Shown here piece by piece: positions 1-64,000 of a stretch of 64,000 bases of DNA. Origin of the DNA: an uncultured bacterium. Lineage in GTDB: Bacteria > Patescibacteriota > Patescibacteriia > CAIQCM01. The position numbers were made by a program, and so were the translations under genes. The notes under the pieces are model-generated. The model ran no database searches, was not told the DNA's origin, and saw only the letters and a list, made by a program, of their open reading frames with translations. Where the stretch lies: assembly GCA_963708045.1 (NCBI GenBank), contig OY970181.1, positions 259,740-323,739 on the forward strand. The letters are read 5' to 3'. Numbering within the stretch: the first letter of the stretch is position 1; the number at the start of each line of letters is the position of its first letter.

Positions 1-90
1 AACGAATACCTAATATCTAATCCCTAATACCTAATCCGGGTACACCCCGCAGTTGCGGGGTGATTCAGGATTAGACATTTCCGCTCATCA
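1..90. repeat. Family-A palindromic intergenic repeat (ctaatatctaatacctaat arms around caccccgcagttgcggggtg core), copy truncated by the window edge
   Basis: Same arm and core motifs as the ~100-bp palindromes at 2033-2133 and 56676-56772, in opposite orientation. Confidence 0.6.
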
Positions 91-161
91 CATTCGTGTG
101 AGCGGATCCGCCCAATCCCGCCGAAGCGGGAGATGGGCGGAAGATATTAGGTATTAAACTT

Positions 162-614
162 TTGCATATGCCCATAATCAGCGCCGTCTTCTTGTCGCTC
201 GCCGCTGGTCTTATCACCGCGGTTCCGGGTTTTGTTTCTGAGCTTGGCAAGCGCGCGCCAAAAAATATCCCGCTGCTGGTTGATATAAAAACTTTTTGGG
301 GCGCCAGGCTTACGCGCGGCGAAGTTTTTTGGTTCGGACTTTTTATTCACTTGCTCATCGCTGCCCTTTTTGGCGCTTTTTACGAATATTTGGTGTTGAG
401 CGAGGTTGTTCAACCATATCATCTGGTCAACCTGCTTATTTATGCTTTTTGTTTTTATCTCTTTGTCGGCGGCGTGATTTTCCCTATTGTTGGCCTTGGT
501 CTTTTTGGCCGCAAGGAAGGAAAAACGGTTTGGTACGAACTGCTTATTACCCATCATCTTTTAGGATTTTTTATTTGGCTTGGCGTTATTCTTTTTCCTT
601 ATCTAAAACCATAA
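162..614 (+). CDS. small polytopic membrane protein (hypothetical)
   Basis: 150-aa ORF, strongly hydrophobic with 4-5 predicted TM helices. Its stop overlaps the next start (TAATG). Preferred over the antisense 147..557 ORF. Confidence 0.45.
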   Translation: MHMPIISAVFLSLAAGLITAVPGFVSELGKRAPKNIPLLVDIKTFWGARLTRGEVFWFGLFIHLLIAALFGAFYEYLVLSEVVQPYHLVNLLIYAFCFYLFVGGVIFPIVGLGLFGRKEGKTVWYELLITHHLLGFFIWLGVILFPYLKP

Positions 615-835
615 TGATTGTACGCGTCCACGTTCACGCCCGCGCCAGTAAAAATGAAATTGTTGAAGCGGGTGGCGATCTTCATATTTACGTAACCGCG
701 CCGCCCGTAGAAAACAAAGCCAATCTGGCGGTTCGCGAAATGCTTGCGAAAAAATTTAAAGTTTCAAAATCGCTGGTTGAACTGACGCGCGGCGCCAAAA
801 GTCCGATAAAAGAGTTTATTGTTCTGAATATCTAA
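614..835 (+). CDS. DUF167/YggU-family small protein
   Basis: 73 aa, MIVRVHVHARASKNEIV...LHIYVTAPPVENKAN..L...L, matching the YggU/UPF0235 pattern. Start overlaps the upstream stop. Confidence 0.65.
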   Translation: MIVRVHVHARASKNEIVEAGGDLHIYVTAPPVENKANLAVREMLAKKFKVSKSLVELTRGAKSPIKEFIVLNI

Positions 836-870
836 TACCTAATATCTAATTTCTAATCCGTTGACGTCAT
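826..870. repeat. Family-A repeat fragment (tctaatacctaatatctaatttctaatcc)
   Basis: Shares the ctaatatctaat motif with the other Family-A copies. Sits at a gene end. Confidence 0.5.
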
Positions 871-1065
871 CCCGAGGAGCCGAAGCGACGAGGGATCGCA
901 AAGTCTCAAAGCAGGCTCCGTGTTTCCTCACCCTAGACAAAACAACCTTACGGGTTCGGAATGACGGCGGCTGGTTAGATATTAAAAAATTTTAAAAACA
1001 AAAACCGTGTTCAGCGTTGTGGCCCGAATGGTCACGTTGCTAAACACGGTGTTGTATTTTGCCCC

Positions 1066-1590
1066 CTACTTTCGCGCGCGTCGGCGCATTGTTTTTGCTT
1101 CGGTTTCGGCGTCAGCACATAGACGCGCTCCGGCTTGGCCGATCTTTACGAGTACCTCGCCTTTTGGCATTAGACACTCGCTGGCACTGCAGGCGTCGCT
1201 TGTTTGGTTGACTATGGAAAGACCAAAAATTCTTGCGACCGCGTTGGCGTACTTTCTGGCCTTTCCTCGCGGCAAAGCATTCCAAAAAGAAACCTTCCAT
1301 AAACCCTCGCTCGTGCCGCTTGGGCTTTTGATTTCAATTACCGCGCCGTCACTGCGCCGTCTTTCAAATTCAATCAAAATGACGATGGAATTTTTTGAAG
1401 AATAATTAAGCTCTACACGAAAGCCGTGTCGGTTAATCAAATAATACCAAGCCAGACCGGTGACTGAAATTTCGGCGTAACCTGCCTGCATCATTTCCAC
1501 CTTGGCAATTTTCTTAATCGTCAAAATTGTCGGCCGAGCGGCAAAAACTCGGCCAAGATATTCATCAATGACGTCCTCATGTGTCTTCAT
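1066..1590 (-). CDS. hypothetical protein
   Basis: 174-aa ORF, the longest in this region with coding-like composition. No recognisable motif. Confidence 0.35.
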   Translation of the reverse strand: MKTHEDVIDEYLGRVFAARPTILTIKKIAKVEMMQAGYAEISVTGLAWYYLINRHGFRVELNYSSKNSIVILIEFERRRSDGAVIEIKSPSGTSEGLWKVSFWNALPRGKARKYANAVARIFGLSIVNQTSDACSASECLMPKGEVLVKIGQAGARLCADAETEAKTMRRRARK

Positions 1591-1787
1591 CGTTCCCTCT
1601 TTGCAAATTGTTCTGGTGCATCACGGTTTTTTGTCCCAAAAATTTCCAAATTCGTTCCCCGTTAATAAAACCTTGTTACCGCACTGCAGTAAAATTGTCA
1701 ATGATAAAACAAAGAACCGCGCAAGCGGTTTTGTTCAAGGTTCATGGTTCATTGTCCATGGTGCGTGTTTCATGTTGAATGCTTCGC

Positions 1788-2021
1788 TCACCGTACCGGA
1801 TCATTTCCTCCGCGCGACCAGGGGTGGCAACGAGCAATGCGCCACGCGCCGAGGAGCGAACCCTTCACGATTCCATATTTCATGATCGCGTCAGTGGTGT
1901 ACACACTACAGGTCGGATAAAAACGACAGCCGGCGTGACGAAAAAATAGCCGCCCCCAACCATGGTCAGGAGAAAGGGTGCGCTGATATAGTTTTATTGA
2001 TTTTAAAATTATCTTTTTCAT
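1788..2021 (-). CDS. yidD: membrane protein insertion efficiency factor YidD
   Basis: 77 aa with the CRFYPTCSVY motif diagnostic of YidD. Canonical position downstream of rnpA. Confidence 0.85.
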   Translation of the reverse strand: MKKIILKSIKLYQRTLSPDHGWGRLFFRHAGCRFYPTCSVYTTDAIMKYGIVKGSLLGAWRIARCHPWSRGGNDPVR

Positions 2022-2032
2022 GAATACATCAC

Positions 2033-2133
2033 GAATATCTAATACCTAATATCTAATGTCTAATCCTGAATCACCCCGCAGTCGCGGGGTGTCCCGGATT
2101 AGGTATTAGGGATTAGATATTAGGTATTCAAAT
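2033..2133. repeat. Family-A ~100-bp imperfect palindrome (full copy)
   Basis: Left arm gaatatctaatacctaatatctaatgtctaatcctgaatcaccccgc, right arm gcggggtgtcccggattaggtattagggattagatattaggtattc. Sits between yidD and rnpA. Confidence 0.75.
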
Positions 2134-2466
2134 AACGGATAGTTTCTTCAAACAGTATTCCAGCGCCGCGGAAAGGGTTTTTTGATCGCGACCAACACTT
2201 TCCGGCTCGGCAACGATAACTAAATCAACGACCGTCTTAAAGTCGGGAAAAAACTTTTGTAGGGCAACGCGAAGGCGTCTTTTGATCAAATTTCGCTTGG
2301 TTGAGCGTTTATGTACCTTTAAACCAACGATTACTGCGGCGCGGGGTACAGAAGTGCCTCCAGCCAACGCTCTAACCTTTATTAAATTAGTAAAGACAGC
2401 GCGTCCTTTACGAAGGACGCGCGTCACATCTGTGTCGGTAGTTAAACGATGCTTCCTTGGAAGCAT
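2128..2466 (-). CDS. rnpA: ribonuclease P protein component
   Basis: 112 aa, basic, with the RnpA-like KR-rich core (...RNLIKRRLR...). Lies between rpmH and yidD. Confidence 0.8.
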   Translation of the reverse strand: MLPRKHRLTTDTDVTRVLRKGRAVFTNLIKVRALAGGTSVPRAAVIVGLKVHKRSTKRNLIKRRLRVALQKFFPDFKTVVDLVIVAEPESVGRDQKTLSAALEYCLKKLSVI

Positions 2467-2481
2467 ACTTTTTGGCTTAAT

Positions 2482-2625
2482 TTAGCCAGAAACTGTTAAG
2501 CGACGTCGTCCTTTGACGCGGCGGCGGGAGAGGGTTTTGGTGCCTCCTTTGGAAGACATTCGCTTCATAAACCCGTGTACTTTAGCGTGTTTTCGCTTGT
2601 TTGGCTGATAAGTGCGTTTTGGCAT
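2482..2625 (-). CDS. rpmH: 50S ribosomal protein L34
   Basis: Not in the ORF track (47 aa). Minus-strand translation gives [47 protein letters not shown], a near-consensus L34. Confidence 0.9.
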
Positions 2626-2788
2626 AGTTATGTATTATAAACGAATTCCGCAATTTTTGTTAATAATTTATGGGGCGGTATCCACAATCTACACACACAT
2701 TATCAACATATTTCACATTTGAGAAGACTTGATATAACCTGTGGATAACAGTATCATTATTCCTTTACCGCTTATAACCTTTTCAAAT
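2626..2788. promoter_or_regulatory. oriC-like region upstream of dnaA with DnaA boxes
   Basis: gTATCCACA at 2678-2686, TTATCAACA at 2700-2708, perfect TGTGGATAA at 2740-2748. AT-rich and divergent from rpmH. Confidence 0.65.
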
Positions 2789-4147
2789 ATGAATTACCAG
2801 GAAGTTTGGCAGGCCACCCTCGGGGAACTTGAGCTTACCCTTTCAAAGCCCAACTTTACAACATGGTTTAAAGATACGTATTTGTCTTTTTTTGAAGAAA
2901 CCGCGGCTACGATCGCCGTGCCGAACGCTTTTACTAAAACTTGGTTTGAAAAAAAGTATCACCTCGCGATTATCAAAGCCCTTTCGCACGCTTCTTCTAA
3001 TGCCGTTAAGACCATTACTTATATTGTAGACGCTCGTCCATCATCGGCGCAAACAATTAATGAGCGGCCGGTTGAAAATTATTCCAACCAGGAAACAAAA
3101 CCAGCCGAACAGCCAATCACTAATGTTTTTGGCCTTAATCCTAAATATAAATTTTCCAGCTTTATTGTCGGCAAACAAAACGAGATGGCTAACGCCGCCG
3201 CCAAGGCAATTATTGAGCACCCGGGCACAGTTTATAACCCGCTCTTTATTTATGGCGGCGTTGGTTTGGGAAAAACCCACCTACTTCACGCCGTTGCCCA
3301 CGCCCTTATAGAAAAAAATCCGCAAACGCGTGTTCTTTATGTGACTTGTGAGAAATTTACCAATGATTTTATCAACTCCGTTAAAACCGGCGCCACGCGC
3401 GAATTTAAAGATCGCTATCGTAATGTTGATTTGCTTTTAGTGGACGATATTCAATTCATTGCCGGAAAAAAAGAGACACAGGAAGAATTTTTCAATACTT
3501 TTAACCACTTACACCAATTAAATAACCAGATTATTTTGAGTTCCGACCGCCCACCTAAAGCGATTTTAGCCGAGGAGCGTTTGCTTTCGCGCTTGGAGTG
3601 GGGACTAACGACCGACATTGGCTCGCCGGATTTTGAAACCCGCATCGCTATTCTTCAAGAAAAATGTCGCGAAAAGAATTTCTCGCTTTCTTCGGAAATA
3701 ATCAATATTATTGCCAATTCAATCACAACAAACATTCGCGAATTAGAAGGTGCTTTAAATAAATTGATCGCTAATTGCCAATTAAGAAATCTCGCGCCGT
3801 CACCAGAACTAACCCGCCAGCTTATTTCAAATATCTCCGCCTCTGCCGGCAAAAAATCAACAACCCCAAAACAAATTGTTCAAATTGTTGCGGAATATTT
3901 TGATCTTCCTCTTAACGATCTTCTTGGCGCTTCCCGCGAAAAACGTCTAGCTTTTCCGCGACAAATTGCAATGTTTATTCTTCGCGAAGACTTACGTGTT
4001 TCTTATCCCGCGATTGGTGTTGAAATTGGCGGCCGTGATCACACCACTGCGATGCACGCTTACGACAAAATCAACCGCGAAAAAGAAGAAAACAACAAAC
4101 TTAAACAAGATATTGATCAGCTCCGTGCGAAGATCTACAGCATCTAA
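2789..4147 (+). CDS. dnaA: chromosomal replication initiator DnaA
   Basis: Walker A GGVGLGKTHLL, AAA+ sensor motifs and a C-terminal DNA-binding helix (...HTTAM...). The start is probably the ATG at 2789 (MNYQEVWQ...) rather than the GTG at 2741. Confidence 0.95.
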   Translation: MNYQEVWQATLGELELTLSKPNFTTWFKDTYLSFFEETAATIAVPNAFTKTWFEKKYHLAIIKALSHASSNAVKTITYIVDARPSSAQTINERPVENYSNQETKPAEQPITNVFGLNPKYKFSSFIVGKQNEMANAAAKAIIEHPGTVYNPLFIYGGVGLGKTHLLHAVAHALIEKNPQTRVLYVTCEKFTNDFINSVKTGATREFKDRYRNVDLLLVDDIQFIAGKKETQEEFFNTFNHLHQLNNQIILSSDRPPKAILAEERLLSRLEWGLTTDIGSPDFETRIAILQEKCREKNFSLSSEIINIIANSITTNIRELEGALNKLIANCQLRNLAPSPELTRQLISNISASAGKKSTTPKQIVQIVAEYFDLPLNDLLGASREKRLAFPRQIAMFILREDLRVSYPAIGVEIGGRDHTTAMHAYDKINREKEENNKLKQDIDQLRAKIYSI

Positions 4148-4340
4148 CCTTGATAACTTGTTAATAACTACTTGATAACTACGTTCATAAGTTAAAAGCT
4201 ATTAACAGTTTGTATCCACCAAATTTTCCATTTTCTTTCATCCCGCAATTCATCCACACAAAGAACTAACACCCAATCCACCCATATCTAATTTAGTTCT
4301 ACGCTTATACATACTATCCCCACCCTCTACTACAACTACT
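4148..4340. promoter_or_regulatory. dnaA-dnaN intergenic region with DnaA-box-like sites
   Basis: gTATCCACc at 4212-4220, TcATCCACA at 4250-4258, cAATCCACc at 4275-4283, plus AT-rich stretches (ttgataacttgttaataactacttgataact). Confidence 0.55.
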
Positions 4341-5456
4341 ATGAAATTAATATGTACACAGGAGAACTTATCTAGAGGATTATCTATTGTCGGACACCTC
4401 GCTAATAAGTCCGTCACCCTTCCAATCCTTTCCCATATACTTATTAAAGTTGAGAATAAGGTTATTAAGTTTCAAACAACAAATTTAGAATTAGCAATTA
4501 CAGCGCAAATTCGCGGCAAGGTTGAAGTAGATGGAAATTTTACTGTTCCGGCTAAAATTTTTTCTGATTTTGTTTCTTTAATTTCCAGCGCTGACCCGAT
4601 TGAGTGTGAATACGACAATGGCGCCTTAAAAATTTCATCAAAAGGCGTTAAAACACAAATTAGAGGAATCGCCGCTAGTGAGTTTCCATTAATTCCTGAG
4701 TTTACAGGAAATATAAATTATAAAGTCGCGGCTAATATTTTAAACGAAGCACTTTCGGGGGTGGTTTTTGCCGCATCAGCTTCGGAAATACGACCAGAAA
4801 TTTCTGGTGTCTTGTTTTCTTGGAACGGCGCCGGTTCTTTAACTATGGCCGCAACCGACAGTTATCGTCTTTCGGAAAAAACCATTATCGCGCAAGGAGG
4901 AAGCGAAGCAAAGGATATAATTATTCCGGCAAAAACCTGCCAAGAGGTTTTGCGAATTATCAACACGTCTGAAGAAGGGGATAATGTTGAATTTTCAATA
5001 AACGAAAATCAAATTTCGTTCACGATTGGAAATACAACAATAACTTCGCGTGTGATTGAAGGAAAATATCCCGACTATAAACAAATTATCCCCACCGAAA
5101 CAAAAATAAAAATTAAAGTTGAAAAAGGTTTACTAACGCGGGCGGTTCGCGCGGCAGGATTATTTTCTAAAGTCGGGTTAAACGATGTTGAACTCCGTGT
5201 TAATTCAGAAAATAAAAACTTGACCGTTATTGGTCGCGATGCACAAACTGGCGAAGAAACAACCGATGTTTCTTGTGAGGTTGAGGGTGGTAATACGTCG
5301 GTGGTTTTAAATTTTAGATATTTATTAGACGGATTAAACACGATTGGCGGAAATGATATAAATTTAGAAATCATAGACGGTAATTCGCCAGTGCTTATAA
5401 AACCGATTGATAAAAATATTGGCAGTTTGTATATCGTGATGCCGATCAAACAATAA
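4341..5456 (+). CDS. dnaN: DNA polymerase III beta sliding clamp
   Basis: 371 aa with a typical N-terminus MKLICTQENLSRGLSIV...LPILSHILI. Positioned immediately after dnaA. Confidence 0.92.
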   Translation: MKLICTQENLSRGLSIVGHLANKSVTLPILSHILIKVENKVIKFQTTNLELAITAQIRGKVEVDGNFTVPAKIFSDFVSLISSADPIECEYDNGALKISSKGVKTQIRGIAASEFPLIPEFTGNINYKVAANILNEALSGVVFAASASEIRPEISGVLFSWNGAGSLTMAATDSYRLSEKTIIAQGGSEAKDIIIPAKTCQEVLRIINTSEEGDNVEFSINENQISFTIGNTTITSRVIEGKYPDYKQIIPTETKIKIKVEKGLLTRAVRAAGLFSKVGLNDVELRVNSENKNLTVIGRDAQTGEETTDVSCEVEGGNTSVVLNFRYLLDGLNTIGGNDINLEIIDGNSPVLIKPIDKNIGSLYIVMPIKQ

Positions 5457-5466
5457 TTAAGTATTA

Positions 5467-5499
5467 GAAAAGCGGCGATCCTCGGATCGCCGCTTTTGG
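5467..5499. terminator. bidirectional intrinsic terminator
   Basis: aaaagcggcgatcc-tc-ggatcgccgctttt hairpin flanked by A and T runs, between the convergent dnaN and M23 genes. Confidence 0.7.
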
Positions 5500-5519
5500 T
5501 TAGAGAAATTTCAGCTCAG

Positions 5520-6902
5520 TTATGGTTTCTTCCAAAACTTTGCTGTTTTACTGAGAACGTCCGGTGTTGTCGGCCCCTTGTAACGGGGGTTTTGTTGCGG
5601 TGTTCCTGCGACATAGGGCGAGAAGTCAAACCACCTCGCCATTATTGCGAAAGCCATCGTCTTTACGATAATCCTTCCGCCAACCACGGTTCTACTCACG
5701 ACAATGTGAGTTTCCCAGTGATAGTGAGCGCCAGAACTATTAACCCCAGACTTTCCATCACCAGGTGTACCAACTTTTCCAATCACCTGTCCGGCAGTTA
5801 CTTTTTGTCCTGGGGAAACAGTTACTTCTGAAAGGTGACAACCACGAATCATCCCAAGCGATCCCACTTCACCATTGCCCATTGTGTAGGCAACTTGTCC
5901 ACCACAGCGTTTTCCAGCCGGTGTTCCTGTCCACCCAGCAATAACCATCTTGGCGTTAAAGGACGCCTTAACAGGTGTGCCGGGTTGAGCTGCCCAATCT
6001 TGTCCTTGATGAGGTATGTCGGGGTGACTGGCTCTAAAAGCGCCAACCACTGAACTGATGTAGGCAAGACCCGCATCAATTGGTGGAACGCCGACCTGTG
6101 AACTGTTTCCATTACTGGAATCAATTCCCGCCGCCCCCTCAAAAACCGCAATCATTTCGCGAACCGTTTGATTGTAGACTTGAGGATTCTTTCTTGAAAA
6201 ATCTCCACCCGGACCAGATTGGTAGGCCATAAACATCTTTTCTTCGCCTACTGATTTTTCAAGATCGCAGAGGTAATGCACCCCGCATGTTGCCGACTCT
6301 TCCAAGCTCTGCGGGTTGTATGAGGCGTTTCCAAAACGTCTCGCCGTTGAAGGGATACATTGAAAGGGACCTTCTGCTCCAGCCCGTGAAGGAATACACC
6401 TTTCGCCGCGTGTTCCACCAAGACACATTCTTGGTCGTCCTTCTCTAAGCCAAACACCACAAATCGTTGTTGGTTTGATTTTGGTATCTGGTTTGCAAAA
6501 CTGACCAATCAGATTTGCAAAGAGTGGTGAATATTCTGCACACCGTGCCACAATACCCTTCACCTCTTCTGGAAAGATAGACTGTCCGCCAGGGACTTCA
6601 ATTTCATCTCCCTGTGCCTCTGACCCTTCTTCCTCGTCAGTATCACCGCTGTCGTCTTTTGTATCAGACGATGTCGGTGACTCGCCAGCCTTTACGATGG
6701 TGGGCAAGGTTGGTGATGTTGGTTGAGGAGAGGGTGGTGCTTGATTGGTCGGATCCTTAAAAAGTGGCTCGGTCGGCGTTGCTTTGCCAAAGATTGAATC
6801 GTATGTTTCTTTGGCTGGTGGAAACAGATCCTCGGCGCCTGCATTTTTTGAAGTGCAAAGCGCGAGCGCTACCAAACTTACGACGAAAGCAAAATTTTTC
6901 AT
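5520..6902 (-). CDS. secreted M23 (LytM-type) metallopeptidase with Pro/Thr-rich linker
   Basis: C-terminal M23 core (...GSLGMIRGCHLSEV...GQVIGKVGTPGDG...GAHYHWE). Likely start at ATG 6902 (MKNFAFVVSLVALALC signal peptide) with RBS aaaggagaagg. Confidence 0.75.
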   Translation of the reverse strand: MKNFAFVVSLVALALCTSKNAGAEDLFPPAKETYDSIFGKATPTEPLFKDPTNQAPPSPQPTSPTLPTIVKAGESPTSSDTKDDSGDTDEEEGSEAQGDEIEVPGGQSIFPEEVKGIVARCAEYSPLFANLIGQFCKPDTKIKPTTICGVWLREGRPRMCLGGTRGERCIPSRAGAEGPFQCIPSTARRFGNASYNPQSLEESATCGVHYLCDLEKSVGEEKMFMAYQSGPGGDFSRKNPQVYNQTVREMIAVFEGAAGIDSSNGNSSQVGVPPIDAGLAYISSVVGAFRASHPDIPHQGQDWAAQPGTPVKASFNAKMVIAGWTGTPAGKRCGGQVAYTMGNGEVGSLGMIRGCHLSEVTVSPGQKVTAGQVIGKVGTPGDGKSGVNSSGAHYHWETHIVVSRTVVGGRIIVKTMAFAIMARWFDFSPYVAGTPQQNPRYKGPTTPDVLSKTAKFWKKP

Positions 6903-7080
6903 TTGCCTTCTCCTTTCTTGCGCCCGCGGGCGCTTGTTTAGGTTTTCAAGGTTCATTTTTGCTCCGCAAGACGGAGTAGATTCTACGAGATCGCTCTCAT
7001 AGAAACATATATTTATATCACAAAACCGGCTGTTTGTCAATGGTTTTGGCTTAAATACGGGTAAAAACAGGCTTCCTTCT

Positions 7081-7109
7081 TTGTTTTGCGACGCATTTCA
7101 GGGTATAAT
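7081..7109 (+). promoter_or_regulatory. sigma70-like promoter for the recombinase gene (TTGTTT-17-TATAAT); apparently leaderless mRNA
   Basis: -35 at 7081-7086 and -10 at 7104-7109. The ATG at 7116 lies 7 nt after the -10 with no RBS. Confidence 0.5.
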
Positions 7110-7115
7110 CAAAAA

Positions 7116-8042
7116 ATGAAAATCTCCGCCCTAACCACGCAATTTTTAGATTATTTAGAAATTGAAAAAAATCGCTCGCCTCGGACGCGCGAAAATTATG
7201 ATTTTTATTTAAATCGTTTTATAAAATTTGCCGGCGACACCGAACCAAATGGTATAACCGCTGACCGAATACGCGAATACCGTTTATACCTTAATCGTTT
7301 AACCGACGAGCGCGGCGAGGCGCTTAAAAAAAATACGCAAAACTATCACCTCATCGCCCTGCGCGCCTTTTTAAAATATTTAGCCAAGCGCGACATTGAA
7401 GCCCTTTCGCCGGAAAAAGTTGAACTTGGAAAAATGCCCGATCGGCAGGTTGCCTTTTTGGAAGGCGACGATCTGGCGCGTTTGTTAGAGGCACCGTTTA
7501 AATACGCCGATGATCCGGAAACGGCCTTGCGCGACAAAGCGATTTTGGAATTATTATTTTCTACCGGCTTGCGCGTGTCCGAACTCTGCGGCTTAAAAAA
7601 AGAAAACGTAAATTTAAAACGTGATGAATTTACCGTGCGCGGCAAAGGTTCAAAACTTCGTGTCGTTTTTCTTTCGGAAACCGCTCGCGACGCTTTAAAA
7701 AAATATTTAGAAACGCGTGGGGATATTGCACCGTTTATGTTCGTGCGCCACGACCGAGCGATTAAGAAGAATGCTGACCTCGCCGCCCTCACCCCGCGCT
7801 CTGTACAGCGTCTGGTTGACCGCTACTCGCGCGCCGCCGGAATAACGCAGAATATTACCCCCCACACCCTTAGACACTCGTACGCGACCGATCTGCTCAG
7901 AAACGGCGCCGACATTCGCTCGGTGCAAAGCATGCTTGGTCACTCGTCAATTACAACGACGCAAATCTACACTCACGTTACCAACGAACAACTGCATCAA
8001 GTTCATAAAAAATTTCACGACAAAACAAGAAAGGATAATTAG
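7116..8042 (+). CDS. xerC: tyrosine site-specific recombinase XerC/XerD family
   Basis: N-terminal SAM-like core-binding domain. C-terminal catalytic LRHSYATDLLRNGADIRSVQSMLGHSSITTTQIYTHV (R..HxxR...Y). Confidence 0.85.
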   Translation: MKISALTTQFLDYLEIEKNRSPRTRENYDFYLNRFIKFAGDTEPNGITADRIREYRLYLNRLTDERGEALKKNTQNYHLIALRAFLKYLAKRDIEALSPEKVELGKMPDRQVAFLEGDDLARLLEAPFKYADDPETALRDKAILELLFSTGLRVSELCGLKKENVNLKRDEFTVRGKGSKLRVVFLSETARDALKKYLETRGDIAPFMFVRHDRAIKKNADLAALTPRSVQRLVDRYSRAAGITQNITPHTLRHSYATDLLRNGADIRSVQSMLGHSSITTTQIYTHVTNEQLHQVHKKFHDKTRKDN

Positions 8043-8126
8043 AGCCTGGTCGTCACTGACTAATAACAAACGGTTGACCAATTTTTATTTTCGGCGTAGG
8101 TTAAATTGAATTGTCGCGCCTTTTTT

Positions 8127-8198
8127 GCCCCCATAGTTCAACGGATAGAACGACAGCGTTCTAAGCTGATTATGGGGGTTCGATTCCCTCTGGGGGCA
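8127..8198 (+). tRNA. tRNA-Arg (anticodon TCT)
   Basis: 72-nt cloverleaf folded by hand. Acceptor gccccca/tgggggc, anticodon loop gtTCTaa, T-loop ttcgatt. CCA not encoded. Confidence 0.75.
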
Positions 8199-8333
8199 TG
8201 AAAGACACGGCAATTTTTAAATACTACAAAAGCCTTAATTCCTGTTTTTATAAAGCAATAAAGCATGATTGGTTTTGTTTGTAATTCATGATAATATTTA
8301 AGCAAGATTAACTAATATTTTTTTACTATTTTT

Positions 8334-9218
8334 ATGAAAAATATTTGGGTCAGGGTATTGGGTATTATTATACTAACCGTTGTTGTTAGTTTAATAACAA
8401 TAAAATTATTCACCACCCCAAACAGCACTACTTCAGAAATAAAAGCTAGTGCGTACGATAACGTTATAAAATCAGGCGTTATTCACGCCTGCTATATTGT
8501 TTACCCACCCGCCTTTATTAAAGATCCAAACACGGGTAAATTGTCAGGTATTTTTTATGAAACTTTGAACAAGGCGGCTGATAATATGGGTTTAAAAGTT
8601 GACTGGAACGCCGAGGTTGGTTGGGGTGATGCAATTGAAGCTCTAAACACCAACAAATGCGACCTTCTTGGTTCCGATGTTTGGACTAATTCTGCTCGGG
8701 GCAAGGCAGCAGAATTCGCCGTACCGATTTATTACAGCGCAATAAATGCATATGTACGCGCCGATGATAAGCGTTTTGATAATGATATTACCGTAGTCAA
8801 TAGTTCTAACTTTAAATTAGTGACAATCAACGGAGAAACATCGCAGGTGATTGCCTCGCAAAAATTTCCCAACGCTAAGACGCTACAATTGCCCCAATCA
8901 ACCGATACGGCTCAATTGTTCGTAAATGTTGCCGATGGGAAAGCGGATATGACTTTCCAAGAAGCGAGCACGGCGTATCAGTATATGAAAAATAACCCTG
9001 GCAAAATAAAGAACGTTACGGTTTTAAAACCGCTTGTCGTTTATGGAAATTCAATGATGCTTAAAAAGGGCGAATTCACGCTTAAGTCAGCGATTGATAA
9101 TGCGACAACCGAGTTGTTAAGTAATGGCTTTATTGATGATGTAATAAATAAATTTGAAAAAGAATATCCCGGCGGTTTCTATCGTGTTGCTGTACCGTAT
9201 ATAGCGCCGCAGAAATAA
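8334..9218 (+). CDS. polar amino-acid ABC transporter substrate-binding protein (SBP_bac_3-like)
   Basis: N-terminal TM/signal anchor and type-3 SBP-like layout. First gene of a three-gene ABC operon. Confidence 0.7.
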   Translation: MKNIWVRVLGIIILTVVVSLITIKLFTTPNSTTSEIKASAYDNVIKSGVIHACYIVYPPAFIKDPNTGKLSGIFYETLNKAADNMGLKVDWNAEVGWGDAIEALNTNKCDLLGSDVWTNSARGKAAEFAVPIYYSAINAYVRADDKRFDNDITVVNSSNFKLVTINGETSQVIASQKFPNAKTLQLPQSTDTAQLFVNVADGKADMTFQEASTAYQYMKNNPGKIKNVTVLKPLVVYGNSMMLKKGEFTLKSAIDNATTELLSNGFIDDVINKFEKEYPGGFYRVAVPYIAPQK

Positions 9219-9225
9219 TTGAATA

Positions 9226-9888
9226 ATGTCAGTCCTCGATATAATTATTAAGTATCAAGAGGGTCTGCGGGCAGGCCTTCTTGTTACATTAGAACTCTGC
9301 TTGATAATTTGGGCGTCAGGACTTATTGTTGGCACGATTATTGGATTTTCTAGTTCTCGCTCAAAGTCGGTTGGTGGAACAAGTAGAACAATCGCTTTTG
9401 TTCTTTCTGGCGTGCCCGCTCTTGTTCTTCTATTCTGGCTTCACTATCCGCTTCAACAAATTCTCGGTATTGTGGTTGATCCGTTCATAACCGCCACCCT
9501 TGCCTTATCGCTCATCAACATCTTTGCTGTGTCTGAAATAGTGAGAACCGCGCTTGTAGAATTTCCGAACCAGTATATTGTGGCTGGCCGAGTTTGCGGA
9601 CTTTCCGATCGGGCAATATTCAAAAAGATTGAACTTCCAATTGTTTTTCGCCAAATTATTCCTGGAATTTTAACCCTGCAAGTGGCGATGCTTCAACTTA
9701 CACTGTTTGCTAGTTTTATCTCGGTTGAAGAGATTTTTAGGGTTGCTCAGCGTATTAATTCGGTTATATATAAACCCGTAGAAATATATACCGCGCTTGC
9801 TATTTTGTTTTTAATCGTTTGTTTGCCGTTAAATGGGTTGGCAATTTATCTAAAAAATAAATATACCCGTAATCTTTCGGAGAAATAA
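9226..9888 (+). CDS. amino-acid ABC transporter permease
   Basis: 220 aa with 5-6 TM helices and an EAA-like loop (VCGLSDRAIFKKIELP). Sits between the SBP and the ATPase. Confidence 0.75.
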   Translation: MSVLDIIIKYQEGLRAGLLVTLELCLIIWASGLIVGTIIGFSSSRSKSVGGTSRTIAFVLSGVPALVLLFWLHYPLQQILGIVVDPFITATLALSLINIFAVSEIVRTALVEFPNQYIVAGRVCGLSDRAIFKKIELPIVFRQIIPGILTLQVAMLQLTLFASFISVEEIFRVAQRINSVIYKPVEIYTALAILFLIVCLPLNGLAIYLKNKYTRNLSEK

Positions 9889-9889
9889 C

Positions 9890-10612
9890 ATGTTGAAAAT
9901 ATCAAATATTACAAAGAAATATGGCAATAAGATTATTTTGGATAATATTAGTTTTGATATTGAACCAGGAACAATTACAGCAATAATCGGTCCAAGCGGC
10001 GCGGGGAAAACAACGCTTCTTAAAACAATTGGTATGCTTGAATTTGCCGATTCGGGATCAATTGCAATCAATGATTCTTTGTATCAATTCCCAACAACCA
10101 TTAAAGGACGAGAACCATGGCCAAAATTAACGATCGTCTTTCAGCAATTATTTATTTGGCCGCACCTCACCTTAAAACAAAACATCCTTTTACCGTTGGG
10201 TGGGGCGGTGTCAGGAAAAAAGAAAAAGCAATTTGATGATCTAATCAAACTTTTTGACATGAGCGACTTTGTAGAACGATATCCGAATGAAGTTTCAATC
10301 GGACAAAGGCAGCGCGCCGCTATCGTCCGCGCGTTAATGTTAAATCCAAAATACCTTCTATTGGACGAGGTGACGTCGTCGCTTGATGTTGAGCAGATTA
10401 CTGTTATTTTGGCGCACCTTGATGATATTAAAAAACGCGGCGTGGGCATTGTTTTGGTAACACACCTTTTAAATTTTGCCAGATCGGTAAGCGATCAAGT
10501 TATCTTTCTTGAGAACGGCAAGATTGTTGTATCAGGAACAAAAAACATTCTTGATAATCCAACCAACGAACGACTAAAGCAATTTACAGGACTTATTAAA
10601 CAGGCTAGTTAA
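9890..10612 (+). CDS. amino-acid ABC transporter ATP-binding protein
   Basis: Walker A GPSGAGKTTLL, Q-loop, signature-like SIGQRQR, Walker B LLLDEVTSSLD. Confidence 0.85.
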   Translation: MLKISNITKKYGNKIILDNISFDIEPGTITAIIGPSGAGKTTLLKTIGMLEFADSGSIAINDSLYQFPTTIKGREPWPKLTIVFQQLFIWPHLTLKQNILLPLGGAVSGKKKKQFDDLIKLFDMSDFVERYPNEVSIGQRQRAAIVRALMLNPKYLLLDEVTSSLDVEQITVILAHLDDIKKRGVGIVLVTHLLNFARSVSDQVIFLENGKIVVSGTKNILDNPTNERLKQFTGLIKQAS

Positions 10613-10668
10613 CACGAGCGAGCGAACCCAATTAGAAGATTTGTAAGAGAAATTAAAAAAATACGAAA

Positions 10669-10707
10669 ACAAAAAAGCCCGCGCGGTAAAGCCGTACGGG
10701 CTTTTTT
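10669..10707. terminator. bidirectional intrinsic terminator
   Basis: aaaaaagcccgcgcgg...ccgtacgggctttttt between convergent genes. Confidence 0.7.
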
Positions 10708-10733
10708 GCGCGAGCTTGAGATTTGGTGCTTGC

Positions 10734-11165
10734 TTACTTTTTTGGACTCTGGGCAAGAAGCCACATTATCGGCGCGGCTAGGCCAAGGCCGATGTATTGC
10801 AGCGTGCTTGGTTTGTTGTGGTTAATGAGCCAGTCGGCAATTGGCGCAAAGGCCATTTGCAAAACAAAGACCACCACAAGAAAGATTCCGGTTTGGACGG
10901 TTTTGTCGGCGGCAACGGCGCCACAGAGGTAGGTTGCGAGCCCGTTCGCGACCGCGACGGCAAAGATGATAAAGAGAGCTTTGCGAGGGACACTTCCAAT
11001 CTCGGCAATGTCTTTCCAAAACACAAGAATGGCAATCACAAGCGCGACCACGAGTACAACGAACAGGATTGCTCCTAGTTTGACATTAAGTGCCTTGGCC
11101 AGATTTGGCCAGCTCGTATAAGCGGCGGCAATGAAGGTGGCGAACAAAAAGGTTTTGATGTCCAC
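10734..11165 (-). CDS. small membrane protein (4 TM), hypothetical
   Basis: Hydrophobic ORF. Probable GTG start at 11165 preceded by AAGGAG (6-nt spacer); the longer TTG start at 11231 is less likely. Confidence 0.5.
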   Translation of the reverse strand: MDIKTFLFATFIAAAYTSWPNLAKALNVKLGAILFVVLVVALVIAILVFWKDIAEIGSVPRKALFIIFAVAVANGLATYLCGAVAADKTVQTGIFLVVVFVLQMAFAPIADWLINHNKPSTLQYIGLGLAAPIMWLLAQSPKK

Positions 11166-11284
11166 GGATTTCTCCTTGGTTAAAAGTGCGACGGTGCCTC
11201 GCACATTATGGTATTTTAGTGAAAGCGTCAAGGCTGCAAGCTATAAGACAAAGGCTCAGAACTACGCATAATAAGCGGTTAACC

Positions 11285-11313
11285 TTGACAAAAAAGGCGA
11301 AGTGTGGTATTTT
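11285..11313 (+). promoter_or_regulatory. sigma70-like promoter TTGACA-17-(TGg)TATTTT
   Basis: -35 at 11285-11290, extended -10 at 11305-11313. Drives a ~145-nt leader/sRNA ending at the hairpin at 11435-11464. Confidence 0.5.
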
Positions 11314-11434
11314 AATACATCGTGACGCTCTAGGGCGCAGATTGATGAAACACAGTTTTTTCACGAGAAACTCCGTTCCGGAAGCACAAAGTAATTTTTT
11401 ACGGCTTACATCGGATACTAAATAATCAATCAAA

Positions 11435-11464
11435 CAAAACCCCCGCTTAACGCGAGGGTTTTGT
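11435..11464 (+). terminator. intrinsic terminator/attenuator-like hairpin immediately upstream of the alkD-like gene
   Basis: aaaaccCCCGCttaacGCGAGGGttttgtg. The next gene starts 15 nt later. Confidence 0.4.
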
Positions 11465-11478
11465 GTTATGATGGCAAA

Positions 11479-12192
11479 ATGATTACTGCCAAAGAAATTC
11501 AAAAACGTTTGCGTAAGAAAGCGTCGGCCAAACGCGCCGCTGGCCTGCTTCGGTTTTTTAAAACTGGCGTTGGCGAATACGGAGAAGGCGATAAATTTTT
11601 GGGCGTCACCGTTCCCGATATTCGCGCGGCAATTAAAGATTGTCGCAATGTTTCTCCTCGCGAAATACAAAAACTTTTAGACTCGTCTTTTCACGAGGAA
11701 CGAATGGTGGGTACGTTTTGCCTCGCAAACGATTTTGTTAAAGCGGATCCAAAACAAAGAAAAATAATTTTTAATTTCTATTTAAAAAATACCGGGCGAA
11801 TTAATAATTGGGACTTGGTTGATTTGTCCGCGCCGACGATTGTCGGCGGATACCTCCTCAGCGCTTCTCTAAAAGAGAAGAAAGTGTTTTTTAAAAAATT
11901 ATCAGAATCTAAAAATTTATGGGAGCGGCGGATTGCTATTCTCGCCACCTTCGCATTTATTAAAAAAGGAAAATTTAGCGACACACTTGCCCTAGCTAAA
12001 AAATATTTAAACGACAAAGAAGATTTAATGCACAAAGCAACTGGCTGGATGCTTCGTGAGGTTGGCAAACGCTCGCCCAAAACACTGAAAAATTTTTTAG
12101 AAAAATTCGCCAATGTAATGCCGCGAACAATGCTTCGTTACGCAATAGAAAAATTCTCTCCCGCCGAACGAAAAAATTTTATGAATAAATAA
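11479..12192 (+). CDS. DNA alkylation repair protein (AlkD/AlkC-like HEAT-repeat glycosylase family)
   Basis: ~238 aa. The motifs NNWDLVDLSAP and KATGWMLRE are typical of the DNA_alkylation family. Start likely MITAKE at 11479. Confidence 0.65.
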   Translation: MITAKEIQKRLRKKASAKRAAGLLRFFKTGVGEYGEGDKFLGVTVPDIRAAIKDCRNVSPREIQKLLDSSFHEERMVGTFCLANDFVKADPKQRKIIFNFYLKNTGRINNWDLVDLSAPTIVGGYLLSASLKEKKVFFKKLSESKNLWERRIAILATFAFIKKGKFSDTLALAKKYLNDKEDLMHKATGWMLREVGKRSPKTLKNFLEKFANVMPRTMLRYAIEKFSPAERKNFMNK

Positions 12193-12265
12193 TTTATTTT
12201 TTTAAAACCACCCCAGTGCAGATTGGAGTGGTTTTAATTACGTGCCACGAGCGACGCGCTACGGG

Positions 12266-12730
12266 CTATTTCTTCGGCGCCTCGCCAGTATTCTGACTCG
12301 GAGCGGGCGCGCTCGTATCAAGCGGGGCAACCTCAACAATTTTATCGCCAACCGGATCGTAGAGAATTGCGCGTTTAGAAATTGAATAAATAATAACTTT
12401 ATATCCAACCTTGGCGTTCGCGAAAAATGGCTGATCTTTAAATGGCGCGAGGTCAGTTATCGTGGCGATGGTCGGCGTTTCGCTTACCGGCAAAACCATT
12501 AGTTTACCCACACGGGCGATTAGGTTTTTATTTTCGTTGTCCGTCGGTTTGGTCGGGTTTTTGCTAAGGTCTTGAAATTGAAGATAAAAATAAACCGCCG
12601 CGCCCGCGGAAAGTAGGGTTGTTGCCGAAAGAACAACGATAACGATAAACGTCGTAAGCGGCCGGCGGCGCATGGTTTGGATTTGGGGCGGGGTGAAGGT
12701 CGCTTCGGTTGTTTTTATTTTAATTGCCAT
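12266..12730 (-). CDS. membrane-anchored hypothetical protein
   Basis: 154 aa, with a single N-terminal TM (TTFIVIVVLSATTLLSAGAAVYFYL) and a soluble domain. No known motif. Confidence 0.45.
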   Translation of the reverse strand: MAIKIKTTEATFTPPQIQTMRRRPLTTFIVIVVLSATTLLSAGAAVYFYLQFQDLSKNPTKPTDNENKNLIARVGKLMVLPVSETPTIATITDLAPFKDQPFFANAKVGYKVIIYSISKRAILYDPVGDKIVEVAPLDTSAPAPSQNTGEAPKK

Positions 12731-12869
12731 AAGTTTTTGTTGAAGATAAACCTATTTTATCACAAATCCTTAGTCTACGAAAACACCGTTTTGTTATTGA
12801 CAACAACCGATAAATCCATTATCTTTCTCAGTGTCGCCGGAGAAAAACCCGGCACGAAAATATGCTTAT

Positions 12870-12941
12870 GGTGCCTATGGTGTAATGGTAGCACAGGGGC
12901 TTGTGGAGCCCTTAGCGTGGGTTCGATCCCCACTAGGCACC
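12870..12941 (+). tRNA. tRNA-His (anticodon GTG) with genome-encoded G-1
   Basis: G-1 plus acceptor gtgccta/taggcac with discriminator C73. Anticodon stem ggggc/gcccc, loop ttGTGga. T-loop ttcgatc. Confidence 0.9.
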
Positions 12942-12946
12942 CTTTC

Positions 12947-12976
12947 AAAATCCGACCTTTTAACAGGTCGGATTTT
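12947..12976 (+). terminator. intrinsic terminator after tRNA-His
   Basis: aaaatccgacc-ttttaacag-gtcggatttt. Confidence 0.6.
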
Positions 12977-12994
12977 GTTATACGATGAAATTGT

Positions 12995-13600
12995 ATGAGA
13001 AAAATTATTACAACCACATTTGTTACATTGGATGGCGTCATGCAGGCCCCCGGAGGCCCGACGGAGGACACGTCGGGCGGATTTGCCTATGGCGGCTGGC
13101 AAATGTCTTTTCCGAAAGACAAAATGTTGAATTCCATCCTAAACGAATTTTTTGGCATGCAATTCGAGCTTCTCCTCGGCAAGACCACCTATGATATCTT
13201 CGCCGCATACTGGCCCCATGCAACAACCGATCTCTGAAGTGGCGGCTCCATTTAACAGCACAAAAAATATGTGGTCTCGCATGAATCTTTTGAACCTTCT
13301 TGGAACAACTCAATCTGCATTGCTGGCGATGTGGTGGCACAACTCAAAGCACTTAAAGAACAAGACGGTCCAGACTTGTGGGTCTGGGGCAGTGGCAATC
13401 TCATCCAGACTTTGCTCAAAAATAATTTGATTGATCGTATGCATCTCTGGATATACCCAATCACTCTTGGTATCGGCAAGCGACTGTTCGCGGAAGGCAC
13501 CCAAGCCGAACACTGGAAAATTGTGGACTCAAAAATTTCTACGACCGGAGTGATTGTTGGTACCTATGAACCGGCGGGACCGCTCAAGGCCGGAATATAG
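12995..13600 (+). pseudogene. disrupted RibD_C/dihydrofolate-reductase-family gene (YwjB-like)
   Basis: The N-terminal part (MRKIITTTFVTLDGVMQAPGGP...YWPHATTDL) and C-terminal part (...NNSICIAGDVVAQLKALKEQDGPDLWVWGSGNLIQTLL...LWIYPITLGIGKRLF) are in the same frame. They are separated by in-frame TGA (13235) and TAA (13253). The homologous middle segment (EVAAPFNSTKNMW) lies in another frame. Confidence 0.55.
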
Positions 13601-13807
13601 ATCGTTGCATCATTGACCTCAACATTAATAGTTCTAACATCCTCCACGATTTCAACCCCATGAAAAACCCTTCGCCGTTCGGCGAAGGGTTTTTCAATAT
13701 GGTGACAGCGGTTGAATTATGGCTGTTTGCAAGAGCTTCTGCGCAGAGTTATATGTCGGTATCGTCATATTGCAATTATTGATTTATTATGATATATTGT
13801 TTTTGAT

Positions 13808-14854
13808 ATGTCATTCAATCCAACAGGTCCACACAAATTAGATTTATTACCGCCAAAACAAGCCATTAAAAACGGCGATTTTCACGATCTCCTGCTTAAT
13901 GCTCGCGTTGAATTAGCCGAACTTAAAGGGGCGACAGGGCATATTCCTAACCCCCTTCTTTTAATAACGCCACTAATGGTTAGGGAATCAGTTGAAAGCT
14001 CTGGTATTGAAAACATAAATACTACCGTTGCTAAGGTTTTTGAGAACCAGCTTTTGCCAGAATCAGAACAATCCACCCCTGACAAGGAAGTCATCCATTA
14101 TAGAGAAGCGCTTCATTGGGGCGCGAACAAGCTCGATGAGTTTGCATTATCAAACCGCATTATTATTGGCGTACAACAAAAATTGTTACCAAACGATTTA
14201 GGAGGATATCGCAAAATTCAAAATCAAATCGTAAATACCCGCTCCAAAGAGGTGTTATATACGCCACCGACCTGTGTCAGCATCCCAGAATTAATAAGTA
14301 ATTGGGAAAAATTCGTAAATACCAATGATGGTCTTGATCCATTGCTCCGTGCGGCAATCGCCCACTACCAGTTTGAATCCATTCACCCATTCTTAGATGG
14401 AAACGGCAGGACAGGTAGGATCTTGATGGTTTTACAACTGGTCAAAGATGGTGTGTTAGATCATCCAATCTTATTTATTAGTGGTTATATAAATAAAAAC
14501 AAGTCGGATTATTATCGTTTGTTGCGCGACGTTACTGTAAATAATAATTGGGCTGCGTATATTGAATTCATGCTGCAGGCTTTTTGTGTTCAAGCTCAAG
14601 AGACAAAAGCTGCCTTGAAAAAAGTTGAGTCGTTGATTAGGGAACTCAAACAAAAGATCAAAAATGAACACCCCAAAATATATTCTGGCGATTTGCTAGA
14701 AGCACTCTTTACTTATCCAGTAATAAATCCCTCGAAGATGGCCAGTGTGTTAGATATTCACTACACAACAGCGAGTAGATACTTAATAGAATTAGAAAAA
14801 GCGGGAATACTACATTCTGTTAAGGTTGGTCGTAACCACTTCTTTGTAAATTGA
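13808..14854 (+). CDS. Fic/DOC family protein (AMPylase-type) with C-terminal winged-helix region
   Basis: Canonical Fic motif HPFLDGNGRTGR at residues ~193-204. AT-rich promoter region upstream. Confidence 0.85.
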   Translation: MSFNPTGPHKLDLLPPKQAIKNGDFHDLLLNARVELAELKGATGHIPNPLLLITPLMVRESVESSGIENINTTVAKVFENQLLPESEQSTPDKEVIHYREALHWGANKLDEFALSNRIIIGVQQKLLPNDLGGYRKIQNQIVNTRSKEVLYTPPTCVSIPELISNWEKFVNTNDGLDPLLRAAIAHYQFESIHPFLDGNGRTGRILMVLQLVKDGVLDHPILFISGYINKNKSDYYRLLRDVTVNNNWAAYIEFMLQAFCVQAQETKAALKKVESLIRELKQKIKNEHPKIYSGDLLEALFTYPVINPSKMASVLDIHYTTASRYLIELEKAGILHSVKVGRNHFFVN

Positions 14855-15073
14855 AAATTAGTTTCAGCTCTAAATTAGAGTTCTGACACCGATTAACAAT
14901 TGGTTAATTTCACCCCAATCCGCAGTTCCGAACGCCGCAGATAGGCGACCCTATGAAGAACCCTTCGTCAATCGGCGAAGGGTTCTTCGGTTATGGTCTA
15001 TGTTAAGCGGCCGTGTCCTAGTTTTAGTTCTTTGACTGGCGGCTTATCAAGAGTTTGCATATACTTAAAATGT

Positions 15074-15664
15074 ATGAAACTTTTAGTTATCAATAATGGA
15101 ACATCGTATTTAAAACCACTCCTTAAAGCTTTGTCACCTAATGATGTTACTGTAATTACTCGTGAAGAATTTTTAAAGATAAAAAAATTATCGTGCGATG
15201 TGGTTATATTATCCGGCGGACATTCACTTACGGTTAAAAACCACGACCAAGAATATATGAATGAACTTAGTTTAATTAAAAAGGGGAACCGCCCCGTTCT
15301 TGGTATTTGTCTTGGTTTTGAGCTTGTTGCGCATGCTTTTGGCGCGACGCTAATTAAACTTAAAGCAAAAGAAAATAACATTGTTAAAATGACCGCCGCG
15401 TTTCCTCACCCGATATTTTCCGGCCTTAAAAATATTACAGCTTTTGAAAATCACCGCTGGGTGGTCAAAAAAGCTAAAAAACCGCTTATCTGTTTAGCCT
15501 CATCAAAAGACGGTTGCGAGATTATTGCTCATCAATCCAAATTAATTTTTGGCCTACAATTTCACCCCGAGATGCTACCCAACAAAACATCCGGCGGCTT
15601 GATTTTAAAAAACTGTTTAAAATATATTAAAAAGAATTTAAAATGCAAAACCGCCAGCGTTTAG
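15074..15664 (+). CDS. class-I glutamine amidotransferase-like protein
   Basis: GATase1 motifs VLGICLGFELVAHAFG (Cys nucleophile) and FGLQFHPE (His). Start probably MKLLVINNG at 15074. Confidence 0.65.
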   Translation: MKLLVINNGTSYLKPLLKALSPNDVTVITREEFLKIKKLSCDVVILSGGHSLTVKNHDQEYMNELSLIKKGNRPVLGICLGFELVAHAFGATLIKLKAKENNIVKMTAAFPHPIFSGLKNITAFENHRWVVKKAKKPLICLASSKDGCEIIAHQSKLIFGLQFHPEMLPNKTSGGLILKNCLKYIKKNLKCKTASV

Positions 15665-15675
15665 CTGGCGGTTTT
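15646..15675. terminator. bidirectional intrinsic terminator
   Basis: aaaaccgccagc-gttta-gctggcggtttt between convergent genes. Confidence 0.7.
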
Positions 15676-15724
15676 CATTGGTGGACATTCTCAAATATGC
15701 AAACCTGCCGATTGCTTTCGGGTA

Positions 15725-16198
15725 TTAGTAAAGGTTCGCGAGACACTCAACATAATTGGCATTTGTTACATAAGCTACCCCAACACTGCATGTCGCTGGT
15801 GGTTCCAGAAAGTAAACTATTGTTGGTAGGTTTCCGGCGGCGGCGGATGCGCCATTGTAAACGTAACCACTGTTTCCGCGTGAATTGCCATCGTTTGGAT
15901 CGGTGGGTTTATTAGGCATGAACGGCTGGAAAAATGCGTCCACCGTGTTGCTTGATAAATAATTCGTGCACGCAGTAGATATGCACTTCCATGCATCGCC
16001 GCCGGTTGAGGGATATGTCCCACCAGCATCAAGACCAAGGCTGAACGCGGTCACCAATTGTTTAACATCGGCATTTCGTTTGGTGTTTCTTGATTGTTTT
16101 CGGACCGTACTCAAAGACACGACCGCAATTGTTGAAAGAAGGCCTACAATAGAAATCACAACCAGTAATTCAACAAGTGTAAATCCTTTGCGTGACAT
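15725..16198 (-). CDS. type IV pilin / pseudopilin with prepilin N-terminal methylation motif
   Basis: MSRKGFTLVELLVVISIVGLLSTIAV at the N-terminus (G|FTLxE class III signal). Confidence 0.8.
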   Translation of the reverse strand: MSRKGFTLVELLVVISIVGLLSTIAVVSLSTVRKQSRNTKRNADVKQLVTAFSLGLDAGGTYPSTGGDAWKCISTACTNYLSSNTVDAFFQPFMPNKPTDPNDGNSRGNSGYVYNGASAAAGNLPTIVYFLEPPATCSVGVAYVTNANYVECLANLY

Positions 16199-16287
16199 AA
16201 GAAGTAATTATAGCACAAACGAAGGGGTACAGATCGCTTCGTTTGTGCTCCGTGATTCGGCTTAATATTTTTGATATAATTTGAATT

Positions 16288-16530
16288 ATGAAACTGACAA
16301 ATGACAGTTATCAAATTTCTATTGGCACAAAAAATTTTACTGAAAGCTATTTTCGCGATAAAGATGGTTGGGTAAAAATTTCTGCAAAAGGTAAAAAATT
16401 TCGCATGACCGCGGAGCAGTTTTTGAATCACTTATTGCCAGCCATCGCTGGTGTAAAGTCGGGATTAATTTGGCGTGTTGAATATAAACATAAAAAAATT
16501 CCCCGCACCAATTTTGGTGCGGGGAATTAA
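16288..16530 (+). CDS. small hypothetical protein
   Basis: 80-aa ORF filling an intergenic gap. No motif. Confidence 0.3.
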   Translation: MKLTNDSYQISIGTKNFTESYFRDKDGWVKISAKGKKFRMTAEQFLNHLLPAIAGVKSGLIWRVEYKHKKIPRTNFGAGN

Positions 16531-16538
16531 GAGGTGGA

Positions 16539-17429
16539 CTAAGGGAAAGCTATGCGGATGAGTGTGTCCATTGCTTTAATAAATTTATCTTGTTTTTCAT
16601 TTCTAACATTTGTCGTTCTGTCGTGTTGACGCACGCCGTAAGCAAGTTCAATTTGTATGGCCGCGGCAAGGTGGCCAAAAGGATTGCCGTGCTTGCGTAC
16701 TAGATAGCCACCGTTATATCTGTCGGGAAGGTTTGGTACTTCAGTAATCGTGCCGGAAAAAAGTTCGTCTTCTCCGACCGAGCCACGTTGAACAACGGTC
16801 GCTTTTGGCCAATCTTTACTCACTTTTATTCGCCAAATTTTTTCTTGGATTGGTTCAGATTCAGGACAAAAAACCAATAGTCCTACAGCCTTGAGCGCAT
16901 CTCTGAGTTGATAATCAAGTGAGTTTCTATTTTTATGCAAGGCTAGTCCAGTTCGGACCGTTCCGCGATTTCTTGTTCCAAGAATTGCGTCATAGCCGCC
17001 CGGTGGCGCATAGCTTGGGTTGTCTGCAAAACCATGAAGGTCAAGAAGAAGGCATGGTCCGTGAACCGACTCGGCTTCGGCAAGTCGCTTTTCTATTTCT
17101 GCGTGAAAGCCATCGTAATATCGTTTAAGGAGTGGGTCGCGATATCCGTCTTCTGGTTCAACGTTGGTTTCCACAAAATTTCGGTTGAACTGATTATAGA
17201 TAACGCCGACCCGCGGCGACGCCGCCCGAAAAATATCCATTGCAAGCGGTAACGCGTTTAGGTCGGAACAACTTTCGGTTAGCCGGTCAAAAAACAAGCC
17301 GCGAAACACGTCTTTGTTTAGTCCGTCGTGTTGAACTGTGACAAAAACCGGTGGCGGCGTTTCTGCCGAAGGGACAATCGTCAATCCAAAATCGTGGTGA
17401 ACTAGACAACGAGGCACTCTCTTTTCCAT
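16539..17429 (-). CDS. putative zinc hydrolase, N-formylglutamate amidohydrolase-like family (tentative)
   Basis: 296 aa from ATG 17429 (MEKRVPRC...) with RBS AAGGAG. Motifs ...HDG... and LLLDLHGF resemble the FGase/carboxypeptidase-like fold. The family assignment is from memory only. Confidence 0.4.
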   Translation of the reverse strand: MEKRVPRCLVHHDFGLTIVPSAETPPPVFVTVQHDGLNKDVFRGLFFDRLTESCSDLNALPLAMDIFRAASPRVGVIYNQFNRNFVETNVEPEDGYRDPLLKRYYDGFHAEIEKRLAEAESVHGPCLLLDLHGFADNPSYAPPGGYDAILGTRNRGTVRTGLALHKNRNSLDYQLRDALKAVGLLVFCPESEPIQEKIWRIKVSKDWPKATVVQRGSVGEDELFSGTITEVPNLPDRYNGGYLVRKHGNPFGHLAAAIQIELAYGVRQHDRTTNVRNEKQDKFIKAMDTLIRIAFP

Positions 17430-17732
17430 CGTATCTCCTTGGTTGGTTGTTTGTGAAAACAAAAAAGCCCCAGAGGGGCTGTAATCAATACTTATCTTGA
17501 GTATTAAAAAAGCACCCTGTCACTTGGGGAAGCACATTCGCAAAATCCAGACCAAGTTAAAGTTTGCTTATTCATTAACATAAAGATGAGTGTAGATGAA
17601 ACGGCGTGCATTGTCAATTGTCGTTAGCGCGAAACGCGAATTAATCCGTCACCGAAATTTTATAAAGTTACACCCTGCGCGGACGAGCCGGCAGGGTGTG
17701 GGGTGAGGGGAGTGTTTGGATCGCGGCTTTGA

Positions 17733-18185
17733 CTAGGCCGTGGCTCGGGGAAGTTCTTGGCTTCTTGTCTTATATGCCCGATCTACATAGAAATCCCGAG
17801 ACAGGACGATGTGGCTTAGCATATAAGCGAGCGCATCTTCGTCATTGCTCGGAACCATAGTTCTCATGGTGTCGGAAAGGGAGAGGGTGGCCTCGTGCTG
17901 TTCCGGAACCTTGAGAAAAGAAAGACTTGTGCCGCGCGCCGTCAATTGCTCGCAAAGAAAGCCTTGAATGGCATCAAAAGGTATGGGTGGACTGGCACCA
18001 TCTTCGGCGCGCAAGACAAAGGCCATGCTGAACGGGCCACCTTGCCACTTGCTAATGACCAGGCCGATTGGAATGAGCTTGCCGTTGTGTCTCAAACTTA
18101 AGACGCGGTAAAGGGCGGTAACCATAGGATCCTCCGTTTCTGTTGCTAGTTGCAAATCCTTCAGCTTTTGAACAAAAGCTACCAT
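17733..18185 (-). CDS. hypothetical protein (GC-rich)
   Basis: 150-aa ORF with no recognised motif. Forms a pair with the next ORF. Confidence 0.4.
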   Translation of the reverse strand: MVAFVQKLKDLQLATETEDPMVTALYRVLSLRHNGKLIPIGLVISKWQGGPFSMAFVLRAEDGASPPIPFDAIQGFLCEQLTARGTSLSFLKVPEQHEATLSLSDTMRTMVPSNDEDALAYMLSHIVLSRDFYVDRAYKTRSQELPRATA

Positions 18186-18257
18186 AAATGTTTAGCGCGG
18201 TCAACGCTAATGACAAACCCCACATCAAGCATCGTGCCTGTGTGGGGTCGGGGTTGG

Positions 18258-18674
18258 TTACTTGTGTGGTAAAAAATCTCTGGTAACCACGAGGTGGGTT
18301 TCAAACCCGGTTTTTTTGGCAGCTGGATCCTGAACAACCATTCTTTGAAAATAGTCTTCCAGTGCGCCGCGCAGGTCGCGAAGGTGATGTGAAGAGTCCA
18401 CGGAAATTGCCGGTTGCAAAACAAACCCTTGCTGTCGTTGCTTCTGAGGAAGCGTGAGTCTTCTTAGGTGTGTGCCACGGGCGATCTGTTGGACAATTTT
18501 GTCTGTCGCCTCACGAACCTCGTTGGCCCACGGAGTTTTCTCAAGGGGTATTTCCCGACCCGCCAAAAAAATGCCAATTAACTTGCTCGCCCCTGGCCCC
18601 GTAGCAACGAGTCCCAAGGTAATGGTTGGCATTCCGAGTCGCACACATTCCAAATAACGAATTTGTACTCGCAT
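18258..18674 (-). CDS. hypothetical protein (GC-rich)
   Basis: 138-aa ORF with no recognised motif. Confidence 0.4.
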   Translation of the reverse strand: MRVQIRYLECVRLGMPTITLGLVATGPGASKLIGIFLAGREIPLEKTPWANEVREATDKIVQQIARGTHLRRLTLPQKQRQQGFVLQPAISVDSSHHLRDLRGALEDYFQRMVVQDPAAKKTGFETHLVVTRDFLPHK

Positions 18675-18764
18675 GATTGCTCTCCCTCCAAAACTGCGGA
18701 CTTGCAGCTTCAGGTTTTTGTATCACAAAGATCGCGACCGGTCAATGATATGGCTTATAAAAAA

Positions 18765-20033
18765 TTAGTAACTAAACGCTTCAAAAAATATGTTTGCCGA
18801 ACGAACACCTTTTCTTTTTAGGCCGTCGGAAATTTCTTTCATCATCATTGCAGGTCCGCAAAGGTAGAATTTTTTATTTTTAACGCCATTACAGCGTCTT
18901 TCAATAATCTCGGCGGTAATGTGTCCGCGCCGATCGCTCTCGTGAATAAAATAATGAAAAGCCTCGTTGTTTTTGGAAAGCTCCTGAAGCTCGGTATTAT
19001 AAACCGCATCAAGCGCCGAGTTGGCCGAGTAAAAGAAAATCGTTTTTGGGAGACGGGTGCCCGAGCGCACGAGTGAAAGGAATGGGGTAATGCCGATGCC
19101 GCCAGCAATAAAAACATTTTCATCGGACGAATTAAAATTTGAAAAGAATTTTCCGTATGATCCGTGAACACAAACACGATCGCCCGCGGCAACATTTTTT
19201 AATTTATCAGTGTAGTCACCAAGCTCTTTTGCGGCAAAGCGCAAATTTTGTTCATCTGGCGCTGAAGAGAATGAAAACGGATGTGCTTCTCGGCTTACAG
19301 CCTTTGAGCGAAACGAAAAATATCCAAACTGTCCGAAAGAAAATTTTATATTTTTATTTTCTGGTGTCAGGGTAAATTCGCTAATGTCGCCGCCCATATC
19401 GCGTCGCTCTTTGACGGTATAAAAAGCTTTGGGCGCGATAAAATAATACAAAATTTCGCGATAGAACCAGGCGGCAAAACCGGCGATCATTACCGTTGCC
19501 ATAAACGTGCCAAGCGGCGCGTAGCGCGCGACGTCGCTTGTTATGGTAAACAAGTGTAAAATGCCAAACGCGAGCGGGAGGGCAAAGAATTTTTGGATAA
19601 TCACGAAGGCGCGATAGGGGATATGGATAAAAATAATCGTGACCACAACCGCCGCCATCATGATTAGCGCGAATGCGCCATAAACATAAGGAGGAAGTTG
19701 CGAAATAAAAATCGCGTTAAAAATCGCCGTGCTGTTTATGGCAAGCGCGAGAAAATGAATCGTTAAAAATGAAAACGCCCAAACGCCAAAGCGGTGATGG
19801 GCGCGATAAACGCGATCCAATCCCCCAAAAGCGGTTTCAATTATCGCGAAGCGCGTGGCAAGTAAAAAAGATAAAGAAAAAAGGATGGCGCCAAAGAGGG
19901 CGCTAAGCTGAGCCAAGCTTAAAAACGGCCGCAACAAAAGCACGGACAAATTATTTTTGGAAAGAAAATACAGAACCAGTGTTTCGGCGAGAATTAGAAA
20001 AACAATCGGGTAACCTAGTCGTTTTGGAGTCAT
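18765..20033 (-). CDS. ferric-reductase/NOX-like flavocytochrome (ferric reductase TM domain + FAD-binding + NAD-binding)
   Basis: N-terminal 6-TM heme domain with paired His residues. HPFSFSS FAD-binding motif. GGIGITPFLSLV NAD(P)-binding glycine motif. Confidence 0.75.
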   Translation of the reverse strand: MTPKRLGYPIVFLILAETLVLYFLSKNNLSVLLLRPFLSLAQLSALFGAILFSLSFLLATRFAIIETAFGGLDRVYRAHHRFGVWAFSFLTIHFLALAINSTAIFNAIFISQLPPYVYGAFALIMMAAVVVTIIFIHIPYRAFVIIQKFFALPLAFGILHLFTITSDVARYAPLGTFMATVMIAGFAAWFYREILYYFIAPKAFYTVKERRDMGGDISEFTLTPENKNIKFSFGQFGYFSFRSKAVSREAHPFSFSSAPDEQNLRFAAKELGDYTDKLKNVAAGDRVCVHGSYGKFFSNFNSSDENVFIAGGIGITPFLSLVRSGTRLPKTIFFYSANSALDAVYNTELQELSKNNEAFHYFIHESDRRGHITAEIIERRCNGVKNKKFYLCGPAMMMKEISDGLKRKGVRSANIFFEAFSY

Positions 20034-20038
20034 AAAAA

Positions 20039-20410
20039 CTATTTAACAAGATACTTTTCAATCATTTTAAGATTGTCGCCATGTTGACCTTGAAAAATTA
20101 ACGTCATGTCAGTTCCGCAGTTAAAAACATCGCCACCCGTGTGCGTGTTACGCAATTCAGTAACGTCGTATTGTTTTCCCAAAACCGTGATAATGCAGCG
20201 ATTGGCATTTATGTTTGGTGTCGGTATGTTCTTGTTCTTATTAAGCGCGGGAATGGTTTTTGTAACCGGTTGGTTGGTTGTGGAAACGGTTTTTTGTTGA
20301 GGTAGGTTTGTTTTGCTTAAAAAATTACGTCCATAAAAAATACCAGCACCAGCGGCAACAACGACGATAAGTCCGTAAAAAACAATGTTGAGAATGATTT
20401 TTTTAGACAT
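20039..20410 (-). CDS. membrane-anchored cytochrome b5-like heme-binding domain protein (tentative)
   Basis: N-terminal TM anchor. The stretch ...QYDVTELRNTHTGGDVFNCGTDMTLIFQGQHGD follows the YDVT...HPGG...H pattern of cytochrome b5 domains. Sits 5 nt upstream of the NOX-like gene. Confidence 0.45.
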   Translation of the reverse strand: MSKKIILNIVFYGLIVVVAAGAGIFYGRNFLSKTNLPQQKTVSTTNQPVTKTIPALNKNKNIPTPNINANRCIITVLGKQYDVTELRNTHTGGDVFNCGTDMTLIFQGQHGDNLKMIEKYLVK

Positions 20411-20463
20411 AATTATCTATTGATAAGTTGGCTCAAGAATGTTAATTTATAAGGCACGATATT

Positions 20464-21678
20464 ATGAGTGAGAAAAAAGAAGTCTATCTTGATTACGCAG
20501 CGGCGACGCCACTGGATGCGCGCGTTGTTTTGGCAATGAAACCGTATTTTGACGGTATTTTTGGCAATCCTTCGTCCTTACATTCGTCCGGCCGACGTGC
20601 CAAAACCGCGCTTGATGACGCGCGCGACGTAGTCGCCAAAGTTCTTAATTGTCGGGCAAGCGAGATTGTTTTTACGTCGGGTGGCACGGAGTCTGATAAT
20701 TTGGCCGTTTTCGGCGTTCTTAGAAAGAACAAAGCCCGATGCAATCATATTATCACGAGTACGATTGAACACCACGCCATTTTAAATCCAGTTGAACAGC
20801 TGGCGAAAAACGAAGGTTTTTTTTCCGACTACATTAAAGTTAATCGTGAAGGAATCATTAATCCAACCGACGTTGTTTCTAAGATTACAGACAAAACCGC
20901 GCTCGTGAGCATAATGTATGCGAACAACGAAATCGGCACGATTCAACCGCTTGTTGAGCTTGGCAAAGCAATTGCCGATTGGAAAAAAGAAAATGGCAGA
21001 AAGGCTGATGAGCCGCCGTATTTTCATACCGACGCTTGTCAGGCCGCGGGTGCGCTTTCGCTGGACGTTAAAACACTTGGCGTTGATCTGCTAACTTTAA
21101 ACGGTTCAAAAATTTGCGGACCAAAAGGAGCGGGCGTGCTCTTTGTAAAAACTGGAACAAAAATAGAACCGCTTATTTACGGCGGTGGCCAAGAATGGCG
21201 ATTGCGTTCGGGAACAGAAAACGTTGCCGCGATTGTCGGGCTTAGCGAAGCGCTTAAAATTTCTGCGGCTGAAAAAGAAAAGGAAAACGCTCGGCTAATT
21301 CCTTTGCGCGACAAATTAATTGCGGGCATGCTTTCAATTTCAAAGACCTTTGTGAACGGGCACCTAGCCAAGCGTCTTCCTAATAACGTCAACGTAACAA
21401 TTTTGGACATTGAAGGCGAGGCAATGGTTTTGTATCTTGATGAACAGGGCTTTTGCGTTTCCACTGGTTCCGCTTGTACCTCGGCTAACCTAGAGCCGTC
21501 GCATGTCATTCGCGCCCTTGGCCTTCCTTATGAAGCGGCGCACGGCTCGCTCCGCGTGACGCTCGGACGCTTTACGACCGAAGAAGAAATTGATGCCTTC
21601 CTCGCCGCCTTGCCACCGATTGTGGAAAAGCTTCGTAAACTTTCCCCAGTGCGATTGGATATGAAGAATTTTAAGTAA
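20464..21678 (+). CDS. iscS: cysteine desulfurase IscS/NifS (class V aminotransferase)
   Basis: SGGTESDNLA and the PLP-lysine region (...SKICGPKGAGVLFV). Catalytic Cys loop (STGSACTS). Confidence 0.9.
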   Translation: MSEKKEVYLDYAAATPLDARVVLAMKPYFDGIFGNPSSLHSSGRRAKTALDDARDVVAKVLNCRASEIVFTSGGTESDNLAVFGVLRKNKARCNHIITSTIEHHAILNPVEQLAKNEGFFSDYIKVNREGIINPTDVVSKITDKTALVSIMYANNEIGTIQPLVELGKAIADWKKENGRKADEPPYFHTDACQAAGALSLDVKTLGVDLLTLNGSKICGPKGAGVLFVKTGTKIEPLIYGGGQEWRLRSGTENVAAIVGLSEALKISAAEKEKENARLIPLRDKLIAGMLSISKTFVNGHLAKRLPNNVNVTILDIEGEAMVLYLDEQGFCVSTGSACTSANLEPSHVIRALGLPYEAAHGSLRVTLGRFTTEEEIDAFLAALPPIVEKLRKLSPVRLDMKNFK

Positions 21679-21679
21679 C

Positions 21680-21750
21680 AGAGATTAGAAATTTGAGATT
21701 AGATTGTAGAAGTTGGTTTTTCGTCTTCTAATATCTAATCTCATCCCCAT
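21680..21750. repeat. Family-A related palindromic repeat (gattagaaatttgagattagattgtag...tcttctaatatctaatctcat)
   Basis: Shares the (a)gattaga / ctaatatctaat motifs. Lies between iscS and iscU and overlaps the annotated longer iscU start. Confidence 0.5.
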
Positions 21751-22408
21751 GAGTATGAACACCCCCGACGTTGTCTCAAAAGACGAAAAAAATAAGTGGC
21801 TTTATTCCGAAGTGGTTAAAGAACATTTTTTTAACCCGCATAATTTTATGGTTGACGACGAAGGGTATGATCATGATGGTATTGGCATGGTCGGCTCGCC
21901 AGCCTGTGGTGATATGATGACGGTTTGGATCAAAGTTGGTCCGACAACGGAAAAAATTATTGATATGAAGTGGCGGACGTTTGGTTGTGGTTCGGCAATT
22001 GCGTCCACCTCAATGCATTCGGTAATGGTGACGGAAAACGGCGGCCGAACCATAGAGGAAGCGCTCGCGATTCGCCCTCAGCATATTATTGAACGACTGG
22101 GCGGGCTTCCTGATCGCAAAATTCACTGCTCGGTGCTTTCGGACAAGGCTCTGCGCGCCGCGGTTAACGACTATTTTCGCCGCAGTGGCAAAAAAGACAG
22201 AATGATGACCGAAAAAAGTCGCGTCATTGATAAGGTTTTAAATATCACTGATCATGATATTGAAGAAGCGGTGCTGGAGGGCGCCGACACACTGGAAAAA
22301 GTCCAAGCGCGTACCAAGGTTGGTACTGGCGATGCTTCGTGCATTCCCGAGGTTGAACAGTTGATTAGGTTTTATAAGGAGAAATACTTTAAGGCGCCGA
22401 ACTTTTAA
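21749..22408 (+). CDS. iscU: Fe-S cluster assembly scaffold IscU/NifU-like with C-terminal extension
   Basis: NPHNFMVDDEGYDHDGIGMVGSPACGDMMTVWIKV...WRTFGCGSAIASTSM...IHCSVL shows the three conserved Cys of IscU. Start probably MSMNTPD at 21749. Confidence 0.85.
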   Translation: MSMNTPDVVSKDEKNKWLYSEVVKEHFFNPHNFMVDDEGYDHDGIGMVGSPACGDMMTVWIKVGPTTEKIIDMKWRTFGCGSAIASTSMHSVMVTENGGRTIEEALAIRPQHIIERLGGLPDRKIHCSVLSDKALRAAVNDYFRRSGKKDRMMTEKSRVIDKVLNITDHDIEEAVLEGADTLEKVQARTKVGTGDASCIPEVEQLIRFYKEKYFKAPNF

Positions 22409-22470
22409 CTTTTAACTATTAACTTTTAGGAAAAACCTAATAGTTAAAAGTTAACAGTTAACAGTTAGTT
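22405..22470. repeat. Family-B palindromic repeat (aacttttaac / gttaaaagtt arms)
   Basis: ttaacttttaactattaacttttagg...cctaatagttaaaagttaacagttaacagttag forms a hairpin. Confidence 0.6.
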
Positions 22471-22472
22471 AT

Positions 22473-22742
22473 ATGAAACTAAAAATCTCCGTTGACCCTA
22501 TAATGTGCTATGGCGCCGCCGCTTGCGTCACGGTGTCGCCGGATCATTTTGCTTTAAACAGCGACGCCAAAGCGATTGTTCTTGATAATGGCGAAACAGC
22601 AAAACTAGACAGCCGTATTTACGAGCGGGTGATTGAAGCTGACGAAGCTAAAAAAGAAGAAATAATTTTGGCCGCCAAGTCTTGTCCCGTCGCCGCGATT
22701 TCCGTTTGGAACGCAGACACCGGAGAGAAATTGTATCCATAG
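22473..22742 (+). CDS. ferredoxin (single [4Fe-4S] type)
   Basis: 89 aa with CYGAAAC...C...CP cluster-binding spacing. Follows iscS-iscU. Confidence 0.65.
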   Translation: MKLKISVDPIMCYGAAACVTVSPDHFALNSDAKAIVLDNGETAKLDSRIYERVIEADEAKKEEIILAAKSCPVAAISVWNADTGEKLYP

Positions 22743-22867
22743 TTTAGCCAATGGCTCGTGGCAAATTGCACATAGCTAGATAAAAAAATTATCCCGAAGT
22801 TATCGGGGTAATTTTTTATTATTTGCTATAGGCTATTAGCCATTTACCAAAAGCCACGGGCCACGTG

Positions 22868-23299
22868 CTACTTGCCAATGGCCGGAATGCCCGCGGGACG
22901 AATTTGAATGTCGGTCGCGGAAACTGAGCCGTCGGAATTGGTCGTGCCGGTCGCGATAATATTTTCTCCGGTTTTTAGATCAGTGGTTGTTCCTTCAACG
23001 GTTTTGCTAACCTTAGTTGCGCTAGAAAAGAAAATTATTTTTGATCCGCCGCTTGTCAAAGAAATGGTTATGCTTTTATCGTCGGCGGAAAGAATTTGGC
23101 CAATCGCGCCGCGATTTCCCGCCCCCATCGCCCCGCGCGCGGGGCCGTTACTATTTTGTCCGACAACACCGCGGAAGTTAGCGCCGTTAAAATTCGGCGC
23201 GGCAGTATTTTTAGTTTTTCCAAAAACCGTCCCGCCATAGAAAGCGGCAACGCCGACAACAATAACGACAACGATGGTGATAATAAGATTTTTTTTCAT
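22868..23299 (-). CDS. membrane-anchored/secreted Gly/Thr-rich hypothetical protein
   Basis: N-terminal TM (LIITIVVVIVVGVAAFYGG) followed by a low-complexity G/T/S-rich domain. Confidence 0.45.
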   Translation of the reverse strand: MKKNLIITIVVVIVVGVAAFYGGTVFGKTKNTAAPNFNGANFRGVVGQNSNGPARGAMGAGNRGAIGQILSADDKSITISLTSGGSKIIFFSSATKVSKTVEGTTTDLKTGENIIATGTTNSDGSVSATDIQIRPAGIPAIGK

Positions 23300-23372
23300 A
23301 ACTTTGCAGTTAGTTTTTAGCCGTTAACTTTTAGAAAGAAACTAAAAGTTAAAAGTTAAAACCTAAAAGTTG
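23300..23372. repeat. Family-B palindromic repeat
   Basis: agtttttagccgttaacttttagaaagaaactaaaagttaaaagttaaaacctaaaagttg. Confidence 0.55.
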
Positions 23373-23375
23373 TAG

Positions 23376-24599
23376 CTATTCATACCTAAGCGCCTCAATC
23401 GGATTCAAGCGGCTCGCGCGGCGCGCTGGATAATAGCCAAAGACAATGCCGATTGCGGCCGAAACGCCGAAGGCGAGCAAGACGGAGGTGGTGCTGACCG
23501 ACGCGGCAATATTTCCAAGCTTACTAATAAGGAAAGCGGCCAGCCAACCTAAGATAATTCCAACAACTCCTCCCAAAATTGTGAGCGCCGCCGCTTCGGC
23601 CAAAAATTGTCGGGAGATGTCGCGCGCGCGAGCGCCAATCGCTTTGCGTAGTCCAATCTCGCGCGTGCGTTCGGTTACGGTCGTGAGCATCATATTCATA
23701 ATCCCGATGCCGCCAACGACAAGCGAAATCGCGGCGACTGATCCGAGGAGAAGGGTGAAAGTACTCGCGATAGACGAAGCGGCTGAGATGATGTCGTTTT
23801 GGTTCATCACGCTAAAGTCGGCGAGGGTCGGATCGGAAATTTTGTGTTGGGTTAGAAGAATGTCGGTTACCTGCGTCTGTAGATCGGTCATCACTTTTGT
23901 ATTTTGAGCCTGGAGATCAATGTTTGTAACGCGGCTGTTTCCAGTAAGAAAACGCTGAGCCGTGCTTATCGGAATAAAAACAATTTCGTCTTGACTGCCA
24001 AAGCCGCCTGACCCCTTGGATTTTAGGACGCCGATGACGCTAAATTCAATGTTTTTAATTTTTATTTTTTCGCCTGTCGGGTCGGTACCCTCGCCAAAGA
24101 GGTCATCGCGCACGGTTGAACCAAGGACGGCGACTTTGTTCACGTTAGCAACATCTTCGTCGGAAATAAAATTACCAAGGTCAACAGTAATATTACGTAC
24201 GCTGACGTAGTCTGGGGTCGTTCCGTTGGTCGTGGCGTTAGTATTTGTGCCTTTGGCAACGATCTGATACCGGCTAGAAACCTCGGCGGTTATTTTGTTA
24301 TAAAGGGTGGCTTCGTTTTTAATCGCGTCGTAATCGTTCATCGTTAAAGTTTGTGCCGAACCGCGTCCTTGGCTTACGGCTTGTCCAACGCCGCGCTGCG
24401 CGCCTGGCGACACCAAAATTAAATTTGAGCCAAGCGACTGGATGCTTGAGGAAATGGAATTCTGCGTGCCGGTACCAATACTGATCATCGCGATAACCGA
24501 AGCAATGCCGATGACAATACCCAAAATCGTAAGCCCAGAACGGGCCTTATTAGCAGACAAGGCAAAGTATGTTTCGTCTAACAAATCGGATGTTTTCAT
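23376..24599 (-). CDS. ABC transporter permease, MacB/FtsX family (MacB periplasmic core domain + FtsX 4-TM)
   Basis: 407 aa with an N-terminal TM, a large periplasmic domain, and three C-terminal TM helices (...LRKAIGARARDISRQFLAEA...). Confidence 0.8.
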   Translation of the reverse strand: MKTSDLLDETYFALSANKARSGLTILGIVIGIASVIAMISIGTGTQNSISSSIQSLGSNLILVSPGAQRGVGQAVSQGRGSAQTLTMNDYDAIKNEATLYNKITAEVSSRYQIVAKGTNTNATTNGTTPDYVSVRNITVDLGNFISDEDVANVNKVAVLGSTVRDDLFGEGTDPTGEKIKIKNIEFSVIGVLKSKGSGGFGSQDEIVFIPISTAQRFLTGNSRVTNIDLQAQNTKVMTDLQTQVTDILLTQHKISDPTLADFSVMNQNDIISAASSIASTFTLLLGSVAAISLVVGGIGIMNMMLTTVTERTREIGLRKAIGARARDISRQFLAEAAALTILGGVVGIILGWLAAFLISKLGNIAASVSTTSVLLAFGVSAAIGIVFGYYPARRASRLNPIEALRYE

Positions 24600-24615
24600 A
24601 CGGCAAGATATTGGT

Positions 24616-25332
24616 TTATTGTTTTGCGGCGGTTTTTGTTTTTAATATTTTGTGGTCGGACAAATCTGAAAGAATCATCCCGTCGCGAATCTGGATTATT
24701 CGGTCGGCGTGCGCTGCGACTTCGTGTTCGTGGGTGATTAGAACAATCGTATGACCAAATTTTTTATTAAGTTCTTCAAAGGTGGCAAGGACAATTTCAC
24801 CAGTCTTGCTGTCCAAGTTCCCCGTTGGTTCATCGGCCAGAATAAGCGACGGATTTCCGACGAGCGCTCGCGCGATCGCGACGCGTTGCATTTGTCCGCC
24901 GGAAAGTTCGTTGGAAAGATGTTGAAAATGGCTTTCGTCCATTCCTGCCGATTTTAAAGCGGCGCGCGCGCGTTCGGTTCGTAACTCTTTTGATACATCG
25001 TCGTAAATTAGGGGCATTTCAACATTGCGGAGAACGGTTGCGCGGCGCAAGAGATTAAACGACTGAAAAACAAAACCGATTTTTTTGTTGCGCAGTTCGG
25101 AGAGTTCGTCGTCGGTCATCGCCGAAACATCTTTGCCATCTAAAAGATAGGCGCCCTCGGACGGTTTGTCTAAAGCGCCGATGATATTCATAAGCGTTGA
25201 TTTTCCAGAACCGGACGGCCCGACAATTGCCACAAATTCGCCGTCGTTTATTTTAAGCGAGACGTTTTTTAGGGCGAGAAATTCGTTCTCGCCGCTTAAA
25301 TATTTTTTTGAGACGTTAATGCATTCAATCAT
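24616..25332 (-). CDS. ABC transporter ATP-binding protein (MacB/LolD-type)
   Basis: Walker [13 protein letters not shown], signature [15 protein letters not shown], Walker [13 protein letters not shown]. Confidence 0.9.
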
Positions 25333-25386
25333 TTAATTTTTTGAGACTAGAAATTTGAGATTTGAATTATAAAGTTGGACGTCGGG

Positions 25387-27195
25387 TTAGTGTCCAGTCG
25401 GCGCAAAGCCGCCGCCCGTGCGAACTGCTCCGCCGCCAGTTTGCAAAATACTGCGGCTTTGCGTCGCGGAAGTTGCCGAAGAGGTCGTGGCACTAGTTGC
25501 GGCGATGGTTTTAACCACAAAGACTTCGTCTTCGGTAAGTCCGGATACGACCTCGGTATTTGTGCCGTCGCTTAAGCTGACTTCAATTATTTTTTGAATC
25601 GGCGCGGCGGAAAGAGTAACGCCTGTGCGGCTGTTTCCAAGGTCGGCAACCGTTTCGCTTGGAACAAGCACATAGCTTATTTCGTTGGCTGTTTTTATAG
25701 CCGAACTCGGTACGATCAAAACATTCTGGCGTGAATCAATAATAATTGAAGCAGTGATGCTCATTCCCGGGCGGACGCGGTCGTCCTGCGTATCAAAAAC
25801 GATTTGACTGCCGTAGGTTACTACGCCCTGAGAAACGGCGCCGAGCGCGTCAATTTCCGAAACCGTGCCGGTAATAGAAAGGCCGTCTATGGCATCAAAC
25901 GTAACTGTCGCTTTGTTCCCGACCTTAACTTTAACCGCATCAATTTCGTTTAAAGTAATTGACGAGCTAAGTTGTTTGGTGATAATCGTCGCGGCCGATG
26001 TGCCGTTTGAAACGGTATCGCCTTTTTTAACGGCGAGCGAAGCAATAACGCCGTCAAACGGCGCGCGAATATAATAATCAGCCAGCGCCGTGTTTGCGTC
26101 GGAAAGCGCGTTTTGTTTGCTGGCAATATTAATTTGCGCGTTGCGCAGATCGGAGTCCGAGGGGCCGGCTTGGGTTTTTGCGAGCGAGGCGGTTTTTTCG
26201 GCAATCGTCCGATCGGCGTCGGAAATGGACTGAGTATAATTTTTAATTGATTGGGTATAGCCGAGAAGCGACGAAAGTAAACTGTTGATTTTTGAGGTGA
26301 AGCCGTTGAGGTTTGAAAGCAGTGTGTTAGCCGCGGCAATCGGCGCAATTCCGTGCTCGGTCAGACGATCTTCGTAAAATTGCACCAAGTTGTTGGCCGA
26401 AAGAACGGCTTGGGAAATAAGCTGGGACGTGGCGTAGGTTTCGTTCAGAAGCGCGGTGGTCGCTGCCGTGTCGGAAGATCGTCCGCTGTTTTTATAATCA
26501 AGAAAGTTCGCATCGTAAGCGGCGCGGGCGGCTGTGTAGTCTTTTGCTGCCGAGTCGCGGAAAAGATCGGCCGAAAGGTCATAAACTTTGGCCGAGTCGG
26601 CTAAGTAGTCAAGATTGCTTTGCTGTTTACTGATGTCGTATCCGTAGAGCGCATTTTTAATGCCGCTTACAATATTGGGAAAGTCCAAGAAAGCGCTCGC
26701 GATGGCATTTTGCGCATCGGCATAAGCCTTGTTTAAATTGTCTCGGCTTGAAGTTTTGCCGTTCTCAGCGTTTATGAGCGCATTTTGTGATTGAAGCAAA
26801 GTAAGTTCATCAACCGGGCTGGTAAGGTCTTTAAGCGAAAGCTGGGCGGTTTCCAGATTTGTCCGCGCGTCGCGTACGGCCTTTAAAGCCGTAGTGCTGT
26901 CAATTGTAGCAAGAAGCTGGCCAGACTTTACCGTGTCACCCTCCTTAATAACTAGAGAAGTAATGTTTCCCGAGGCCTTGGCTTTTACGTCTAATTGATT
27001 AGTGGCGGCAATTTGTCCAGTTCCGCTGATGGTTGAAATAATATTACCCTTGCTCGCTTTGGCCAGAACATAATGTGCCTCCTGGGGCTTGTTCGTTACG
27101 GCCTTAAATGAATAATAGCCGCCGGTTGCAAGCGCTAAAATAAATATTGCCGTAATAAATTTGTGACGAATAAGAAAGCTAAAGATTTTTTTCAT
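25387..27195 (-). CDS. periplasmic adaptor (membrane-fusion/HlyD-MacA-like) protein with extended coiled-coil and Gly-rich C-terminus
   Basis: 602 aa. N-terminal TM, biotinyl/lipoyl-like beta segments flanking a long coiled-coil, C-terminal ...TGGGAVRTGGGFAPTGH. Confidence 0.7.
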   Translation of the reverse strand: MKKIFSFLIRHKFITAIFILALATGGYYSFKAVTNKPQEAHYVLAKASKGNIISTISGTGQIAATNQLDVKAKASGNITSLVIKEGDTVKSGQLLATIDSTTALKAVRDARTNLETAQLSLKDLTSPVDELTLLQSQNALINAENGKTSSRDNLNKAYADAQNAIASAFLDFPNIVSGIKNALYGYDISKQQSNLDYLADSAKVYDLSADLFRDSAAKDYTAARAAYDANFLDYKNSGRSSDTAATTALLNETYATSQLISQAVLSANNLVQFYEDRLTEHGIAPIAAANTLLSNLNGFTSKINSLLSSLLGYTQSIKNYTQSISDADRTIAEKTASLAKTQAGPSDSDLRNAQINIASKQNALSDANTALADYYIRAPFDGVIASLAVKKGDTVSNGTSAATIITKQLSSSITLNEIDAVKVKVGNKATVTFDAIDGLSITGTVSEIDALGAVSQGVVTYGSQIVFDTQDDRVRPGMSITASIIIDSRQNVLIVPSSAIKTANEISYVLVPSETVADLGNSRTGVTLSAAPIQKIIEVSLSDGTNTEVVSGLTEDEVFVVKTIAATSATTSSATSATQSRSILQTGGGAVRTGGGFAPTGH

Positions 27196-27201
27196 AATTT
27201 T

Positions 27202-27684
27202 TTATCGGTTCATCATTGAAGGATTAAGGGGAGCAGGGACGGGCGGCATAACACGAATAAGTTTGGCGCCAATTTGCCCGCCGACCGTCGGCTCGCCAAT
27301 TATAACGACAAACTGGTCGGTTTTAAGTTGCGAAAAAGGAATTTGATCGCGGAACATTCGGATCATTGTCGTCTCGTTGGTGGAAATAATTTTTTCGGCA
27401 TTGTTTGGTTCCTCAATAAAAAGAAATGGCTCGTTGATTTTAATTATTTTTCCAGCCGCGCCATTGGCGTTCATAAAATTACGATCATTTATTTTTTCAC
27501 CAAGCGATGGTGTTTGATTGGTAAAAATATTCCGATAGTTTTCTCCAAGGCTGTGGGAAAAGTCGGCTTTTTTAAAACCAGCGATCATTCCCAGTTTAAA
27601 AACGGCCAAACTAAAAATAATGACGCCAACGATAATGGCGGCGGTTTTGATGGTTTTAGAATTAGAGAAATTATTTAAGTTCAT
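27202..27684 (-). CDS. membrane-anchored hypothetical protein
   Basis: 160 aa with an N-terminal TM. No motif. Confidence 0.4.
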   Translation of the reverse strand: MNLNNFSNSKTIKTAAIIVGVIIFSLAVFKLGMIAGFKKADFSHSLGENYRNIFTNQTPSLGEKINDRNFMNANGAAGKIIKINEPFLFIEEPNNAEKIISTNETTMIRMFRDQIPFSQLKTDQFVVIIGEPTVGGQIGAKLIRVMPPVPAPLNPSMMNR

Positions 27685-27693
27685 AAGTTTTGA

Positions 27694-28113
27694 TTAGGCA
27701 ATTTTATGGCCAATATGATGATGGTTCGCGGGTAGATTCTTTAGCGCCATCCGTAAAAAATTAATAAACGCAAAAACAGCAGCGAGAACGAGGATGACAC
27801 TCATTGTTGGTAAGGTTTCGGCAAGCGAAGAAAGATAGCTTTTCCAAAAACTGGCAACCGCGGAAAAGTCAGTCCAAATCAGCGTGGCAAAAGCGGAAAA
27901 ACCCGATCGGCTAAATTCGCCGTGGGCAAGAACAATAGAAAAAATAAGTGCCGCCGCCGAAAGAAATGAAAGTGCGGAAAAAATAAAAAATTTTGAGCGT
28001 GCTTGCAGGGCCGTTCTTTCCTCGTAAATTCTTGCAAATACAGCGCTTAAAAGGGTGTCCGACGCCGGCTCTGGCTTGGCTTTTAGAATTAAATTTTTCC
28101 ACGCATCGCTCAT
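27694..28113 (-). CDS. putative anti-sigma factor (membrane protein)
   Basis: 139 aa with a cytoplasmic N-terminus and 2 TM helices. Sits immediately downstream of the ECF sigma gene. Call is by context only. Confidence 0.4.
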   Translation of the reverse strand: MSDAWKNLILKAKPEPASDTLLSAVFARIYEERTALQARSKFFIFSALSFLSAAALIFSIVLAHGEFSRSGFSAFATLIWTDFSAVASFWKSYLSSLAETLPTMSVILVLAAVFAFINFLRMALKNLPANHHHIGHKIA

Positions 28114-28159
28114 ATTGTTTTGTTAATTATACGCAAAATTCGCAAATTTTGGTTCATCT

Positions 28160-28732
28160 TTAATCTTTGTGTTCTAATGTTTCCTTAAGGGTGGTTAATG
28201 CTCGCCGGTAACGGCTTTTTACGGTGTTAACCGACTCGCTCATAACGTCGGCAATTTCTTGAAGCGTTAGCTCATCGTAATAATGCATTTCCAAAACCAC
28301 GCGATTTTTTGATGAAAGGGCGTCAAGCGCCCCGCGGATTTTTTCCGCGGACAGTAAGGCGTCGGTTGTTTCTGGCGCAAGCGGCGCGTCGTCGGCAAGA
28401 GAATCAATAAAAGTATTTTCACCATCGTCATTTTCAAAATCCGAAAAAACCGTCGGACGTTTTTTTCGGAGATAATCCAGACAGGTGTTTTTGGCGATGG
28501 TCAAAAACCAAGTTTTAAATTTTTTTTGCTGATCAAATTTTTTAAGATTGCGCCAAACCTTAACGCAGGCTTCTTGAACAGCGTCTTCGGCTTCACTTTC
28601 GCCAACCAGGCCGCGGCACAAGATAAGCGCGGAGTTTAAATAGCGCTTAAATAAAACTGAAAGCGACTCCTCGTCGCCCTTTAAATACGCCGTTATTAAT
28701 TCGGCATCTCCTCGTTTATTTTTATCGTCCAT
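28160..28732 (-). CDS. RNA polymerase ECF-type sigma-70 factor
   Basis: Region 2 (...AVQEACVKVWRNLKKFD...FKTWFLTIAKNTCLDYLRKKR) and region 4 HTH (LTLQEIADVMSESVNTVKSRYRRALTTLK). Confidence 0.8.
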   Translation of the reverse strand: MDDKNKRGDAELITAYLKGDEESLSVLFKRYLNSALILCRGLVGESEAEDAVQEACVKVWRNLKKFDQQKKFKTWFLTIAKNTCLDYLRKKRPTVFSDFENDDGENTFIDSLADDAPLAPETTDALLSAEKIRGALDALSSKNRVVLEMHYYDELTLQEIADVMSESVNTVKSRYRRALTTLKETLEHKD

Positions 28733-28910
28733 ATCCTAACACTATCGTCTTATTTTACAGATGTCTACCCATCATTAAAAATGAACCATCAATAATGAGT
28801 GGTACATGGTACATGGTTCATGGTTAATGTGGAGATCTATCCACAGCGCGGCTATTGCTGTTCTTCGGGCGCAGGGTTAAAGTGATGACGATTACAAACC
28901 AATCACACCA

Positions 28911-29984
28911 ATGATCTTGGATGACGAGAAGATTATTAGCGAGCTGGATCACGGTCGCGTTCGCGATTCGCTTTCAGCCCTACCTGATCAAATTAACGCC
29001 GCCCTAAACGAGGCAACGCGCGTTAAGTTCGCCGCTACCTATAAAAAATCTTCCGAAATCGTCGTTGCGGGAATGGGCGGCTCAACTCTGGGTGCGCATC
29101 TCGTGCAATCTATTTACGGCAACTCTATTAGAGTGCCGTTTTGTTTTATAAACGGCTATCATTTGCCTGGTTCGGTTGGAAAGAATAGTCTTGTTATTTT
29201 GTCTTCCTACTCTGGCACAACCGAAGAAACGCTGGCCTGCTTTGATGAAGCCAAAAAACGCGGTGCAAAAATTTGCGGCATTGCCTCGGGTGGTCCGCTT
29301 GCCGAAAAACTAAAGAAAATAAAAGCGCCGGCCTATATTTTTTCTCCGGATTTTAACCCTTGCAAACAACCGCGAATGGGTTTGGGTTATATGTTCACGG
29401 GATTGCTTTCTTTTTTGGTCGCAACGAACAAACTCTCGGGAACGGTGCTCGTTGATTTGAAAAAAACTTTGGTCGGCCTGCGTGAAGCTGGAAAAAAATG
29501 GGAACTCGGCGTTCCTAGCGCCGTAAATTCGGCCAAGATAATGGCGCGCGAGCTTGCAGAAAAAATTCCCGTTATTGTTTCGGCTGAGCATCTAGTTGCG
29601 AATGGTCATATTTTACAAAATCAAATTCACGAAAGCCCAAAACAATTTTGCGCCGCCTTTCCGCTTCCCGAACTTAACCATCACTTAATGGAAGGACTTA
29701 AATTTCCAAAGAACGCTTCGTCGGAATTGGTTTTTCTTTTCCTTAACTCTAGCTTGTATTCAAAAAAACTCAGCAAGCGACTCGCCATTACCGAAGAAGT
29801 CGTTGCTAAACAAAATTATCAGCACATAGAGTGGTGCGCGGAAAGTAAAACAAGAATTGGCCAAGCGCTTGAGGCGCTAACCTTCGGCGGCTGGGTGTCA
29901 TTTTATATGGCAATGGAAAACCGCGTTAATCCTTCGTTCATTCCCTGGGTAGACTTCTTTAAGAAGGAACTAAAAAGGGAGTGA
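28911..29984 (+). CDS. bifunctional phosphoglucose/phosphomannose isomerase (SIS-domain, archaeal-type PGI/PMI family)
   Basis: Two SIS-like halves with VVAGMGGSTLGAHLV nucleotide-sugar binding loops. ~357 aa, which is typical for this family. Confidence 0.6.
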   Translation: MILDDEKIISELDHGRVRDSLSALPDQINAALNEATRVKFAATYKKSSEIVVAGMGGSTLGAHLVQSIYGNSIRVPFCFINGYHLPGSVGKNSLVILSSYSGTTEETLACFDEAKKRGAKICGIASGGPLAEKLKKIKAPAYIFSPDFNPCKQPRMGLGYMFTGLLSFLVATNKLSGTVLVDLKKTLVGLREAGKKWELGVPSAVNSAKIMARELAEKIPVIVSAEHLVANGHILQNQIHESPKQFCAAFPLPELNHHLMEGLKFPKNASSELVFLFLNSSLYSKKLSKRLAITEEVVAKQNYQHIEWCAESKTRIGQALEALTFGGWVSFYMAMENRVNPSFIPWVDFFKKELKRE

Positions 29985-29989
29985 AGCTT

Positions 29990-30060
29990 AGATCTTTCAC
30001 TGCTTCGTCTCACCCATGCTTGGGGACGAAGCGGTCACTGGGTCGCGAGGGCCGGCGCCT
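29990..30060 (+). terminator. tandem hairpins downstream of the isomerase gene
   Basis: cttcgtctcacccatgcttggggacgaagc and cgagggccggcgcctgcgtcggccttttgc. Confidence 0.5.
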
Positions 30061-30100
30061 GCGTCGGCCTTTTGCATTATTAATTATGTTGGTAGGATTT

Positions 30101-30227
30101 ATTTAAAGACGGGATAATTTATTTATCCTCAAAAGTCAGAATATACATATTTTCTCGTAATTACTACCGTCTTTAGATACTGCACACATATACCGTTTCG
30201 GATAAATAAATTATCCCGTCTTTAAAT
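30101..30227. repeat. 28-bp perfect inverted repeat pair flanking a 71-bp spacer
   Basis: atttaaagacgggataatttatttatcc (30101-30128) pairs with ggataaataaattatcccgtctttaaat (30200-30227), immediately upstream of the 30229 gene start. Confidence 0.8.
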
Positions 30228-30228
30228 T

Positions 30229-31746
30229 TTGTATATGGACTTGGTGATGTTTAATTTTTTAAAAAAATTAAAAAACTGGGTAGTCGGCAACGCGTGGCTC
30301 GGCGAGGCGGTGGTTTTTGTTGTTTGTTTTTTAATTTATTGGCCGCTTCAGAATAACGGCGTTTTCCCAGATCCCGACTCTTTTTATCACATTAAAATGG
30401 CTGAGCTGACCGCGGTCTCGGGTCCAGTGCGTGATTTTGTCTGGATGCCTTTTACCACCCTTGCGAAAAATTTTGCCGACCATCATTTTTTGTATCACGT
30501 GGCGCTTGTTCCGTTTATTAAATTATTCGGTCCACTTCTTGGAATGAAAGTCGCGACGACTTTTTTAGCGGCGCTCGCAATCGCTGTTGTGTCGTTTGTT
30601 TTGCGTCGTCTTGGTGCCAAAGCCGCGCCGTTTTATGCGCTCGCGCTTGCCGTCGCGAGTCCGTTTGTTTTTCGTTTGAACTTGGCCAAAGCCTCGGCGC
30701 CGGGAATTATTCTTTTGGTTTTGGGAATGTATTTTGCTGTTAAACGAAAATCATTACCCTTGTTTTTAATTGCGTTTTTTTATGTTTGGACGCACGGTGG
30801 CTGGCCAGCGCTCCTTGGTCTTGGCACCATCGCGATTATTGTTTCGGCGTGGGGAAAGAAGGGTGGCGTCACTAAACCCTTACTCGCTCTGTGGGGTGGA
30901 ATTTTGGCTGGCTTAATTATTAATCCGTTCTTCCCGCATAATCTTCAGTTTTACTGGGAGCAGATCGTTCAAATTGCCGTGATCAATTACCAAACAAAAA
31001 TCGGCGTTGGTTCGGAGTGGTATCCGTATAATTCATCCGACTTAATTTCCGGTTTGCCGCTTTTGTTTTTGCTTATGGCCGCGGCGGTCGTTGTTTGGCC
31101 GTTTGCTAAAGGAAAAGAACGCCGCAGTGCGCTCGTATATTCCATTGGCACGTTTTTATTTTTAATTTTAACCCTGCGTTCGCGCCGGCACGTGGAATAT
31201 TTTGTTCCGCTCGCGCTGATTGCCTCGGCGCTGTGGCTAGAATTGTCGCTGGGGTCATTTATAAAAAATATTTTTTCAAAAAATCGTTTGGTTCTTTCTG
31301 TGGCGGCGCTGGGAATGGCTTCTATGTTCGTGGTTTTTGCGGGTAACGAAATTTCGGCTGATCGCAAAGACCTAACCAAAGGTTATGATTTTAATTTATA
31401 CGTCGGCGAAGCAAATTGGCTTAAAAAAAATGTTCCGGCCGGAGAAATAATCGTTCATAACGACTGGGATGATTTTCCAATGCTGTTTATGCGCGACGAC
31501 ACTCATCGTTATATAATGGGAATGGATCCGACGTTTCTTTATCGCGCTAACCCCGACTTGTATCGCAATTATGTTGACCTGACGCTTGGAAAATCAAACG
31601 ACCCCGTGGGTGTAATGAAGCAGTTAAACTCGCGGTATGTTTTACTTGACCTTAACCATCAAGCGCTAAAAAATTCTTTAGTAAATTCAAAACGTTTTAA
31701 GCTGGTTTACGAAGACAAAGAAGGTTTGATTTATAAACTTGATTAA
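30229..31746 (+). CDS. large polytopic membrane protein, possible GT-C-fold glycosyltransferase (hypothetical)
   Basis: 505 aa with ~11 N-terminal TM helices followed by a soluble C-terminal domain. ATG at 30235 is the more likely start. Confidence 0.45.
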   Translation: MYMDLVMFNFLKKLKNWVVGNAWLGEAVVFVVCFLIYWPLQNNGVFPDPDSFYHIKMAELTAVSGPVRDFVWMPFTTLAKNFADHHFLYHVALVPFIKLFGPLLGMKVATTFLAALAIAVVSFVLRRLGAKAAPFYALALAVASPFVFRLNLAKASAPGIILLVLGMYFAVKRKSLPLFLIAFFYVWTHGGWPALLGLGTIAIIVSAWGKKGGVTKPLLALWGGILAGLIINPFFPHNLQFYWEQIVQIAVINYQTKIGVGSEWYPYNSSDLISGLPLLFLLMAAAVVVWPFAKGKERRSALVYSIGTFLFLILTLRSRRHVEYFVPLALIASALWLELSLGSFIKNIFSKNRLVLSVAALGMASMFVVFAGNEISADRKDLTKGYDFNLYVGEANWLKKNVPAGEIIVHNDWDDFPMLFMRDDTHRYIMGMDPTFLYRANPDLYRNYVDLTLGKSNDPVGVMKQLNSRYVLLDLNHQALKNSLVNSKRFKLVYEDKEGLIYKLD

Positions 31747-33635
31747 GGAAGTGTCGCGGTTGCGCCGAGTGCGTTAAGTTTGGAAAATTCAATTTGGTTG
31801 GTTTCGTCGCGAAGCAGACTAAACGAACTCATTCCAGTAAATAGCCTTATCTCCACTTTGTCCGAAAATGTGGAATAGCTGTATTCAATAATTTTTCCGG
31901 TTGAAATTTTTTCTGGCGGAAAGATTCCTTGGCCAAAGGGCAAAATTTCGCCGTTGATTTTTATAACTGTGTATTTGTCCAAAGTTCCGTTTGTTTTAAA
32001 ATATAATTTCCAACCGTTTTGATTTTTTTTATATCCGATCAAGTCTAATTCCGGAGAAAGCGAACTAAGTGATTTAGTTGTGTTCGCAGGCGGAGCAGAG
32101 AGGAGATTGATAAACGGATATGAGCCATCCCCATTGCCTTTTTTAAGAAGGACAACGCCGTTTTTTTCAAAAATCGTTTGATATTCGCCGTTTGCTAAAA
32201 TTTTTCTAAAACGTTCGTCGCCAGCAAGCGCCTGTTCAAAAACTTCGCCAACGATATTATTTTTACCTGGCGCGTTTGCGAGAAAAAAGCGTTCGTTAAT
32301 AAGTAGATACTCGGGCAATTCGGGGAACGCATAATCACCCCTAAAGAATTCGTTTTTTCCGACCCAAGCATAATATAAATAATAAAATTTTTCTCGGCCT
32401 GAGAGCAACGTTGCCGCGTCAAAAGACGACGAAACCGAAGCGTTTGGCGGAACAAGGGCGACGGCTTCCATTTGCGCTTGTTCGGTTGCGGATGGTGCGG
32501 CAAAAATTTTTGGGATCGCCGTAATCGGACCTAAGGTAAAAAGGAAAAATAGCGGCGCAAAAACTGCGAGTGGCGCAAGAAGTGGTTTGGGAATTATTTG
32601 TTTCGCGTCGTTTTGTAAACTCTGGAAGCCGTAGATTGCGGCAATGACAATGCCAGGGAACATCAAGAGGGCATAATGGGTTTGGAGCGGCAAAAACCAG
32701 TCATTGTTGTTGGCAGTGCTGATAATCAGGTACGAGATTGGCGAAAGCAAAAGAAAGCGCGGTCGGCGCAAAGGGAGAAAAAGAAAAACCGCGAGGCTAA
32801 CAAAAATAATTTTTAGTGAAGTCGGTGAAAATAATTTTAACAAAATCGGAAGGGGGTGAAGAATGGCGTTTAAAACAACTTGTCCGGCCGTTTGACCAAA
32901 TCCGGCAAAATAATGCGAAGCGTATTTATAAATTCCGTTCGCGTTCATTGCGGTGATTATTTTAATGTCGGCAAAAAAGACCAGCGCGCCAAGTGCCAGT
33001 GGCAAAACCGTCCATTTTAACATCTGTATTCTGTTTCCTTTTGCCCAAGCGCCTCGGTCGGCAAGATAAACCAGGGCAAAGCTGATGGAAATAAAGGCGA
33101 CGTCTTCGCGAACTAAAAAACCAAGAAAGAGAAATAGCAGAAATTGCCAAAACTTTTTTTGAATAAAATAATATGCGGCAAAGAAAACAAACACCAGCGA
33201 AAAAGTCAGCATATGAAATTCCCAAAGCGTGTTGTAGCAGACGGTAAAGTTGAGAAGCCAAATGAGTGGAAAAATTATCGCGTACTTTTTGTTTGAAAGA
33301 AGGTGTTTGGCAATAAGGTAAATAGGAATGGCGGCGGCGGCGAGGGCGAGAATTTGTAAAATTATTAAAGTCAGGGGATGTGGAAAAATGGCGTAAATTA
33401 AAGACAGCGGCAAAATGTACCATTCGGCGTGATCGCCGAGGTAGGACGGGATGTTGATGGATGAGGCAAAAAGGTGGCCGTGGGCAGTATTCCAAAAAGT
33501 GTTGTTGTAGATCGCAAGATCCAAGCCGTTATAGCCGCCGTTCAAATATTTAAAAATCGCGATTATGCCCCAAAAGACGACAAAAATCGCCATCCCCGCG
33601 GCTACTATGATTTTGTTTCGTTTTTCTGTAGTCAT
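31743..33635 (-). CDS. large polytopic membrane protein (DUF2079-like/GT-C-like, hypothetical)
   Basis: 630 aa with ~12 TM helices in the N-terminal 400 aa and a C-terminal soluble domain. Convergent with and overlapping the previous gene's stop. Confidence 0.45.
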   Translation of the reverse strand: MTTEKRNKIIVAAGMAIFVVFWGIIAIFKYLNGGYNGLDLAIYNNTFWNTAHGHLFASSINIPSYLGDHAEWYILPLSLIYAIFPHPLTLIILQILALAAAAIPIYLIAKHLLSNKKYAIIFPLIWLLNFTVCYNTLWEFHMLTFSLVFVFFAAYYFIQKKFWQFLLFLFLGFLVREDVAFISISFALVYLADRGAWAKGNRIQMLKWTVLPLALGALVFFADIKIITAMNANGIYKYASHYFAGFGQTAGQVVLNAILHPLPILLKLFSPTSLKIIFVSLAVFLFLPLRRPRFLLLSPISYLIISTANNNDWFLPLQTHYALLMFPGIVIAAIYGFQSLQNDAKQIIPKPLLAPLAVFAPLFFLFTLGPITAIPKIFAAPSATEQAQMEAVALVPPNASVSSSFDAATLLSGREKFYYLYYAWVGKNEFFRGDYAFPELPEYLLINERFFLANAPGKNNIVGEVFEQALAGDERFRKILANGEYQTIFEKNGVVLLKKGNGDGSYPFINLLSAPPANTTKSLSSLSPELDLIGYKKNQNGWKLYFKTNGTLDKYTVIKINGEILPFGQGIFPPEKISTGKIIEYSYSTFSDKVEIRLFTGMSSFSLLRDETNQIEFSKLNALGATATLP

Positions 33636-33639
33636 TCAG

Positions 33640-33890
33640 TTATTTTATAGGGTTTAGGGGATAGGGTATAGGGGATAGAAAAGTTCTATCTTTGGCCCTC
33701 CCTTTGGTAAAAGGGAGGGTAGGGAGAGTTCTGTTTTTTTAATTACAGTTGTTACATCGCGAACGAACTCCCCCTACCCCCTCCCCGATGGCCATCGGGG
33801 AGGGGGCCAAGATGTTTCCAGATAAACAATTATCGGTACCGTCTACGAAAAAATACTAACCCCTATGCCCTAACCCCTAAACCCTAGGAG
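33640..33890. repeat. Family-C repeat cluster (ggggataggg / ccctaacccctaaaccctag units plus two hairpins ccctcccttt..agggaggg and ccccctccccgatgg/ccatcggggaggggg)
   Basis: Direct reading of the sequence. The same units recur at 36430-36700, 44935-44955, 52305-52340 and 53161-53200. Confidence 0.7.
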
Positions 33891-33894
33891 TGGG

Positions 33895-33923
33895 ATTGAC
33901 TTTTTGCCAAAAATATGCGATAA
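33895..33923 (+). promoter_or_regulatory. candidate promoter TTGACT-17-GATAAT for the PBP1A gene, followed by a duplicated gataatccgatg box and a gcgcaaagacggctttgcgc hairpin in the leader
   Basis: Motif spacing read from the sequence. Confidence 0.4.
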
Positions 33924-34018
33924 TCCGATGTTGCTGATTCTCTGGGGCACTCTGACAATTAACGATAATCCGATGCGCAAAGACGGCTTTGCGCATTAAC
34001 AAAAAAAGGAGTCTTAAG

Positions 34019-36316
34019 ATGTTCAAAAAAATCGTGCTTTACTCCACGATCGTGATCTTATTTTTAGCGATCGTGGTAGCGGGTACTCTTGGTTTTTTGG
34101 TAAACCGCGAGTACAAGAAAATTCTAGCTGATCCAAACTTTCCGTCGTTTGAAGTCTTTGAGCAAAATCCCAAACTCGCGACAATTATTATTGACCGCGA
34201 CAATGAGACAATTTGCGAAATTGGCAAAGAGCGACGCATTCTAACGTCGTTTGCAAAAATTCCCAAGTGCGTGGTCAGGGCATTTGTCTCGATTGAAGAC
34301 AAGCGTTACTGGGAACACGACGGCGCTGATTATAAAGGTGTTCTCGCGGTTGCGTGGAACACTTATGTGAAGCACCAAAAGCCACGCGGCGCGTCAACAC
34401 TTGATATGCAGCTCATCAAAAATCGGTTTTTCCCCGACCGCCGCAAAGAAAAAAAAGAGGAACGGGAATACCGAAAAAAGATTGAGATCGTAAGTGCGCT
34501 CAAGCTAGAGACAGAGCTTACGGCAAAACTAGGCGGCAAACTTCAGGCCAAAGAACGGATCGCTGAGCTGTACTTTAACCAGATCAGCTTTGGACGAGAT
34601 CGTTTTGGGATTGAAGAGGGGGCACGTCAGATTTTTGGAAAATCAGTTTCCGATCTGAACGTGCTGGAAGCAGCGGCACTTGCGGCAATGCCAAAAGATC
34701 CGTCGGCCTATGATCCAATCCGTCATCCGCAAAAAAACCGAGCGCGGCGTCTAACCGTGCTTCGGGAAATGAAAACGCTTGGCAATATTAGCGAAGACGA
34801 CATCAAGGCCGTTTTTGCTGAATACGCGCCAAAGCTTGCGCCAAAGAAAATTCCGGTGCTCGGCATTTTTGAGCAGGACTTTAAAACCTTGCTTGGACTT
34901 GAACCGATCACGGTTGTAGACGCTAATCCGTATCGCGGCACAGCACAGAACATCTGTGATATGGCCAAAGATCAACTCCGCAAAAAGCACTGTGCGGGGA
35001 TGAACATAAAGAAGTTGAAAGAGAAGGAACAGTGCGAAGAAAGGATGAGTAACTTAGGAATCGTGATTCGTTCGTCCGTCAGCCAAAAACTGATGGCCAA
35101 AGTGTCGCGGCTCGCCGAAAACACGGTCGCCACGATTAAGGAACGTCACGAGATGCTCCGGAAAAACAAGGAGCGTCCGCAAGTCGCCGTTGTCGTCATT
35201 GATAACGAGACCGGAGAAATACCGGTTTTGATTAGCGGCGCGCCATACTTTGCTGGCGGTTTTAACTTTGTTAACGGCGATCGTCAGCCTGGGTCGCTAA
35301 TGAAGTTGTTCGTGTATTATGCCGGATTGCGTTATGCAGGACTCTCGCCCGCGAGCGTTTTTCTGGACTCACCGGTAAGTATGATGAACAACAAACCTTG
35401 GCCAGCTAACTATGAGCCTGGGTCAATGGGGAGCGTAAGTCTTACGTCCGCCTTTGCCCACTCGGCGAATACGATCGCCGTTAAGGTACTCATTGCCGCT
35501 GGTCCAAAGAATGTTGTTCGTGCCGCGCGCGAGCTTGGGGTGACTTCGGAGTTAAAGCCGGACTTGTCGCTTGCGCTTGGTACATACGGAATCTCGCCAA
35601 TGGAAATTGCCGGAGCTTACGCCACGTTTGCTCGCGGTGGTACCTACATTAAGCCGATGATCTTTACCGAGATTGGCGGCGAAAATATGCGTGACAGTGG
35701 TCGGTTGGTAATTTCACCGGCGTATGAAGAGAAAACGAAAGATCTTTTATACGCGGTGGTGGAATCGGGGACAGGGAAAAAGGTTCAGGGAATTGTTCCG
35801 GGTCGGATTGGTGGAAAAACCGGAACGACTTCGGGTCACGCCGACGCTTGGTTTGCTGGTTTTTCGCGGCGATACACAATTGTCGTTTGGGTGGGATTTG
35901 AGAAGCGGACGACTTTGGGTGCCAAAGAAACTGGTGCCGGAGCCGCCCTTCCGCTTTGGGGAGACACACTCTGTATTTTGGAAAACGGCGAGTCGTGTGG
36001 TTTGGTGGCAGGGATGTCGCGAAAGAAGGTGGACGACAAGGAAGATCGTCAGATGGTTGATGAGTCTGTTAACGAAGAAATTATTAACGACGCAATTGAA
36101 AACGCCGCTCAAAATGAAACCGTTAACGACGAGGCTTCGGACGAAGAGCCAGATGAGGTTGAAGTGGAGTTGCCCAAGTTAATCAAGGCAAAACCAACGG
36201 AGCCAAGCAAGGCTCTTGAAGCGGCGCCAAAGAACGAGCCCGAGCCGGAAGATGAAACCGAAGCGCTGATTAAGGCAGCTGAAGAAGCAGCCGAAGAGGC
36301 AATAAAGAAACAGTAG
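34019..36316 (+). CDS. penicillin-binding protein 1A (bifunctional transglycosylase/transpeptidase) with acidic C-terminal tail
   Basis: GT51 motifs (...EDKRYWEHDGADYKG..., ...QLIKNRF...). Transpeptidase SxxK (PGSLMK), SxN and KTGT (GGKTGTTSG). C-terminal low-complexity E/A-rich tail. Start ATG 34019 with RBS AAAGGAG. Confidence 0.85.
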   Translation: MFKKIVLYSTIVILFLAIVVAGTLGFLVNREYKKILADPNFPSFEVFEQNPKLATIIIDRDNETICEIGKERRILTSFAKIPKCVVRAFVSIEDKRYWEHDGADYKGVLAVAWNTYVKHQKPRGASTLDMQLIKNRFFPDRRKEKKEEREYRKKIEIVSALKLETELTAKLGGKLQAKERIAELYFNQISFGRDRFGIEEGARQIFGKSVSDLNVLEAAALAAMPKDPSAYDPIRHPQKNRARRLTVLREMKTLGNISEDDIKAVFAEYAPKLAPKKIPVLGIFEQDFKTLLGLEPITVVDANPYRGTAQNICDMAKDQLRKKHCAGMNIKKLKEKEQCEERMSNLGIVIRSSVSQKLMAKVSRLAENTVATIKERHEMLRKNKERPQVAVVVIDNETGEIPVLISGAPYFAGGFNFVNGDRQPGSLMKLFVYYAGLRYAGLSPASVFLDSPVSMMNNKPWPANYEPGSMGSVSLTSAFAHSANTIAVKVLIAAGPKNVVRAARELGVTSELKPDLSLALGTYGISPMEIAGAYATFARGGTYIKPMIFTEIGGENMRDSGRLVISPAYEEKTKDLLYAVVESGTGKKVQGIVPGRIGGKTGTTSGHADAWFAGFSRRYTIVVWVGFEKRTTLGAKETGAGAALPLWGDTLCILENGESCGLVAGMSRKKVDDKEDRQMVDESVNEEIINDAIENAAQNETVNDEASDEEPDEVEVELPKLIKAKPTEPSKALEAAPKNEPEPEDETEALIKAAEEAAEEAIKKQ

Positions 36317-36330
36317 ACGTTCGCTTAACG

Positions 36331-36372
36331 AGCGACCGATAGCTTCCCAGTGGCAGGGAGACTATCGGTCGT
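36331..36372 (+). terminator. intrinsic terminator after PBP1A
   Basis: cgaccgatagcttcccagtggcagggagactatcggtcgtttt. Confidence 0.65.
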
Positions 36373-36429
36373 TTTATTTTTTTAAAAATATTGCATTACA
36401 AAAAAGCTTCGTCATTGCGGGTGGTAGCG

Positions 36430-36700
36430 CGAAACGTAATAAAACAGAACTCTCCCTACCCTCCCTTTTACCAAAGGGAGGACTAAGATTTTTCGTGCCT
36501 TTGTCACTCTCTTTGTAAAAAAGATTGTATTTGAGAATTTTATCCTCGCCCTCTCTTTACATATTGGTAGACATGAAATCTGTAACCAGTCTTAGCCCAC
36601 TCTTTGCAAAAGAGGGGGTAGGGGGAGTTCGTTTCGTCCTGACGTAATAAAACAGAACTCTCCCCACCCTCCCTTTTACCAAAGGGAGGTCTATTTTTAG
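36430..36700. repeat. Family-C repeat cluster (aactctccctaccctcccttttaccaaagggagg, two copies, plus ggggtagggggagttcg)
   Basis: Near-identical 40-bp units at 36447-36486 and 36652-36692. Confidence 0.7.
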
Positions 36701-36893
36701 CCAAAAAACACGGTAATCCTCTTGACAAAACTGATATTTTGTGATAGTGTTTAATGTTTGTTGGAGGGATGTGCTAAAGCGCATTTTTCCGCAAAAACTC
36801 CAGAATGGGGCGGGGTGGCAAAACAGAAACTAGCGGACGCCATTTCGGCGCTCGTTGACAATTTAGAAAACGAAAAAGAGAAAGGAGGGGAAA

Positions 36894-38252
36894 ATGAAAA
36901 TCCTCAAGATGGTTAGAAGTACAGGAAGAGAAGTTGGTCTGTCTCTAGGAGCCAACTTTGTCGCCAGACTTCTGGCGGCAGTTATGCCTGATAAGGCAAA
37001 AGATTTGTTGGAAAAGCCGGAAGATCTAATGGGGTTTAAAATCCCGTTTGATCTTGGTGAGTTTGGGACCACGGTTGGTGGAGGTATTGCAGGTTTTACA
37101 ATAGCTGAAATTCTCGGAAGGTTTTTTCCTGGGATACCAATCAACAAGCTAGACGATATCGTGCGTTTTTGCACCTCAGTCGGAGAAGAATTGGATGACA
37201 TTTTTGACATACAAAGACTGCGCGGTTCACAAACTTCAAGTTCATCGCCGCACACTGGTCGCGGCGCGGAAAGGATTCCAATGTATTCTACGTACGCTTC
37301 TCTTGCCAGCGATCCACAACATCTTCTGTTGGTGGATTGCAGCTATTTCTTGGCGGTCACCGCTCCTGTTGAAAAAGTGGTCGGTAGAACCCCAAAAGGT
37401 GATCCGATCAAAAAGTCGGTTGATGTCCCGCTCACGAGGTTCACGAGTTTTACTAACGTCTACGCGGCTGTGAAGGCGGGCGCGACGGCGGCATCACACG
37501 GTGCTGGTTGCACCTGCGCAAGTAGGTTGCAGGCGGACATCGATGCGTTTGAAGCGGCACAGAAAGCGCCAGCCGCAGCTTCGGCGTCAAAACCCGAAGC
37601 AAGGCCGTCATTCGCTGAGCTTGAGTATCAAGTGGTTGGCGAAGCGACGTTGAACAAAGACACTGCCCTGCTTACAGCGATTGCGGAGTTGGCCGTAATG
37701 CTCGGCCTCTTTGACGAAGACGAAAAGCATGGGCTGCGTTACTGCAACAGCAAGGGCGAGTACATCACGCTCGCACGAAATGCGAGCGGGATTACAGCGC
37801 TTGTTGCGGCGGGGAACAAGACAGCGATTGATGCAAAGAAGGCGGAGTTCTCAACCCACTTGCACCACCTACGCAACAACGAAGAGGTTGGAAGGTTGGA
37901 GGGGCTTTTGGGTGCGGCTGCTTCTCTGGCAGCGCCAGTACGAAGAGTAGTAAGGAAAGAGCCTGGACGTATTGCCAAAAGCAACGACGAAGCGCAGAAG
38001 CTTAATGACGTGCTCGCAAGACGCGCGGCAGTAAGCCAATACGCCAAAGGAAAAGGCACGAGCATCACCGCAGTACAGACATGTTTCGTTGAGGCGTATG
38101 GGCAACCTTGCGATCTTGATGACGTTACCGTGGCGATGGTTGATCAAGCCATTGCCGCAAATCCTCAACTGGTAAACAAAAACACAAAGCCACGTGGATG
38201 GTTTGCCCGCGCTCTTAGGCGGGTCGTTCTTCTTCCACTTTGCTTGTTCTAG
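36894..38252 (+). CDS. hypothetical protein (GC-rich, Ala-rich)
   Basis: 452-aa ORF with strong coding-like codon periodicity and a GC content clearly above neighbouring genes. No motif recognised. Confidence 0.45.
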   Translation: MKILKMVRSTGREVGLSLGANFVARLLAAVMPDKAKDLLEKPEDLMGFKIPFDLGEFGTTVGGGIAGFTIAEILGRFFPGIPINKLDDIVRFCTSVGEELDDIFDIQRLRGSQTSSSSPHTGRGAERIPMYSTYASLASDPQHLLLVDCSYFLAVTAPVEKVVGRTPKGDPIKKSVDVPLTRFTSFTNVYAAVKAGATAASHGAGCTCASRLQADIDAFEAAQKAPAAASASKPEARPSFAELEYQVVGEATLNKDTALLTAIAELAVMLGLFDEDEKHGLRYCNSKGEYITLARNASGITALVAAGNKTAIDAKKAEFSTHLHHLRNNEEVGRLEGLLGAAASLAAPVRRVVRKEPGRIAKSNDEAQKLNDVLARRAAVSQYAKGKGTSITAVQTCFVEAYGQPCDLDDVTVAMVDQAIAANPQLVNKNTKPRGWFARALRRVVLLPLCLF

Positions 38253-38267
38253 AGAAAGGGTGACACG

Positions 38268-39788
38268 ATGGACAATCTAGATCTAGATAGAATCATTGCG
38301 TACTTTAAGAACGAAAAAAGTACTATCGCTGACCTGCTGAGGCTTTTCGTTCTGTATATGGGCATCACGCGGCGTAGTAAGTTTTTCGCCGAGCTCAAGG
38401 ATGCAATCAATCGAACAGTGGCCGACCAGAAAGTTCGTGACGCGGCCCATTGGTTGGTAGGCCAATTTAAGTCAACAATGACGCGAATTGGTGTTGGGGT
38501 CGGTATCTTGTTTCTCGGAACGGTCACCGCCTTTGTTGTGGCAACGCTGAGATATATTTCCAAAGGCGATGCCGACAGCTATGTTTTTGGAGAAATCCAA
38601 CCGGCTGGCATCATCCTAATCGCTTCGTTGGTTCCAATGGTCGTTTTGTTCGTGATTCATTGGAGCAAGATTGATATCTTTGGCCAGGGAGCGAGGATCA
38701 TTGAAACGGCTCTGTCGGTAGGCGTTGACAAGCTGGGCGTATTGTTGCCGGAAATGCTGAAGGGTCGGAGTGAGAAGAAAGACGAAAGTGAATCGTGTGA
38801 ATCGTGCCTGACCGCACCGATAGACAGGGCAATGAAGCAGATTGCGGCGGCGGGTTTCTGGGTGTTTGTTTTCTACTACCACTTCGTCATCTTTGGACTG
38901 TACAAAAACCCGGCGGTGTTTCTGCTCACGATTGTGGCCGTTGGGATATTCTTCTGCTATAAGAAGGCGTTTCAACCAGATACGACTTTTTGGCGGAAGT
39001 TTATGCTGGTTTCGGTCATTGAAATGACCTTGGTGACAATCGTCTTTGTGGGTCGTGCGCCGATCAAGCATTACGGAAGAATGATGTTTCCGGAGGTAGC
39101 GGCTTGGCTTGACGAGCGAGAACTTAAAAAGAAGATCGCCGACGCGATCGGGCCGGATATTGAGAAAGTGGTTCTAGACAAAGTTATGGAGGCGAAAAAA
39201 GAGATTCCGGTGTTGGGCAAAGAGATGCGTGAGCTGGAGAACAAAGCCAACCCTACAGCTGACGATCGAAACAGAATCGCCTACATAAACAGCCAATTGG
39301 GCTGGATAAAGAAAGGGGCAATAGAGGCTCGGCCATTACCGGCATTGCCTCCACCACCACCTCCGCCTCCACCAGTCCCGACCTGTTCGGACAATATAGA
39401 CAACAACGGCAATCGTTACATTGACAAGGACGATATTGGCTGTTGGGCGATTGATCCTACTTGCGTGAGTGTTGATAGCGCTTGCGTTGGTAGGTGTGGA
39501 GCCGACGACAAAGCTTGTCGTCGGAAGTGCGTGAAGACGGATGCGGATTGCCGCAACCGGTTCGCGTCACTAGATGGCGGAAAAGTACAAAGCAAGTACT
39601 ACCGCTATCATCCGGAGTGGGACGAGGTCGCCCCGCCGGTGGTGGTGAAGGATGAGAAGAAAGACGAGAAGGAGGATAGAAAACCTACTACGGCAAACAA
39701 GCCAGAAAGTGGTACTGAAAAAACCGACGATGATGACGGCGAAGCTGCAGCCGCCATGGCCGCTCTCAAGGTTTTGAGGGGGGAGTAA
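38268..39788 (+). CDS. hypothetical polytopic membrane protein with PPPPPPPPP linker and Cys-rich C-terminal domain
   Basis: 506 aa with 5-6 TM helices in the first 270 aa, then ALPPPPPPPPPVPTCSDNIDNNGNRYIDKDDIGCWAIDPTCVSVDSACVGRCGADDKACRRKCVKTDADC and an acidic tail. Confidence 0.45.
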   Translation: MDNLDLDRIIAYFKNEKSTIADLLRLFVLYMGITRRSKFFAELKDAINRTVADQKVRDAAHWLVGQFKSTMTRIGVGVGILFLGTVTAFVVATLRYISKGDADSYVFGEIQPAGIILIASLVPMVVLFVIHWSKIDIFGQGARIIETALSVGVDKLGVLLPEMLKGRSEKKDESESCESCLTAPIDRAMKQIAAAGFWVFVFYYHFVIFGLYKNPAVFLLTIVAVGIFFCYKKAFQPDTTFWRKFMLVSVIEMTLVTIVFVGRAPIKHYGRMMFPEVAAWLDERELKKKIADAIGPDIEKVVLDKVMEAKKEIPVLGKEMRELENKANPTADDRNRIAYINSQLGWIKKGAIEARPLPALPPPPPPPPPVPTCSDNIDNNGNRYIDKDDIGCWAIDPTCVSVDSACVGRCGADDKACRRKCVKTDADCRNRFASLDGGKVQSKYYRYHPEWDEVAPPVVVKDEKKDEKEDRKPTTANKPESGTEKTDDDDGEAAAAMAALKVLRGE

Positions 39789-39852
39789 GAGCAGTACGTT
39801 TCGTAAGACCGGTGACTTCCTTCGTGGGAGTTGCCGGTTTTTTAATTCTCCG

Positions 39853-39957
39853 TCATTGCGAGGAGTGAGCCGAGGCGAACGACGCGGCAATCTCCACGGA
39901 GTATCGCCATGGTTGCTGACCAAGAGGGAGATTGCCGCGCTACCGCTCGCAATGACG
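39853..39957. other. nested inverted repeats forming a ~105-nt extended stem (possible structured RNA / complex terminator)
   Basis: cgtcattgcgagg (39853-39865) pairs with cctcgcaatgacg (~39944-39957). cgcggcaatctcc (39887-39899) pairs with ggagattgccgcg (39924-39936). Confidence 0.5.
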
Positions 39958-40145
39958 AGGGTTGATGAAGTTGTCGTTAACGCACGCAAACCATTGACAA
40001 AATCGTGTTTTTGTGATAGATTACCCTGTTATCGTGGGGGAGAGTGTAGTTTGAAAATTTAATAGATTTAGTCATTTTTTGTCCAGCTTGGCTGGATTTT
40101 AGTCCCGCCACGGCGGGATGTGCAGATTTTTCCGGAGGAAAGACA

Positions 40146-40967
40146 ATGAAGAACGTACACGGATTCACAATGGTTTTGGTTCTGATTTCTTTGGTTGGTT
40201 GTGCCCCGTTGCAATACGGGACATTTCAAGGTCATGCTTCGGGTGTGATCTATGACGACGTTGATGTCGTGGTTCAAGGGCCAAATGGTCCGCAACAGGT
40301 CACACAAAGCCGGCCAGTGATTGAAGCAAGTGTTTTTGGCCCGTCCTCAATGGAACAGGCAGGAACGTTTGCTGATCATGCTGGCAACTACAATATGAAG
40401 CGCGAGGTTGCAAAGACATACAGGCGCATGGGGCAACAAAGCATGAACACGGCGCCGGGCTCTCAGAAAGCCAATGAGGCGCTACGAGTTGCTGAGAGAA
40501 CAAGCAAGGCACTTGAGATTTTTCTGGAAGGAAAAACCAAAGGCAAAAAGGGCAAGAAGGTTGCTTCGTCTGATGTAGTGATTCCGACAACTGATTCAAA
40601 ACCAGTCGCGGCAACGTCACAACCCGAAGTAAAAACACCGCCCGCGCCAGCGCCTCAAGCGTCGGCTCAGGCAAGCTCGCCGCAGGCGACGGTTCCAGCT
40701 GGAACAATCGTTCCTGATTCTGCTTTGGTCGGGGATGATTTCTTTCTTCAATTCAAAGCGGGCGTGATGAACGCCCAAGACAAAGACCAACTCCTCGCGG
40801 TTTTTAACAAAGCCGCCGAGTATGCGGTAAACGACCAAGCAAAAGAAAAGGTCTTTGGGACACAGGCCGCAGAGATCAAGAAAATGACGGCCGAGGAATT
40901 TCCCTTGGCCAAGGATCAGATCGTGAGGGAGGTTGATTCCTTCCGTCCGTTCCTGAAGAAGAAGTAG
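40146..40967 (+). CDS. lipoprotein, hypothetical
   Basis: Lipobox LISLVGC after a signal peptide. Pro/Ala/Gln-rich linker. 273 aa. Confidence 0.5.
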   Translation: MKNVHGFTMVLVLISLVGCAPLQYGTFQGHASGVIYDDVDVVVQGPNGPQQVTQSRPVIEASVFGPSSMEQAGTFADHAGNYNMKREVAKTYRRMGQQSMNTAPGSQKANEALRVAERTSKALEIFLEGKTKGKKGKKVASSDVVIPTTDSKPVAATSQPEVKTPPAPAPQASAQASSPQATVPAGTIVPDSALVGDDFFLQFKAGVMNAQDKDQLLAVFNKAAEYAVNDQAKEKVFGTQAAEIKKMTAEEFPLAKDQIVREVDSFRPFLKKK

Positions 40968-40974
40968 TGTTCGC

Positions 40975-41012
40975 ACAACCGCACTTCGGTCGTTCGCGAC
41001 CGAAGTGCTTTC
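40975..41012 (+). terminator. intrinsic terminator
   Basis: gcacttcggtcg-ttcgcga-ccgaagtgc followed by a T-rich tract. Confidence 0.55.
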
Positions 41013-41027
41013 ATCAAGGAGATTCTC

Positions 41028-41645
41028 ATGAGACTATTTGTTGTATTGGCAATGTTGCTTTCGGCTTGCGCACAAGTTCAAACGCGTCCGCGGGTTTCGT
41101 TGCAACAAAAAAAGGTGCAATACGAACCATACGGAACACCTAGTGGTTCTAACCAGAGAGAGCTCTGTCCGATGGCTGATCCGGCGAGTCTTCCCGAAGG
41201 GAAGATCTATGGTTCATTCACACCGTTTGTTGGTGGCTTCGTCACGTACGTGAAGAACAATACCAACTTTTGGTTCTCGCGAATCAGAGTCAATGGACAG
41301 GAGCTTGTGCTCTACGACGCTTGCCGTCCGGAGCCCGAGGTTGGACTTGGACCAAACAAAGAAGTCTACTTCAGTTATTGTCCATGTGGCAGAAATCCGA
41401 GAACAGGACGTTGTATGGCGGTTCTGGATGGCGATAGTGTCAACGATATCTGCAGGATCAAGGTTGAGGTAGACTATGTGCCATACCGGAAAGATCTATA
41501 TTCTGGTGAGTACTACGAACCCGACCCTGATTTTACTCCAAGCCACGGATGTGTGGGGCAAAGAGTAAATCCGAATACGACCAGCGCTGAGGCAAATATG
41601 GTCGTCGTCTCGAGTCAGCACCTAAACAGAAAAAGCTGTCACTAG
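41028..41645 (+). CDS. lipoprotein, Cys-rich, hypothetical
   Basis: Lipobox MLLSAC. 205 aa with 8+ Cys in the mature part. Confidence 0.5.
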   Translation: MRLFVVLAMLLSACAQVQTRPRVSLQQKKVQYEPYGTPSGSNQRELCPMADPASLPEGKIYGSFTPFVGGFVTYVKNNTNFWFSRIRVNGQELVLYDACRPEPEVGLGPNKEVYFSYCPCGRNPRTGRCMAVLDGDSVNDICRIKVEVDYVPYRKDLYSGEYYEPDPDFTPSHGCVGQRVNPNTTSAEANMVVVSSQHLNRKSCH

Positions 41646-41656
41646 GGTGCATTGAT

Positions 41657-41708
41657 TCAAAAAAGCTCGTGTGCAAAAGGGTTTCGCCCAACGCACACGA
41701 GCTTTTCA
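41657..41708. terminator. bidirectional intrinsic terminator
   Basis: aaaaagctcgtgtgc...gcacacgagctttt, between the convergent lipoprotein gene and the pilin array. Confidence 0.65.
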
Positions 41709-41717
41709 ATTTAAAAA

Positions 41718-42116
41718 TTATTTTGCCGTTTCGGGTGTGCCGATAATGATGCTAATCACATAACGACTGATCACAAAGGCAAGGAGGATTATGATTAGGC
41801 CGATGACGCAATTTCTTATAGTTTTTTTTGCTTCTTCAATTTTGTCGGAATTATCGCCGGCCGTCATCCACGTAAAGCCAGCATAAATCGTAAGTGTAAG
41901 AAGGGCAACGCCAACCAATCCAAGTGCGCCGTTAATAATCCTACCAGCAATTATCCGCGGATCGTTTTGGCTTTGACCAAAACCGCCTTTATCTCCAAGT
42001 TCTTCTAGTCTTAGAATGGCGGTTTGAGCGTGAACGACAAACGGAAAAACCAAACAACTAATTGTCGCTAAAATTTTATTTAGTGATCGTATTTTTAAAG
42101 ACGGCAGTAAGGACAT
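41718..42116 (-). CDS. VirB2/TrbC-like 'T4SS pilin' family small membrane protein, paralog 1 (last in operon)
   Basis: Signal peptide, variable hydrophilic segment, then the shared core INGALGLVGVALLTLTIYAGFTWMTAGDNSDKIEEAKKTIRNCVIGLIIILLAFVI (two hydrophobic helices around a charged loop). Confidence 0.6.
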   Translation of the reverse strand: MSLLPSLKIRSLNKILATISCLVFPFVVHAQTAILRLEELGDKGGFGQSQNDPRIIAGRIINGALGLVGVALLTLTIYAGFTWMTAGDNSDKIEEAKKTIRNCVIGLIIILLAFVISRYVISIIIGTPETAK

Positions 42117-42438
42117 AATGAGAAATGGCGTACGAGGCCACGACAATTATTAAACCGATGATTGAATTTTTAATCGTTTCTTTAGCCGTGTCAACTTTGT
42201 CTTCGTTGCCGCGGGCAATTAGCCACATATAACCACCGTAAAGCATAAGAACAAGGAAAATAACACCTAAGAGTCCAAGGAAGCCAGTGATTACTCGCGA
42301 GAGGATAGTTTCAATTGGCGCATTAGAATATCCGCCATTTTTTTGGGCAGTATTTGTCAAAAGTTCACTGCCAAAATCTTGCGCTCGCGCAATAAATGGT
42401 AAGAAAAAAGCTGGAATAGCAAGAATAATTTTTTTCAT
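42076..42438 (-). CDS. T4SS-pilin-like paralog 2
   Basis: Start MKKIILAIPAFFLPFIARA at 42438. Core ITGFLGLLGVIFLVLMLYGGYMWLIARGNEDKVDTAKETIKNSIIGLIIVVASYAI. Confidence 0.6.
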   Translation of the reverse strand: MKKIILAIPAFFLPFIARAQDFGSELLTNTAQKNGGYSNAPIETILSRVITGFLGLLGVIFLVLMLYGGYMWLIARGNEDKVDTAKETIKNSIIGLIIVVASYAISHYVLTAVFKNTITK

Positions 42439-42448
42439 AACAATAAGT

Positions 42449-42931
42449 TTAAAGTTGGGTTGGTGGCACCGCGTGGCACTGTCCGTCGGTACCACAGTAA
42501 TCGGTGCCGGTGCAGGCTGGGTTGCACGAACCGCTGCCGCCAGTAGGCGTTCCTTGGTTGGAAAGCACCTGGAACACCACATAATTAGTTATGGCATAAG
42601 CAAGGGCGACAATCACAATGCCAATTACCGCCGCCTTCATTGTGTTTAATGATTTTTCAACCTTTTCGGTGTTGCCGCGGGCAATCATCCAAATATATCC
42701 GGCGTAGATGAGCAAAACAAGAAAAATAATACCAGTTAACCCAAGTGCGCCTTTAATTACTTCGCCAACAATACTTGAAAGCGATGAACTTTTTGTATTA
42801 ATGCCGGCAACGGCGCCGGTTTTTGACAAGCCATATTTATCAGCAAAGGTAACGTGCGGCGCCAAAAATACAAGGCCAACACCAATGGCGATAATCGCGA
42901 AAACAATAACGATGTATTTTTTATTTTTCAT
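42449..42931 (-). CDS. T4SS-pilin-like paralog 3 with Cys-rich C-terminal tail
   Basis: Start MKNKKYIVIVFAIIAIG at 42931. Core IKGALGLTGIIFLVLLIYAGYIWMIARGNTEKVEKSLNTMKAAVIGIVIVALAYAI. Tail ...GSGSCNPACTGTDYCGTDGQCH. Confidence 0.6.
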   Translation of the reverse strand: MKNKKYIVIVFAIIAIGVGLVFLAPHVTFADKYGLSKTGAVAGINTKSSSLSSIVGEVIKGALGLTGIIFLVLLIYAGYIWMIARGNTEKVEKSLNTMKAAVIGIVIVALAYAITNYVVFQVLSNQGTPTGGSGSCNPACTGTDYCGTDGQCHAVPPTQL

Positions 42932-42947
42932 TGCAACGCAATTGATT

Positions 42948-43355
42948 CTATGGCGATGACGCTGGCGGTGTTGAGGCTGGATTTTTTGTGAGAACTTGAT
43001 TAATGACAAAGTCGGTAATCGCATAAGCCAAAGCGACAATGATGATACCAATGATTGCCGCCTTGATCGTATCTAGCGAATGTTCAACCTTGCTCTCGTC
43101 GCCGCGGGCAATCATCCACAAATAGCCGGAGTAGATCATTAAAATTAGGAAAATAACGCCGACCAAACCAAGGGCGCCTCTTATGACGGTACCGATAATT
43201 TGTTCAACGCTGGTGTTGCCTTTGTTAAGCTCGGCAGTTCCGGCGGTTTCTTCTATGCCGTATTGGGCGAGCGCTGTGCTCGGCGCGGCAAATAAAAGAC
43301 CGGCACCGATCGCAAAAATCGCCAAAAATATCGCAAAGTATTTTTTGTTTTTCAT
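42948..43355 (-). CDS. T4SS-pilin-like paralog 4
   Basis: Start MKNKKYFAIFLAIFAIG. Core IRGALGLVGVIFLILMIYSGYLWMIARGDESKVEHSLDTIKAAIIGIIIVALAYAI. Confidence 0.6.
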   Translation of the reverse strand: MKNKKYFAIFLAIFAIGAGLLFAAPSTALAQYGIEETAGTAELNKGNTSVEQIIGTVIRGALGLVGVIFLILMIYSGYLWMIARGDESKVEHSLDTIKAAIIGIIIVALAYAITDFVINQVLTKNPASTPPASSP

Positions 43356-43451
43356 AATCATAATGGGGTGGAGAACGATAATGATCTAGCTAAGGTCAGT
43401 ATCGTCCTGCACCCCATTTTTTGGTGCAGGAGCAGGTCTCGAGACTTGCGA

Positions 43452-43820
43452 TTATCCGCTGGTTGTAGCGCCAACCAAAGAATTGATAACGAATTGAGCG
43501 ATGGCGTAGGAACAGAGGATGATAACGAGGCCAATAACGCCTCCGTAGATCCACTTTTTGGCTTCGCCAACTTTTTCTTCGTTGCCTCCGGCCGTCATCC
43601 AAAGGAAACCACCGTAAAGGATGATAACGAGGACGATGACGCCGATAAACGACAAGGCGACGTTGATGATTTTACCAATCGTCGTTCTGAGTTCTTGCGT
43701 TCCCAAGCTGGTGCCCGTGACGTTATTAAGTCCAAGGTTAAGCTGGGCGTTAGCGGCAAAAGGAAGGACGACCGCGCTAATTGCGGCGCCGATTCCGGCT
43801 ATTTTTTTGAGTGCTTTCAT
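43452..43820 (-). CDS. T4SS-pilin-like paralog 5
   Basis: Core IINVALSFIGVIVLVIILYGGFLWMTAGGNEEKVGEAKKWIYGGVIGLVIILCSYAI. Confidence 0.6.
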   Translation of the reverse strand: MKALKKIAGIGAAISAVVLPFAANAQLNLGLNNVTGTSLGTQELRTTIGKIINVALSFIGVIVLVIILYGGFLWMTAGGNEEKVGEAKKWIYGGVIGLVIILCSYAIAQFVINSLVGATTSG

Positions 43821-43886
43821 TTCATAACACCCCCTTTCATTTGCGGGTACGGCTTTGGTCGCGAAAAACGGCCAAACCCCTACCCG

Positions 43887-44426
43887 TTATTTGGTCGGCG
43901 CAATCGCCGAGAAAATATAGGTTGTAAGCGCGTAAGCGCCAAAGATAAGAACAAGACCAAGGATTGACCAGATAAGCGTTTTTTTGCCGGTTTCTACGCG
44001 CGTTTCATTGCCCATTGAAGTTAACCACAAAAATCCGCCCCAAACTGCCATAAGCAAGGCAATTGAACCGACAATACCCATCGCCGTTTTGATAACGCTT
44101 CCGAGAACATGTTGAATACATTGCTGACCAGTTTCATTGGCCGCGCAAATTTTTGTGCCAATGGGATTGGTTAGGGTGGTTGATCCTCCGGGGGTGGTTC
44201 CTGGACCGCCAGAAGATGGAGTGGTGCCGTTCACGTCGCAAGTTCCACCAGGCACGGAAACGGACGGGCAGATCGCTGTATTGGTACAAATTGGGTCGGC
44301 AACAGTGCTACAAGGCGTTGCTGTAGCCACACCACCACACATACAAACGCCGGCATTGGCCGCAATTGGAACAAAAAAAGCGCTAACAATGAAAGTTAAG
44401 AAAATTAAAGAAAAAAACCGTTTCAT
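43887..44426 (-). CDS. T4SS-pilin-like paralog 6 with Cys-rich N-terminal head
   Basis: Head GVCMCGGVATATPCSTVADPICTNTAICPSVSVPGGTCDVNG. Core IKTAMGIVGSIALLMAVWGGFLWLTSMGNETRVETGKKTLIWSILGLVLIFGAYAL. Confidence 0.6.
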   Translation of the reverse strand: MKRFFSLIFLTFIVSAFFVPIAANAGVCMCGGVATATPCSTVADPICTNTAICPSVSVPGGTCDVNGTTPSSGGPGTTPGGSTTLTNPIGTKICAANETGQQCIQHVLGSVIKTAMGIVGSIALLMAVWGGFLWLTSMGNETRVETGKKTLIWSILGLVLIFGAYALTTYIFSAIAPTK

Positions 44427-44428
44427 AA

Positions 44429-44854
44429 TTATTTAGAACTAAAAGGGGTTTTAAAATAAGCAGCAATGTCGGTAATGCCAAAAGCCGCAAGTAGAAAGCC
44501 GATAAGCGTGTAAGCCCCAAAGACTATTATAAGCCCAATAAGCGACGAAGACAAAACTTTCTTGCCTTGTTCCACGCGAGTACTGTTTCCAGCCGAAATA
44601 AGCCACAAAAATCCGCCATAAACAAACATAATAAGAATTATTGAACCAGACAGTCCTAAAATAATTTTGGTTACATTTACGCCAACGATCAAAAAATCAA
44701 CAAGTTGGCAGGTTCCCTCGCTCGCGCATTTGTCAGAAATGCCAGTGAGTAATCCTCCTGGCGCGGCGGCTAAAGCTGAATTGGGATAAAAAAACGCCGT
44801 AACCGGAACGGCTAGAAAAATATGGCGTAAGATCCAAGCGAATCTTTTGTGCAT
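44429..44854 (-). CDS. T4SS-pilin-like paralog 7 (first in operon)
   Basis: Core ILGLSGSIILIMFVYGGFLWLISAGNSTRVEQGKKVLSSSLIGLIIVFGAYTL. Confidence 0.6.
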   Translation of the reverse strand: MHKRFAWILRHIFLAVPVTAFFYPNSALAAAPGGLLTGISDKCASEGTCQLVDFLIVGVNVTKIILGLSGSIILIMFVYGGFLWLISAGNSTRVEQGKKVLSSSLIGLIIVFGAYTLIGFLLAAFGITDIAAYFKTPFSSK

Positions 44855-44869
44855 ATGTTTTTACATTAT

Positions 44870-44952
44870 ACACTAAATACCTAATATCTAATACCTAATA
44901 TCTAATCCGAAAAAAGTTCCGATAAACGGAACTTTTTTATGCTAACCCCTAA
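44870..44952. repeat. Family-A repeat fragment (ctaatatctaatacctaatatctaatccg) plus Family-C fragment (ctaacccctaaaccctat)
   Basis: Direct motif identity with the other copies. Sits in the putative promoter region of the pilin array. Confidence 0.6.
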
Positions 44953-44955
44953 ACC

Positions 44956-46362
44956 CTATTTCATCGTTTCATAAACCGCATTAAGGGCGTTGCTCACAGA
45001 CTCGTGAATTTTGCCGCCGTTTAACACGTTGTTAATAAGGTCGGCAAAAGCTTTTTCATAACCAGCTTCATTTTTTCCGCGATACCATGATTTTGCCGTA
45101 AGCATTTGGTCGGCAAAAACCGAGAGATCCAAGTCATCAAGCTGTTTATTGATGCCGCTTCGGAGCGCGGTTGGTTTGCGCGTTGCGTTAAGGTATTTTG
45201 TGTTTTGATCGGGCGAGGCGGCAAACTTGAGAAAGTCCCATGCCCAAGCTTGGTTGATTGATTTTTTGGACACGCCCTGCACCCAGTAGTTGGCATAGTT
45301 AGTCGGCGAAACGGAATTTAGCTGGGGCAGTTTAGCAATGCCAAAATTAAGTTTTGGTGCGCGCGCGCGGATGTCTGAAAGGTTGAAAGCATATCCGAGG
45401 AACATTGCGCTTTGTCCCGACACAAAAGCGGCAAGATTGTCGGGTTTTTTATCGTTCCAAGTGTATACTTCGGTGGAAGGATTAGCAAAATCGGTGTAAA
45501 AGATTACAGCATCATCGGATGGCGGGTTGGCGCGTCCGGCTGCGGCGGCTGGGGTTTTGTCAAAAGTAAGACCGCCGTATTCGTCGGTCATTTGTGTTCC
45601 GTTTTGCATCATTAAAACCGAAAGGATATCGGCATAGCGCAAGACGTTTGAAGACGTTCCAAGACCAACGCCAGATTGGATAACATTTCCTTGGGTATCA
45701 AGTTTTGTAAGTTTGGCCACGTCCTTTTGAAAGGCTGTCCAGTCGGTCGGCGGCTCGGCAATGCCCGCGGCATTAAAAAGATCTTTGTTGTAATAAAGCG
45801 CTAGGTTGTCGGCGGAAAGCGGCATGGCCAAAATTTTATCGGTTTTGGGATCGTATTCCGATTCGCCTGGCACTTTTACGATACAGTCGGCGGCGGCCAC
45901 ATCAACAAAAGTATTTTTAAATTGGTTGATGCTCATTCCCGGCGTTGTTTTCATAACCGTGACCGTGGTTTTTGAAAGCGTGCCGGTTTCGGTTGAGTAG
46001 GGGAGGTTAAAAGAATCAGGAATCGGCGCCAGTTTTGGGCTGTACGCGTTTACCCAAGTGTTGTGGATTGAAAAAATATCCGGCCCGCGGTCTTCGGCAA
46101 GAGCGTTAAGAAGCGCCTTTTCGTATTCGCTTGAGCGATACATTTTAAAAGCGATACTGACGTTCGGGTGAATCGCGTTATAAGCCGAAATAATTGAGTG
46201 CGTGGTTTCTTCGTCGTCAAAAACTCCCCACCAATTTATGGTGACTGGCTTGCTGGCCTTGATTACCTCGGGCGACGGGGCTTTGGTACAGCCGGCGCCC
46301 ATAAGCATCGTAAAGGCGACGATGGAGATGACCAATGAACGAAAGGACTTTTTTATTTTCAT
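44956..46362 (-). CDS. extracellular solute-binding lipoprotein (ABC transporter SBP family 1, sugar-type); orphan, with no permease or ATPase adjacent
   Basis: Lipobox LMGAGC. 468 aa with an SBP_bac_1-like layout. Confidence 0.65.
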   Translation of the reverse strand: MKIKKSFRSLVISIVAFTMLMGAGCTKAPSPEVIKASKPVTINWWGVFDDEETTHSIISAYNAIHPNVSIAFKMYRSSEYEKALLNALAEDRGPDIFSIHNTWVNAYSPKLAPIPDSFNLPYSTETGTLSKTTVTVMKTTPGMSINQFKNTFVDVAAADCIVKVPGESEYDPKTDKILAMPLSADNLALYYNKDLFNAAGIAEPPTDWTAFQKDVAKLTKLDTQGNVIQSGVGLGTSSNVLRYADILSVLMMQNGTQMTDEYGGLTFDKTPAAAAGRANPPSDDAVIFYTDFANPSTEVYTWNDKKPDNLAAFVSGQSAMFLGYAFNLSDIRARAPKLNFGIAKLPQLNSVSPTNYANYWVQGVSKKSINQAWAWDFLKFAASPDQNTKYLNATRKPTALRSGINKQLDDLDLSVFADQMLTAKSWYRGKNEAGYEKAFADLINNVLNGGKIHESVSNALNAVYETMK

Positions 46363-46369
46363 ATATATA

Positions 46370-47236
46370 CTATTTGATATTGCGAAGATAAGCGCGGAAG
46401 TCGGCGCCGATTTCGGGATGGTTTAGGCCGTACGAAATTTGTGCCTTGAGAAAACCAAGTTTAGCGCCGCAGTCGTGCCAAATGCCGTCAAATTCGCAGG
46501 CATAAATCGGTCGGCGCTTGAGGAACTCGGCGTAAGCGCCGGCTAAACGAATTTCGCCGCTCTTGTCCGGTTTAAGTCGCGCTAGAATGTCAAAAATTTC
46601 TGGCGTAATAATTTCGCGTCCAACGTGCGCTAGGGTGGACGGGGCTTTGCCGATATCTGGTTTTTCTACAAAGGCGCTGACTTCATAAACGCGCTCGCCA
46701 ACTTTTTTTCCGTCAATGACGCCGTAGCGCGAAACAATATTTTTTGGCACACGGCTCACGCCGGCAACGGGATCTTGATAACGATCGTAAACTTCCATAA
46801 GTTGTGCAATCGCTGGTTTTTTTGATTCAACAATGTCGTCGCCGTAGAAGACGGCGCAAGGTTCGTCGCCGACAATTTCGCGCGCCGAAAGAATGGCATC
46901 GCCGTCGCCCCGCGGCGAGCGTTGGCGCACATAAACGAATTTCGCCATATCGGTGATATCCAAAATTTCGCTAAGTTCTTTTTTCTTGCCCTTTTTGCGC
47001 AAGCGGTATTCCAATTCAAAGTTGCGGTCAAAATGGTCTTCTATTGCTCGTTTGCCAAGCGAGGTTACGAAAATAATTTCTTCAATTCCGGCCGCGACCG
47101 CTTCTTCCACAATATATTGAATAATCGGTTTATCCACCAAGGTCAGCATTTCCTTTGGTTGCGCCTTGGTTGCTGGGAGGAAGCGCGTGCCCATTCCGGC
47201 CACGGGAATAACCGCTTTGCGTATTTTCATAGTCAT
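46370..47236 (-). CDS. galU: UTP--glucose-1-phosphate uridylyltransferase
   Basis: N-terminal KAVIPVAGMGTRFLPATKAQPKEMLTLVDKPIIQYIVEEA is canonical for GalU. Confidence 0.85.
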   Translation of the reverse strand: MTMKIRKAVIPVAGMGTRFLPATKAQPKEMLTLVDKPIIQYIVEEAVAAGIEEIIFVTSLGKRAIEDHFDRNFELEYRLRKKGKKKELSEILDITDMAKFVYVRQRSPRGDGDAILSAREIVGDEPCAVFYGDDIVESKKPAIAQLMEVYDRYQDPVAGVSRVPKNIVSRYGVIDGKKVGERVYEVSAFVEKPDIGKAPSTLAHVGREIITPEIFDILARLKPDKSGEIRLAGAYAEFLKRRPIYACEFDGIWHDCGAKLGFLKAQISYGLNHPEIGADFRAYLRNIK

Positions 47237-47319
47237 AGTTATTTATTATATCACGCTTATAAAAACAAAACTTCACCCTGCTAGTGAGTAAAGTTTTGTT
47301 TAACTTAGAACAAGTTTGT

Positions 47320-48654
47320 TTATTTTTCAATCGTTCCCGTCTCTAATGCTTCAAAAGCCGAACCGGGGATATTTTTTAGCGTGTTAAGGTCTTCGTCGTT
47401 CCAGCCTGGGCTATAGGCGCCCTGAAAATACCACGACGAGCCGTTGTCGGCCAAAATCATTCCGTATTTTTTCATCGCGGTCGCGATAATTTTTGCTTGC
47501 GTCGGAAGCTTAGAAATATCGTAGCTGGCTTTTAGCCTGACGCGTAGTCCCATCGGCGGCAGAGTAGTGCTGGTACTGGAACTTGCCAAATGCCGCGCCG
47601 GAAAAATATATCCGGCTTGCGTTTTTGGCGCGGTAAAACGGATGGCGTGATTAATGACGCCGGCCATCACTTCGTCGTAACGCACCAGACCCGGGAGAAT
47701 CGGGAGGCCGGCGGCGTCGGCCGAAGTCCAACCAGCCGGCCTGACGGCGTTTGATTTTAAATCCCAAATCGCGCCCGAGCCAGCGTGCCAACCGGCGCCA
47801 GCCGACGAATTAAGTGAGGCGTCGTAAAGTTCGTAAAGTTTGCATTCGTCTTTTTGCAGGATCAAAAGATGTTGGTCAGAGCCATCTTCAATATTTGGAT
47901 TAGCTGGAATCGGATACGGACCAACGTCGCTTTCGTCGGCATAATCAAAGGTGACGGAAACTTTTGACGTGGAATTGTCGGCGATATTATAAGGAATGCC
48001 GTATTCACGAGTTTCGCCAAAGTCGGGGTGCAAGCCTTTGCTTGAACCAATAGACGCGATATACGCGCTTGAATTTTTATTAACTGTTAAATTAGTAACG
48101 TCTTCGTTCCAAGGATTATCTGCGGGGAAAATAGAACAGCCAGCAATGGTTGGGTTGGAACCATTTGCGGCCGGTATCGGATTGTCCATTGTATATTGCT
48201 CATCGTTCATCGTAATTGAATTAAGATCATCGTTCGTTATGCCAAGTCCGCAGGCGCGCATAATCTGGTATGCCGCGTCGCCGTCCTTAATATATGAAAG
48301 CGTTTTTGTGCGCGGACAAAGATAATACGCTTCGCCGTGCGCTTCAACACGCAAAACGATTTTTCCCATTAGCCGTGTTCGGAGGGCAGTGTTGCCTGCG
48401 GCAAACTTTGCGTAATCGCTTTCGGAAATTCCTAACCCAAGCGCGCGCATAATTTGGTAAGCGGCACTGCCGTCTTTTAAATACCAACGCTTTTCATCGG
48501 TCGGGTTAACGTACCAAGCTTCGCCATTGGCTTGCACTTGGAGAAGAACATAACCTTTAAGCCGCGCCGAAAGTGAACCCGCCGCACCCACAAACGCTGG
48601 AAACGTTAACGCGATTATAAAAATTATTATTGCGAATTTTTTTATTGAGTTCAT
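47320..48654 (-). CDS. secreted hypothetical protein with two N-terminal ~55-aa repeats
   Basis: Signal peptide. The repeats share the motif DGSAAYQIMRALGLGI / DGDAAYQIMRACGLGI. Large C-terminal domain of unknown function. Confidence 0.45.
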   Translation of the reverse strand: MNSIKKFAIIIFIIALTFPAFVGAAGSLSARLKGYVLLQVQANGEAWYVNPTDEKRWYLKDGSAAYQIMRALGLGISESDYAKFAAGNTALRTRLMGKIVLRVEAHGEAYYLCPRTKTLSYIKDGDAAYQIMRACGLGITNDDLNSITMNDEQYTMDNPIPAANGSNPTIAGCSIFPADNPWNEDVTNLTVNKNSSAYIASIGSSKGLHPDFGETREYGIPYNIADNSTSKVSVTFDYADESDVGPYPIPANPNIEDGSDQHLLILQKDECKLYELYDASLNSSAGAGWHAGSGAIWDLKSNAVRPAGWTSADAAGLPILPGLVRYDEVMAGVINHAIRFTAPKTQAGYIFPARHLASSSTSTTLPPMGLRVRLKASYDISKLPTQAKIIATAMKKYGMILADNGSSWYFQGAYSPGWNDEDLNTLKNIPGSAFEALETGTIEK

Positions 48655-48772
48655 ATTTTTTAAGCATACCCGCCGGCTTGGCTTGTGGCAAATGGCATAT
48701 AGCTAATAGTTATTCGTATACGCCACCGTCTTCTAAAATCTAATCTCCAATCTCTAATTTCTATAATTAAAC

Positions 48773-48806
48773 ACCCCTCCTCCGGCTGGCGGAAGAGGGG
48801 GTGCGG
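48773..48806. terminator. hairpin cccctcctccggc-tgg-cggaagagggg (terminator of paralog A; duplicated at 49768)
   Basis: Near-identical copy downstream of each of the two paralogous genes. Confidence 0.6.
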
Positions 48807-48815
48807 ATTTACTCC

Positions 48816-49688
48816 TTAGAGCGGATTGTTTCTGATTAGCTGTTCAAGCGCGGCAAGGCCGGCGAAGAGCGCAAGCGCGTGCGCGGAGCTGTCCATATTG
48901 TGGTCGCAAAAATCGTAGCCGTACATTTTCCTGAAAGATGATTGCGTTGGGAAAAGTCCGCAACCAGATCCTGGTCCCGTGATATTGAGCCAACCGCCTT
49001 CCCCTTCAATGCGGACATTGGTGTTCATTTGGTCAAAACCATCAACCCCCATCATTCTATCCCAAGCGATGAGGATGGCCGCACGTGGTTCCGCGAGATT
49101 CTTTGCCCTGCGGTGACATAGCCAATGGGAGACCGCGCCGCTGTATGTTCCAGCCAGTGCGATGATGCTTGGACGAGAGCTTGTCGTAAAACTCAGGAGT
49201 TGGGGTACTGTTGCAGAGGTGTCGTGCTCGGGCGGCATAGAGCAGATGATTTGCGAAAGTACGGACAGGCTGGCGTGGATAGCTTCAGCTTCTTTCCAAT
49301 CAATTACGGTTTTAAAGCCGCGCTCGCAGTAGAGGCAGGTGTTTCCCAGCTCTTGATCTTCCCCCGTGCCATTGCATTTGTCGCATTTGGTATCGGTGAC
49401 CTTTTTGACGCGCGGGATTTCAAAGCTGAGGTAGGTAAATCCGCGCTCGGCGTCTATCACCTGCTTTAGACCGGTTCCAAAACCCCAGTTTTGTTCCGGC
49501 GCGCAGGAAAAGAATCCGTGCGCTTCAGTGAAATCTGCAAACCCAAGGTGGCCTAGAGAAACCTCGTAGAGTGTTGGCACGATATCGCGATGTATTGCGA
49601 TGGTAATCGCGAGTCGCATTTGATCCCAAAAGAGTTGCGTCCAGCAGGGAATGGATTGATGGCTGAGTACCTTTGGCATTGGTTCCAT
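48816..49688 (-). CDS. hypothetical protein, paralog A, with DnaJ-type CxxCxGxG...CxxC zinc-finger-like motif
   Basis: 290 aa. KCDKCNGTGEDQELGNTCLYCERG. Shares IPCW...GWGF...FEIP.VKK.T...CxxCNGTG...PPE.DT....PQLLSF with paralog B. Confidence 0.5.
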   Translation of the reverse strand: MEPMPKVLSHQSIPCWTQLFWDQMRLAITIAIHRDIVPTLYEVSLGHLGFADFTEAHGFFSCAPEQNWGFGTGLKQVIDAERGFTYLSFEIPRVKKVTDTKCDKCNGTGEDQELGNTCLYCERGFKTVIDWKEAEAIHASLSVLSQIICSMPPEHDTSATVPQLLSFTTSSRPSIIALAGTYSGAVSHWLCHRRAKNLAEPRAAILIAWDRMMGVDGFDQMNTNVRIEGEGGWLNITGPGSGCGLFPTQSSFRKMYGYDFCDHNMDSSAHALALFAGLAALEQLIRNNPL

Positions 49689-49767
49689 CTTGTTCGTACC
49701 TTTCTTTTAATGAGCTAGTCGGTTTTGTCCTCGGCCAGATCTTATAACTGATTTATATATAGTGCAA

Positions 49768-49802
49768 ACCCCTCCTCCGGCGGGCGGAAGAGGGGTGCGA
49801 GA
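49768..49802. terminator. hairpin cccctcctccggc-ggg-cggaagagggg (terminator of paralog B)
   Basis: Second copy of the 48773 element. Confidence 0.6.
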
Positions 49803-49811
49803 TGGGAGTTG

Positions 49812-50684
49812 CTAGTACCCAAGCGCTTGGCGCGCTTCGGTTTCAATTGCGGCGAGCGCGGCAAGCAAAGTAAGAAGCTGAAACGGGCCGTCTATGTTGT
49901 GGTCGGAGAAGCTGTAACCTCCGGTTTCTGGAACATGGCCGCTATCGGGGTTAAGACTGCAAGCGTCGCCTGGGCAATGAATGTTTACCCAGCCGCTTGC
50001 ATACGCTATTTGCGCGTCAAAACGGTGGTAGCCTTTTTCTTTTTGGCCGTGCATTTGTGTCCAAACGGCGGTCATTGCGCTCGTTGGCGTCTCAAGATTC
50101 TGGACACCCAAACGACGGAACCAGTCCACGAGAAGAAAGCTAAATTCGCCAGAGAGTCCGTAACGACCGGACGAAGCGCAAACGTCAAACGACAAGAGTT
50201 GCGGTGCTTGGGAAGGTGTGTCGTTCTCTGGCGGAAAGCGCCCGAGCGCCATACAGAGTAGAGCAATGCTTGCCGAAAGCGGCCAGATCGTAGCTCGGTC
50301 GTAGTAATAACATTTTCCGTTGGTGCAATGTGGGCACTTGTCATCGCGCTCATCATCGTGACCGGTTCCATTGCAGAAGGTGCAATCGTTCTCGGTGGTT
50401 TTTTTGACCAGCGGAATTTCAAACACAAACGGAACAAAACCGTCAGGCGTTACCTGGGCTTGTTTCAGGCTCGCGTTAAAACCCCAACCGCCTTCGCTCG
50501 CCGCGGAAAAGGTTGTTCCTTTGGGCAGGGAGTGGAGATAGATTGGAATGATCGGCGCGACTGCTGGAATTTTGTAGAGCTCGTGAACAATGCTTTGATG
50601 CACAAGAATTCCAATCGTCGGCGGATTGTCTTGCCAAACTAACTTCATCCAACAAGGGATGACTTTGTCGGTTAATCTGCTCAT
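49812..50684 (-). CDS. hypothetical protein, paralog B, with CxxCxGxG...CxxC motif
   Basis: 290 aa. DCTFCNGTGHDDERDDKCPHCTNGKC. The upstream leader (ggccgaatcttatagctg) also resembles that of paralog A (ggccagatcttataactg). Confidence 0.5.
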   Translation of the reverse strand: MSRLTDKVIPCWMKLVWQDNPPTIGILVHQSIVHELYKIPAVAPIIPIYLHSLPKGTTFSAASEGGWGFNASLKQAQVTPDGFVPFVFEIPLVKKTTENDCTFCNGTGHDDERDDKCPHCTNGKCYYYDRATIWPLSASIALLCMALGRFPPENDTPSQAPQLLSFDVCASSGRYGLSGEFSFLLVDWFRRLGVQNLETPTSAMTAVWTQMHGQKEKGYHRFDAQIAYASGWVNIHCPGDACSLNPDSGHVPETGGYSFSDHNIDGPFQLLTLLAALAAIETEARQALGY

Positions 50685-50781
50685 TGGTTCACCCTTTCTT
50701 TGGATGCTGTGAGTGTCTAGTAGAATGTAAAAGGTTCTGGCCGAATCTTATAGCTGCTTATCAAAAAACGCAAATATTTAT

Positions 50782-51321
50782 TTGTCGTCGTCCCGGAATG
50801 ACGCCGTTAAATTAAAAATCATTAATTTATTAATTGAGTTGGTGGTTGGCTTGACTTTTGGTGCGGGCGTTGGTAATTTTCTGACAGTCGCAGTTAACAA
50901 TCAATTCAAGAAAGAGAGGCTTCTGATGGCTGATGAAAGCGGAACAAGAATTGGTCGTTTGGACGATTTGGTCGGTGTTGATTTGTCGGGCTTCAAAGTT
51001 GTCAGAATGTTTGAGGCCTGCTCCGTCAATGAAGACGGGACAAGAGTCCGTTCGCTTGGTTTTTTTGTGAACAAGGACGTCGCGACCGTTTTCGCCGCCA
51101 ACACCAAAACCGGAGAAAGTGGTACGAGAGTTTCGCTGGCGCTGGTTTTGACCGATGGTCAAGTCAGTTTTGTCCTTTCAAACCAAGAGCCGGCTCAGAT
51201 CCCTGATGAAGCACAAGAACGACTCCGGCTTCGCGAAGTTGTTCTGGACAAGCTTACGTCATCTGAACGCGCGCTTCTTGGTCTCGTTCCTCCTGTGAGG
51301 ACGGCGGAGCTAAAGGAATAG
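50782..51321 (+). CDS. hypothetical protein
   Basis: ORF with coding-like composition. The true start may be the internal MADESGTR. No motif. Confidence 0.35.
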   Translation: MSSSRNDAVKLKIINLLIELVVGLTFGAGVGNFLTVAVNNQFKKERLLMADESGTRIGRLDDLVGVDLSGFKVVRMFEACSVNEDGTRVRSLGFFVNKDVATVFAANTKTGESGTRVSLALVLTDGQVSFVLSNQEPAQIPDEAQERLRLREVVLDKLTSSERALLGLVPPVRTAELKE

Positions 51322-51447
51322 TAAAAGCCAAAACCGTTTTGCGTGAACCCCTGTCCGATCGATATCGCGGCAGGGGTTTTCAATAATATTGAAATAAAAC
51401 ATATCCTCTGATAATATTCTTCCTTATCAGACATTCAAATCCAAAGC

Positions 51448-51534
51448 GGTGAGGTGGCTGAGTGGCCGAAGGCGCCTGACTCGAAATCAGGTGTACCTGT
51501 AAGGGTACCGTGAGTTCAAATCTCACCCTCACCG
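51448..51534 (+). tRNA. tRNA-Ser (anticodon CGA), class II with long variable arm
   Basis: Acceptor ggtgagg/cctcacc with discriminator G. Anticodon stem cctga/tcagg, loop ctCGAaa. Variable arm gtacc..ggtac. T-arm gtgag-ttcaaat-ctcac. Confidence 0.85.
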
Positions 51535-51547
51535 CTTTGGATTTAAA

Positions 51548-51592
51548 AAATAAAAACACCCTCACTAAATATTAAAGTGAAGGTGTTTTTTG
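51548..51592. terminator. bidirectional intrinsic terminator
   Basis: aaaaacaccctcac-taaatattaaa-gtgaaggtgtttttt. Confidence 0.7.
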
Positions 51593-51610
51593 TGGTTGAT
51601 TATTTTTTTA

Positions 51611-52177
51611 TTACCGCATTAACTGTTTTATTTGATTGCGTAGGGTGCGCAGGTTTTTGTCCACCTCCGCGGTTTCAATTTTTTTCATCGTCCACTCGGT
51701 ATACATTGTTATGGTCTGAAAAGGAATAGCGCCAACGACCGGCGCGAGTTTTAAAAAGCCCGAAGAAAAGGTGCGCAAGTTTCTAAGCCACTCTTCTTTT
51801 TTGGTCGTGTCTTTGTTTATGATTCGCAAAGCTATAAAACGCACGGCGGTGAAAATAAGTGTTTGAAGGGCGGAAACAATCAAAATTGGCGCCGCTAAAA
51901 TTCCGATGATTTGAAAAACGATATTAAAAGCATCAACGAGCATTGCGCCAAAAAGAAGAAGAATGTACGGCCTTTTCCAGCCCGTAGATTTTTTAACAAG
52001 CGCTGCTTCTTTTTTTCTAAGCGGCGCCAGACGCGCTTCAATATCCATCAGATTCGCGGCATTAACCGCTTGCGCCATATTAATTTGCGCGACCTGATCT
52101 TGGTAAGCAGCGTTTTGCCGGTTACGCAGATCGGCGGCCATTGCCGCTTGATTGTTATTTGTTTGCGTCTCGGGCAT
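51611..52177 (-). CDS. membrane protein with N-terminal coiled-coil, hypothetical
   Basis: 188 aa with an N-terminal Q/A-rich helix followed by 3 TM helices. Confidence 0.4.
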   Translation of the reverse strand: MPETQTNNNQAAMAADLRNRQNAAYQDQVAQINMAQAVNAANLMDIEARLAPLRKKEAALVKKSTGWKRPYILLLFGAMLVDAFNIVFQIIGILAAPILIVSALQTLIFTAVRFIALRIINKDTTKKEEWLRNLRTFSSGFLKLAPVVGAIPFQTITMYTEWTMKKIETAEVDKNLRTLRNQIKQLMR

Positions 52178-53339
52178 ATTCTCTTTTCATTATCGCGGTT
52201 ATGGCGATTAAAATCCAGAACATCAAGCTTAGGTCATTTTTAAAATATGGAACGTCAACGAGTCCGTGTACCAGAATGGCGACCATTGCGGCGGCCATTA
52301 TTTTTAGGGTATAAGGTTTAGGGTTTAGGGTATAGCGCCCAAACATTGTTTTAAAAAACCAAATAAAGATAATAAGAAAACCGATAAGTCCAATAAGTCC
52401 AAGTTCGGACCAGATGGCGAGAAAAAGATTGTGCGGATATTGGAAAATCTCCACACCCTTCGCGGTGTGATACGGCTTCACGACCGTTGGGTAACCGGAA
52501 AGTCCGGCGCCAAAAATTGGGTGGTCGCGGAGCATTGCGACCGACTCCTGCCAGCCGATTTGGTGGACGCGGCCGGACCAGTCTTTCATCAAAATTTGTT
52601 CACGCAAGCCCGAAAGTTGCGGCGCGAAAATAACTGCCGCCCCAATTATGAGGGCAACGGCGATTGACGCAAGGCGCGTTTTTTTAAACAAACAACCCGC
52701 GACAAAAAGTGCAGCCGAAACGGCAATTAGTCCGCCCGCCGATTTGGCCATAACAATCGCGACAACGCCAAAAATGACGAGCGGCCAAGCCCAAGCCGCC
52801 GAAAGAAATAGTGGAATAAGCGGCGCAAGATAAAGAGCAATGGCGTTTGGGTAAGAATAAAACGACGTTATCCGATGATCGGCTTGGTAGGTTATTGGAA
52901 TAAGGCGCGGGAAAAAATACTGAAAAATTCCATAGCCAATAATTAAAAGCGCGTTTAGGGAAAAGCCGTAAAGGGCAGCGTTAAAAATTTTTTTGGCGTT
53001 TGGTTTTATTTTAATCAGTAAAATGGCAAAAATAATCGGTTCCCAAAAATAGGCGCGGGCAATCCCTAGCGCCGCGCGTTTGTCTGGCGCAATGATGATG
53101 CTAATGATTGTGGAAGCGGCGATTAAGATTATTGCCGGCCAAAAAAGTTTATCATAACCCACCCTACCCTCCCTTACCTTAAGGGGGGGGGGAGTTGGCG
53201 CTCGTCTTGATTTTATAAACCAAAGCGCCAATCGTGAGCAGCAAAACAAGCTCCAAGCCAGTCGTGGGGAGTGGGCCGATTTTAAAGCGCCAACCGTAAG
53301 CGGGAAGGAGCGCGCAAACAATAAAAACAATTGCTTCAA
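52155..53339 (-). CDS. O-antigen ligase (WaaL/Wzy_C)-like polytopic membrane protein
   Basis: ~10 TM helices with the periplasmic-loop motif ...FQYPHNLFLAIWSELGLIGLIGF... The N-terminal ~55 codons overlap a Family-C repeat and a G10 tract. An alternative GTG start lies at ~53160 after the RBS-like gggagggtagg. Confidence 0.55.
   Translation of the reverse strand: MKQLFLLFARSFPLTVGALKSAHSPRLAWSLFCCSRLALWFIKSRRAPTPPPLKVREGRVGYDKLFWPAIILIAASTIISIIIAPDKRAALGIARAYFWEPIIFAILLIKIKPNAKKIFNAALYGFSLNALLIIGYGIFQYFFPRLIPITYQADHRITSFYSYPNAIALYLAPLIPLFLSAAWAWPLVIFGVVAIVMAKSAGGLIAVSAALFVAGCLFKKTRLASIAVALIIGAAVIFAPQLSGLREQILMKDWSGRVHQIGWQESVAMLRDHPIFGAGLSGYPTVVKPYHTAKGVEIFQYPHNLFLAIWSELGLIGLIGFLIIFIWFFKTMFGRYTLNPKPYTLKIMAAAMVAILVHGLVDVPYFKNDLSLMFWILIAITAIMKREYARDANK
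53183..53192. repeat. G10 homopolymeric tract (C10 on the coding strand) at the flippase/ligase gene junction
   Basis: aaggggggggggagtt, counted directly. Encodes the PPP of ...APTPPPLKV... in the long ligase ORF. Confidence 0.9.
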
Positions 53340-54757
53340 CCATTTGTGATAAGTTTTTTAATTTCGGTTTTTGTTACCGCGCCAAAAAGATAAGCGAAAA
53401 CGCCGTAACAAACGGCACCGACAACAATGCGGACAATTACATTAAAAGAAGGAAGCAAATAAATTACCGCGCCCATCGCGAGCGCCGCGGCGGCCGAACG
53501 AAAGAAAATATTAAACGACGGAACGACCTGCGTTTCTTTAATAACGATAATGCCGGCGACAACGGCGATGAATGCTTCGGAAAAAATCGTAATCAGCGCC
53601 GCCGCGGTCGCGCCAAAGCGGGGGATGAAAATAAAATAGAGCGTAAGCGAAATTGCGGCGTCCAAGGCATAAAACCAAGTCATTAGTCGCTGACGGTTGA
53701 TGCCGACAATAAGGTGGCCAAAAAGTGAACCGTAAAAAACCATAAACGCGGCAACTACCAAGAGCGCAAGCAACGGACCAGCCGGCGCAAATTCATTTGT
53801 TGAAAGAAAAATCATGAGCGGGGTTGCGAGCAAAATGCCGCCCACAAGCGTCGGCATGGCAAGCAGGGAAACGCCATCCATCGCCCGTTCCACAACTCGT
53901 CGCACTCGGGCTTTATCAATTTTTGACCACGCGTCAACAAAATGCGGCAGAACAAGCCCCATAAAAATAATCGGAATAACCGTGATTACGTCCAATGGTT
54001 TATACGCCGCGCCATACCAACCGATTTCCTCCGCCCCGCGTCCGACAATCTTCATTATAATAATGTCGCCACGCAGGTAGATTAAGTTGAACATTATGGA
54101 GATGGCGATTGGCGCGCTTTGTTTAACAATGTCCCGAACGGTTGCTCTATCAAGCTGTAATTTCCAATCAAGAATTTTTTTAGACGAAGCGAGTGCAATT
54201 ACAATCATTATTAAATTGCCAACGCCCATCGCCACCATTACGCCGACGATTCCAAAGCCCATCGCGTTTACGACAATGACACCAATAAGGAGCGCGGCGC
54301 GGCCGGCGACTTCGGCCACGGCCGGAAATTCCATCTTCATACTTTGCTGAAAAAGGCCAACCGACACCTGATACAAAGAAAGCAGGACAAAAGAAAACGC
54401 GCCAACGGCAATGGCTTTATGAACCGGCGCGCCCCATGGGAGCAGGAGCGCCAAAAGCGCACTCAGCGCGAAAACAACCAGGGCTGAAATAAGCCGCAAG
54501 GTAACAATGTTGCCAAAAATTTTTTTGCGGTCAGCGCCGGCAACCGCGAGCATTCGGACGGCGGTAATATTAAAACCAAAGTCCACGAGCGTTCCCGTAA
54601 ATTGCAGGTAAGAAGCGGCAACGGTGTATTCGCCAAAGCCAGCCGCGCCAAGGTAACGGGTAAGGAGAGCGATTGTGAAAAGCCCAAGGATCGTTCCGAT
54701 CACTTTGCTCGTATACTGAATAGCGGCATTTTTTGCGATCGCTTGCGATAAATTCAT
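53336..54757 (-). CDS. polysaccharide/oligosaccharide flippase (Wzx, MOP-superfamily Polysacc_synt)
   Basis: 473 aa with ~14 TM helices. N-terminal MNLSQAIAKNAAIQYTSKVIGTILGLFTIALLTRYLGAAGFGEY is typical of Wzx. Confidence 0.7.
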   Translation of the reverse strand: MNLSQAIAKNAAIQYTSKVIGTILGLFTIALLTRYLGAAGFGEYTVAASYLQFTGTLVDFGFNITAVRMLAVAGADRKKIFGNIVTLRLISALVVFALSALLALLLPWGAPVHKAIAVGAFSFVLLSLYQVSVGLFQQSMKMEFPAVAEVAGRAALLIGVIVVNAMGFGIVGVMVAMGVGNLIMIVIALASSKKILDWKLQLDRATVRDIVKQSAPIAISIMFNLIYLRGDIIIMKIVGRGAEEIGWYGAAYKPLDVITVIPIIFMGLVLPHFVDAWSKIDKARVRRVVERAMDGVSLLAMPTLVGGILLATPLMIFLSTNEFAPAGPLLALLVVAAFMVFYGSLFGHLIVGINRQRLMTWFYALDAAISLTLYFIFIPRFGATAAALITIFSEAFIAVVAGIIVIKETQVVPSFNIFFRSAAAALAMGAVIYLLPSFNVIVRIVVGAVCYGVFAYLFGAVTKTEIKKLITNG

Positions 54758-54843
54758 AATTTCAGCTTACAGTTTTTGGTCAGCTTCGGCAATTAGACAA
54801 TAGAGTGATAGAATAAAAATAGGAAGCAAGAATCTGTAAATAA

Positions 54844-56673
54844 ATGGATAAAATGACATCAATCGCGCGCGCGTTTAAGCGGATTTTAATTTCCGCCATT
54901 GTTTTGTCGCTGTTTTTTGTTTCCGGCACACTTGTTTCCGCCGCCTCGGTCGCCAAACCAGGCTACTCGGGAAAAATTTTAAGCCAATCGGCGGCAAAGA
55001 CAACATTAAAGCCCGGCGCAGTTTATACTTTCAATATCAGCGTAAAAAATACCGGCACGGTAACTTGGAAAAATTCCGGCAGTCGTTTTTTGTCGGCTTA
55101 TACCTATTCGCCAAAATATCGCGTAAGCGCTTTTGCTGGCGCTTCTTGGTACCGCAACAATCAACCTGCGAAGATAAAGGAGGCGAGCGTTGCGCCTGGG
55201 AAAACCGCGACACTAAGTTTTAAAATGAAAGCCCCAACCAAGACCGGCGTTTATGAAGAAAGTTTTTGGTTAGCTGCGGAAAATTATTCTTGGATAGACG
55301 GCGCGCAATTTAAAATTTCTATAACGGTTGATGATGGAAAAACGCCAGCGGCTTCTGTTTCGGCAACGCCGCCACCCGCACCCGCGACAACAACGCCAAT
55401 CGCGATTGCGCCATATTCTGCCCAGCTGCTCATTAAATCATTTACCGATACGGTGATTGTAAAGGGTGGACAAAACGTTAGCGTGACCGTTGGTTTTAAA
55501 AATATTGGTTCAATAATTTGGCAAACGCGCGTCCTTCATACGCGCGGCACAAACATTGCCGACGTGACTTCGCTTGCGAGCGCCGATTGGCCAAATGCCC
55601 AAGAACCATCGCGCGTTCGCGAGCCGATTTCGCCGGGCAATGTCGGATATTTTACCTTTAACATCACGGGGCCGGTTTCCAAAGGCTCGTATAATTTGCC
55701 GCTAAAGATGGTCGTGGATGGCACTGATGTTGTGGGAACTGAATTTGATATTCCGGTTACCGTAACCGAAGACGCGCCCGAACTTCCAACACAGGAAATT
55801 CCAATTTCCGCGTCAGCTGGCGAACCAAATATTCGCGTCGGCCTTTGGAATGTGCCAGGCGGCGCCGTGCTTTTAAACTCCGCGTCGTTTAATGTTGTCG
55901 GAAGCAATGGAACAACAATAACAACGGTTCCGGCTGGGACGACCATCACCGTTGGTTTTAATCGCGAAACAAAAACCGTCGTTGTTTCCACGCCAAGCGG
56001 ACAATTTGTTTCGTCGCCGCCAGTTCGTTTCGTTCCGTCCAGTCCAAGCGGGCTTTTTCAAGTGCCAAACTTTGGCGGCTGGGACGCGACCGCTTACGTT
56101 AACCAATTCCGCGGCACAATGGAGTTGAATTATTATCAACCTAACGACAATGTTTGGCTCATAGAAGAATTGCCGCTAGAACAATATTTGCGCGGCCTCG
56201 CCGAAACTTCAAACGACTCTAATCACGAATTTCAAAAAACGCTAATCGTTGCCGCGCGCAATTATGCTTACTTTGTCCATTCTATCGGCGGCAAGTACGC
56301 GCTCTTTGACGTTACGCCAACCGCCGCTGATCAGGTTTATCGCGCTTATGGCTCGGAAACGATTCGGCCGAATTTGGTACGAGCGGTTGAAGAAACCCGC
56401 GGCCAAGTGGTGACTTACGGCAACGACGTTGTTGTGACGCCATACTTTTCGCGCTCCGACGGCCGCACGCGCGCCTGGGAAGAAGTCTGGTGTTGCAAAG
56501 TTAAGCCCTGGCTAAAGTCTGTGCCCGCGCCGCACGACGTTGGCAAAACGCTGTGGGGTCACGGCGTTGGTATGTCCGCAAGCGACGCGCTCGGCTGGGC
56601 TAACGACGGAAAAACTTACGACTGGATTCTGCAATATTTTTACACGGGGACGGTACTGAAGAAGATTTATTAG
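54844..56673 (+). CDS. SpoIID/LytB-domain protein with N-terminal beta-sandwich repeats
   Basis: C-terminal SpoIID core (...YLRGLAETSNDSNHEFQKTLIVAARNYA...VTPYFSRSDGRTRAWEEVW...GHGVGMSASDALGWA). Confidence 0.75.
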   Translation: MDKMTSIARAFKRILISAIVLSLFFVSGTLVSAASVAKPGYSGKILSQSAAKTTLKPGAVYTFNISVKNTGTVTWKNSGSRFLSAYTYSPKYRVSAFAGASWYRNNQPAKIKEASVAPGKTATLSFKMKAPTKTGVYEESFWLAAENYSWIDGAQFKISITVDDGKTPAASVSATPPPAPATTTPIAIAPYSAQLLIKSFTDTVIVKGGQNVSVTVGFKNIGSIIWQTRVLHTRGTNIADVTSLASADWPNAQEPSRVREPISPGNVGYFTFNITGPVSKGSYNLPLKMVVDGTDVVGTEFDIPVTVTEDAPELPTQEIPISASAGEPNIRVGLWNVPGGAVLLNSASFNVVGSNGTTITTVPAGTTITVGFNRETKTVVVSTPSGQFVSSPPVRFVPSSPSGLFQVPNFGGWDATAYVNQFRGTMELNYYQPNDNVWLIEELPLEQYLRGLAETSNDSNHEFQKTLIVAARNYAYFVHSIGGKYALFDVTPTAADQVYRAYGSETIRPNLVRAVEETRGQVVTYGNDVVVTPYFSRSDGRTRAWEEVWCCKVKPWLKSVPAPHDVGKTLWGHGVGMSASDALGWANDGKTYDWILQYFYTGTVLKKIY

Positions 56674-56675
56674 AC

Positions 56676-56772
56676 GAATATCTAATACCTAATATCTAAT
56701 GTCTAATCCTGAATCACACCGCAATTGCGGTGTGTGCTCGGATTAGGTATTAGGAATTAGATATTAGGTATT
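56676..56772. repeat. Family-A ~100-bp imperfect palindrome (full copy)
   Basis: gacgaatatctaatacctaatatctaatgtctaatcctgaatcacaccgcaattgcggtgtgtgctcggattaggtattaggaattagatattaggtattt is nearly identical to the copy at 2033. Confidence 0.8.
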
Positions 56773-56775
56773 TAA

Positions 56776-56806
56776 AAAGTCGGACTTTAGAGTCCGACTT
56801 TTTTTA
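56776..56806. terminator. bidirectional intrinsic terminator
   Basis: aaaaagtcggactt-taga-gtccgactttttt. Confidence 0.7.
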
Positions 56807-57350
56807 GATTCATTCCGCCGACGTGATACTTGCGGTCATCATCAGCAAGATCAAGAATTTTTTGACGAATGTTGTTCGGGTTGTGTGCTCGTTCAAAATG
56901 AAAGCGTGCTTGTTCGGCGGCCGACTGTACCGACAGCATTCCATAACCAAAAAGCGTCGCGCCGATTCCGTTGGATTGTGAAGTAACGTCCTGTACGAGC
57001 CACAAATCCATTTCCGAAACCGTGCGGCTAAAAAGCCCTTCTTGTTCAACGGCGATAATCCGGTCGTTTGTCACCACCCAAATATCAAGATAAAAATTTA
57101 TAATCAGCGAAAAGAAAAAGAGCCAGATGGCGAGCAGGTAAATTGATGCTCCCAAAACAATGAGCGGGTAGGTAACTTGACCGGACATTATCGCGGGAAA
57201 ATTTAGTTGCAAAAAATAAATCGCGACAAGCGGAATAAGCGAAAAAATTACGAGCGCAATCACGTCGCGGACGACAAAAATAACATGCCGTCGGAGAATG
57301 ATGACGATGTGTTCGTATGGTTTTAGTTTAAAAAGATGCTTGATGTTCAT
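56787..57350 (-). CDS. membrane protein with bacterial PH-like (YdbS/YdbT-type) domain, tentative
   Basis: Two TM helices then a soluble domain. Family call is low-confidence and from topology only. Confidence 0.35.
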   Translation of the reverse strand: MNIKHLFKLKPYEHIVIILRRHVIFVVRDVIALVIFSLIPLVAIYFLQLNFPAIMSGQVTYPLIVLGASIYLLAIWLFFFSLIINFYLDIWVVTNDRIIAVEQEGLFSRTVSEMDLWLVQDVTSQSNGIGATLFGYGMLSVQSAAEQARFHFERAHNPNNIRQKILDLADDDRKYHVGGMNLKKVGL

Positions 57351-57353
57351 AAT

Positions 57354-57599
57354 TTAAAGCGTTGTCGGCACACCAAAAGAAAAATTTATGTTGATGTTCT
57401 GCGTCCAATCTAAAGGCGAAAGCAGATAATATGTTCCGTAAAGAATTGCCAGTGTGCCGGCCAAAAAAAGTATGGTAACAACCATTGCAGAAACAAAGCC
57501 CGAGCGAAAACGCCAAAGATTCGCCAAATCAACCAAGGCAAAGATGGTAAAAACGAGAAGAAAAATAGCGTATGGTGCGAGAAGAAGCCAGAGAGGCAT
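57354..57599 (-). CDS. small membrane protein (2 TM)
   Basis: 81 aa, hydrophobic. Likely in an operon with the downstream gene. Confidence 0.35.
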   Translation of the reverse strand: MPLWLLLAPYAIFLLVFTIFALVDLANLWRFRSGFVSAMVVTILFLAGTLAILYGTYYLLSPLDWTQNININFSFGVPTTL

Positions 57600-57609
57600 A
57601 GTTGAACTT

Positions 57610-57690
57610 TTAGGTTTTAACTTTTAACTTTTAAGGCGTCTTCGCGAAAAAAAGTTAACAGTTAATAGTTAAAAGTTATTAATTAATTCT
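57610..57690. repeat. Family-B palindromic repeat
   Basis: ggttttaacttttaacttttaaggcgtcttcgcgaaaaaaagttaacagttaatagttaaaagttatt. Confidence 0.6.
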
Positions 57691-58732
57691 ATATCAATTC
57701 ACCAGATTGGGGAACAAGACCAAGGTGTTTATATGCAGAAATCGTAGCCATTCGTCCGCGCGGGGTGCGCTCTAAAAAGCCGATGTGCATTAAGTATGGT
57801 TCAATAACTTCTTCAAGCGTGGCGACTTCTTCGTGCGTTGCCGCGGCGAGAGTACCAATGCCAACGGGGCCGCCGTGAAATTTTTGAATCAGCGCTTCAA
57901 GAATAATTCGGTCGGCGCTGTCTAGTCCCATTGTGTCAACGCAAAGTTCATCCAGCGCTTTCATTGCGATTTCGTTCGTCAGTTCGCCTGTGCCATGCAT
58001 TTGCGCGTAGTCGCGGGCGCGGCGGAGCAAGCGATTCCCTATGCGCGGCGTGCGGCGACTTCGGCTGGCGAGTTCGCTTGCGGCGTTTTCGTCCAAGTGA
58101 ACGCCCAAAAGTTTTGCCGAGCGCATAATGATTCGTTTCATATCCTCGGCCGAGTAATAATCCAAGTGATATGTCGCGCCAAAGCGGTCGCGGAGCGGGG
58201 ATGACAAAAGCGACAGCCGCGTGGTTGCGCCAACGAGCGTAAAGCGGGGAATGTCTAAGCGGAGCGTGCGCGCGGCTGGACCTTTGCCAATGACCATATC
58301 CAAAGCAAAGTCTTCCATCGCTGGATACAAAACTTCTTCAATCGTTTTTGGTAGGCGATGAATTTCGTCAATAAAAAGAATTTCGCCGGGCTCAAGGTTT
58401 GAAAGAATCGCCGCGAGGTCGCCAACGCGTTCAATCGCCGGACCAGAAGTAATGCGAATATTTTTTCCCATCTCGTGAGCAATAATATGCGAGAGCGTAG
58501 TTTTGCCAAGTCCGGGCGGACCATAAAGAAGCGTGTGTTCAATCGGCTCATTGCGCTTTTTTGCTGCGCCCAAAAAAGTCTTAAGCTGGCGCTTAAGCGT
58601 GTCTTGCCCGATAAAATCGTCTAACGCCGACGGCCGCAGGGTGAGGTCGGTTTTGGTGTCCTCGGGCAATTCGTTTGGCGAAATCGTTCGCTCGTTTCCG
58701 TCAATTTTATCGCTGTTTATCGCGTCGTCCAT
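57689..58732 (-). CDS. ruvB: Holliday junction branch migration helicase RuvB
   Basis: Walker [23 protein letters not shown], Walker [11 protein letters not shown], sensor and winged-helix regions. Confidence 0.92.
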
Positions 58733-58840
58733 ATTGTCATAACTTTAACAAAATCTGACCGCCTTGTCATTGGCGGCCATTCCGAACCGTGATCCGAGGC
58801 CCAATCAACGCGAGGGGTTTTGGTGTAATAAGACGCGTGG

Positions 58841-59296
58841 TTGTATAATAATTTTATGAAACGCCGTGCTTTTACTTTAATTGAGTTACTTGTAGTGATC
58901 GCGATTATTGGCTTGCTGTCAACGATCGCTGTAGTTTCGCTTACTGGCACGCGCGCCAAAGCCCGCGACACAAAACGACTGGCAGATCTTAAACAGATTC
59001 AATCAGCGGTTGAATTTTATATGATTGACAACAACGTTTACCCATCTTCACTCGGCGTGGCATCAGCTTATATCCCAAACATCCCCACTGATCCTATTAA
59101 TACAGCTGGTCAGTATGGTTATTATTACGTAACTCAGTTCAAGAAGACCGGAAGTTGTTCCTACCTTGCAACCGGCCTTGATACGGATTATCTCATGGGA
59201 ACAAGATTGGAAAACCCTAATGGCGTATCTGGCAGTTGCCCTGAAGGAGTAAGCGCTTATGGTAACCCTAATATTAATTATCTATTAGGCAATTAA
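58841..59296 (+). CDS. type IV pilin (prepilin N-terminal methylation motif)
   Basis: MKRRAFTLIELLVVIAIIGLLSTIAVVSL. Confidence 0.75.
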   Translation: MYNNFMKRRAFTLIELLVVIAIIGLLSTIAVVSLTGTRAKARDTKRLADLKQIQSAVEFYMIDNNVYPSSLGVASAYIPNIPTDPINTAGQYGYYYVTQFKKTGSCSYLATGLDTDYLMGTRLENPNGVSGSCPEGVSAYGNPNINYLLGN

Positions 59297-59299
59297 AAA

Positions 59300-59846
59300 A
59301 TGAAACGCCGCGCTTTTACTTTAATTGAACTTCTGGTTGTGATCGCGGTCATTGGTCTGCTTTCTATGATTGCGGTTGTTTCAATGAGTGGCACACGCGC
59401 CAAAGCGCGCGACCTTAAACGAAAGACCGACCTCAAACAATTGGCGACGGCCGTTGAATTGTATTACGCCAAGTATGATAGTTATCCGAGCACTGGCGGT
59501 AACTGGTGGACGACCTGCAGAGACGGAGGGGGTTGGGTAGGGCTTAAGGGCGTGACGGGAGCCAGTGGCTGGATACCTAATTTGGCGCCGGAATTCATCG
59601 GCCAGCTCCCGCTTCGATCCAGTACGCGGAACTGGCGTCGGGGTCCTGACGAATCCTGCGACTACTTCGGATACCGTAGATTGCTATCTTTATGTATCCA
59701 ATGGCACGGATTATAAAATAGTATCCCACTGTTCGGCCGAAAGTGGACCTGTTGGAAGTTCGGATCCGTTCTATAAAGGATCTGGGGCATGGGGCTGCGG
59801 CAATTATCATTTCGCTGTCTACACGCCGGGGGCGTATAGTTGGTAA
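59300..59846 (+). pseudogene. type IV pilin paralog interrupted by a +1 frameshift near 59610
   Basis: ORFs 59300..59716 and 59565..59846 together align with the intact paralog at 59938..60480. There is an extra C in ctcccgcttCgatcca relative to ctcccacttgatccg (LPLDP). Confidence 0.6.
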
Positions 59847-59937
59847 ATTATTTTGATTTTATTTTTTGTTTAACAAAACCCCCCCGCATAAAGCGAGGGG
59901 TTTGGTGTAATAAGACGCGCGGCGGTATAATAATTTT

Positions 59938-60480
59938 ATGAAACGCCGCGCTTTTACTTTAATTGAACTTCTTGTCGTAATCGCGATCATCGGCCTACTT
60001 GGCACGATCGCGGTTGTTTCTATGAGCGGCTCGCGCGCTAAAGCGCGCGACTTAAAAAGAAAAACCGACTTAAAGCAACTGGCAACTGCTTTAGAATTGT
60101 ATTATGACAAATACAATTCTTATCCCATCGCAACCACGTGGTGGTCAACCTGTGATGGTTGGACGGGATTAAAAGGTGTTTCCGGTGCTAATGGTTGGAT
60201 TCCTAATCTGGCACCGGAATTTATAGGCAAGCTCCCACTTGATCCGATCCGTGGAACAAATATCGGGCCATTGACCGGCCCCACGGGTATTACGGATGTT
60301 GGCCAGTATTGTTATATTTATCGTTCAAATAGTGCAGGTACGGAATATAAAATTGGCACGCATTGCGGTGCGGAAACCGGTCCCATCGTAAGTCCGGATC
60401 CTTTTTATAAAGGTTCGTCAGCTTGGAGTTGTGGTGATTATCATTTTGCCGTTTATACGCCAGGGGCGTACGGTTGGTAA
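59938..60480 (+). CDS. type IV pilin (prepilin N-terminal methylation motif)
   Basis: MKRRAFTLIELLVVIAIIGLLGTIAVVSM. C-terminal ...CGDYHFAVYTPGAYGW shared with the frameshifted paralog. Confidence 0.75.
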   Translation: MKRRAFTLIELLVVIAIIGLLGTIAVVSMSGSRAKARDLKRKTDLKQLATALELYYDKYNSYPIATTWWSTCDGWTGLKGVSGANGWIPNLAPEFIGKLPLDPIRGTNIGPLTGPTGITDVGQYCYIYRSNSAGTEYKIGTHCGAETGPIVSPDPFYKGSSAWSCGDYHFAVYTPGAYGW

Positions 60481-60554
60481 ATTATTCTGATTTTATTTTT
60501 TGTTTAACAAAACCCCCCGCATAAAGCGAGGGGATTTGTAGATCGCAATGACCG

Positions 60555-60600
60555 CCGGATTAGACATTAGATATTAGGTATTAGATATTCTGCGTCTCTA
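60555..60600. repeat. Family-A repeat fragment (ggattagacattagatattaggtattagatattc)
   Basis: Motif identity. Confidence 0.55.
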
Positions 60601-61482
60601 CCCCTTAACCTCGTTTGAACTAATAAGCTGGTGCATTAGGTCGGAAGTTTTTGAAACGCTGGTATCAAGAAAAATAACTTTGGAATTATTGCTGTCGCCG
60701 ATGGTCTTTAAGGTATCCAAGTATTGGGTAAGGTTAAGGATGGCCATAATTTCGGCCGAGGATTGGTTGGTGATTTTCTGCATTGTTTCAACCGAACGGC
60801 GAATACCTTCGGCAATGGCTTCGCGCTCTAAGGCAATACCTTCGCCCTGCAAACGCTTGCGTTCCTTTTCGGCCTCAGCTTCTTTAATCGCTTGAATTTT
60901 TGTCGCCTCGCCTTTGTTTTCGGCGGCCTTTCTAAGTTGAAGCGAAGCAACCACTTCGCTCATCGCATCGGTGATGGTAAGCGGGAAATTTACATTGGTA
61001 ATCTGGAAGCTTTTAATAAGCATTCCCCATTCGGCAAACTGAATTTCTAAGTCGCGTTGAATGTGTTGGGCGAGTTCTTCTTTTTTTTCTAAAATTCCCT
61101 CGTGTGTTTCTTTGGCAATGTAGGTGCGGAGCGAGTTTTCAATGGTTGCGCCAATGGACGTGGAGGCGTCTTGAAGCGCGTAGGTAAAACGTTGAATGCC
61201 ATCGTCGGTCGGATTTACGGTGAAGATAAGGTTGGTATTAACGTCAACTATTACTTTGTCGGCCGACGGATATTTGCCGGCGATGACGAAGTTTTGCGAG
61301 CGAAGCGAAACAGTTTTCGCAATGCGTTCCAAAAGCGGCACCTTAACATTAAACCCCGCTGTCATAACACGTTTATATTTGCCAAGCATTTCTACGACCA
61401 GCACGGTGTTTTGCCGAACGATTTTAATGTTCGCGATAATGATCGCGATTATAAGGATGAAAATTATGTATGTCCAAGTCAT
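60598..61482 (-). CDS. SPFH/band-7 (stomatin/prohibitin-like) membrane protein
   Basis: N-terminal TM, SPFH core (IVRQNTVLVVEMLGKY...), and a C-terminal E/A/K-rich coiled-coil. Confidence 0.8.
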   Translation of the reverse strand: MTWTYIIFILIIAIIIANIKIVRQNTVLVVEMLGKYKRVMTAGFNVKVPLLERIAKTVSLRSQNFVIAGKYPSADKVIVDVNTNLIFTVNPTDDGIQRFTYALQDASTSIGATIENSLRTYIAKETHEGILEKKEELAQHIQRDLEIQFAEWGMLIKSFQITNVNFPLTITDAMSEVVASLQLRKAAENKGEATKIQAIKEAEAEKERKRLQGEGIALEREAIAEGIRRSVETMQKITNQSSAEIMAILNLTQYLDTLKTIGDSNNSKVIFLDTSVSKTSDLMHQLISSNEVKG

Positions 61483-61540
61483 AAATTTAATAAGTGATTT
61501 ATAATGCTAATGTGTTCTTTTGCGGTAAGAAAGTCAAGTA

Positions 61541-61580
61541 AAAAAATCACCTCCCCAACGTGAGAGCGTCGGGGAGGCGA
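61541..61580. terminator. intrinsic terminator hairpin
   Basis: cacctccccaacg-tgagagcg-tcggggaggcgaggtg. Confidence 0.5.
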
Positions 61581-61593
61581 GGTGGTGAAAGGG

Positions 61594-62793
61594 TTATAGG
61601 ATAATGGAGATCTGGTTTGAGTAGACGCCGCAAGCGCCACTCAAATATTGGCAGACGCGCACATATATCGTTACGCCCGTTGGGGCATTGTTAATTTGCG
61701 TGCTCGTGGTGTTCGGTGCGCTTAAGTAAATAGGGTGATCACCACTTCTCGGCGGGTATTCCGGGTTTGGGTTCGTTGACCAAATGACTTTGTATCCTTT
61801 GCTGGAACAGCCTTCCGTAAGCCAGTTCACGCTAATGCTGCACACGTCGCTTTGAGTCAGAGTGATTGAATTCACCCAGGACACGGCATCTTTGGTGCAC
61901 TCAATTGGTACTGTGTCACGCTGAAGATCTGGAGTCGGTGCGAGGGTGTCAATGACAATCTCAGCGTCTGGCATAAGGTCGGGCGATGTGTCCGGCGTCA
62001 TGGCGTCTGGTTCCAACGCTACTAGTGTCGTATCGGGAAGCATTGCGTCGGGAATGACAAGCGGCGGCTCTGGCGTTGTGTCGGGTTCTTGGCACCCGCA
62101 ATCACGCCTGGTGTCCGGTTCCACTACCTTGGTGTCTGGCTGAATAATGTGGGCATCAGGTGTCGGAACTGGCGGGGCAACGTACGTGTCCACGATGATT
62201 GCCGCATCGGGGATGATAACCGGCGGTGCGACATACGTGTCTACGGGAATTGCAGCGTCGGGAATGACCACGACTGGTGGGGCAACGTACGTGTCCTTGG
62301 CAACACCTGCATCAGGAGTGATGACGGTGGGCGGCGGAACGTACGCGTCCTTGAGGGTGGCGGCATCCACTTTGACCGCGATTGCCGGTGGCGCATCTAC
62401 TTGTCTTGTGCCAGCATCGGGCAGTGGTGCATAGATGTAGATCGGCGGTATTGCCGGCGCCGCATCTGGTGCAACGGGAATGTCGGTCACGCCGCTGTCA
62501 GGGTCTGGCTCGGGGCAAAGACAACCGTTGATTTGAACGACGCTCTTCATCCGAACTGCCCTGAAAATCTTCTGCTCGCCACACGGACGTGTTCCGATTT
62601 GCCCATTTGGACACGAACACGGTAATGGCTCGCAGTTGATTTTGCCACTGGGGTTTAGTGCAATCCCATTCGTATCGTCCGTGGGCGCTTCTTCGCTCAC
62701 GGCGGGGATGGGCTGCTTCCTGATTGTTTCCTCGGCGCATCCTGCCCACAATCCAAACGCAATCATCAACACTAACAGTTTTCTGGGTTTCAT
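61594..62793 (-). CDS. lipoprotein with five tandem ~14-aa DTYVAPPV(V)IPDAAI repeats and C-terminal beta-sandwich-like domain (GC-rich)
   Basis: Lipobox LWAGC. The peptide repeats are encoded by ~42-bp DNA tandem repeats at ~62140-62400. Confidence 0.5.
   Translation of the reverse strand: MKPRKLLVLMIAFGLWAGCAEETIRKQPIPAVSEEAPTDDTNGIALNPSGKINCEPLPCSCPNGQIGTRPCGEQKIFRAVRMKSVVQINGCLCPEPDPDSGVTDIPVAPDAAPAIPPIYIYAPLPDAGTRQVDAPPAIAVKVDAATLKDAYVPPPTVITPDAGVAKDTYVAPPVVVIPDAAIPVDTYVAPPVIIPDAAIIVDTYVAPPVPTPDAHIIQPDTKVVEPDTRRDCGCQEPDTTPEPPLVIPDAMLPDTTLVALEPDAMTPDTSPDLMPDAEIVIDTLAPTPDLQRDTVPIECTKDAVSWVNSITLTQSDVCSISVNWLTEGCSSKGYKVIWSTNPNPEYPPRSGDHPIYLSAPNTTSTQINNAPTGVTIYVRVCQYLSGACGVYSNQISIIL
62140..62400. 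repeat. ~42-bp tandem DNA repeats (x5, imperfect) inside the lipoprotein gene
   Basis: Recurring unit ggcggggcaacgtacgtgtccacgatgattgccgcatcgggaatgacc with variants. Confidence 0.7.
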
Positions 62794-63055
62794 CTGAGTC
62801 TCCTTGAAATGAACGGATTTTGCTACTGGCTCGTGTTTTCTAAGCCAGTGCCGTGGCTAGAAGAAAAATTCTACCAAAGCACGTAATAATGACATATTCT
62901 AGAGAAAATGTCAAGGTGCCCCAGTTATTTCGCGTTTTTTCTTGGTGAACTGAATTTTCAGCAAATTAAATACACAAAAAAGCGGCCATAGATCTTCTTT
63001 GACGGTGGGGTGCTTTAGTGGCAAGGTGTAGTGGCAAAAGAAGGGATGGATCAAA

Positions 63056-63745
63056 ATGAACAGCTTCAGACGCACTTTCACAAAGCCGCATACCTTTTTG
63101 GTTGTGGTTCATGCCGTGTCCGCGGACCAGGCGCTAGCAAACGCTCGCATTGCGCAAAACGGGGGAGCGGACGGGATATTTCTCATCAACCACAATATCC
63201 CCGCCCTTAAGCTTCTCGAGGCTTTCAGATTTGTTACCGACAAATTGCCAGGTTTCTGGGTCGGCTTGAACTGTCTGGATTACGGTTGGAATGCTGTTGA
63301 GATTATTCCGAGAACGACTGCTGGGCTCTGGATTGACAATGCGGGGATTGAAGAGGCGGGTGATGATTGCGTTGCTGTGGCAACGCAATTTGCCGAGCTT
63401 CGCGTCAGCGTCGGCTGGGAGGGTATCTATTTCGGCGGGGTCGCTTTTAAGTATCAAAAGCCTGTTTCCGACTTTGCTGCCGTTGCCAAAGCCGCGATCC
63501 CGTGGGTTGACGTCATCACGACGAGTGGCATGGGAACTGGTAAGGCGCCGGACGTCGGTAAGATCGCGACTATGAAAGACGCGATCGGCAATCATCCTCT
63601 CGCAATCGCGAGCGGGATCACGCCGGAGAACGTTCATTTGTTTGCGCCGCACGCCGACTGCTTTCTCGTGGCCACTGGCGTGAGCAAGTCACACACCGAA
63701 CTTGATCCAGCCAGGGTTCGTCTGTTGGCCGACAAATTGAGTTGA
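63056..63745 (+). CDS. BtpA/SgcQ-family TIM-barrel protein
   Basis: Segments GGADGIFLIN, VGLNCL, VITTSGMGTGKAPDV, LAIASGITPENV and ADCFLVATGVSK line up with recalled cyanobacterial BtpA motifs (GGVDGLMIEN, LGINVL, IVTGSRTGSPV, IFAGSGANLANL, ADGVIVGTALK). Confidence 0.6.
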   Translation: MNSFRRTFTKPHTFLVVVHAVSADQALANARIAQNGGADGIFLINHNIPALKLLEAFRFVTDKLPGFWVGLNCLDYGWNAVEIIPRTTAGLWIDNAGIEEAGDDCVAVATQFAELRVSVGWEGIYFGGVAFKYQKPVSDFAAVAKAAIPWVDVITTSGMGTGKAPDVGKIATMKDAIGNHPLAIASGITPENVHLFAPHADCFLVATGVSKSHTELDPARVRLLADKLS

Positions 63746-63750
63746 GTCGC

Positions 63751-63800
63751 CAATCAAAAGGAGGTCATCGCGTCCGGTATAGGGAAACCCTTACCGGACG
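63751..63800 (+). terminator. intrinsic terminator
   Basis: gtccggta-tagggaaaccctt-accggac followed by gtttcttttttt. Confidence 0.65.
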
Positions 63801-64000
63801 TTTCTTTTTTTAGTTTATTTCCATACTTCAATTTTAAACCGGCTTTGATGTTATCGCAGCCGGTTTTGTGGGCGAGAAGCGGGCGTTGGTTTCAGGGCTC
63901 CCTTGTGATGTCCTTGATCCTCTTGATCCGCGCCGTTAGCTGAGCCGTTTTTTGTTTCTCTCTTTTGAGAGCTTCCGCGAGATTGATATTCGGGTTCGTT

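What the first reader, a model, noticed from the sequence alone, without database searches (positions are those of the whole stretch)
41718..44854. Tandem array of seven divergent VirB2/TrbC-like 'T4SS pilin' paralogs in one minus-strand operon
Seven consecutive, tightly packed minus-strand genes of 120-180 aa, with 2-60 bp gaps or overlaps. Each encodes a signal peptide, a variable hydrophilic head (~30-80 aa), and an identical architecture in the conserved part. That part is helix 1 [IV]xxALGLxGxIxLxLxIYxGxxWMxA, a short charged loop GN/GDxxKV, and helix 2 xxIGLIIVxxAYAI. This two-helix topology is that of conjugative VirB2/TrbC pilins, and of the small 'T4SS pilin' proteins that recur in CPR and Gram-positive genomes. 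Two copies carry extra Cys-rich modules: a CNPACTGTDYCGTDGQC tail on paralog 3 and a C-x-C-rich head on paralog 6. The heads are hypervariable and the cores conserved, which resembles a diversified surface-filament or adhesin repertoire. No VirB4, VirD4 or VirB6 gene lies in the window. The array therefore looks like a chromosomal pilin expansion decoupled from a classical conjugation locus, or used for host-cell attachment or type-IV-secretion-like contact by an episymbiont. I am not aware of a described seven-copy array of this kind.
Basis: partly seen in the sequence, partly recalled or inferred. Interest (0 to 1): 0.85.

Follow-up and report, generated by a model that had tools for sequence, protein, structure and literature searches.

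The report
Seven-gene VirB2-like pilin array, Patescibacteria
Seven neighbouring genes really do encode divergent copies of a small "type IV secretion pilin" protein, but such arrays are already described in these ultrasmall (Patescibacteria) bacteria; what looks new is that this array always travels with a sugar-binding-type surface protein gene and keeps a fixed gene order.

Summary
Seven tandem minus-strand genes (41718-44854; 120-179 aa) all match Pfam PF18895 T4SS_pilin above its curated cutoff. Each has a signal peptide, a variable head and a conserved two-helix core. The 64-kb window is the dnaA origin region of a ~1.19-Mb Patescibacteria chromosome, probably class ABY1. No VirB4, VirB6, VirD4 or PrgI gene was detected in it.

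The novelty claim fails. Arrays of 2-11 VirB2-like/PF18895 genes were reported in 383 Patescibacteria assemblies (PMC12102498, 2025). An essential pilin series lies in the Southlakia epibionticum T4SS cluster (PMC10633639, 2023).

Two points go beyond the papers I read:
- **Conserved operon-like module.** The array belongs to a module of GalU, an orphan SBP_bac_1 solute-binding protein, then pilins. In 80 metagenome loci chosen by the SBP alone, 60 of 65 informative loci have a pilin gene directly downstream.
- **Fixed gene order.** A P7-type gene comes first in 19/19 arrays, P6-type second in 14/19 and P5-type third in 12/19. A close relative has seven one-to-one orthologues showing no excess of non-synonymous change.

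The paralogues therefore look like differentiated subunits, not a fast-changing adhesin repertoire. Verdict: new member of a known kind, with moderate interest.

The parts
46370..47236 (-). galU (UTP-glucose-1-phosphate uridylyltransferase). It lies 7 bp upstream of the SBP gene on the same strand and is a frequent first gene of the module.
   Evidence: TIGR01099 galU scores 337 bits against a cutoff of 326.8. Pfam finds NTP_transferase. A GalU homologue lies directly upstream on the same strand in 32 of 53 SBP-selected loci with enough upstream DNA. It is also present in L010, L011, L094, L096 and L097.
44956..46362 (-). Orphan SBP_bac_1/SBP_bac_8 solute-binding protein (468 aa). It has a signal sequence ending in a conserved GxGC motif, so it is probably lipid-anchored. 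It sits 101 bp upstream of the first pilin gene on the same strand.
   Evidence: Pfam SBP_bac_1, E 1e-20. Distant matches to UgpB, MalE and trehalose/maltose-binding proteins in PDB and NCBIfam. The Cys motif after the hydrophobic region is present in 61 of 76 orthologues, mostly as GxGC. 60 of 65 SBP-selected loci have a PF18895-like gene directly downstream. No ABC permease or ATPase family appears among the 25 commonest Pfam families of the 150 nearest neighbours.
44429..44854 (-). P7 (141 aa), the position-1 pilin subtype. A C-x6-C loop precedes helix 1 (KCASEGTCQLVDF).
   Evidence: PF18895, 33.1 bits. Position 1 is P7-type in 19/19 arrays. A Cys pair precedes helix 1 in the 6 other position-1 sequences my motif filter could display. 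The L096 orthologue is 77% identical.
43887..44426 (-). P6 (179 aa), the position-2 subtype. It has a long Cys- and Gly/Thr/Pro-rich head plus a C-x10-C pair before helix 1.
   Evidence: PF18895 43.1 bits and TrbC 23.1 bits. Position 2 is P6-type in 14/19 arrays. Against the L096 orthologue the core is 95% identical, but the signal peptide plus head is only 57% identical with 12 gap columns.
43452..43820 (-). P5 (122 aa), the position-3 subtype. It has a short head and the mature protein has a single Cys. It is the most conserved paralogue and a candidate major subunit (inference).
   Evidence: PF18895, 40.4 bits. Mean best-hit identity to 19 other arrays is 52%, against 39-41% for the other six. 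Position 3 is P5-type in 12/19 arrays. The L096 orthologue is 87% identical.
42948..43361 (-). P4 (137 aa). Its closest paralogue is P3. It has a Pro/Ser/Thr-rich C-terminal tail.
   Evidence: PF18895 37.0 bits and TrbC 22.7 bits. P3/P4 identity is 56% over the full length and 70% in the core. The L096 orthologue is 72% identical.
42449..42931 (-). P3 (160 aa). It carries a Cys-rich C-terminal tail (CNPACTGTDYCGTDGQC).
   Evidence: PF18895, 37.7 bits. The L096 orthologue is 57% identical overall. Its tail is only 29% identical but still Cys-containing.
42076..42438 (-). P2 (120 aa), the shortest copy and the one closest to the TrbC/VirB2 model.
   Evidence: PF18895 43.8 bits. TrbC 27.3 bits against a cutoff of 27.9. 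NF045849 38.2 bits against a cutoff of 40. The AlphaFold2 model shows a helix hairpin (H42-74, H79-118) with core pLDDT above 90.
41718..42116 (-). P1 (132 aa), the last gene. It overlaps the P2 3' end by 41 bp if it starts at ATG 42116. The longest ORF would start at TTG 42146.
   Evidence: PF18895, 46.4 bits. The 132-aa model matches the public gene call. A similar 32-bp overlap occurs in L096. The L096 orthologue is 55% identical.

Best explanation
The seven genes encode Sec-exported two-helix membrane proteins of the PF18895 family. This is the VirB2-like pilin family of the Patescibacteria (monoderm-type) type IV secretion system. They lie in an operon-like module behind an orphan, probably lipid-anchored solute-binding protein and usually galU.

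**Shown**
- Family membership.
- The layout of signal peptide, variable head and hairpin core.
- Conservation of the module and of the gene order across many genomes.
- dN far below dS between orthologues.

**Inferred**
- After signal-peptide cleavage the subunits sit in the membrane with head and C-tail outside and the charged turn inside.
- A VirB4/VirB6-type T4SS encoded elsewhere in the genome extracts and polymerises them. The product would be a short pilus or conduit at the contact with a host cell.
- The paralogues have different structural jobs. P5-type would be the bulk subunit. P7- and P6-type (always first, with Cys-bearing heads that vary in length and sequence) would be minor, initiator or tip subunits. 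P4-P1 would be lineage-specific accessory variants.
- The SBP is a surface partner of this structure, acting as receptor, adhesin or ligand capture, and not part of a standard ABC importer.
For: - **Family:** PF18895 is above cutoff in 7/7, with sub-threshold TrbC/VirB2 matches in 4/7. There is a near-threshold match to the Mycoplasma-ICE pilin-like conjugal transfer family.
- **Topology:** hydropathy and AxA-type sites fit the proposed layout. The AlphaFold2 hairpin has core pLDDT above 90.
- **Link to T4SS machinery:** six-gene arrays in Saccharimonadia loci L002-L007 were recovered with pilin P2 as query and re-detected with the family HMM. In the loci long enough to show it, they sit divergently next to a VirB6-like gene, a PrgI-domain gene and a VirB4-like (P-loop_TraG/AAA_10) gene. 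This matches the published essential T4SS cluster of S. epibionticum.
- **Published precedent:** arrays of 2-11 genes with about 25% mean identity. The pilin gene is near virB4 in only 1,135 of 1,948 assemblies that have both.
- **Module:** 60/65 SBP-selected loci have a pilin directly downstream, and GalU is upstream in 32/53. Other neighbours differ between loci.
- **Differentiated subunits:** position-specific subtypes and seven collinear orthologues in L096 with dN 0.08-0.33 against dS 0.8-2.1.
Against: - No T4SS ATPase or channel gene was found within 64 kb. None appears among the common neighbours of 80 related loci. Dependence on a T4SS is therefore inferred only from homologues.
- I could not read the rest of the source genome, so the presence of VirB4 there is untested.
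- According to the reviews I read, no pilus of this type has been seen in any Patescibacterium.
- The role of the SBP is pure inference from gene linkage.
Confidence: 0.6

Rival explanations
1. The proteins are membrane-resident partners of the SBP and not pilus subunits. In this view the two-helix proteins stay in the membrane and form, with the orphan SBP lipoprotein, a non-canonical uptake or sensing complex. This complex would work without any VirB4 machinery.
For: - SBP-pilin adjacency is very strongly conserved (60/65).
- T4SS genes, ABC permeases and ABC ATPases are all absent from the 25 commonest Pfam families of the 150 nearest neighbours and were not detected in the 64-kb window.
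- The hairpin fold is not specific to pilins.
Against: - Family members in Saccharimonadia are embedded in a VirB4/VirB6/PrgI cluster.
- Pfam and NCBIfam relate the family to conjugative pilin-like proteins.
- Needing six or seven ordered paralogues fits a filament with major and minor subunits better than a transporter.
- No precedent for such a complex is known to me.
Confidence: 0.2
2. The array is an antigenic or host-range variation repertoire. The paralogues would be interchangeable major pilins, expressed alternately or diversifying quickly. This would change the exposed head and match different host strains, as proposed for virB2 paralogues of Bartonella and Anaplasma.
For: - Heads and tails differ strongly between paralogues (12-46% identity).
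- Heads evolve faster than cores between orthologues (dN 0.10-0.51 vs 0.04-0.25) and carry indels.
- This idea is offered in PMC12102498.
- A DGR Avd-like gene sits inside one related array (L010).
Against: - A relative with 82% SBP identity has seven one-to-one collinear orthologues.
- Position-specific subtypes are conserved across arrays whose SBPs are only about 36-56% identical to the window's.
- dN stays far below dS in every gene.
- I saw no invertible element, recombinase or reverse transcriptase near the window's array in the gene survey.
Confidence: 0.15
3. The genes encode unrelated small membrane proteins (holin, bacteriocin-immunity or similar) that only mimic a pilin layout.
For: Short two-TM proteins are easy to misassign. 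The fold searches were non-specific.
Against: - All seven exceed the curated PF18895 cutoff, and the only other matches are weak hits to unrelated membrane-protein families.
- For the two pilins scanned against NCBIfam (P2, P6) the only hit is a pilin-like conjugal transfer family.
- No phage or bacteriocin genes were found among the neighbours scanned.
- Homologues sit in T4SS clusters.
Confidence: 0.03

Closest known systems
VirB2-like (PF18895/PF04956) pilin arrays of Patescibacteria (Quinonero-Coronel et al. 2025, Microb Genom 11:001409; PMC12102498)
   Same: The same Pfam family is used for detection. Arrays are tandem, of 2-11 genes, with low within-array identity (published mean 25%, maximum 54%; here 24-56%). 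They are chromosomal, often in the dnaA half of the genome, and usually lack a relaxase nearby.
   Different: This array is not near virB4. The paper's array figure (Fig. S9) marks arrays near virB4 and highlights Microgenomatia and Saccharimonadia. This array belongs to an ABY1-like lineage and sits in a GalU-SBP-pilin module. The terms 'solute', 'substrate-binding' and 'ABC' do not occur in the paper's main text. The fixed gene order is also not described there.
Essential pilin series in the T4SS cluster of Ca. Southlakia epibionticum ML1 (SEML1_0006-0019; Wang et al. 2023, Cell; PMC10633639), and the 'Sec-secreted array' of TM7x
   Same: Several sequence-divergent, structurally similar VirB2-like pilins are encoded side by side (six in the later review's count). 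My Saccharimonadia loci L002-L007 show six-gene arrays detected by the same family HMM.
   Different: There the array is adjacent to VirB6-like, PrgI-domain and VirB4-like genes and has no SBP neighbour. Essentiality is shown there by Tn-seq. Nothing experimental exists for the window's lineage.
Conjugative VirB2/TrbC/TraA pilins of diderm T4SS (Pfam PF04956; Agrobacterium VirB2, RP4 TrbC, F TraA)
   Same: Shared features are a signal peptide, two hydrophobic helices joined by a short charged turn, and small size. The TrbC HMM gives E 4e-6 to 1e-4 for three copies and E 0.09 for a fourth.
   Different: All copies are below the PF04956 curated cutoff. No sequence-level hit to solved pilins was found. 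The organism is inferred to be a monoderm (literature statement for the phylum). There are seven copies with extra heads and tails. No VirB5, VirB3 or VirB4 neighbours are present.
Tandem virB2 paralogues in Bartonella and Anaplasma phagocytophilum T4SS loci (as cited in PMC12102498)
   Same: Tandem amplification and divergence of the pilin gene.
   Different: Those are PF04956-type pilins inside complete virB operons of intracellular pathogens of animals, interpreted as antigenic variation. Here the paralogues are ancient, ordered and conserved.
Mbov_0395/MMCAP2_0565 pilin-like conjugal transfer protein of Mycoplasma ICEs (NCBIfam NF045849)
   Same: An 80-residue hairpin core in a wall-less or monoderm conjugation system. 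P2 scores 38.2 bits and P6 33 bits.
   Different: Both are below the equivalog cutoff (40 bits). In ICEs the gene is single-copy.

Membership tests
Pfam PF18895 T4SS_pilin | Score at or above the curated gathering cutoff (26.6 bits) over most of the 71-position model | tested here: met
   All seven score 33.1-46.4 bits and cover model positions ~2-11 to 70-71. Precomputed hits on the public copy of the array agree.
Pfam PF04956 TrbC/VirB2 pilin | Score at or above the curated cutoff (27.9 bits) | tested here: not met
   The best score is P2 at 27.3 bits (E 4e-6). P6 scores 23.1, P4 22.7 and P1 13.5; the others are lower or absent. This suggests a distant relationship but is not membership by Pfam's own rule.
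VirB2-type conjugative pilin (functional class) | Cleavable signal peptide followed by two hydrophobic helices joined by a short charged turn | tested here: met
   Shown by the alignment, by hydropathy and AxA-type sites, and by the AlphaFold2 hairpin with core pLDDT above 90.
VirB2-type conjugative pilin (functional class) | Structural similarity to solved T4SS pilins (F TraA, T-pilus VirB2 and others) above background | tested here: inconclusive
VirB2-type conjugative pilin (functional class) | Encoded with, or at least in a genome with, VirB4 and VirB6-type machinery | tested here: inconclusive
   None was detected in the 64-kb window or among the common neighbours of 80 related loci. Saccharimonadia relatives have them adjacent. 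The rest of the 1.19-Mb source genome could not be read.
VirB2-type conjugative pilin (functional class) | Polymerises into an extracellular pilus | not testable with these tools
   This needs microscopy or biochemistry. The reviews read describe such a pilus only as a possibility in Patescibacteria.
Patescibacteria VirB2 arrays (PMC12102498) | Two or more PF18895/PF04956 genes in tandem or separated by one non-pilin gene | tested here: met
   Seven contiguous genes.
Patescibacteria VirB2 arrays (PMC12102498) | Low identity between members (published mean 25%, maximum 54%) | tested here: met
   24-56% over the full length.
Patescibacteria VirB2 arrays (PMC12102498) | Host genome is a Patescibacterium | tested here: met
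   The best named DnaA and SBP relatives are Ca. Uhrbacteria, Buchananbacteria, Parcubacteria and 'Patescibacteria group'. The source contig is 1,188,223 bp. Uhrbacteria and Magasanikbacteria are class ABY1 in the paper's table. This is an inference from best hits, not a phylogeny.
ABC-transporter substrate-binding protein (for the linked SBP) | SBP_bac_1 fold family, encoded with cognate permease and ATPase genes | tested here: not met
   The domain is present. However, neither BPD_transp_1 nor ABC_tran is among the 25 commonest Pfam families of the 150 nearest neighbours across the SBP-selected loci. None is adjacent in the window either. The protein has the SBP fold family but is an 'orphan'.

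The most novel reading that the evidence does not exclude
In ABY1-type Patescibacteria the VirB2-like pilins have been uncoupled from the virB4 locus. They would instead form, with an orphan sugar-type solute-binding lipoprotein, a dedicated surface apparatus with a fixed subunit order (P7-type, P6-type, P5-type, then variants). The SBP would be a functional part of the pilus system, for example a receptor or tip-associated binder for a host-derived glycan or glycolipid, or a ligand-capture step feeding the conduit. This would give a first concrete functional handle on the Patescibacteria T4SS, which is essential in the one species tested but whose role is described as unknown.
Probability: 0.2. 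Interest if true: 0.7.

Novelty: new member of a known kind. Interest (0 to 1): 0.38.

Why it matters
A 2024 perspective states that the role of the T4SS in Saccharibacteria is 'completely unknown' (PMC11665869). It is nevertheless essential in the one species tested. The array in this window adds no new kind of element.

Its context does give testable leads:
- A gene link between the pilins and an orphan carbohydrate-type binding protein, strongly conserved while other neighbours change.
- A conserved subunit order, suggesting major and minor pilins.

If the link is functional, it narrows hypotheses about what the pilus binds or carries at the contact between symbiont and host.

Tried and rejected
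- **PDB sequence search.** A profile search found only spurious repeats in designed 'Pizza' proteins.
- **Locus search with the seven-protein alignment.** It failed because no stretch was conserved enough.
- **Locus search with P2 alone.** It reached only a 1.8-kb fragment and Saccharimonadia genomes.
- **Retrieving the source record.** Attempts to reach the 1.19-Mb record, and so look for VirB4 elsewhere, returned only a short identical Logan contig without DNA and no names.
- **Fast-evolving unknown genes between the array and PBP1 (36894-41645) as possible T4SS parts.** They had no Pfam or NCBIfam hits. Only the 506-aa multi-TM protein has a homologue, in one relative. I therefore do not treat them as part of the system.
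- **VirB6, PrgI and VirB4 queries against the window.** These Saccharimonadia proteins gave nothing below E about 1.
- **Large pilin heads in related arrays.** They contain no known Pfam domain.
- **RNA elements near the array.** Rfam found only three tRNAs in the window.
- **Promoter and terminator scan.** Results were near shuffle expectation and were not used as evidence.

Full report
**1. What is in the sequence**

ORF listing shows seven consecutive minus-strand ORFs between 41718 and 44854. I trimmed each to the ATG that precedes its signal peptide. The products are then 141, 179, 122, 137, 160, 120 and 132 aa (P7 to P1 in transcription order). These lengths equal the independent gene calls on a public contig with the identical array.

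- Spacings are 2, 66, 90, 16 and 10 bp, followed by a 41-bp overlap.
- All seven exceed the curated cutoff of Pfam PF18895 'T4SS_pilin' (33-46 bits against 26.6).
- The TrbC/VirB2 model PF04956 is just below its cutoff for P2 (27.3 against 27.9) and weaker for P6, P4 and P1.
- NCBIfam gives a near-threshold match to the pilin-like conjugal transfer protein of Mycoplasma ICEs.
- A family HMM finds exactly seven copies in the window.
- The alignment, hydropathy and an AlphaFold2 model (core pLDDT above 90) agree on the layout. It consists of a signal peptide, a variable head, helix 1, a short charged turn, helix 2 and a short or extended tail.

**2. Genomic setting**

The window is the replication-origin region of a chromosome. 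It carries rnpA, dnaA and dnaN at 2.1-5.5 kb, followed by housekeeping and envelope genes. These include PBP1, DUF2079, MacB/HlyD, Wzy, a polysaccharide flippase, SpoIID and RuvB.

- Pfam scans of most ORFs of 100 aa or more detect no VirB4, VirD4, VirB6 or PrgI. Neither does tblastn or phmmer with Saccharimonadia T4SS proteins.
- The source contig is 1,188,223 bp.
- The best named relatives of DnaA and of the SBP are Candidatus Uhrbacteria, Buchananbacteria, Parcubacteria and 'Patescibacteria group'.
- Uhrbacteria and Magasanikbacteria are listed as class ABY1 in PMC12102498.

I therefore infer a Patescibacterium, probably of class ABY1.

**3. What is already known**

- PMC12102498 (2025) searched 3,035 Patescibacteria genomes with PF18895 and PF04956, among other profiles. 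It reports 441 arrays of 2-11 pilin genes in 383 assemblies, with mean identity of 25% and a maximum of 54%. The pilin gene lies near virB4 in only 1,135 of 1,948 assemblies that have both.
- PMC10633639 (2023) showed by Tn-seq that the series of predicted pilins in the T4SS cluster of S. epibionticum is essential.
- A 2025 review describes that cluster as six structurally conserved, sequence-divergent VirB2-like pilins.
- My Saccharimonadia loci L002-L007 reproduce that picture. Six-gene arrays sit next to a VirB6-like gene, a PrgI-domain gene and a VirB4-like gene.
- The family is very large. It has 89,871 cluster representatives at E <= 1e-3 and 38,199 at E <= 1e-10 in 1.84 billion proteins.

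**4. What the context adds**

Upstream of P7 on the same strand lie an SBP_bac_1 solute-binding protein (44956-46362; 101-bp gap) and galU (46370-47236; 7-bp gap).

The same GalU-SBP-pilin order occurs in several other records:
- a Candidatus Magasanikbacteria contig with ten called pilin genes (L011/L012);
- a 1.02-Mb contig (L010);
- a 399.5-kb contig of a closer relative (L094). There the wider synteny also matches the window: Polysacc_synt, Wzy, GalU, SBP, pilins, unknown genes, PBP1, DUF2079.

To test the link without selecting on pilins, I fetched 80 metagenome loci by the SBP alone (40-74% identity).

- Of the 65 loci with at least 600 bp downstream, 60 have a PF18895-like gene directly downstream on the same strand. 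Some of the five misses are filter artefacts.
- Complete arrays have 1-9 genes, with modes at 1 and 6.
- GalU is directly upstream in 32 of 53 loci.
- The other neighbours vary: ComM, SMC, a RodZ-like protein, RecA, methyltransferases and Wzy.
- Among the 150 nearest other genes, the 25 commonest Pfam families include no ABC permease, no ABC ATPase and no T4SS family.
- The SBP has a conserved Cys motif after its signal region in 61/76 orthologues, mostly GxGC, which suggests lipid anchoring.
- It is only distantly related to UgpB- and MalE-type sugar binders.
- The terms 'solute', 'substrate-binding' and 'ABC' do not occur in PMC12102498. A literature search for the combination found nothing.

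**5. Order and evolution of the paralogues**

I compared 19 other arrays with the window.

| Position after the SBP | Best-matching window paralogue | Arrays |
|---|---|---|
| 1 | P7-type | 19/19 |
| 2 | P6-type | 14/19 |
| 3 | P5-type | 12/19 |
| later | mostly P5-, P3- and P2-type | variable |

- P7-type proteins show a Cys pair just before helix 1 in the position-1 sequences that could be displayed.
- P5-type proteins are short-headed, nearly Cys-free and the most conserved (mean best-hit identity 52%, against 39-41% for the others).
- The closest relative with DNA (L096; SBP 82% identical) has exactly seven pilins. They are collinear one-to-one orthologues with 55-87% identity, against 76% for GalU.
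- In that comparison core dN is 0.04-0.25 and N-terminal dN is 0.10-0.51. dS is about 0.8-2.1, which is near saturation. Indels are concentrated in heads and tails.

Heads do evolve faster than cores. Even so, the set is stable, ordered and shows no excess of non-synonymous change.

**6. Most likely mechanism**

- *Shown:* family membership, the topology features, the conserved module and the conserved gene order.
- *Inferred from the family and from Saccharimonadia homologues:* the proteins are exported by Sec, cleaved and stored in the membrane. A VirB4/VirB6-type T4SS encoded elsewhere then assembles them into a pilus or conduit at the host contact.
- *Inferred from conservation patterns:* P5-type is the bulk subunit. 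P7- and P6-type are minor or initiator subunits. P4-P1 are accessory variants.
- *Inferred from linkage only:* the SBP is a surface partner of this structure.

Rivals are given with their tests in the Rival explanations section. They are a pilus-independent SBP-membrane complex, an antigenic or host-range variation repertoire, and unrelated small membrane proteins.

**7. Limits**

- The fold is too simple for structural discrimination.
- No solved pilin is detectable by sequence.
- I could not read the remainder of the source genome, so VirB4 presence there is untested.
- Expression is untested.
- dS saturation prevents a real dN/dS test on the heads.

**8. Verdict**

This is a real seven-gene array of VirB2-like pilins and a new member of a described kind. 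The conserved GalU-SBP-pilin module and the fixed subunit order are modest observations that appear to be unreported. They raise interest somewhat above 'ordinary'.

Noticed in passing
window 44956-47236 (-), and loci L010, L011/L012, L013-L092, L094, L096, L097: A conserved GalU - orphan SBP_bac_1 (GxGC motif) - pilin array module. 60 of 65 informative loci chosen by the SBP alone have a PF18895-like gene directly downstream. No ABC permease, ABC ATPase or T4SS family is among the commonest families of the nearest neighbours.
   Followed up: yes
window 41718-44854; 19 related arrays (e.g. L016, L017, L029, L035, L096): The subunit order is fixed: P7-type (Cys loop before helix 1) first, P6-type second, P5-type third. 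The close relative L096 has seven collinear one-to-one orthologues.
   Followed up: yes
L008 10001-10804 (P0001, 267 aa); L009 990-1628; 12 ORFs in L013-L092; representatives P0361-P0494: Some single ORFs carry two pilin domains under genetic code 11. Some library proteins show up to 17 matched stretches (for example 1,775 aa). These may be genuine poly-pilins, or arrays fused by gene calling under a different genetic code.
   Followed up: partly
L010 3346-6198, 7090-7962 and 7973-8362: A related array contains a 950-aa 'giant-head' protein with a sub-threshold C-terminal pilin domain. Between two of its pilin genes sits a gene matching 23S_rRNA_IVP/bAvd, the family of the accessory protein of diversity-generating retroelements. 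The same family appears in 2 of the 150 neighbours surveyed. No reverse transcriptase was seen within the locus.
   Followed up: partly
window 48816-49688 (-) and 49812-50684 (-): Two tandem paralogues of 290 aa (34% identical) have a CxxCxGxG...CxxC motif and no Pfam or NCBIfam hit. In relatives L096 and L097 one of the two ~290-aa genes at the same position hits PF17338 GP88.
   Followed up: partly
window 58841-59296, 59300-59716, 59938-60480 (+) and 15725-16198 (-): Three tandem type IV pilus-type prepilin genes (N_methyl motif) plus a fourth elsewhere. This is a second, unrelated pilin cluster in the same window.
   Followed up: no
window 5520-7040 (-): A 506-aa protein with Peptidase_M23 and a weak SLT transglycosylase match lies next to dnaN. 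The architecture is reminiscent of the VirB1/TrsG-like cell-wall hydrolases of monoderm T4SSs. It could equally be a housekeeping hydrolase.
   Followed up: no
window 36894-41645 (+): A block of four fast-evolving genes without family hits lies convergent to the array. They are a 452-aa protein, a 506-aa protein with about 5 TM segments plus poly-Pro and a Cys-rich C-terminus, a 273-aa putative lipoprotein and a 205-aa Cys-rich putative lipoprotein. Only the 506-aa protein has a detectable homologue in relative L094 (22% identity).
   Followed up: partly
window 47320-48654 (-): A 444-aa secreted protein with two N-terminal ~70-aa repeats and no family hit lies directly upstream of galU. Genes of 446-456 aa without Pfam hits occupy a similar position in L096 and L097.
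   Followed up: no
L094 8270-8977; L095 1039-1746: In a relative, a DsbD_TM (CcdA-like) gene sits directly upstream of galU-SBP-pilins. This is possibly relevant to disulfide formation in the Cys-bearing pilin heads. No such gene was found among the window ORFs scanned.
   Followed up: no
window 13808-14854 (+); 7086-8042 (+) with tRNA-Arg at 8126-8199: A Fic/DOC-family protein with SoFic-like C-terminus. Separately, a tyrosine recombinase (XerC/D-like or integrase) lies immediately before a tRNA-Arg gene.
   Followed up: no

What the first reader, a model, noticed from the sequence alone, without database searches (positions are those of the whole stretch)
48773..50780. Tandemly duplicated ~1-kb unit (leader + gene + identical terminator) encoding diverged paralogs with a DnaJ-type CxxCxGxG zinc-finger motif
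Two adjacent 290-aa minus-strand proteins share a conserved scaffold: IPCW, GWGF, FEIP.VKK.T, CxxCNGTG...CxxC, PPE.DT, PQLLSF. They are otherwise only ~30-35% identical. Their downstream hairpins are near-identical (cccctcctccggc[t/g]ggcggaagagggg), and their upstream leaders are also similar (ggccagatcttataactg versus ggccgaatcttatagctg). The CxxCxGxG...CxxC spacing is that of DnaJ/zinc-ribbon Zn-binding repeats. The family is unknown to me. High protein divergence combined with conserved non-coding flanks suggests either diversifying selection on the proteins or a repeat-element-borne terminator.
Basis: seen in the sequence. Interest (0 to 1): 0.6.

Follow-up and report, generated by a model that had tools for sequence, protein, structure and literature searches.

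The report
Tandem paralogs of unnamed CPR protein
Two neighbouring genes encode old, strongly diverged copies of a widespread but unnamed protein of candidate-phyla-radiation bacteria that matches no known fold; the near-identical hairpins and leaders beside them are conserved terminator and promoter modules, not traces of a recent duplication.

Summary
Two 290-aa minus-strand ORFs (A 49812-50684, B 48816-49688) are true paralogs: 34% identity, E 1e-49. Each is followed by the same 27-nt hairpin (26/27 identical) and preceded by a similar promoter and leader.

They belong to a large family that is almost entirely Patescibacteria/CPR: 1341 clusters at 50% identity, all named 'hypothetical protein'. 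The family has no Pfam, NCBIfam, PHROG, PADLOC or PDB relative. High-confidence AlphaFold models gave no significant Foldseek match.

The CxxCxGxG motif is a DnaJ-type zinc knuckle inserted into the core. Family members carry 0, 2 or 4 repeats.

Diversifying selection is not supported. Synonymous sites between A and B are saturated, dN/dS is about 0.2-0.3, and B keeps the family-conserved residues.

The hairpin is not tied to the paralogs. In sister genomes the same hairpin also ends an unrelated GP88 gene that sits in B's slot. Another relative carries a different tandem pair. The locus is modular, with conserved promoter and terminator boxes around fast-evolving or exchangeable genes.

Function is unknown. 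The best lead is recurrent adjacency to thymidylate-cycle genes in about six independent synteny groups. Overall this is an ordinary tandem paralog arrangement in an interesting orphan family.

The parts
49812..50684 (-). Paralog A: 290-aa member of the unnamed CPR family. It has positional orthologs in sister genomes at 69%, 59% and 57% identity.
   Evidence: family HMM score 311 bits; AlphaFold model pLDDT 86.8, pTM 0.89
48816..49688 (-). Paralog B: 290-aa long-branch member of the same family, 33-39% identical to every other member found. It occupies the slot that holds a GP88-family gene in sister genomes.
   Evidence: (279 bits)
50316..50384 (-). Zinc-knuckle coding segment of A: C101xxC104xGxG ... 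C117xxC120xxG, two DnaJ-type repeats. The Cys4 single-zinc site is inferred.
49317..49385 (-). Zinc-knuckle coding segment of B: C102xxC105xGxG ... C118xxC121.
49769..49795 (-). Terminator-like hairpin after A: 11-bp stem with one G.U pair, loop CCCGC, tail TTTG. Its 3' end abuts the -35-like box of B.
48774..48800 (-). Terminator-like hairpin after B: the same stem, loop CCAGC, tail TGTTTAATTA.
   Evidence: (top-ranked terminator-like site)
50685..50775 (-). Promoter-like box and 5' leader of A: TTTGCG (50769-50774), 16 nt, TATAAGAT (50745-50752), TCGGCC, then AAAGAAAGGG Shine-Dalgarno. The function is inferred from conservation, not from a consensus scan.
   Evidence: not flagged by the sigma-70 scan
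49689..49768 (-). Promoter-like box and 5' leader of B: TTTGCA (49763-49768), 16 nt, TATAAGAT (49739-49746), CTGGCC, then AAAGAAAGG Shine-Dalgarno.

Best explanation
What it is (shown). The region holds two adjacent, separately bounded genes. Each has:
- a clade-specific promoter-like box, TTTGC[GA]-N16-TATAAGAT-YYGGCC;
- a 45-55 nt leader with an AAAGAAAGG ribosome-binding site;
- a 290-codon ORF;
- a G+C-rich 11-bp hairpin.

The proteins are paralogs of a Patescibacteria-wide family of about 290 aa that is normally single-copy and has no name.

The protein (model-based). The AlphaFold model is a two-lobed alpha+beta protein. Each lobe runs beta-hairpin, two helices, beta-hairpin, strand, long helix. 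It has no significant structural relative.

A DnaJ-type CxxCxGxG zinc knuckle is inserted after the second hairpin of lobe 1. It is an accessory module, because family members carry 0, 2 or 4 repeats.

The best-conserved polar residues lie in lobe 2: Q162, C242, H262-N263-x-D265 and Q269-Q270. I infer that they form the binding or catalytic site. B keeps all of them except the QQ pair.

How the arrangement arose (inferred). The A/B split is old, since synonymous sites are saturated. Both copies are under purifying selection. The near-identical non-coding pieces are functional promoter and terminator modules kept by selection and probably homogenised locally. They are not leftovers of a recent duplication. 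The same hairpin also ends an unrelated GP88 gene in B's slot in sister genomes, and the same promoter box is kept across genomes whose silent sites are saturated.

The locus next to tRNA-Ser is modular and varies between relatives:
- A + GP88 in L001 and L002;
- A + another diverged paralog (P0020), followed by a GP88-type promoter, in L189;
- the P0020-type gene with a different upstream gene in L124;
- A + B in the window.

The hairpins most likely act as intrinsic terminators on the mRNA strand, because the G.U pairs exist only on that strand.

Function (weakest step, inferred). The family is probably a cytoplasmic housekeeping protein linked to thymidylate or DNA-precursor metabolism. The second copy may be a sub- or neo-functionalised partner, possibly forming a heteromer with A.
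For: Paralogy.

Family size, length and taxonomy:
- 1341 representative clusters with E <= 1e-3 and 386 with E <= 1e-30, nearly all 280-300 aa.
- 74 species-level loci, almost all CPR.
- 456 further members, all 'hypothetical protein'.
- The window is the only one of 77 loci where two copies lie in the stretch examined.

No known relative:
- Pfam, NCBIfam, PHROGs, PADLOC, PDB sequences.
- Foldseek of the full model (pLDDT 86.8, pTM 0.89) and of the C-terminal half: best E 0.008-0.07, TM <= 0.36.

Zinc knuckle: sub-threshold hits to DnaJ_CXXCXGXG, anti-TRAP, Ydj1 and DnaJ. Of 263 members, 7 have no CxxC pair, 239 have two and 5 have four.

Old split and purifying selection:
- A against B: pS 0.73, dN 0.76.
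- A orthologs: dN/dS 0.15-0.25, against 0.03-0.13 for neighbouring genes.
- HMM scores: B 279 bits, A 311 bits.

Hairpin shared with an unrelated gene: L001 4738-4767 and 5818-5847; L002 8890-8919 and 10009-10038. GP88 identity is, and it is unrelated to B.

Modules conserved despite saturated silent sites: dS between the window and L001/L002 is 1.3-1.7 for all genes, yet the promoter box and hairpin stem are kept.

Second tandem pair and breakpoints: L189 and L124.

Thymidylate link, within 3 genes of the family gene in L003-5, L019, L029, L031, L034, L040, L051 and L065: Tmk, DHFR, ThyA-like, ThyX, Dut, dCMP deaminase, SHMT, FolD.
Against: - Within each genome the two hairpins are more alike, loops included, than orthologous hairpins between genomes. 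Selection on a stem does not explain that; gene conversion or a later copying event has to be assumed.
- The promoter assignment rests on conservation only. The sigma-70 scan did not flag it.
- The U-tract after A's hairpin is only TTTG.
- B's origin is unresolved. Its nearest relative is P0021 from another organism (39% identity, 44% bootstrap), not A.
- The thymidylate association covers only about 10 of 77 loci, roughly six independent synteny groups.
- Most neighbours are unrelated housekeeping genes, and only 19 tight same-strand neighbours were found, all different.
- No experiment supports zinc binding, the proposed site or any activity.
Confidence: 0.6

Rival explanations
1. A recent tandem duplication of the whole unit was followed by very fast, positively selected divergence of the proteins. 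The flanks are alike simply because they are young.
For: - The hairpins are 26/27 identical and the leader boxes 15/18 identical.
- A-type genes evolve 2-3 times faster in dN than their neighbours.
- In L189 the intergenic region upstream of the second paralog is 84-86% identical to the region upstream of A' in L002, while the two proteins are 44% identical.
Against: - Synonymous sites between A and B are saturated: pS 0.73, third-position identity 37%.
- dN/dS is 0.15-0.3 everywhere.
- B keeps the family-invariant residues and scores 279 bits on the family HMM.
- NJ bootstrap puts A with its orthologs and excludes B in 199/200 and 100/100 replicates.
- Sequence between the conserved modules does not align.
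Confidence: 0.1
2. B is a xenolog rather than an in-situ duplicate. It was brought in by recombination into a slot bounded by the conserved hairpin and promoter modules next to tRNA-Ser. That slot holds GP88 or another paralog in relatives, so this would be cassette-like exchange.
For: - B's nearest relative is P0021 from another organism, where it is the only family gene on the 2.4-kb contig and lies beside tRNAs.
- The slot content differs between sister genomes.
- L124 and L189 are 96% identical from the promoter onward but differ upstream.
- tRNA-Ser(CGA) borders the locus, and the genes beside it also vary.
Against: - B carries the clade-specific promoter and leader.
- No integrase, transposase or attC-like site was seen in the locus.
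- The phylogeny is unresolved: 44% support for B+P0021, and average-linkage clustering groups B with the A clade.
Confidence: 0.2
3. The hairpin is a mobile or REP-like palindromic repeat family that landed beside these genes by chance and has nothing to do with them.
For: - The same hairpin follows unrelated genes: the A ortholog, GP88, and a 74-aa ORF in L124.
- The loop sequence GCCGACAC is kept in 4 of 5 copies in the relatives.
Against: - There are only 2 copies in 64 kb, 2 in L001 and 2 in L002, all at this locus.
- Of 109 metagenome stretches matching the stem, only L124 has this version. The rest have other loops and flanks.
- The G.U pairs make the stem strand-specific, as expected for an RNA terminator.
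Confidence: 0.07

Closest known systems
DnaJ/Hsp40 cysteine-rich zinc-finger domain (Pfam PF00684) and anti-TRAP (PF15777)
   Same: Both have CxxCxGxG repeats with DnaJ-like spacing. The family profile hits Ydj1, DNAJA3, DnaJ and anti-TRAP at exactly this segment (E 0.003-0.06). A few members have four repeats, as DnaJ does.
   Different: - Most members have only two repeats, so one presumed zinc centre.
- The motif is inserted in an unrelated alpha+beta scaffold.
- There is no J domain, G/F region or DnaJ C-terminal domains.
- Scores of 18-24 bits are below the Pfam cutoff of 32.7.
- Some members lack the motif altogether.
SRPBCC / START / Bet v1 helix-grip fold
   Same: The weak Foldseek lists for both models are dominated by these proteins, which have an antiparallel sheet packed on a long C-terminal helix.
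   Different: No hit is significant: E >= 0.03, probability <= 0.35, TM <= 0.36. The family has two such lobes plus a zinc knuckle. This is a resemblance only.
Rho-independent (intrinsic) terminators
   Same: A G+C-rich stem lies directly after the stop codon. G.U pairs occur only on the mRNA strand. In the relatives a T-run of 6-7 follows.
   Different: In the window the T-tracts are weak (TTTG; TGTTTAATTA). The loop and pre-stem sequence are conserved far more than a terminator needs, and copies within a genome are homogenised.
Integron gene cassettes (attC-bounded) and REP elements
   Same: Variable genes are each followed by the same imperfect palindrome, and gene content differs between close relatives.
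   Different: - The hairpin is only 27-30 nt, with no R/L boxes.
- No integrase or RAYT gene is present.
- The genes have their own promoters.
- The hairpin is not dispersed in the genome.
Thymidylate-cycle gene clusters (ThyA/ThyX, DHFR, SHMT, FolD, Tmk, Dut, dCMP deaminase)
   Same: The family gene sits inside or beside such clusters in about six independent CPR synteny groups.
   Different: It shows no sequence or fold similarity to any of these enzymes. The association is absent in most loci, including the window itself.

Membership tests
DnaJ central cysteine-rich domain (PF00684) | Score at or above the Pfam gathering threshold (32.7 bits) | tested here: not met
   A and B give no hit at E <= 1. 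Other members score 18-24 bits.
DnaJ central cysteine-rich domain (PF00684) | Four CxxCxGxG repeats forming two zinc centres | tested here: not met
   A and B have two repeats. Of 263 members, 239 have two CxxC pairs, 5 have four and 7 have none.
DnaJ/Hsp40 co-chaperone | J domain with an HPD motif, plus C-terminal substrate-binding domains | tested here: not met
   No DnaJ (PF00226) or DnaJ_C hit. Whole-protein NCBIfam DnaJ hits cover the zinc segment only, E >= 4.6e-6.
DnaJ-type zinc knuckle | Zinc bound by the four cysteines | not testable with these tools
   This needs metal analysis or a solved structure.
GP88 (PF17338) | Pfam hit above 24.4 bits | tested here: not met
   B occupies the slot of a GP88 gene in sister genomes (73.8 bits there), but B itself has no hit and no BLASTP similarity to it.
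T-fold (tunnelling fold) enzymes | Structural match to T-fold proteins | tested here: not met
   I considered this because each lobe has the order beta-beta-alpha-alpha-beta-beta. No T-fold protein appears among the top 50 Foldseek hits for the full model or the C-terminal half.
Intrinsic terminator | G+C-rich stem-loop followed by a U-tract, directly downstream of a stop codon | tested here: inconclusive
   B's hairpin is the top terminator-like site in the scan. A's hairpin has only TTTG and was not listed. The orthologous hairpins have T6-T7 tails. No transcript data are available.
Dispersed palindromic repeat family (REP-like) | Many copies spread over the genome | tested here: not met
   Two copies in 64 kb, both at this locus. 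The rest of the genome is not available.
Tandem gene duplicates | Adjacent, same-strand homologous genes | tested here: met
   BLASTP E 1e-49, same length, same strand, 123 nt apart.
Genes under diversifying selection | dN/dS > 1, or dN well above an unsaturated dS | tested here: not met
   A against B: pS 0.73 (saturated), dN/dS about 0.3. A orthologs: 0.15-0.25. Site-specific tests are not possible with so few sequences.

The most novel reading that the evidence does not exclude
The family is a missing, new-fold component of thymidylate or deoxynucleotide metabolism in CPR bacteria. It could be an enzyme or a zinc-dependent assembly factor working with ThyA/ThyX, DHFR and Tmk, using the conserved Q...C...H-N-x-D site. 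In this clade the gene sits in a hairpin-bounded, exchangeable slot where extra fast-evolving copies are gained and lost.
Probability: 0.15. Interest if true: 0.75.

Novelty: new variant of a known kind. Interest (0 to 1): 0.4.

Why it matters
CPR/Patescibacteria have tiny genomes and depend on salvage for DNA precursors. This family is about 290 aa, is found in nearly every CPR lineage sampled here and is usually single-copy. It has no name, no Pfam model in the library used and no structural relative despite a confident model. That makes it a good target for structure and function work.

Its repeated placement among thymidylate-cycle genes gives a testable lead.

The locus also carries a caution. 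Near-identical non-coding flanks around very different proteins can come from conserved, locally homogenised promoter and terminator modules and modular gene exchange. They need not indicate recent duplication or diversifying selection.

Tried and rejected
- Profile libraries. Pfam, NCBIfam, PHROGs and PADLOC scans of A, B and relatives gave nothing beyond the zinc-motif hits.
- PDB sequence searches with a single protein and with a 77-sequence profile returned only DnaJ-type zinc segments, plus two non-significant hits to ribosome-hibernation-like proteins (E 0.09-0.18).
- Foldseek of the full model against PDB and BFVD, and of the C-terminal half against PDB, gave no hit with E <= 0.001. This rejected my T-fold idea and a ThyA-like idea based on the PCW motif. 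The PCW cysteine is also not conserved (95 of 155 members).
- An internal-duplication test of the N-terminal lobe against the C-terminal lobe by hhalign was negative (probability 0.2).
- Rfam found no family in the leaders or hairpins.
- Gene-neighbourhood clustering of 77 loci found no universal operon.
- Literature searches for the family and for GP88/PF17338 were unproductive.
- NJ phylogeny with bootstrap could not place B.
- Leader comparison could not show whether B's leader is closer to A's or to that of the second-slot paralog P0020.
- The first related-loci run with the 77-sequence alignment failed for lack of a conserved stretch. A 25-sequence subset worked.
Full report
**1. Observation**

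The ORF list shows two ATG-initiated 290-aa ORFs on the minus strand: A at 49812-50684 and B at 48816-49688. BLASTP gives 34% identity over 262 residues with almost no gaps, E 1e-49, so the shared motifs are not chance.

The 27-nt palindrome CCCCTCTTCCGCC[C/A]GCCGGAGGAGGGG (mRNA strand) occurs exactly twice in 64 kb, 16-20 nt after each stop codon. None is expected by chance. Both copies fold stably at -24 to -26 kcal/mol.

The unit period is 994-1006 nt.

**2. The protein family**

Word-indexed searches found only a handful of relatives. An exhaustive profile search found many more:
- 1341 representative clusters at E <= 1e-3;
- 386 at E <= 1e-30;
- nearly all of them 280-300 aa.

A scan of species-representative genomes returned 74 loci. 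Almost all are labelled Patescibacteria, Parcubacteria, Microgenomates or related CPR groups. A further 456 members are all called 'hypothetical protein'. Among the 77 loci analysed, the window is the only one where two copies lie in the stretch examined. One other genome (UBA6220) has two unlinked copies that are 24% identical.

No library holds a relative:
- Pfam, NCBIfam, PHROGs and PADLOC hit only the zinc motif, below threshold.
- PDB sequence searches hit only that same motif.

AlphaFold2 on an 8-sequence alignment gave a confident model (pLDDT 86.8, pTM 0.89). Each of its two lobes runs beta-hairpin, two helices, beta-hairpin, strand, long helix. Foldseek against the PDB and BFVD gave no hit with E <= 0.001 and a best TM of 0.23. 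The C-terminal half, modelled alone (pLDDT 84), also found nothing. Its weak list is dominated by SRPBCC/START/Bet v1 proteins at TM <= 0.36.

The T-fold idea I had drawn from the secondary-structure order is therefore not supported. The two lobes also show no sequence similarity to each other.

**3. The zinc motif**

The profile matches Ydj1, DNAJA3, DnaJ and anti-TRAP precisely at the CxxCxGxG pair (E 0.003-0.06). It matches PF00684 at 18-24 bits, below the cutoff of 32.7.

Of 263 members:
- 239 have two CxxC pairs;
- 5 have four, the full DnaJ arrangement;
- 7 have none (examples P0018, P0115).

The motif is thus a DnaJ-type zinc knuckle used as a variable insertion in the core. It is not evidence that the protein is a DnaJ.

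The nearly invariant polar residues outside the knuckle are Q162, C242, H262, N263, D265, Q269 and Q270, all in lobe 2. The PCW cysteine is not conserved. I infer that the lobe-2 cluster is the functional site. This is untested.

**4. Age and selection**

A against B:
- nucleotide identity 47%;
- third-position identity 37%;
- pS 0.73 (saturated);
- dN 0.76.

A-type orthologs in the window, L001, L002 and L189 show dN/dS of 0.15-0.25. Flanking genes show 0.03-0.13 for the same genome pairs. The family therefore evolves 2-3 times faster than its neighbours but under purifying selection. As an example, the 444-aa neighbour is 83% identical between the window and L001, against 69% for A.

B scores 279 bits on the family HMM, against 311 for A. 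It keeps all 45 columns that are invariant in the 8-sequence alignment. Nothing supports diversifying selection.

B's placement is unresolved:
- It is 33-39% identical to everything.
- Its nearest relative is P0021 (39%), the only family gene on a 2.4-kb contig from another organism.
- NJ bootstrap groups A with its orthologs to the exclusion of B in 199/200 and 100/100 replicates.
- Support for B+P0021 is only 44%.

**5. The non-coding modules**

In sister contigs L001 and L002 synteny is conserved: Bax1-I, the A ortholog, gene X, the 446-aa protein, NTP-transferase, a solute-binding protein and pilins. Gene X is not a paralog. It is a GP88-family protein (PF17338, 74 bits) unrelated to B.

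Even so, the same hairpin family follows both the A ortholog and GP88. In L002 the two copies are identical, loop included. Within each genome the two copies resemble each other more than they resemble their positional counterparts in other genomes. That points to local homogenisation.

The stems contain G.U pairs only on the mRNA strand, and T6-T7 tails follow in the relatives. This fits intrinsic terminators.

The promoter-like box TTGCG-N16-TATAAGATTCGGCC is conserved upstream of A, B, the A orthologs and the L124/L189 paralog. Silent-site divergence between these genomes is dS 1.3-1.7. GP88 has a different promoter.

A metagenome scan for the stem found 109 stretches. Nearly all have unrelated loops and flanks. 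Only L124 carries this version, and it lies at the same locus. The hairpin is therefore neither ubiquitous nor a dispersed repeat.

**6. A second tandem pair and modular exchange**

Contig L189 carries, in order:
- an A-type gene, 77% identical to L002's;
- the hairpin;
- an intergenic region and promoter 84-86% identical to the region upstream of A' in L002;
- a second paralog, P0020, 44% identical to its neighbour and 37% to B;
- a related but different hairpin;
- the GP88 promoter.

L124 is 96% identical to L189 from the promoter onward. Upstream it has a different gene, also ended by the hairpin.

tRNA-Ser(CGA) borders the locus in both the window and L002, and the genes next to it also differ.

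The locus is thus a modular, variable region in which conserved promoter and terminator boxes frame genes that are gained, lost or exchanged. Whether A+B and A'+P0020 descend from one old duplication or from separate events cannot be decided with these data.

**7. Function**

There is no universal operon. Immediate neighbours are very diverse, and only 19 tight same-strand neighbours exist, all different. This matches the stand-alone unit seen in the window.

The one recurrent theme is the thymidylate cycle:

| Loci | Gene order around the family gene |
|---|---|
| L003/L004 | dCMP deaminase, family gene, DHO-dehydrogenase-like, SHMT, FolD, Tmk/dNK |
| L029 | ThyX, DHFR, family gene, Dut |
| L034 | family gene, ThyA-like, DHFR, Dut |
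| L040 | Dut, Tmk, ThyX, family gene |
| L051 | Tmk, ThyA, DHFR, family gene |
| L065 | ThyA-like next to the family gene |
| L019, L031 | Tmk next to the family gene |

That is about 10 of 77 loci, or roughly six independent synteny groups. By my rough estimate, about two such loci would be expected by chance.

DNA-metabolism genes also recur: a PD-(D/E)XK nuclease four times, plus Mfd, GyrB, DnaG, TopA and DprA.

I therefore propose, at low confidence, a housekeeping role linked to dTMP or DNA-precursor metabolism.

**8. Verdict**

- The paralogs, the unnamed family, the DnaJ-type motif and the separate promoter and terminator modules are supported.
- Diversifying selection and a genome-wide repeat family are not supported.

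The tandem arrangement is ordinary. What deserves follow-up is the orphan CPR-wide family with no fold match and a thymidylate-cycle association, together with the modular locus architecture.

Noticed in passing
window 51448-51535 (+); L002 6159-6247: tRNA-Ser(CGA) borders the locus in both the window and the sister contig. The genes between the tRNA and paralog A differ. The window has a 179-aa ORF at 50782-51321 (+) with no homolog found. L002 has a 200-aa gene plus Bax1-I.
   Followed up: partly
window 47320-48654 (-): A 444-aa protein with a signal-peptide-like N-terminus and an internal repeat (GEAWYVNP...DGSAAYQIMRALGLGI, twice). It has no Pfam or PADLOC hit and is 83% identical in L001.
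   Followed up: partly
L001 4920-5795; L002 9114-9983: A GP88-family (PF17338 / DUF7227-like, phrog_1392) gene with CxxC motifs occupies B's slot in sister genomes. It has its own TTGACG-N17-CATATT promoter and the shared hairpin.
   Followed up: partly
L034 8901-10667; L065 6500-7882: CPR thymidylate-synthase-like proteins are fused to PterinBD-DUF4346; the L034 protein also carries an MtrA-like domain. They are 461-589 aa and lie next to the family gene.
   Followed up: no
L049 and L065 (both Patescibacteria UBA6220): One other genome has two unlinked copies of the family, only 24% identical. One of them lies next to a ThyA-like gene.
   Followed up: partly
L086, L105, L108, L182 and other contigs of sample Ga0196970: An unrelated multi-copy repeat with hairpin CCCCTCTTCCGAGCGCAGCCGGAGGAGGGG and conserved flanks recurs at 190-500 nt spacing in another organism.
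   Followed up: no
P0174, P0186 (family members): Pfam PF27659.1 is precomputed for 2 of 120 listed members. The model is absent from the local Pfam copy, so its identity is unknown.
   Followed up: partly
window 49763-49795 (-): The 3' end of A's hairpin directly abuts B's -35-like TTTGCA. The weak TTTG tail of A's terminator therefore overlaps B's promoter, and read-through from A into B is plausible.
   Followed up: no
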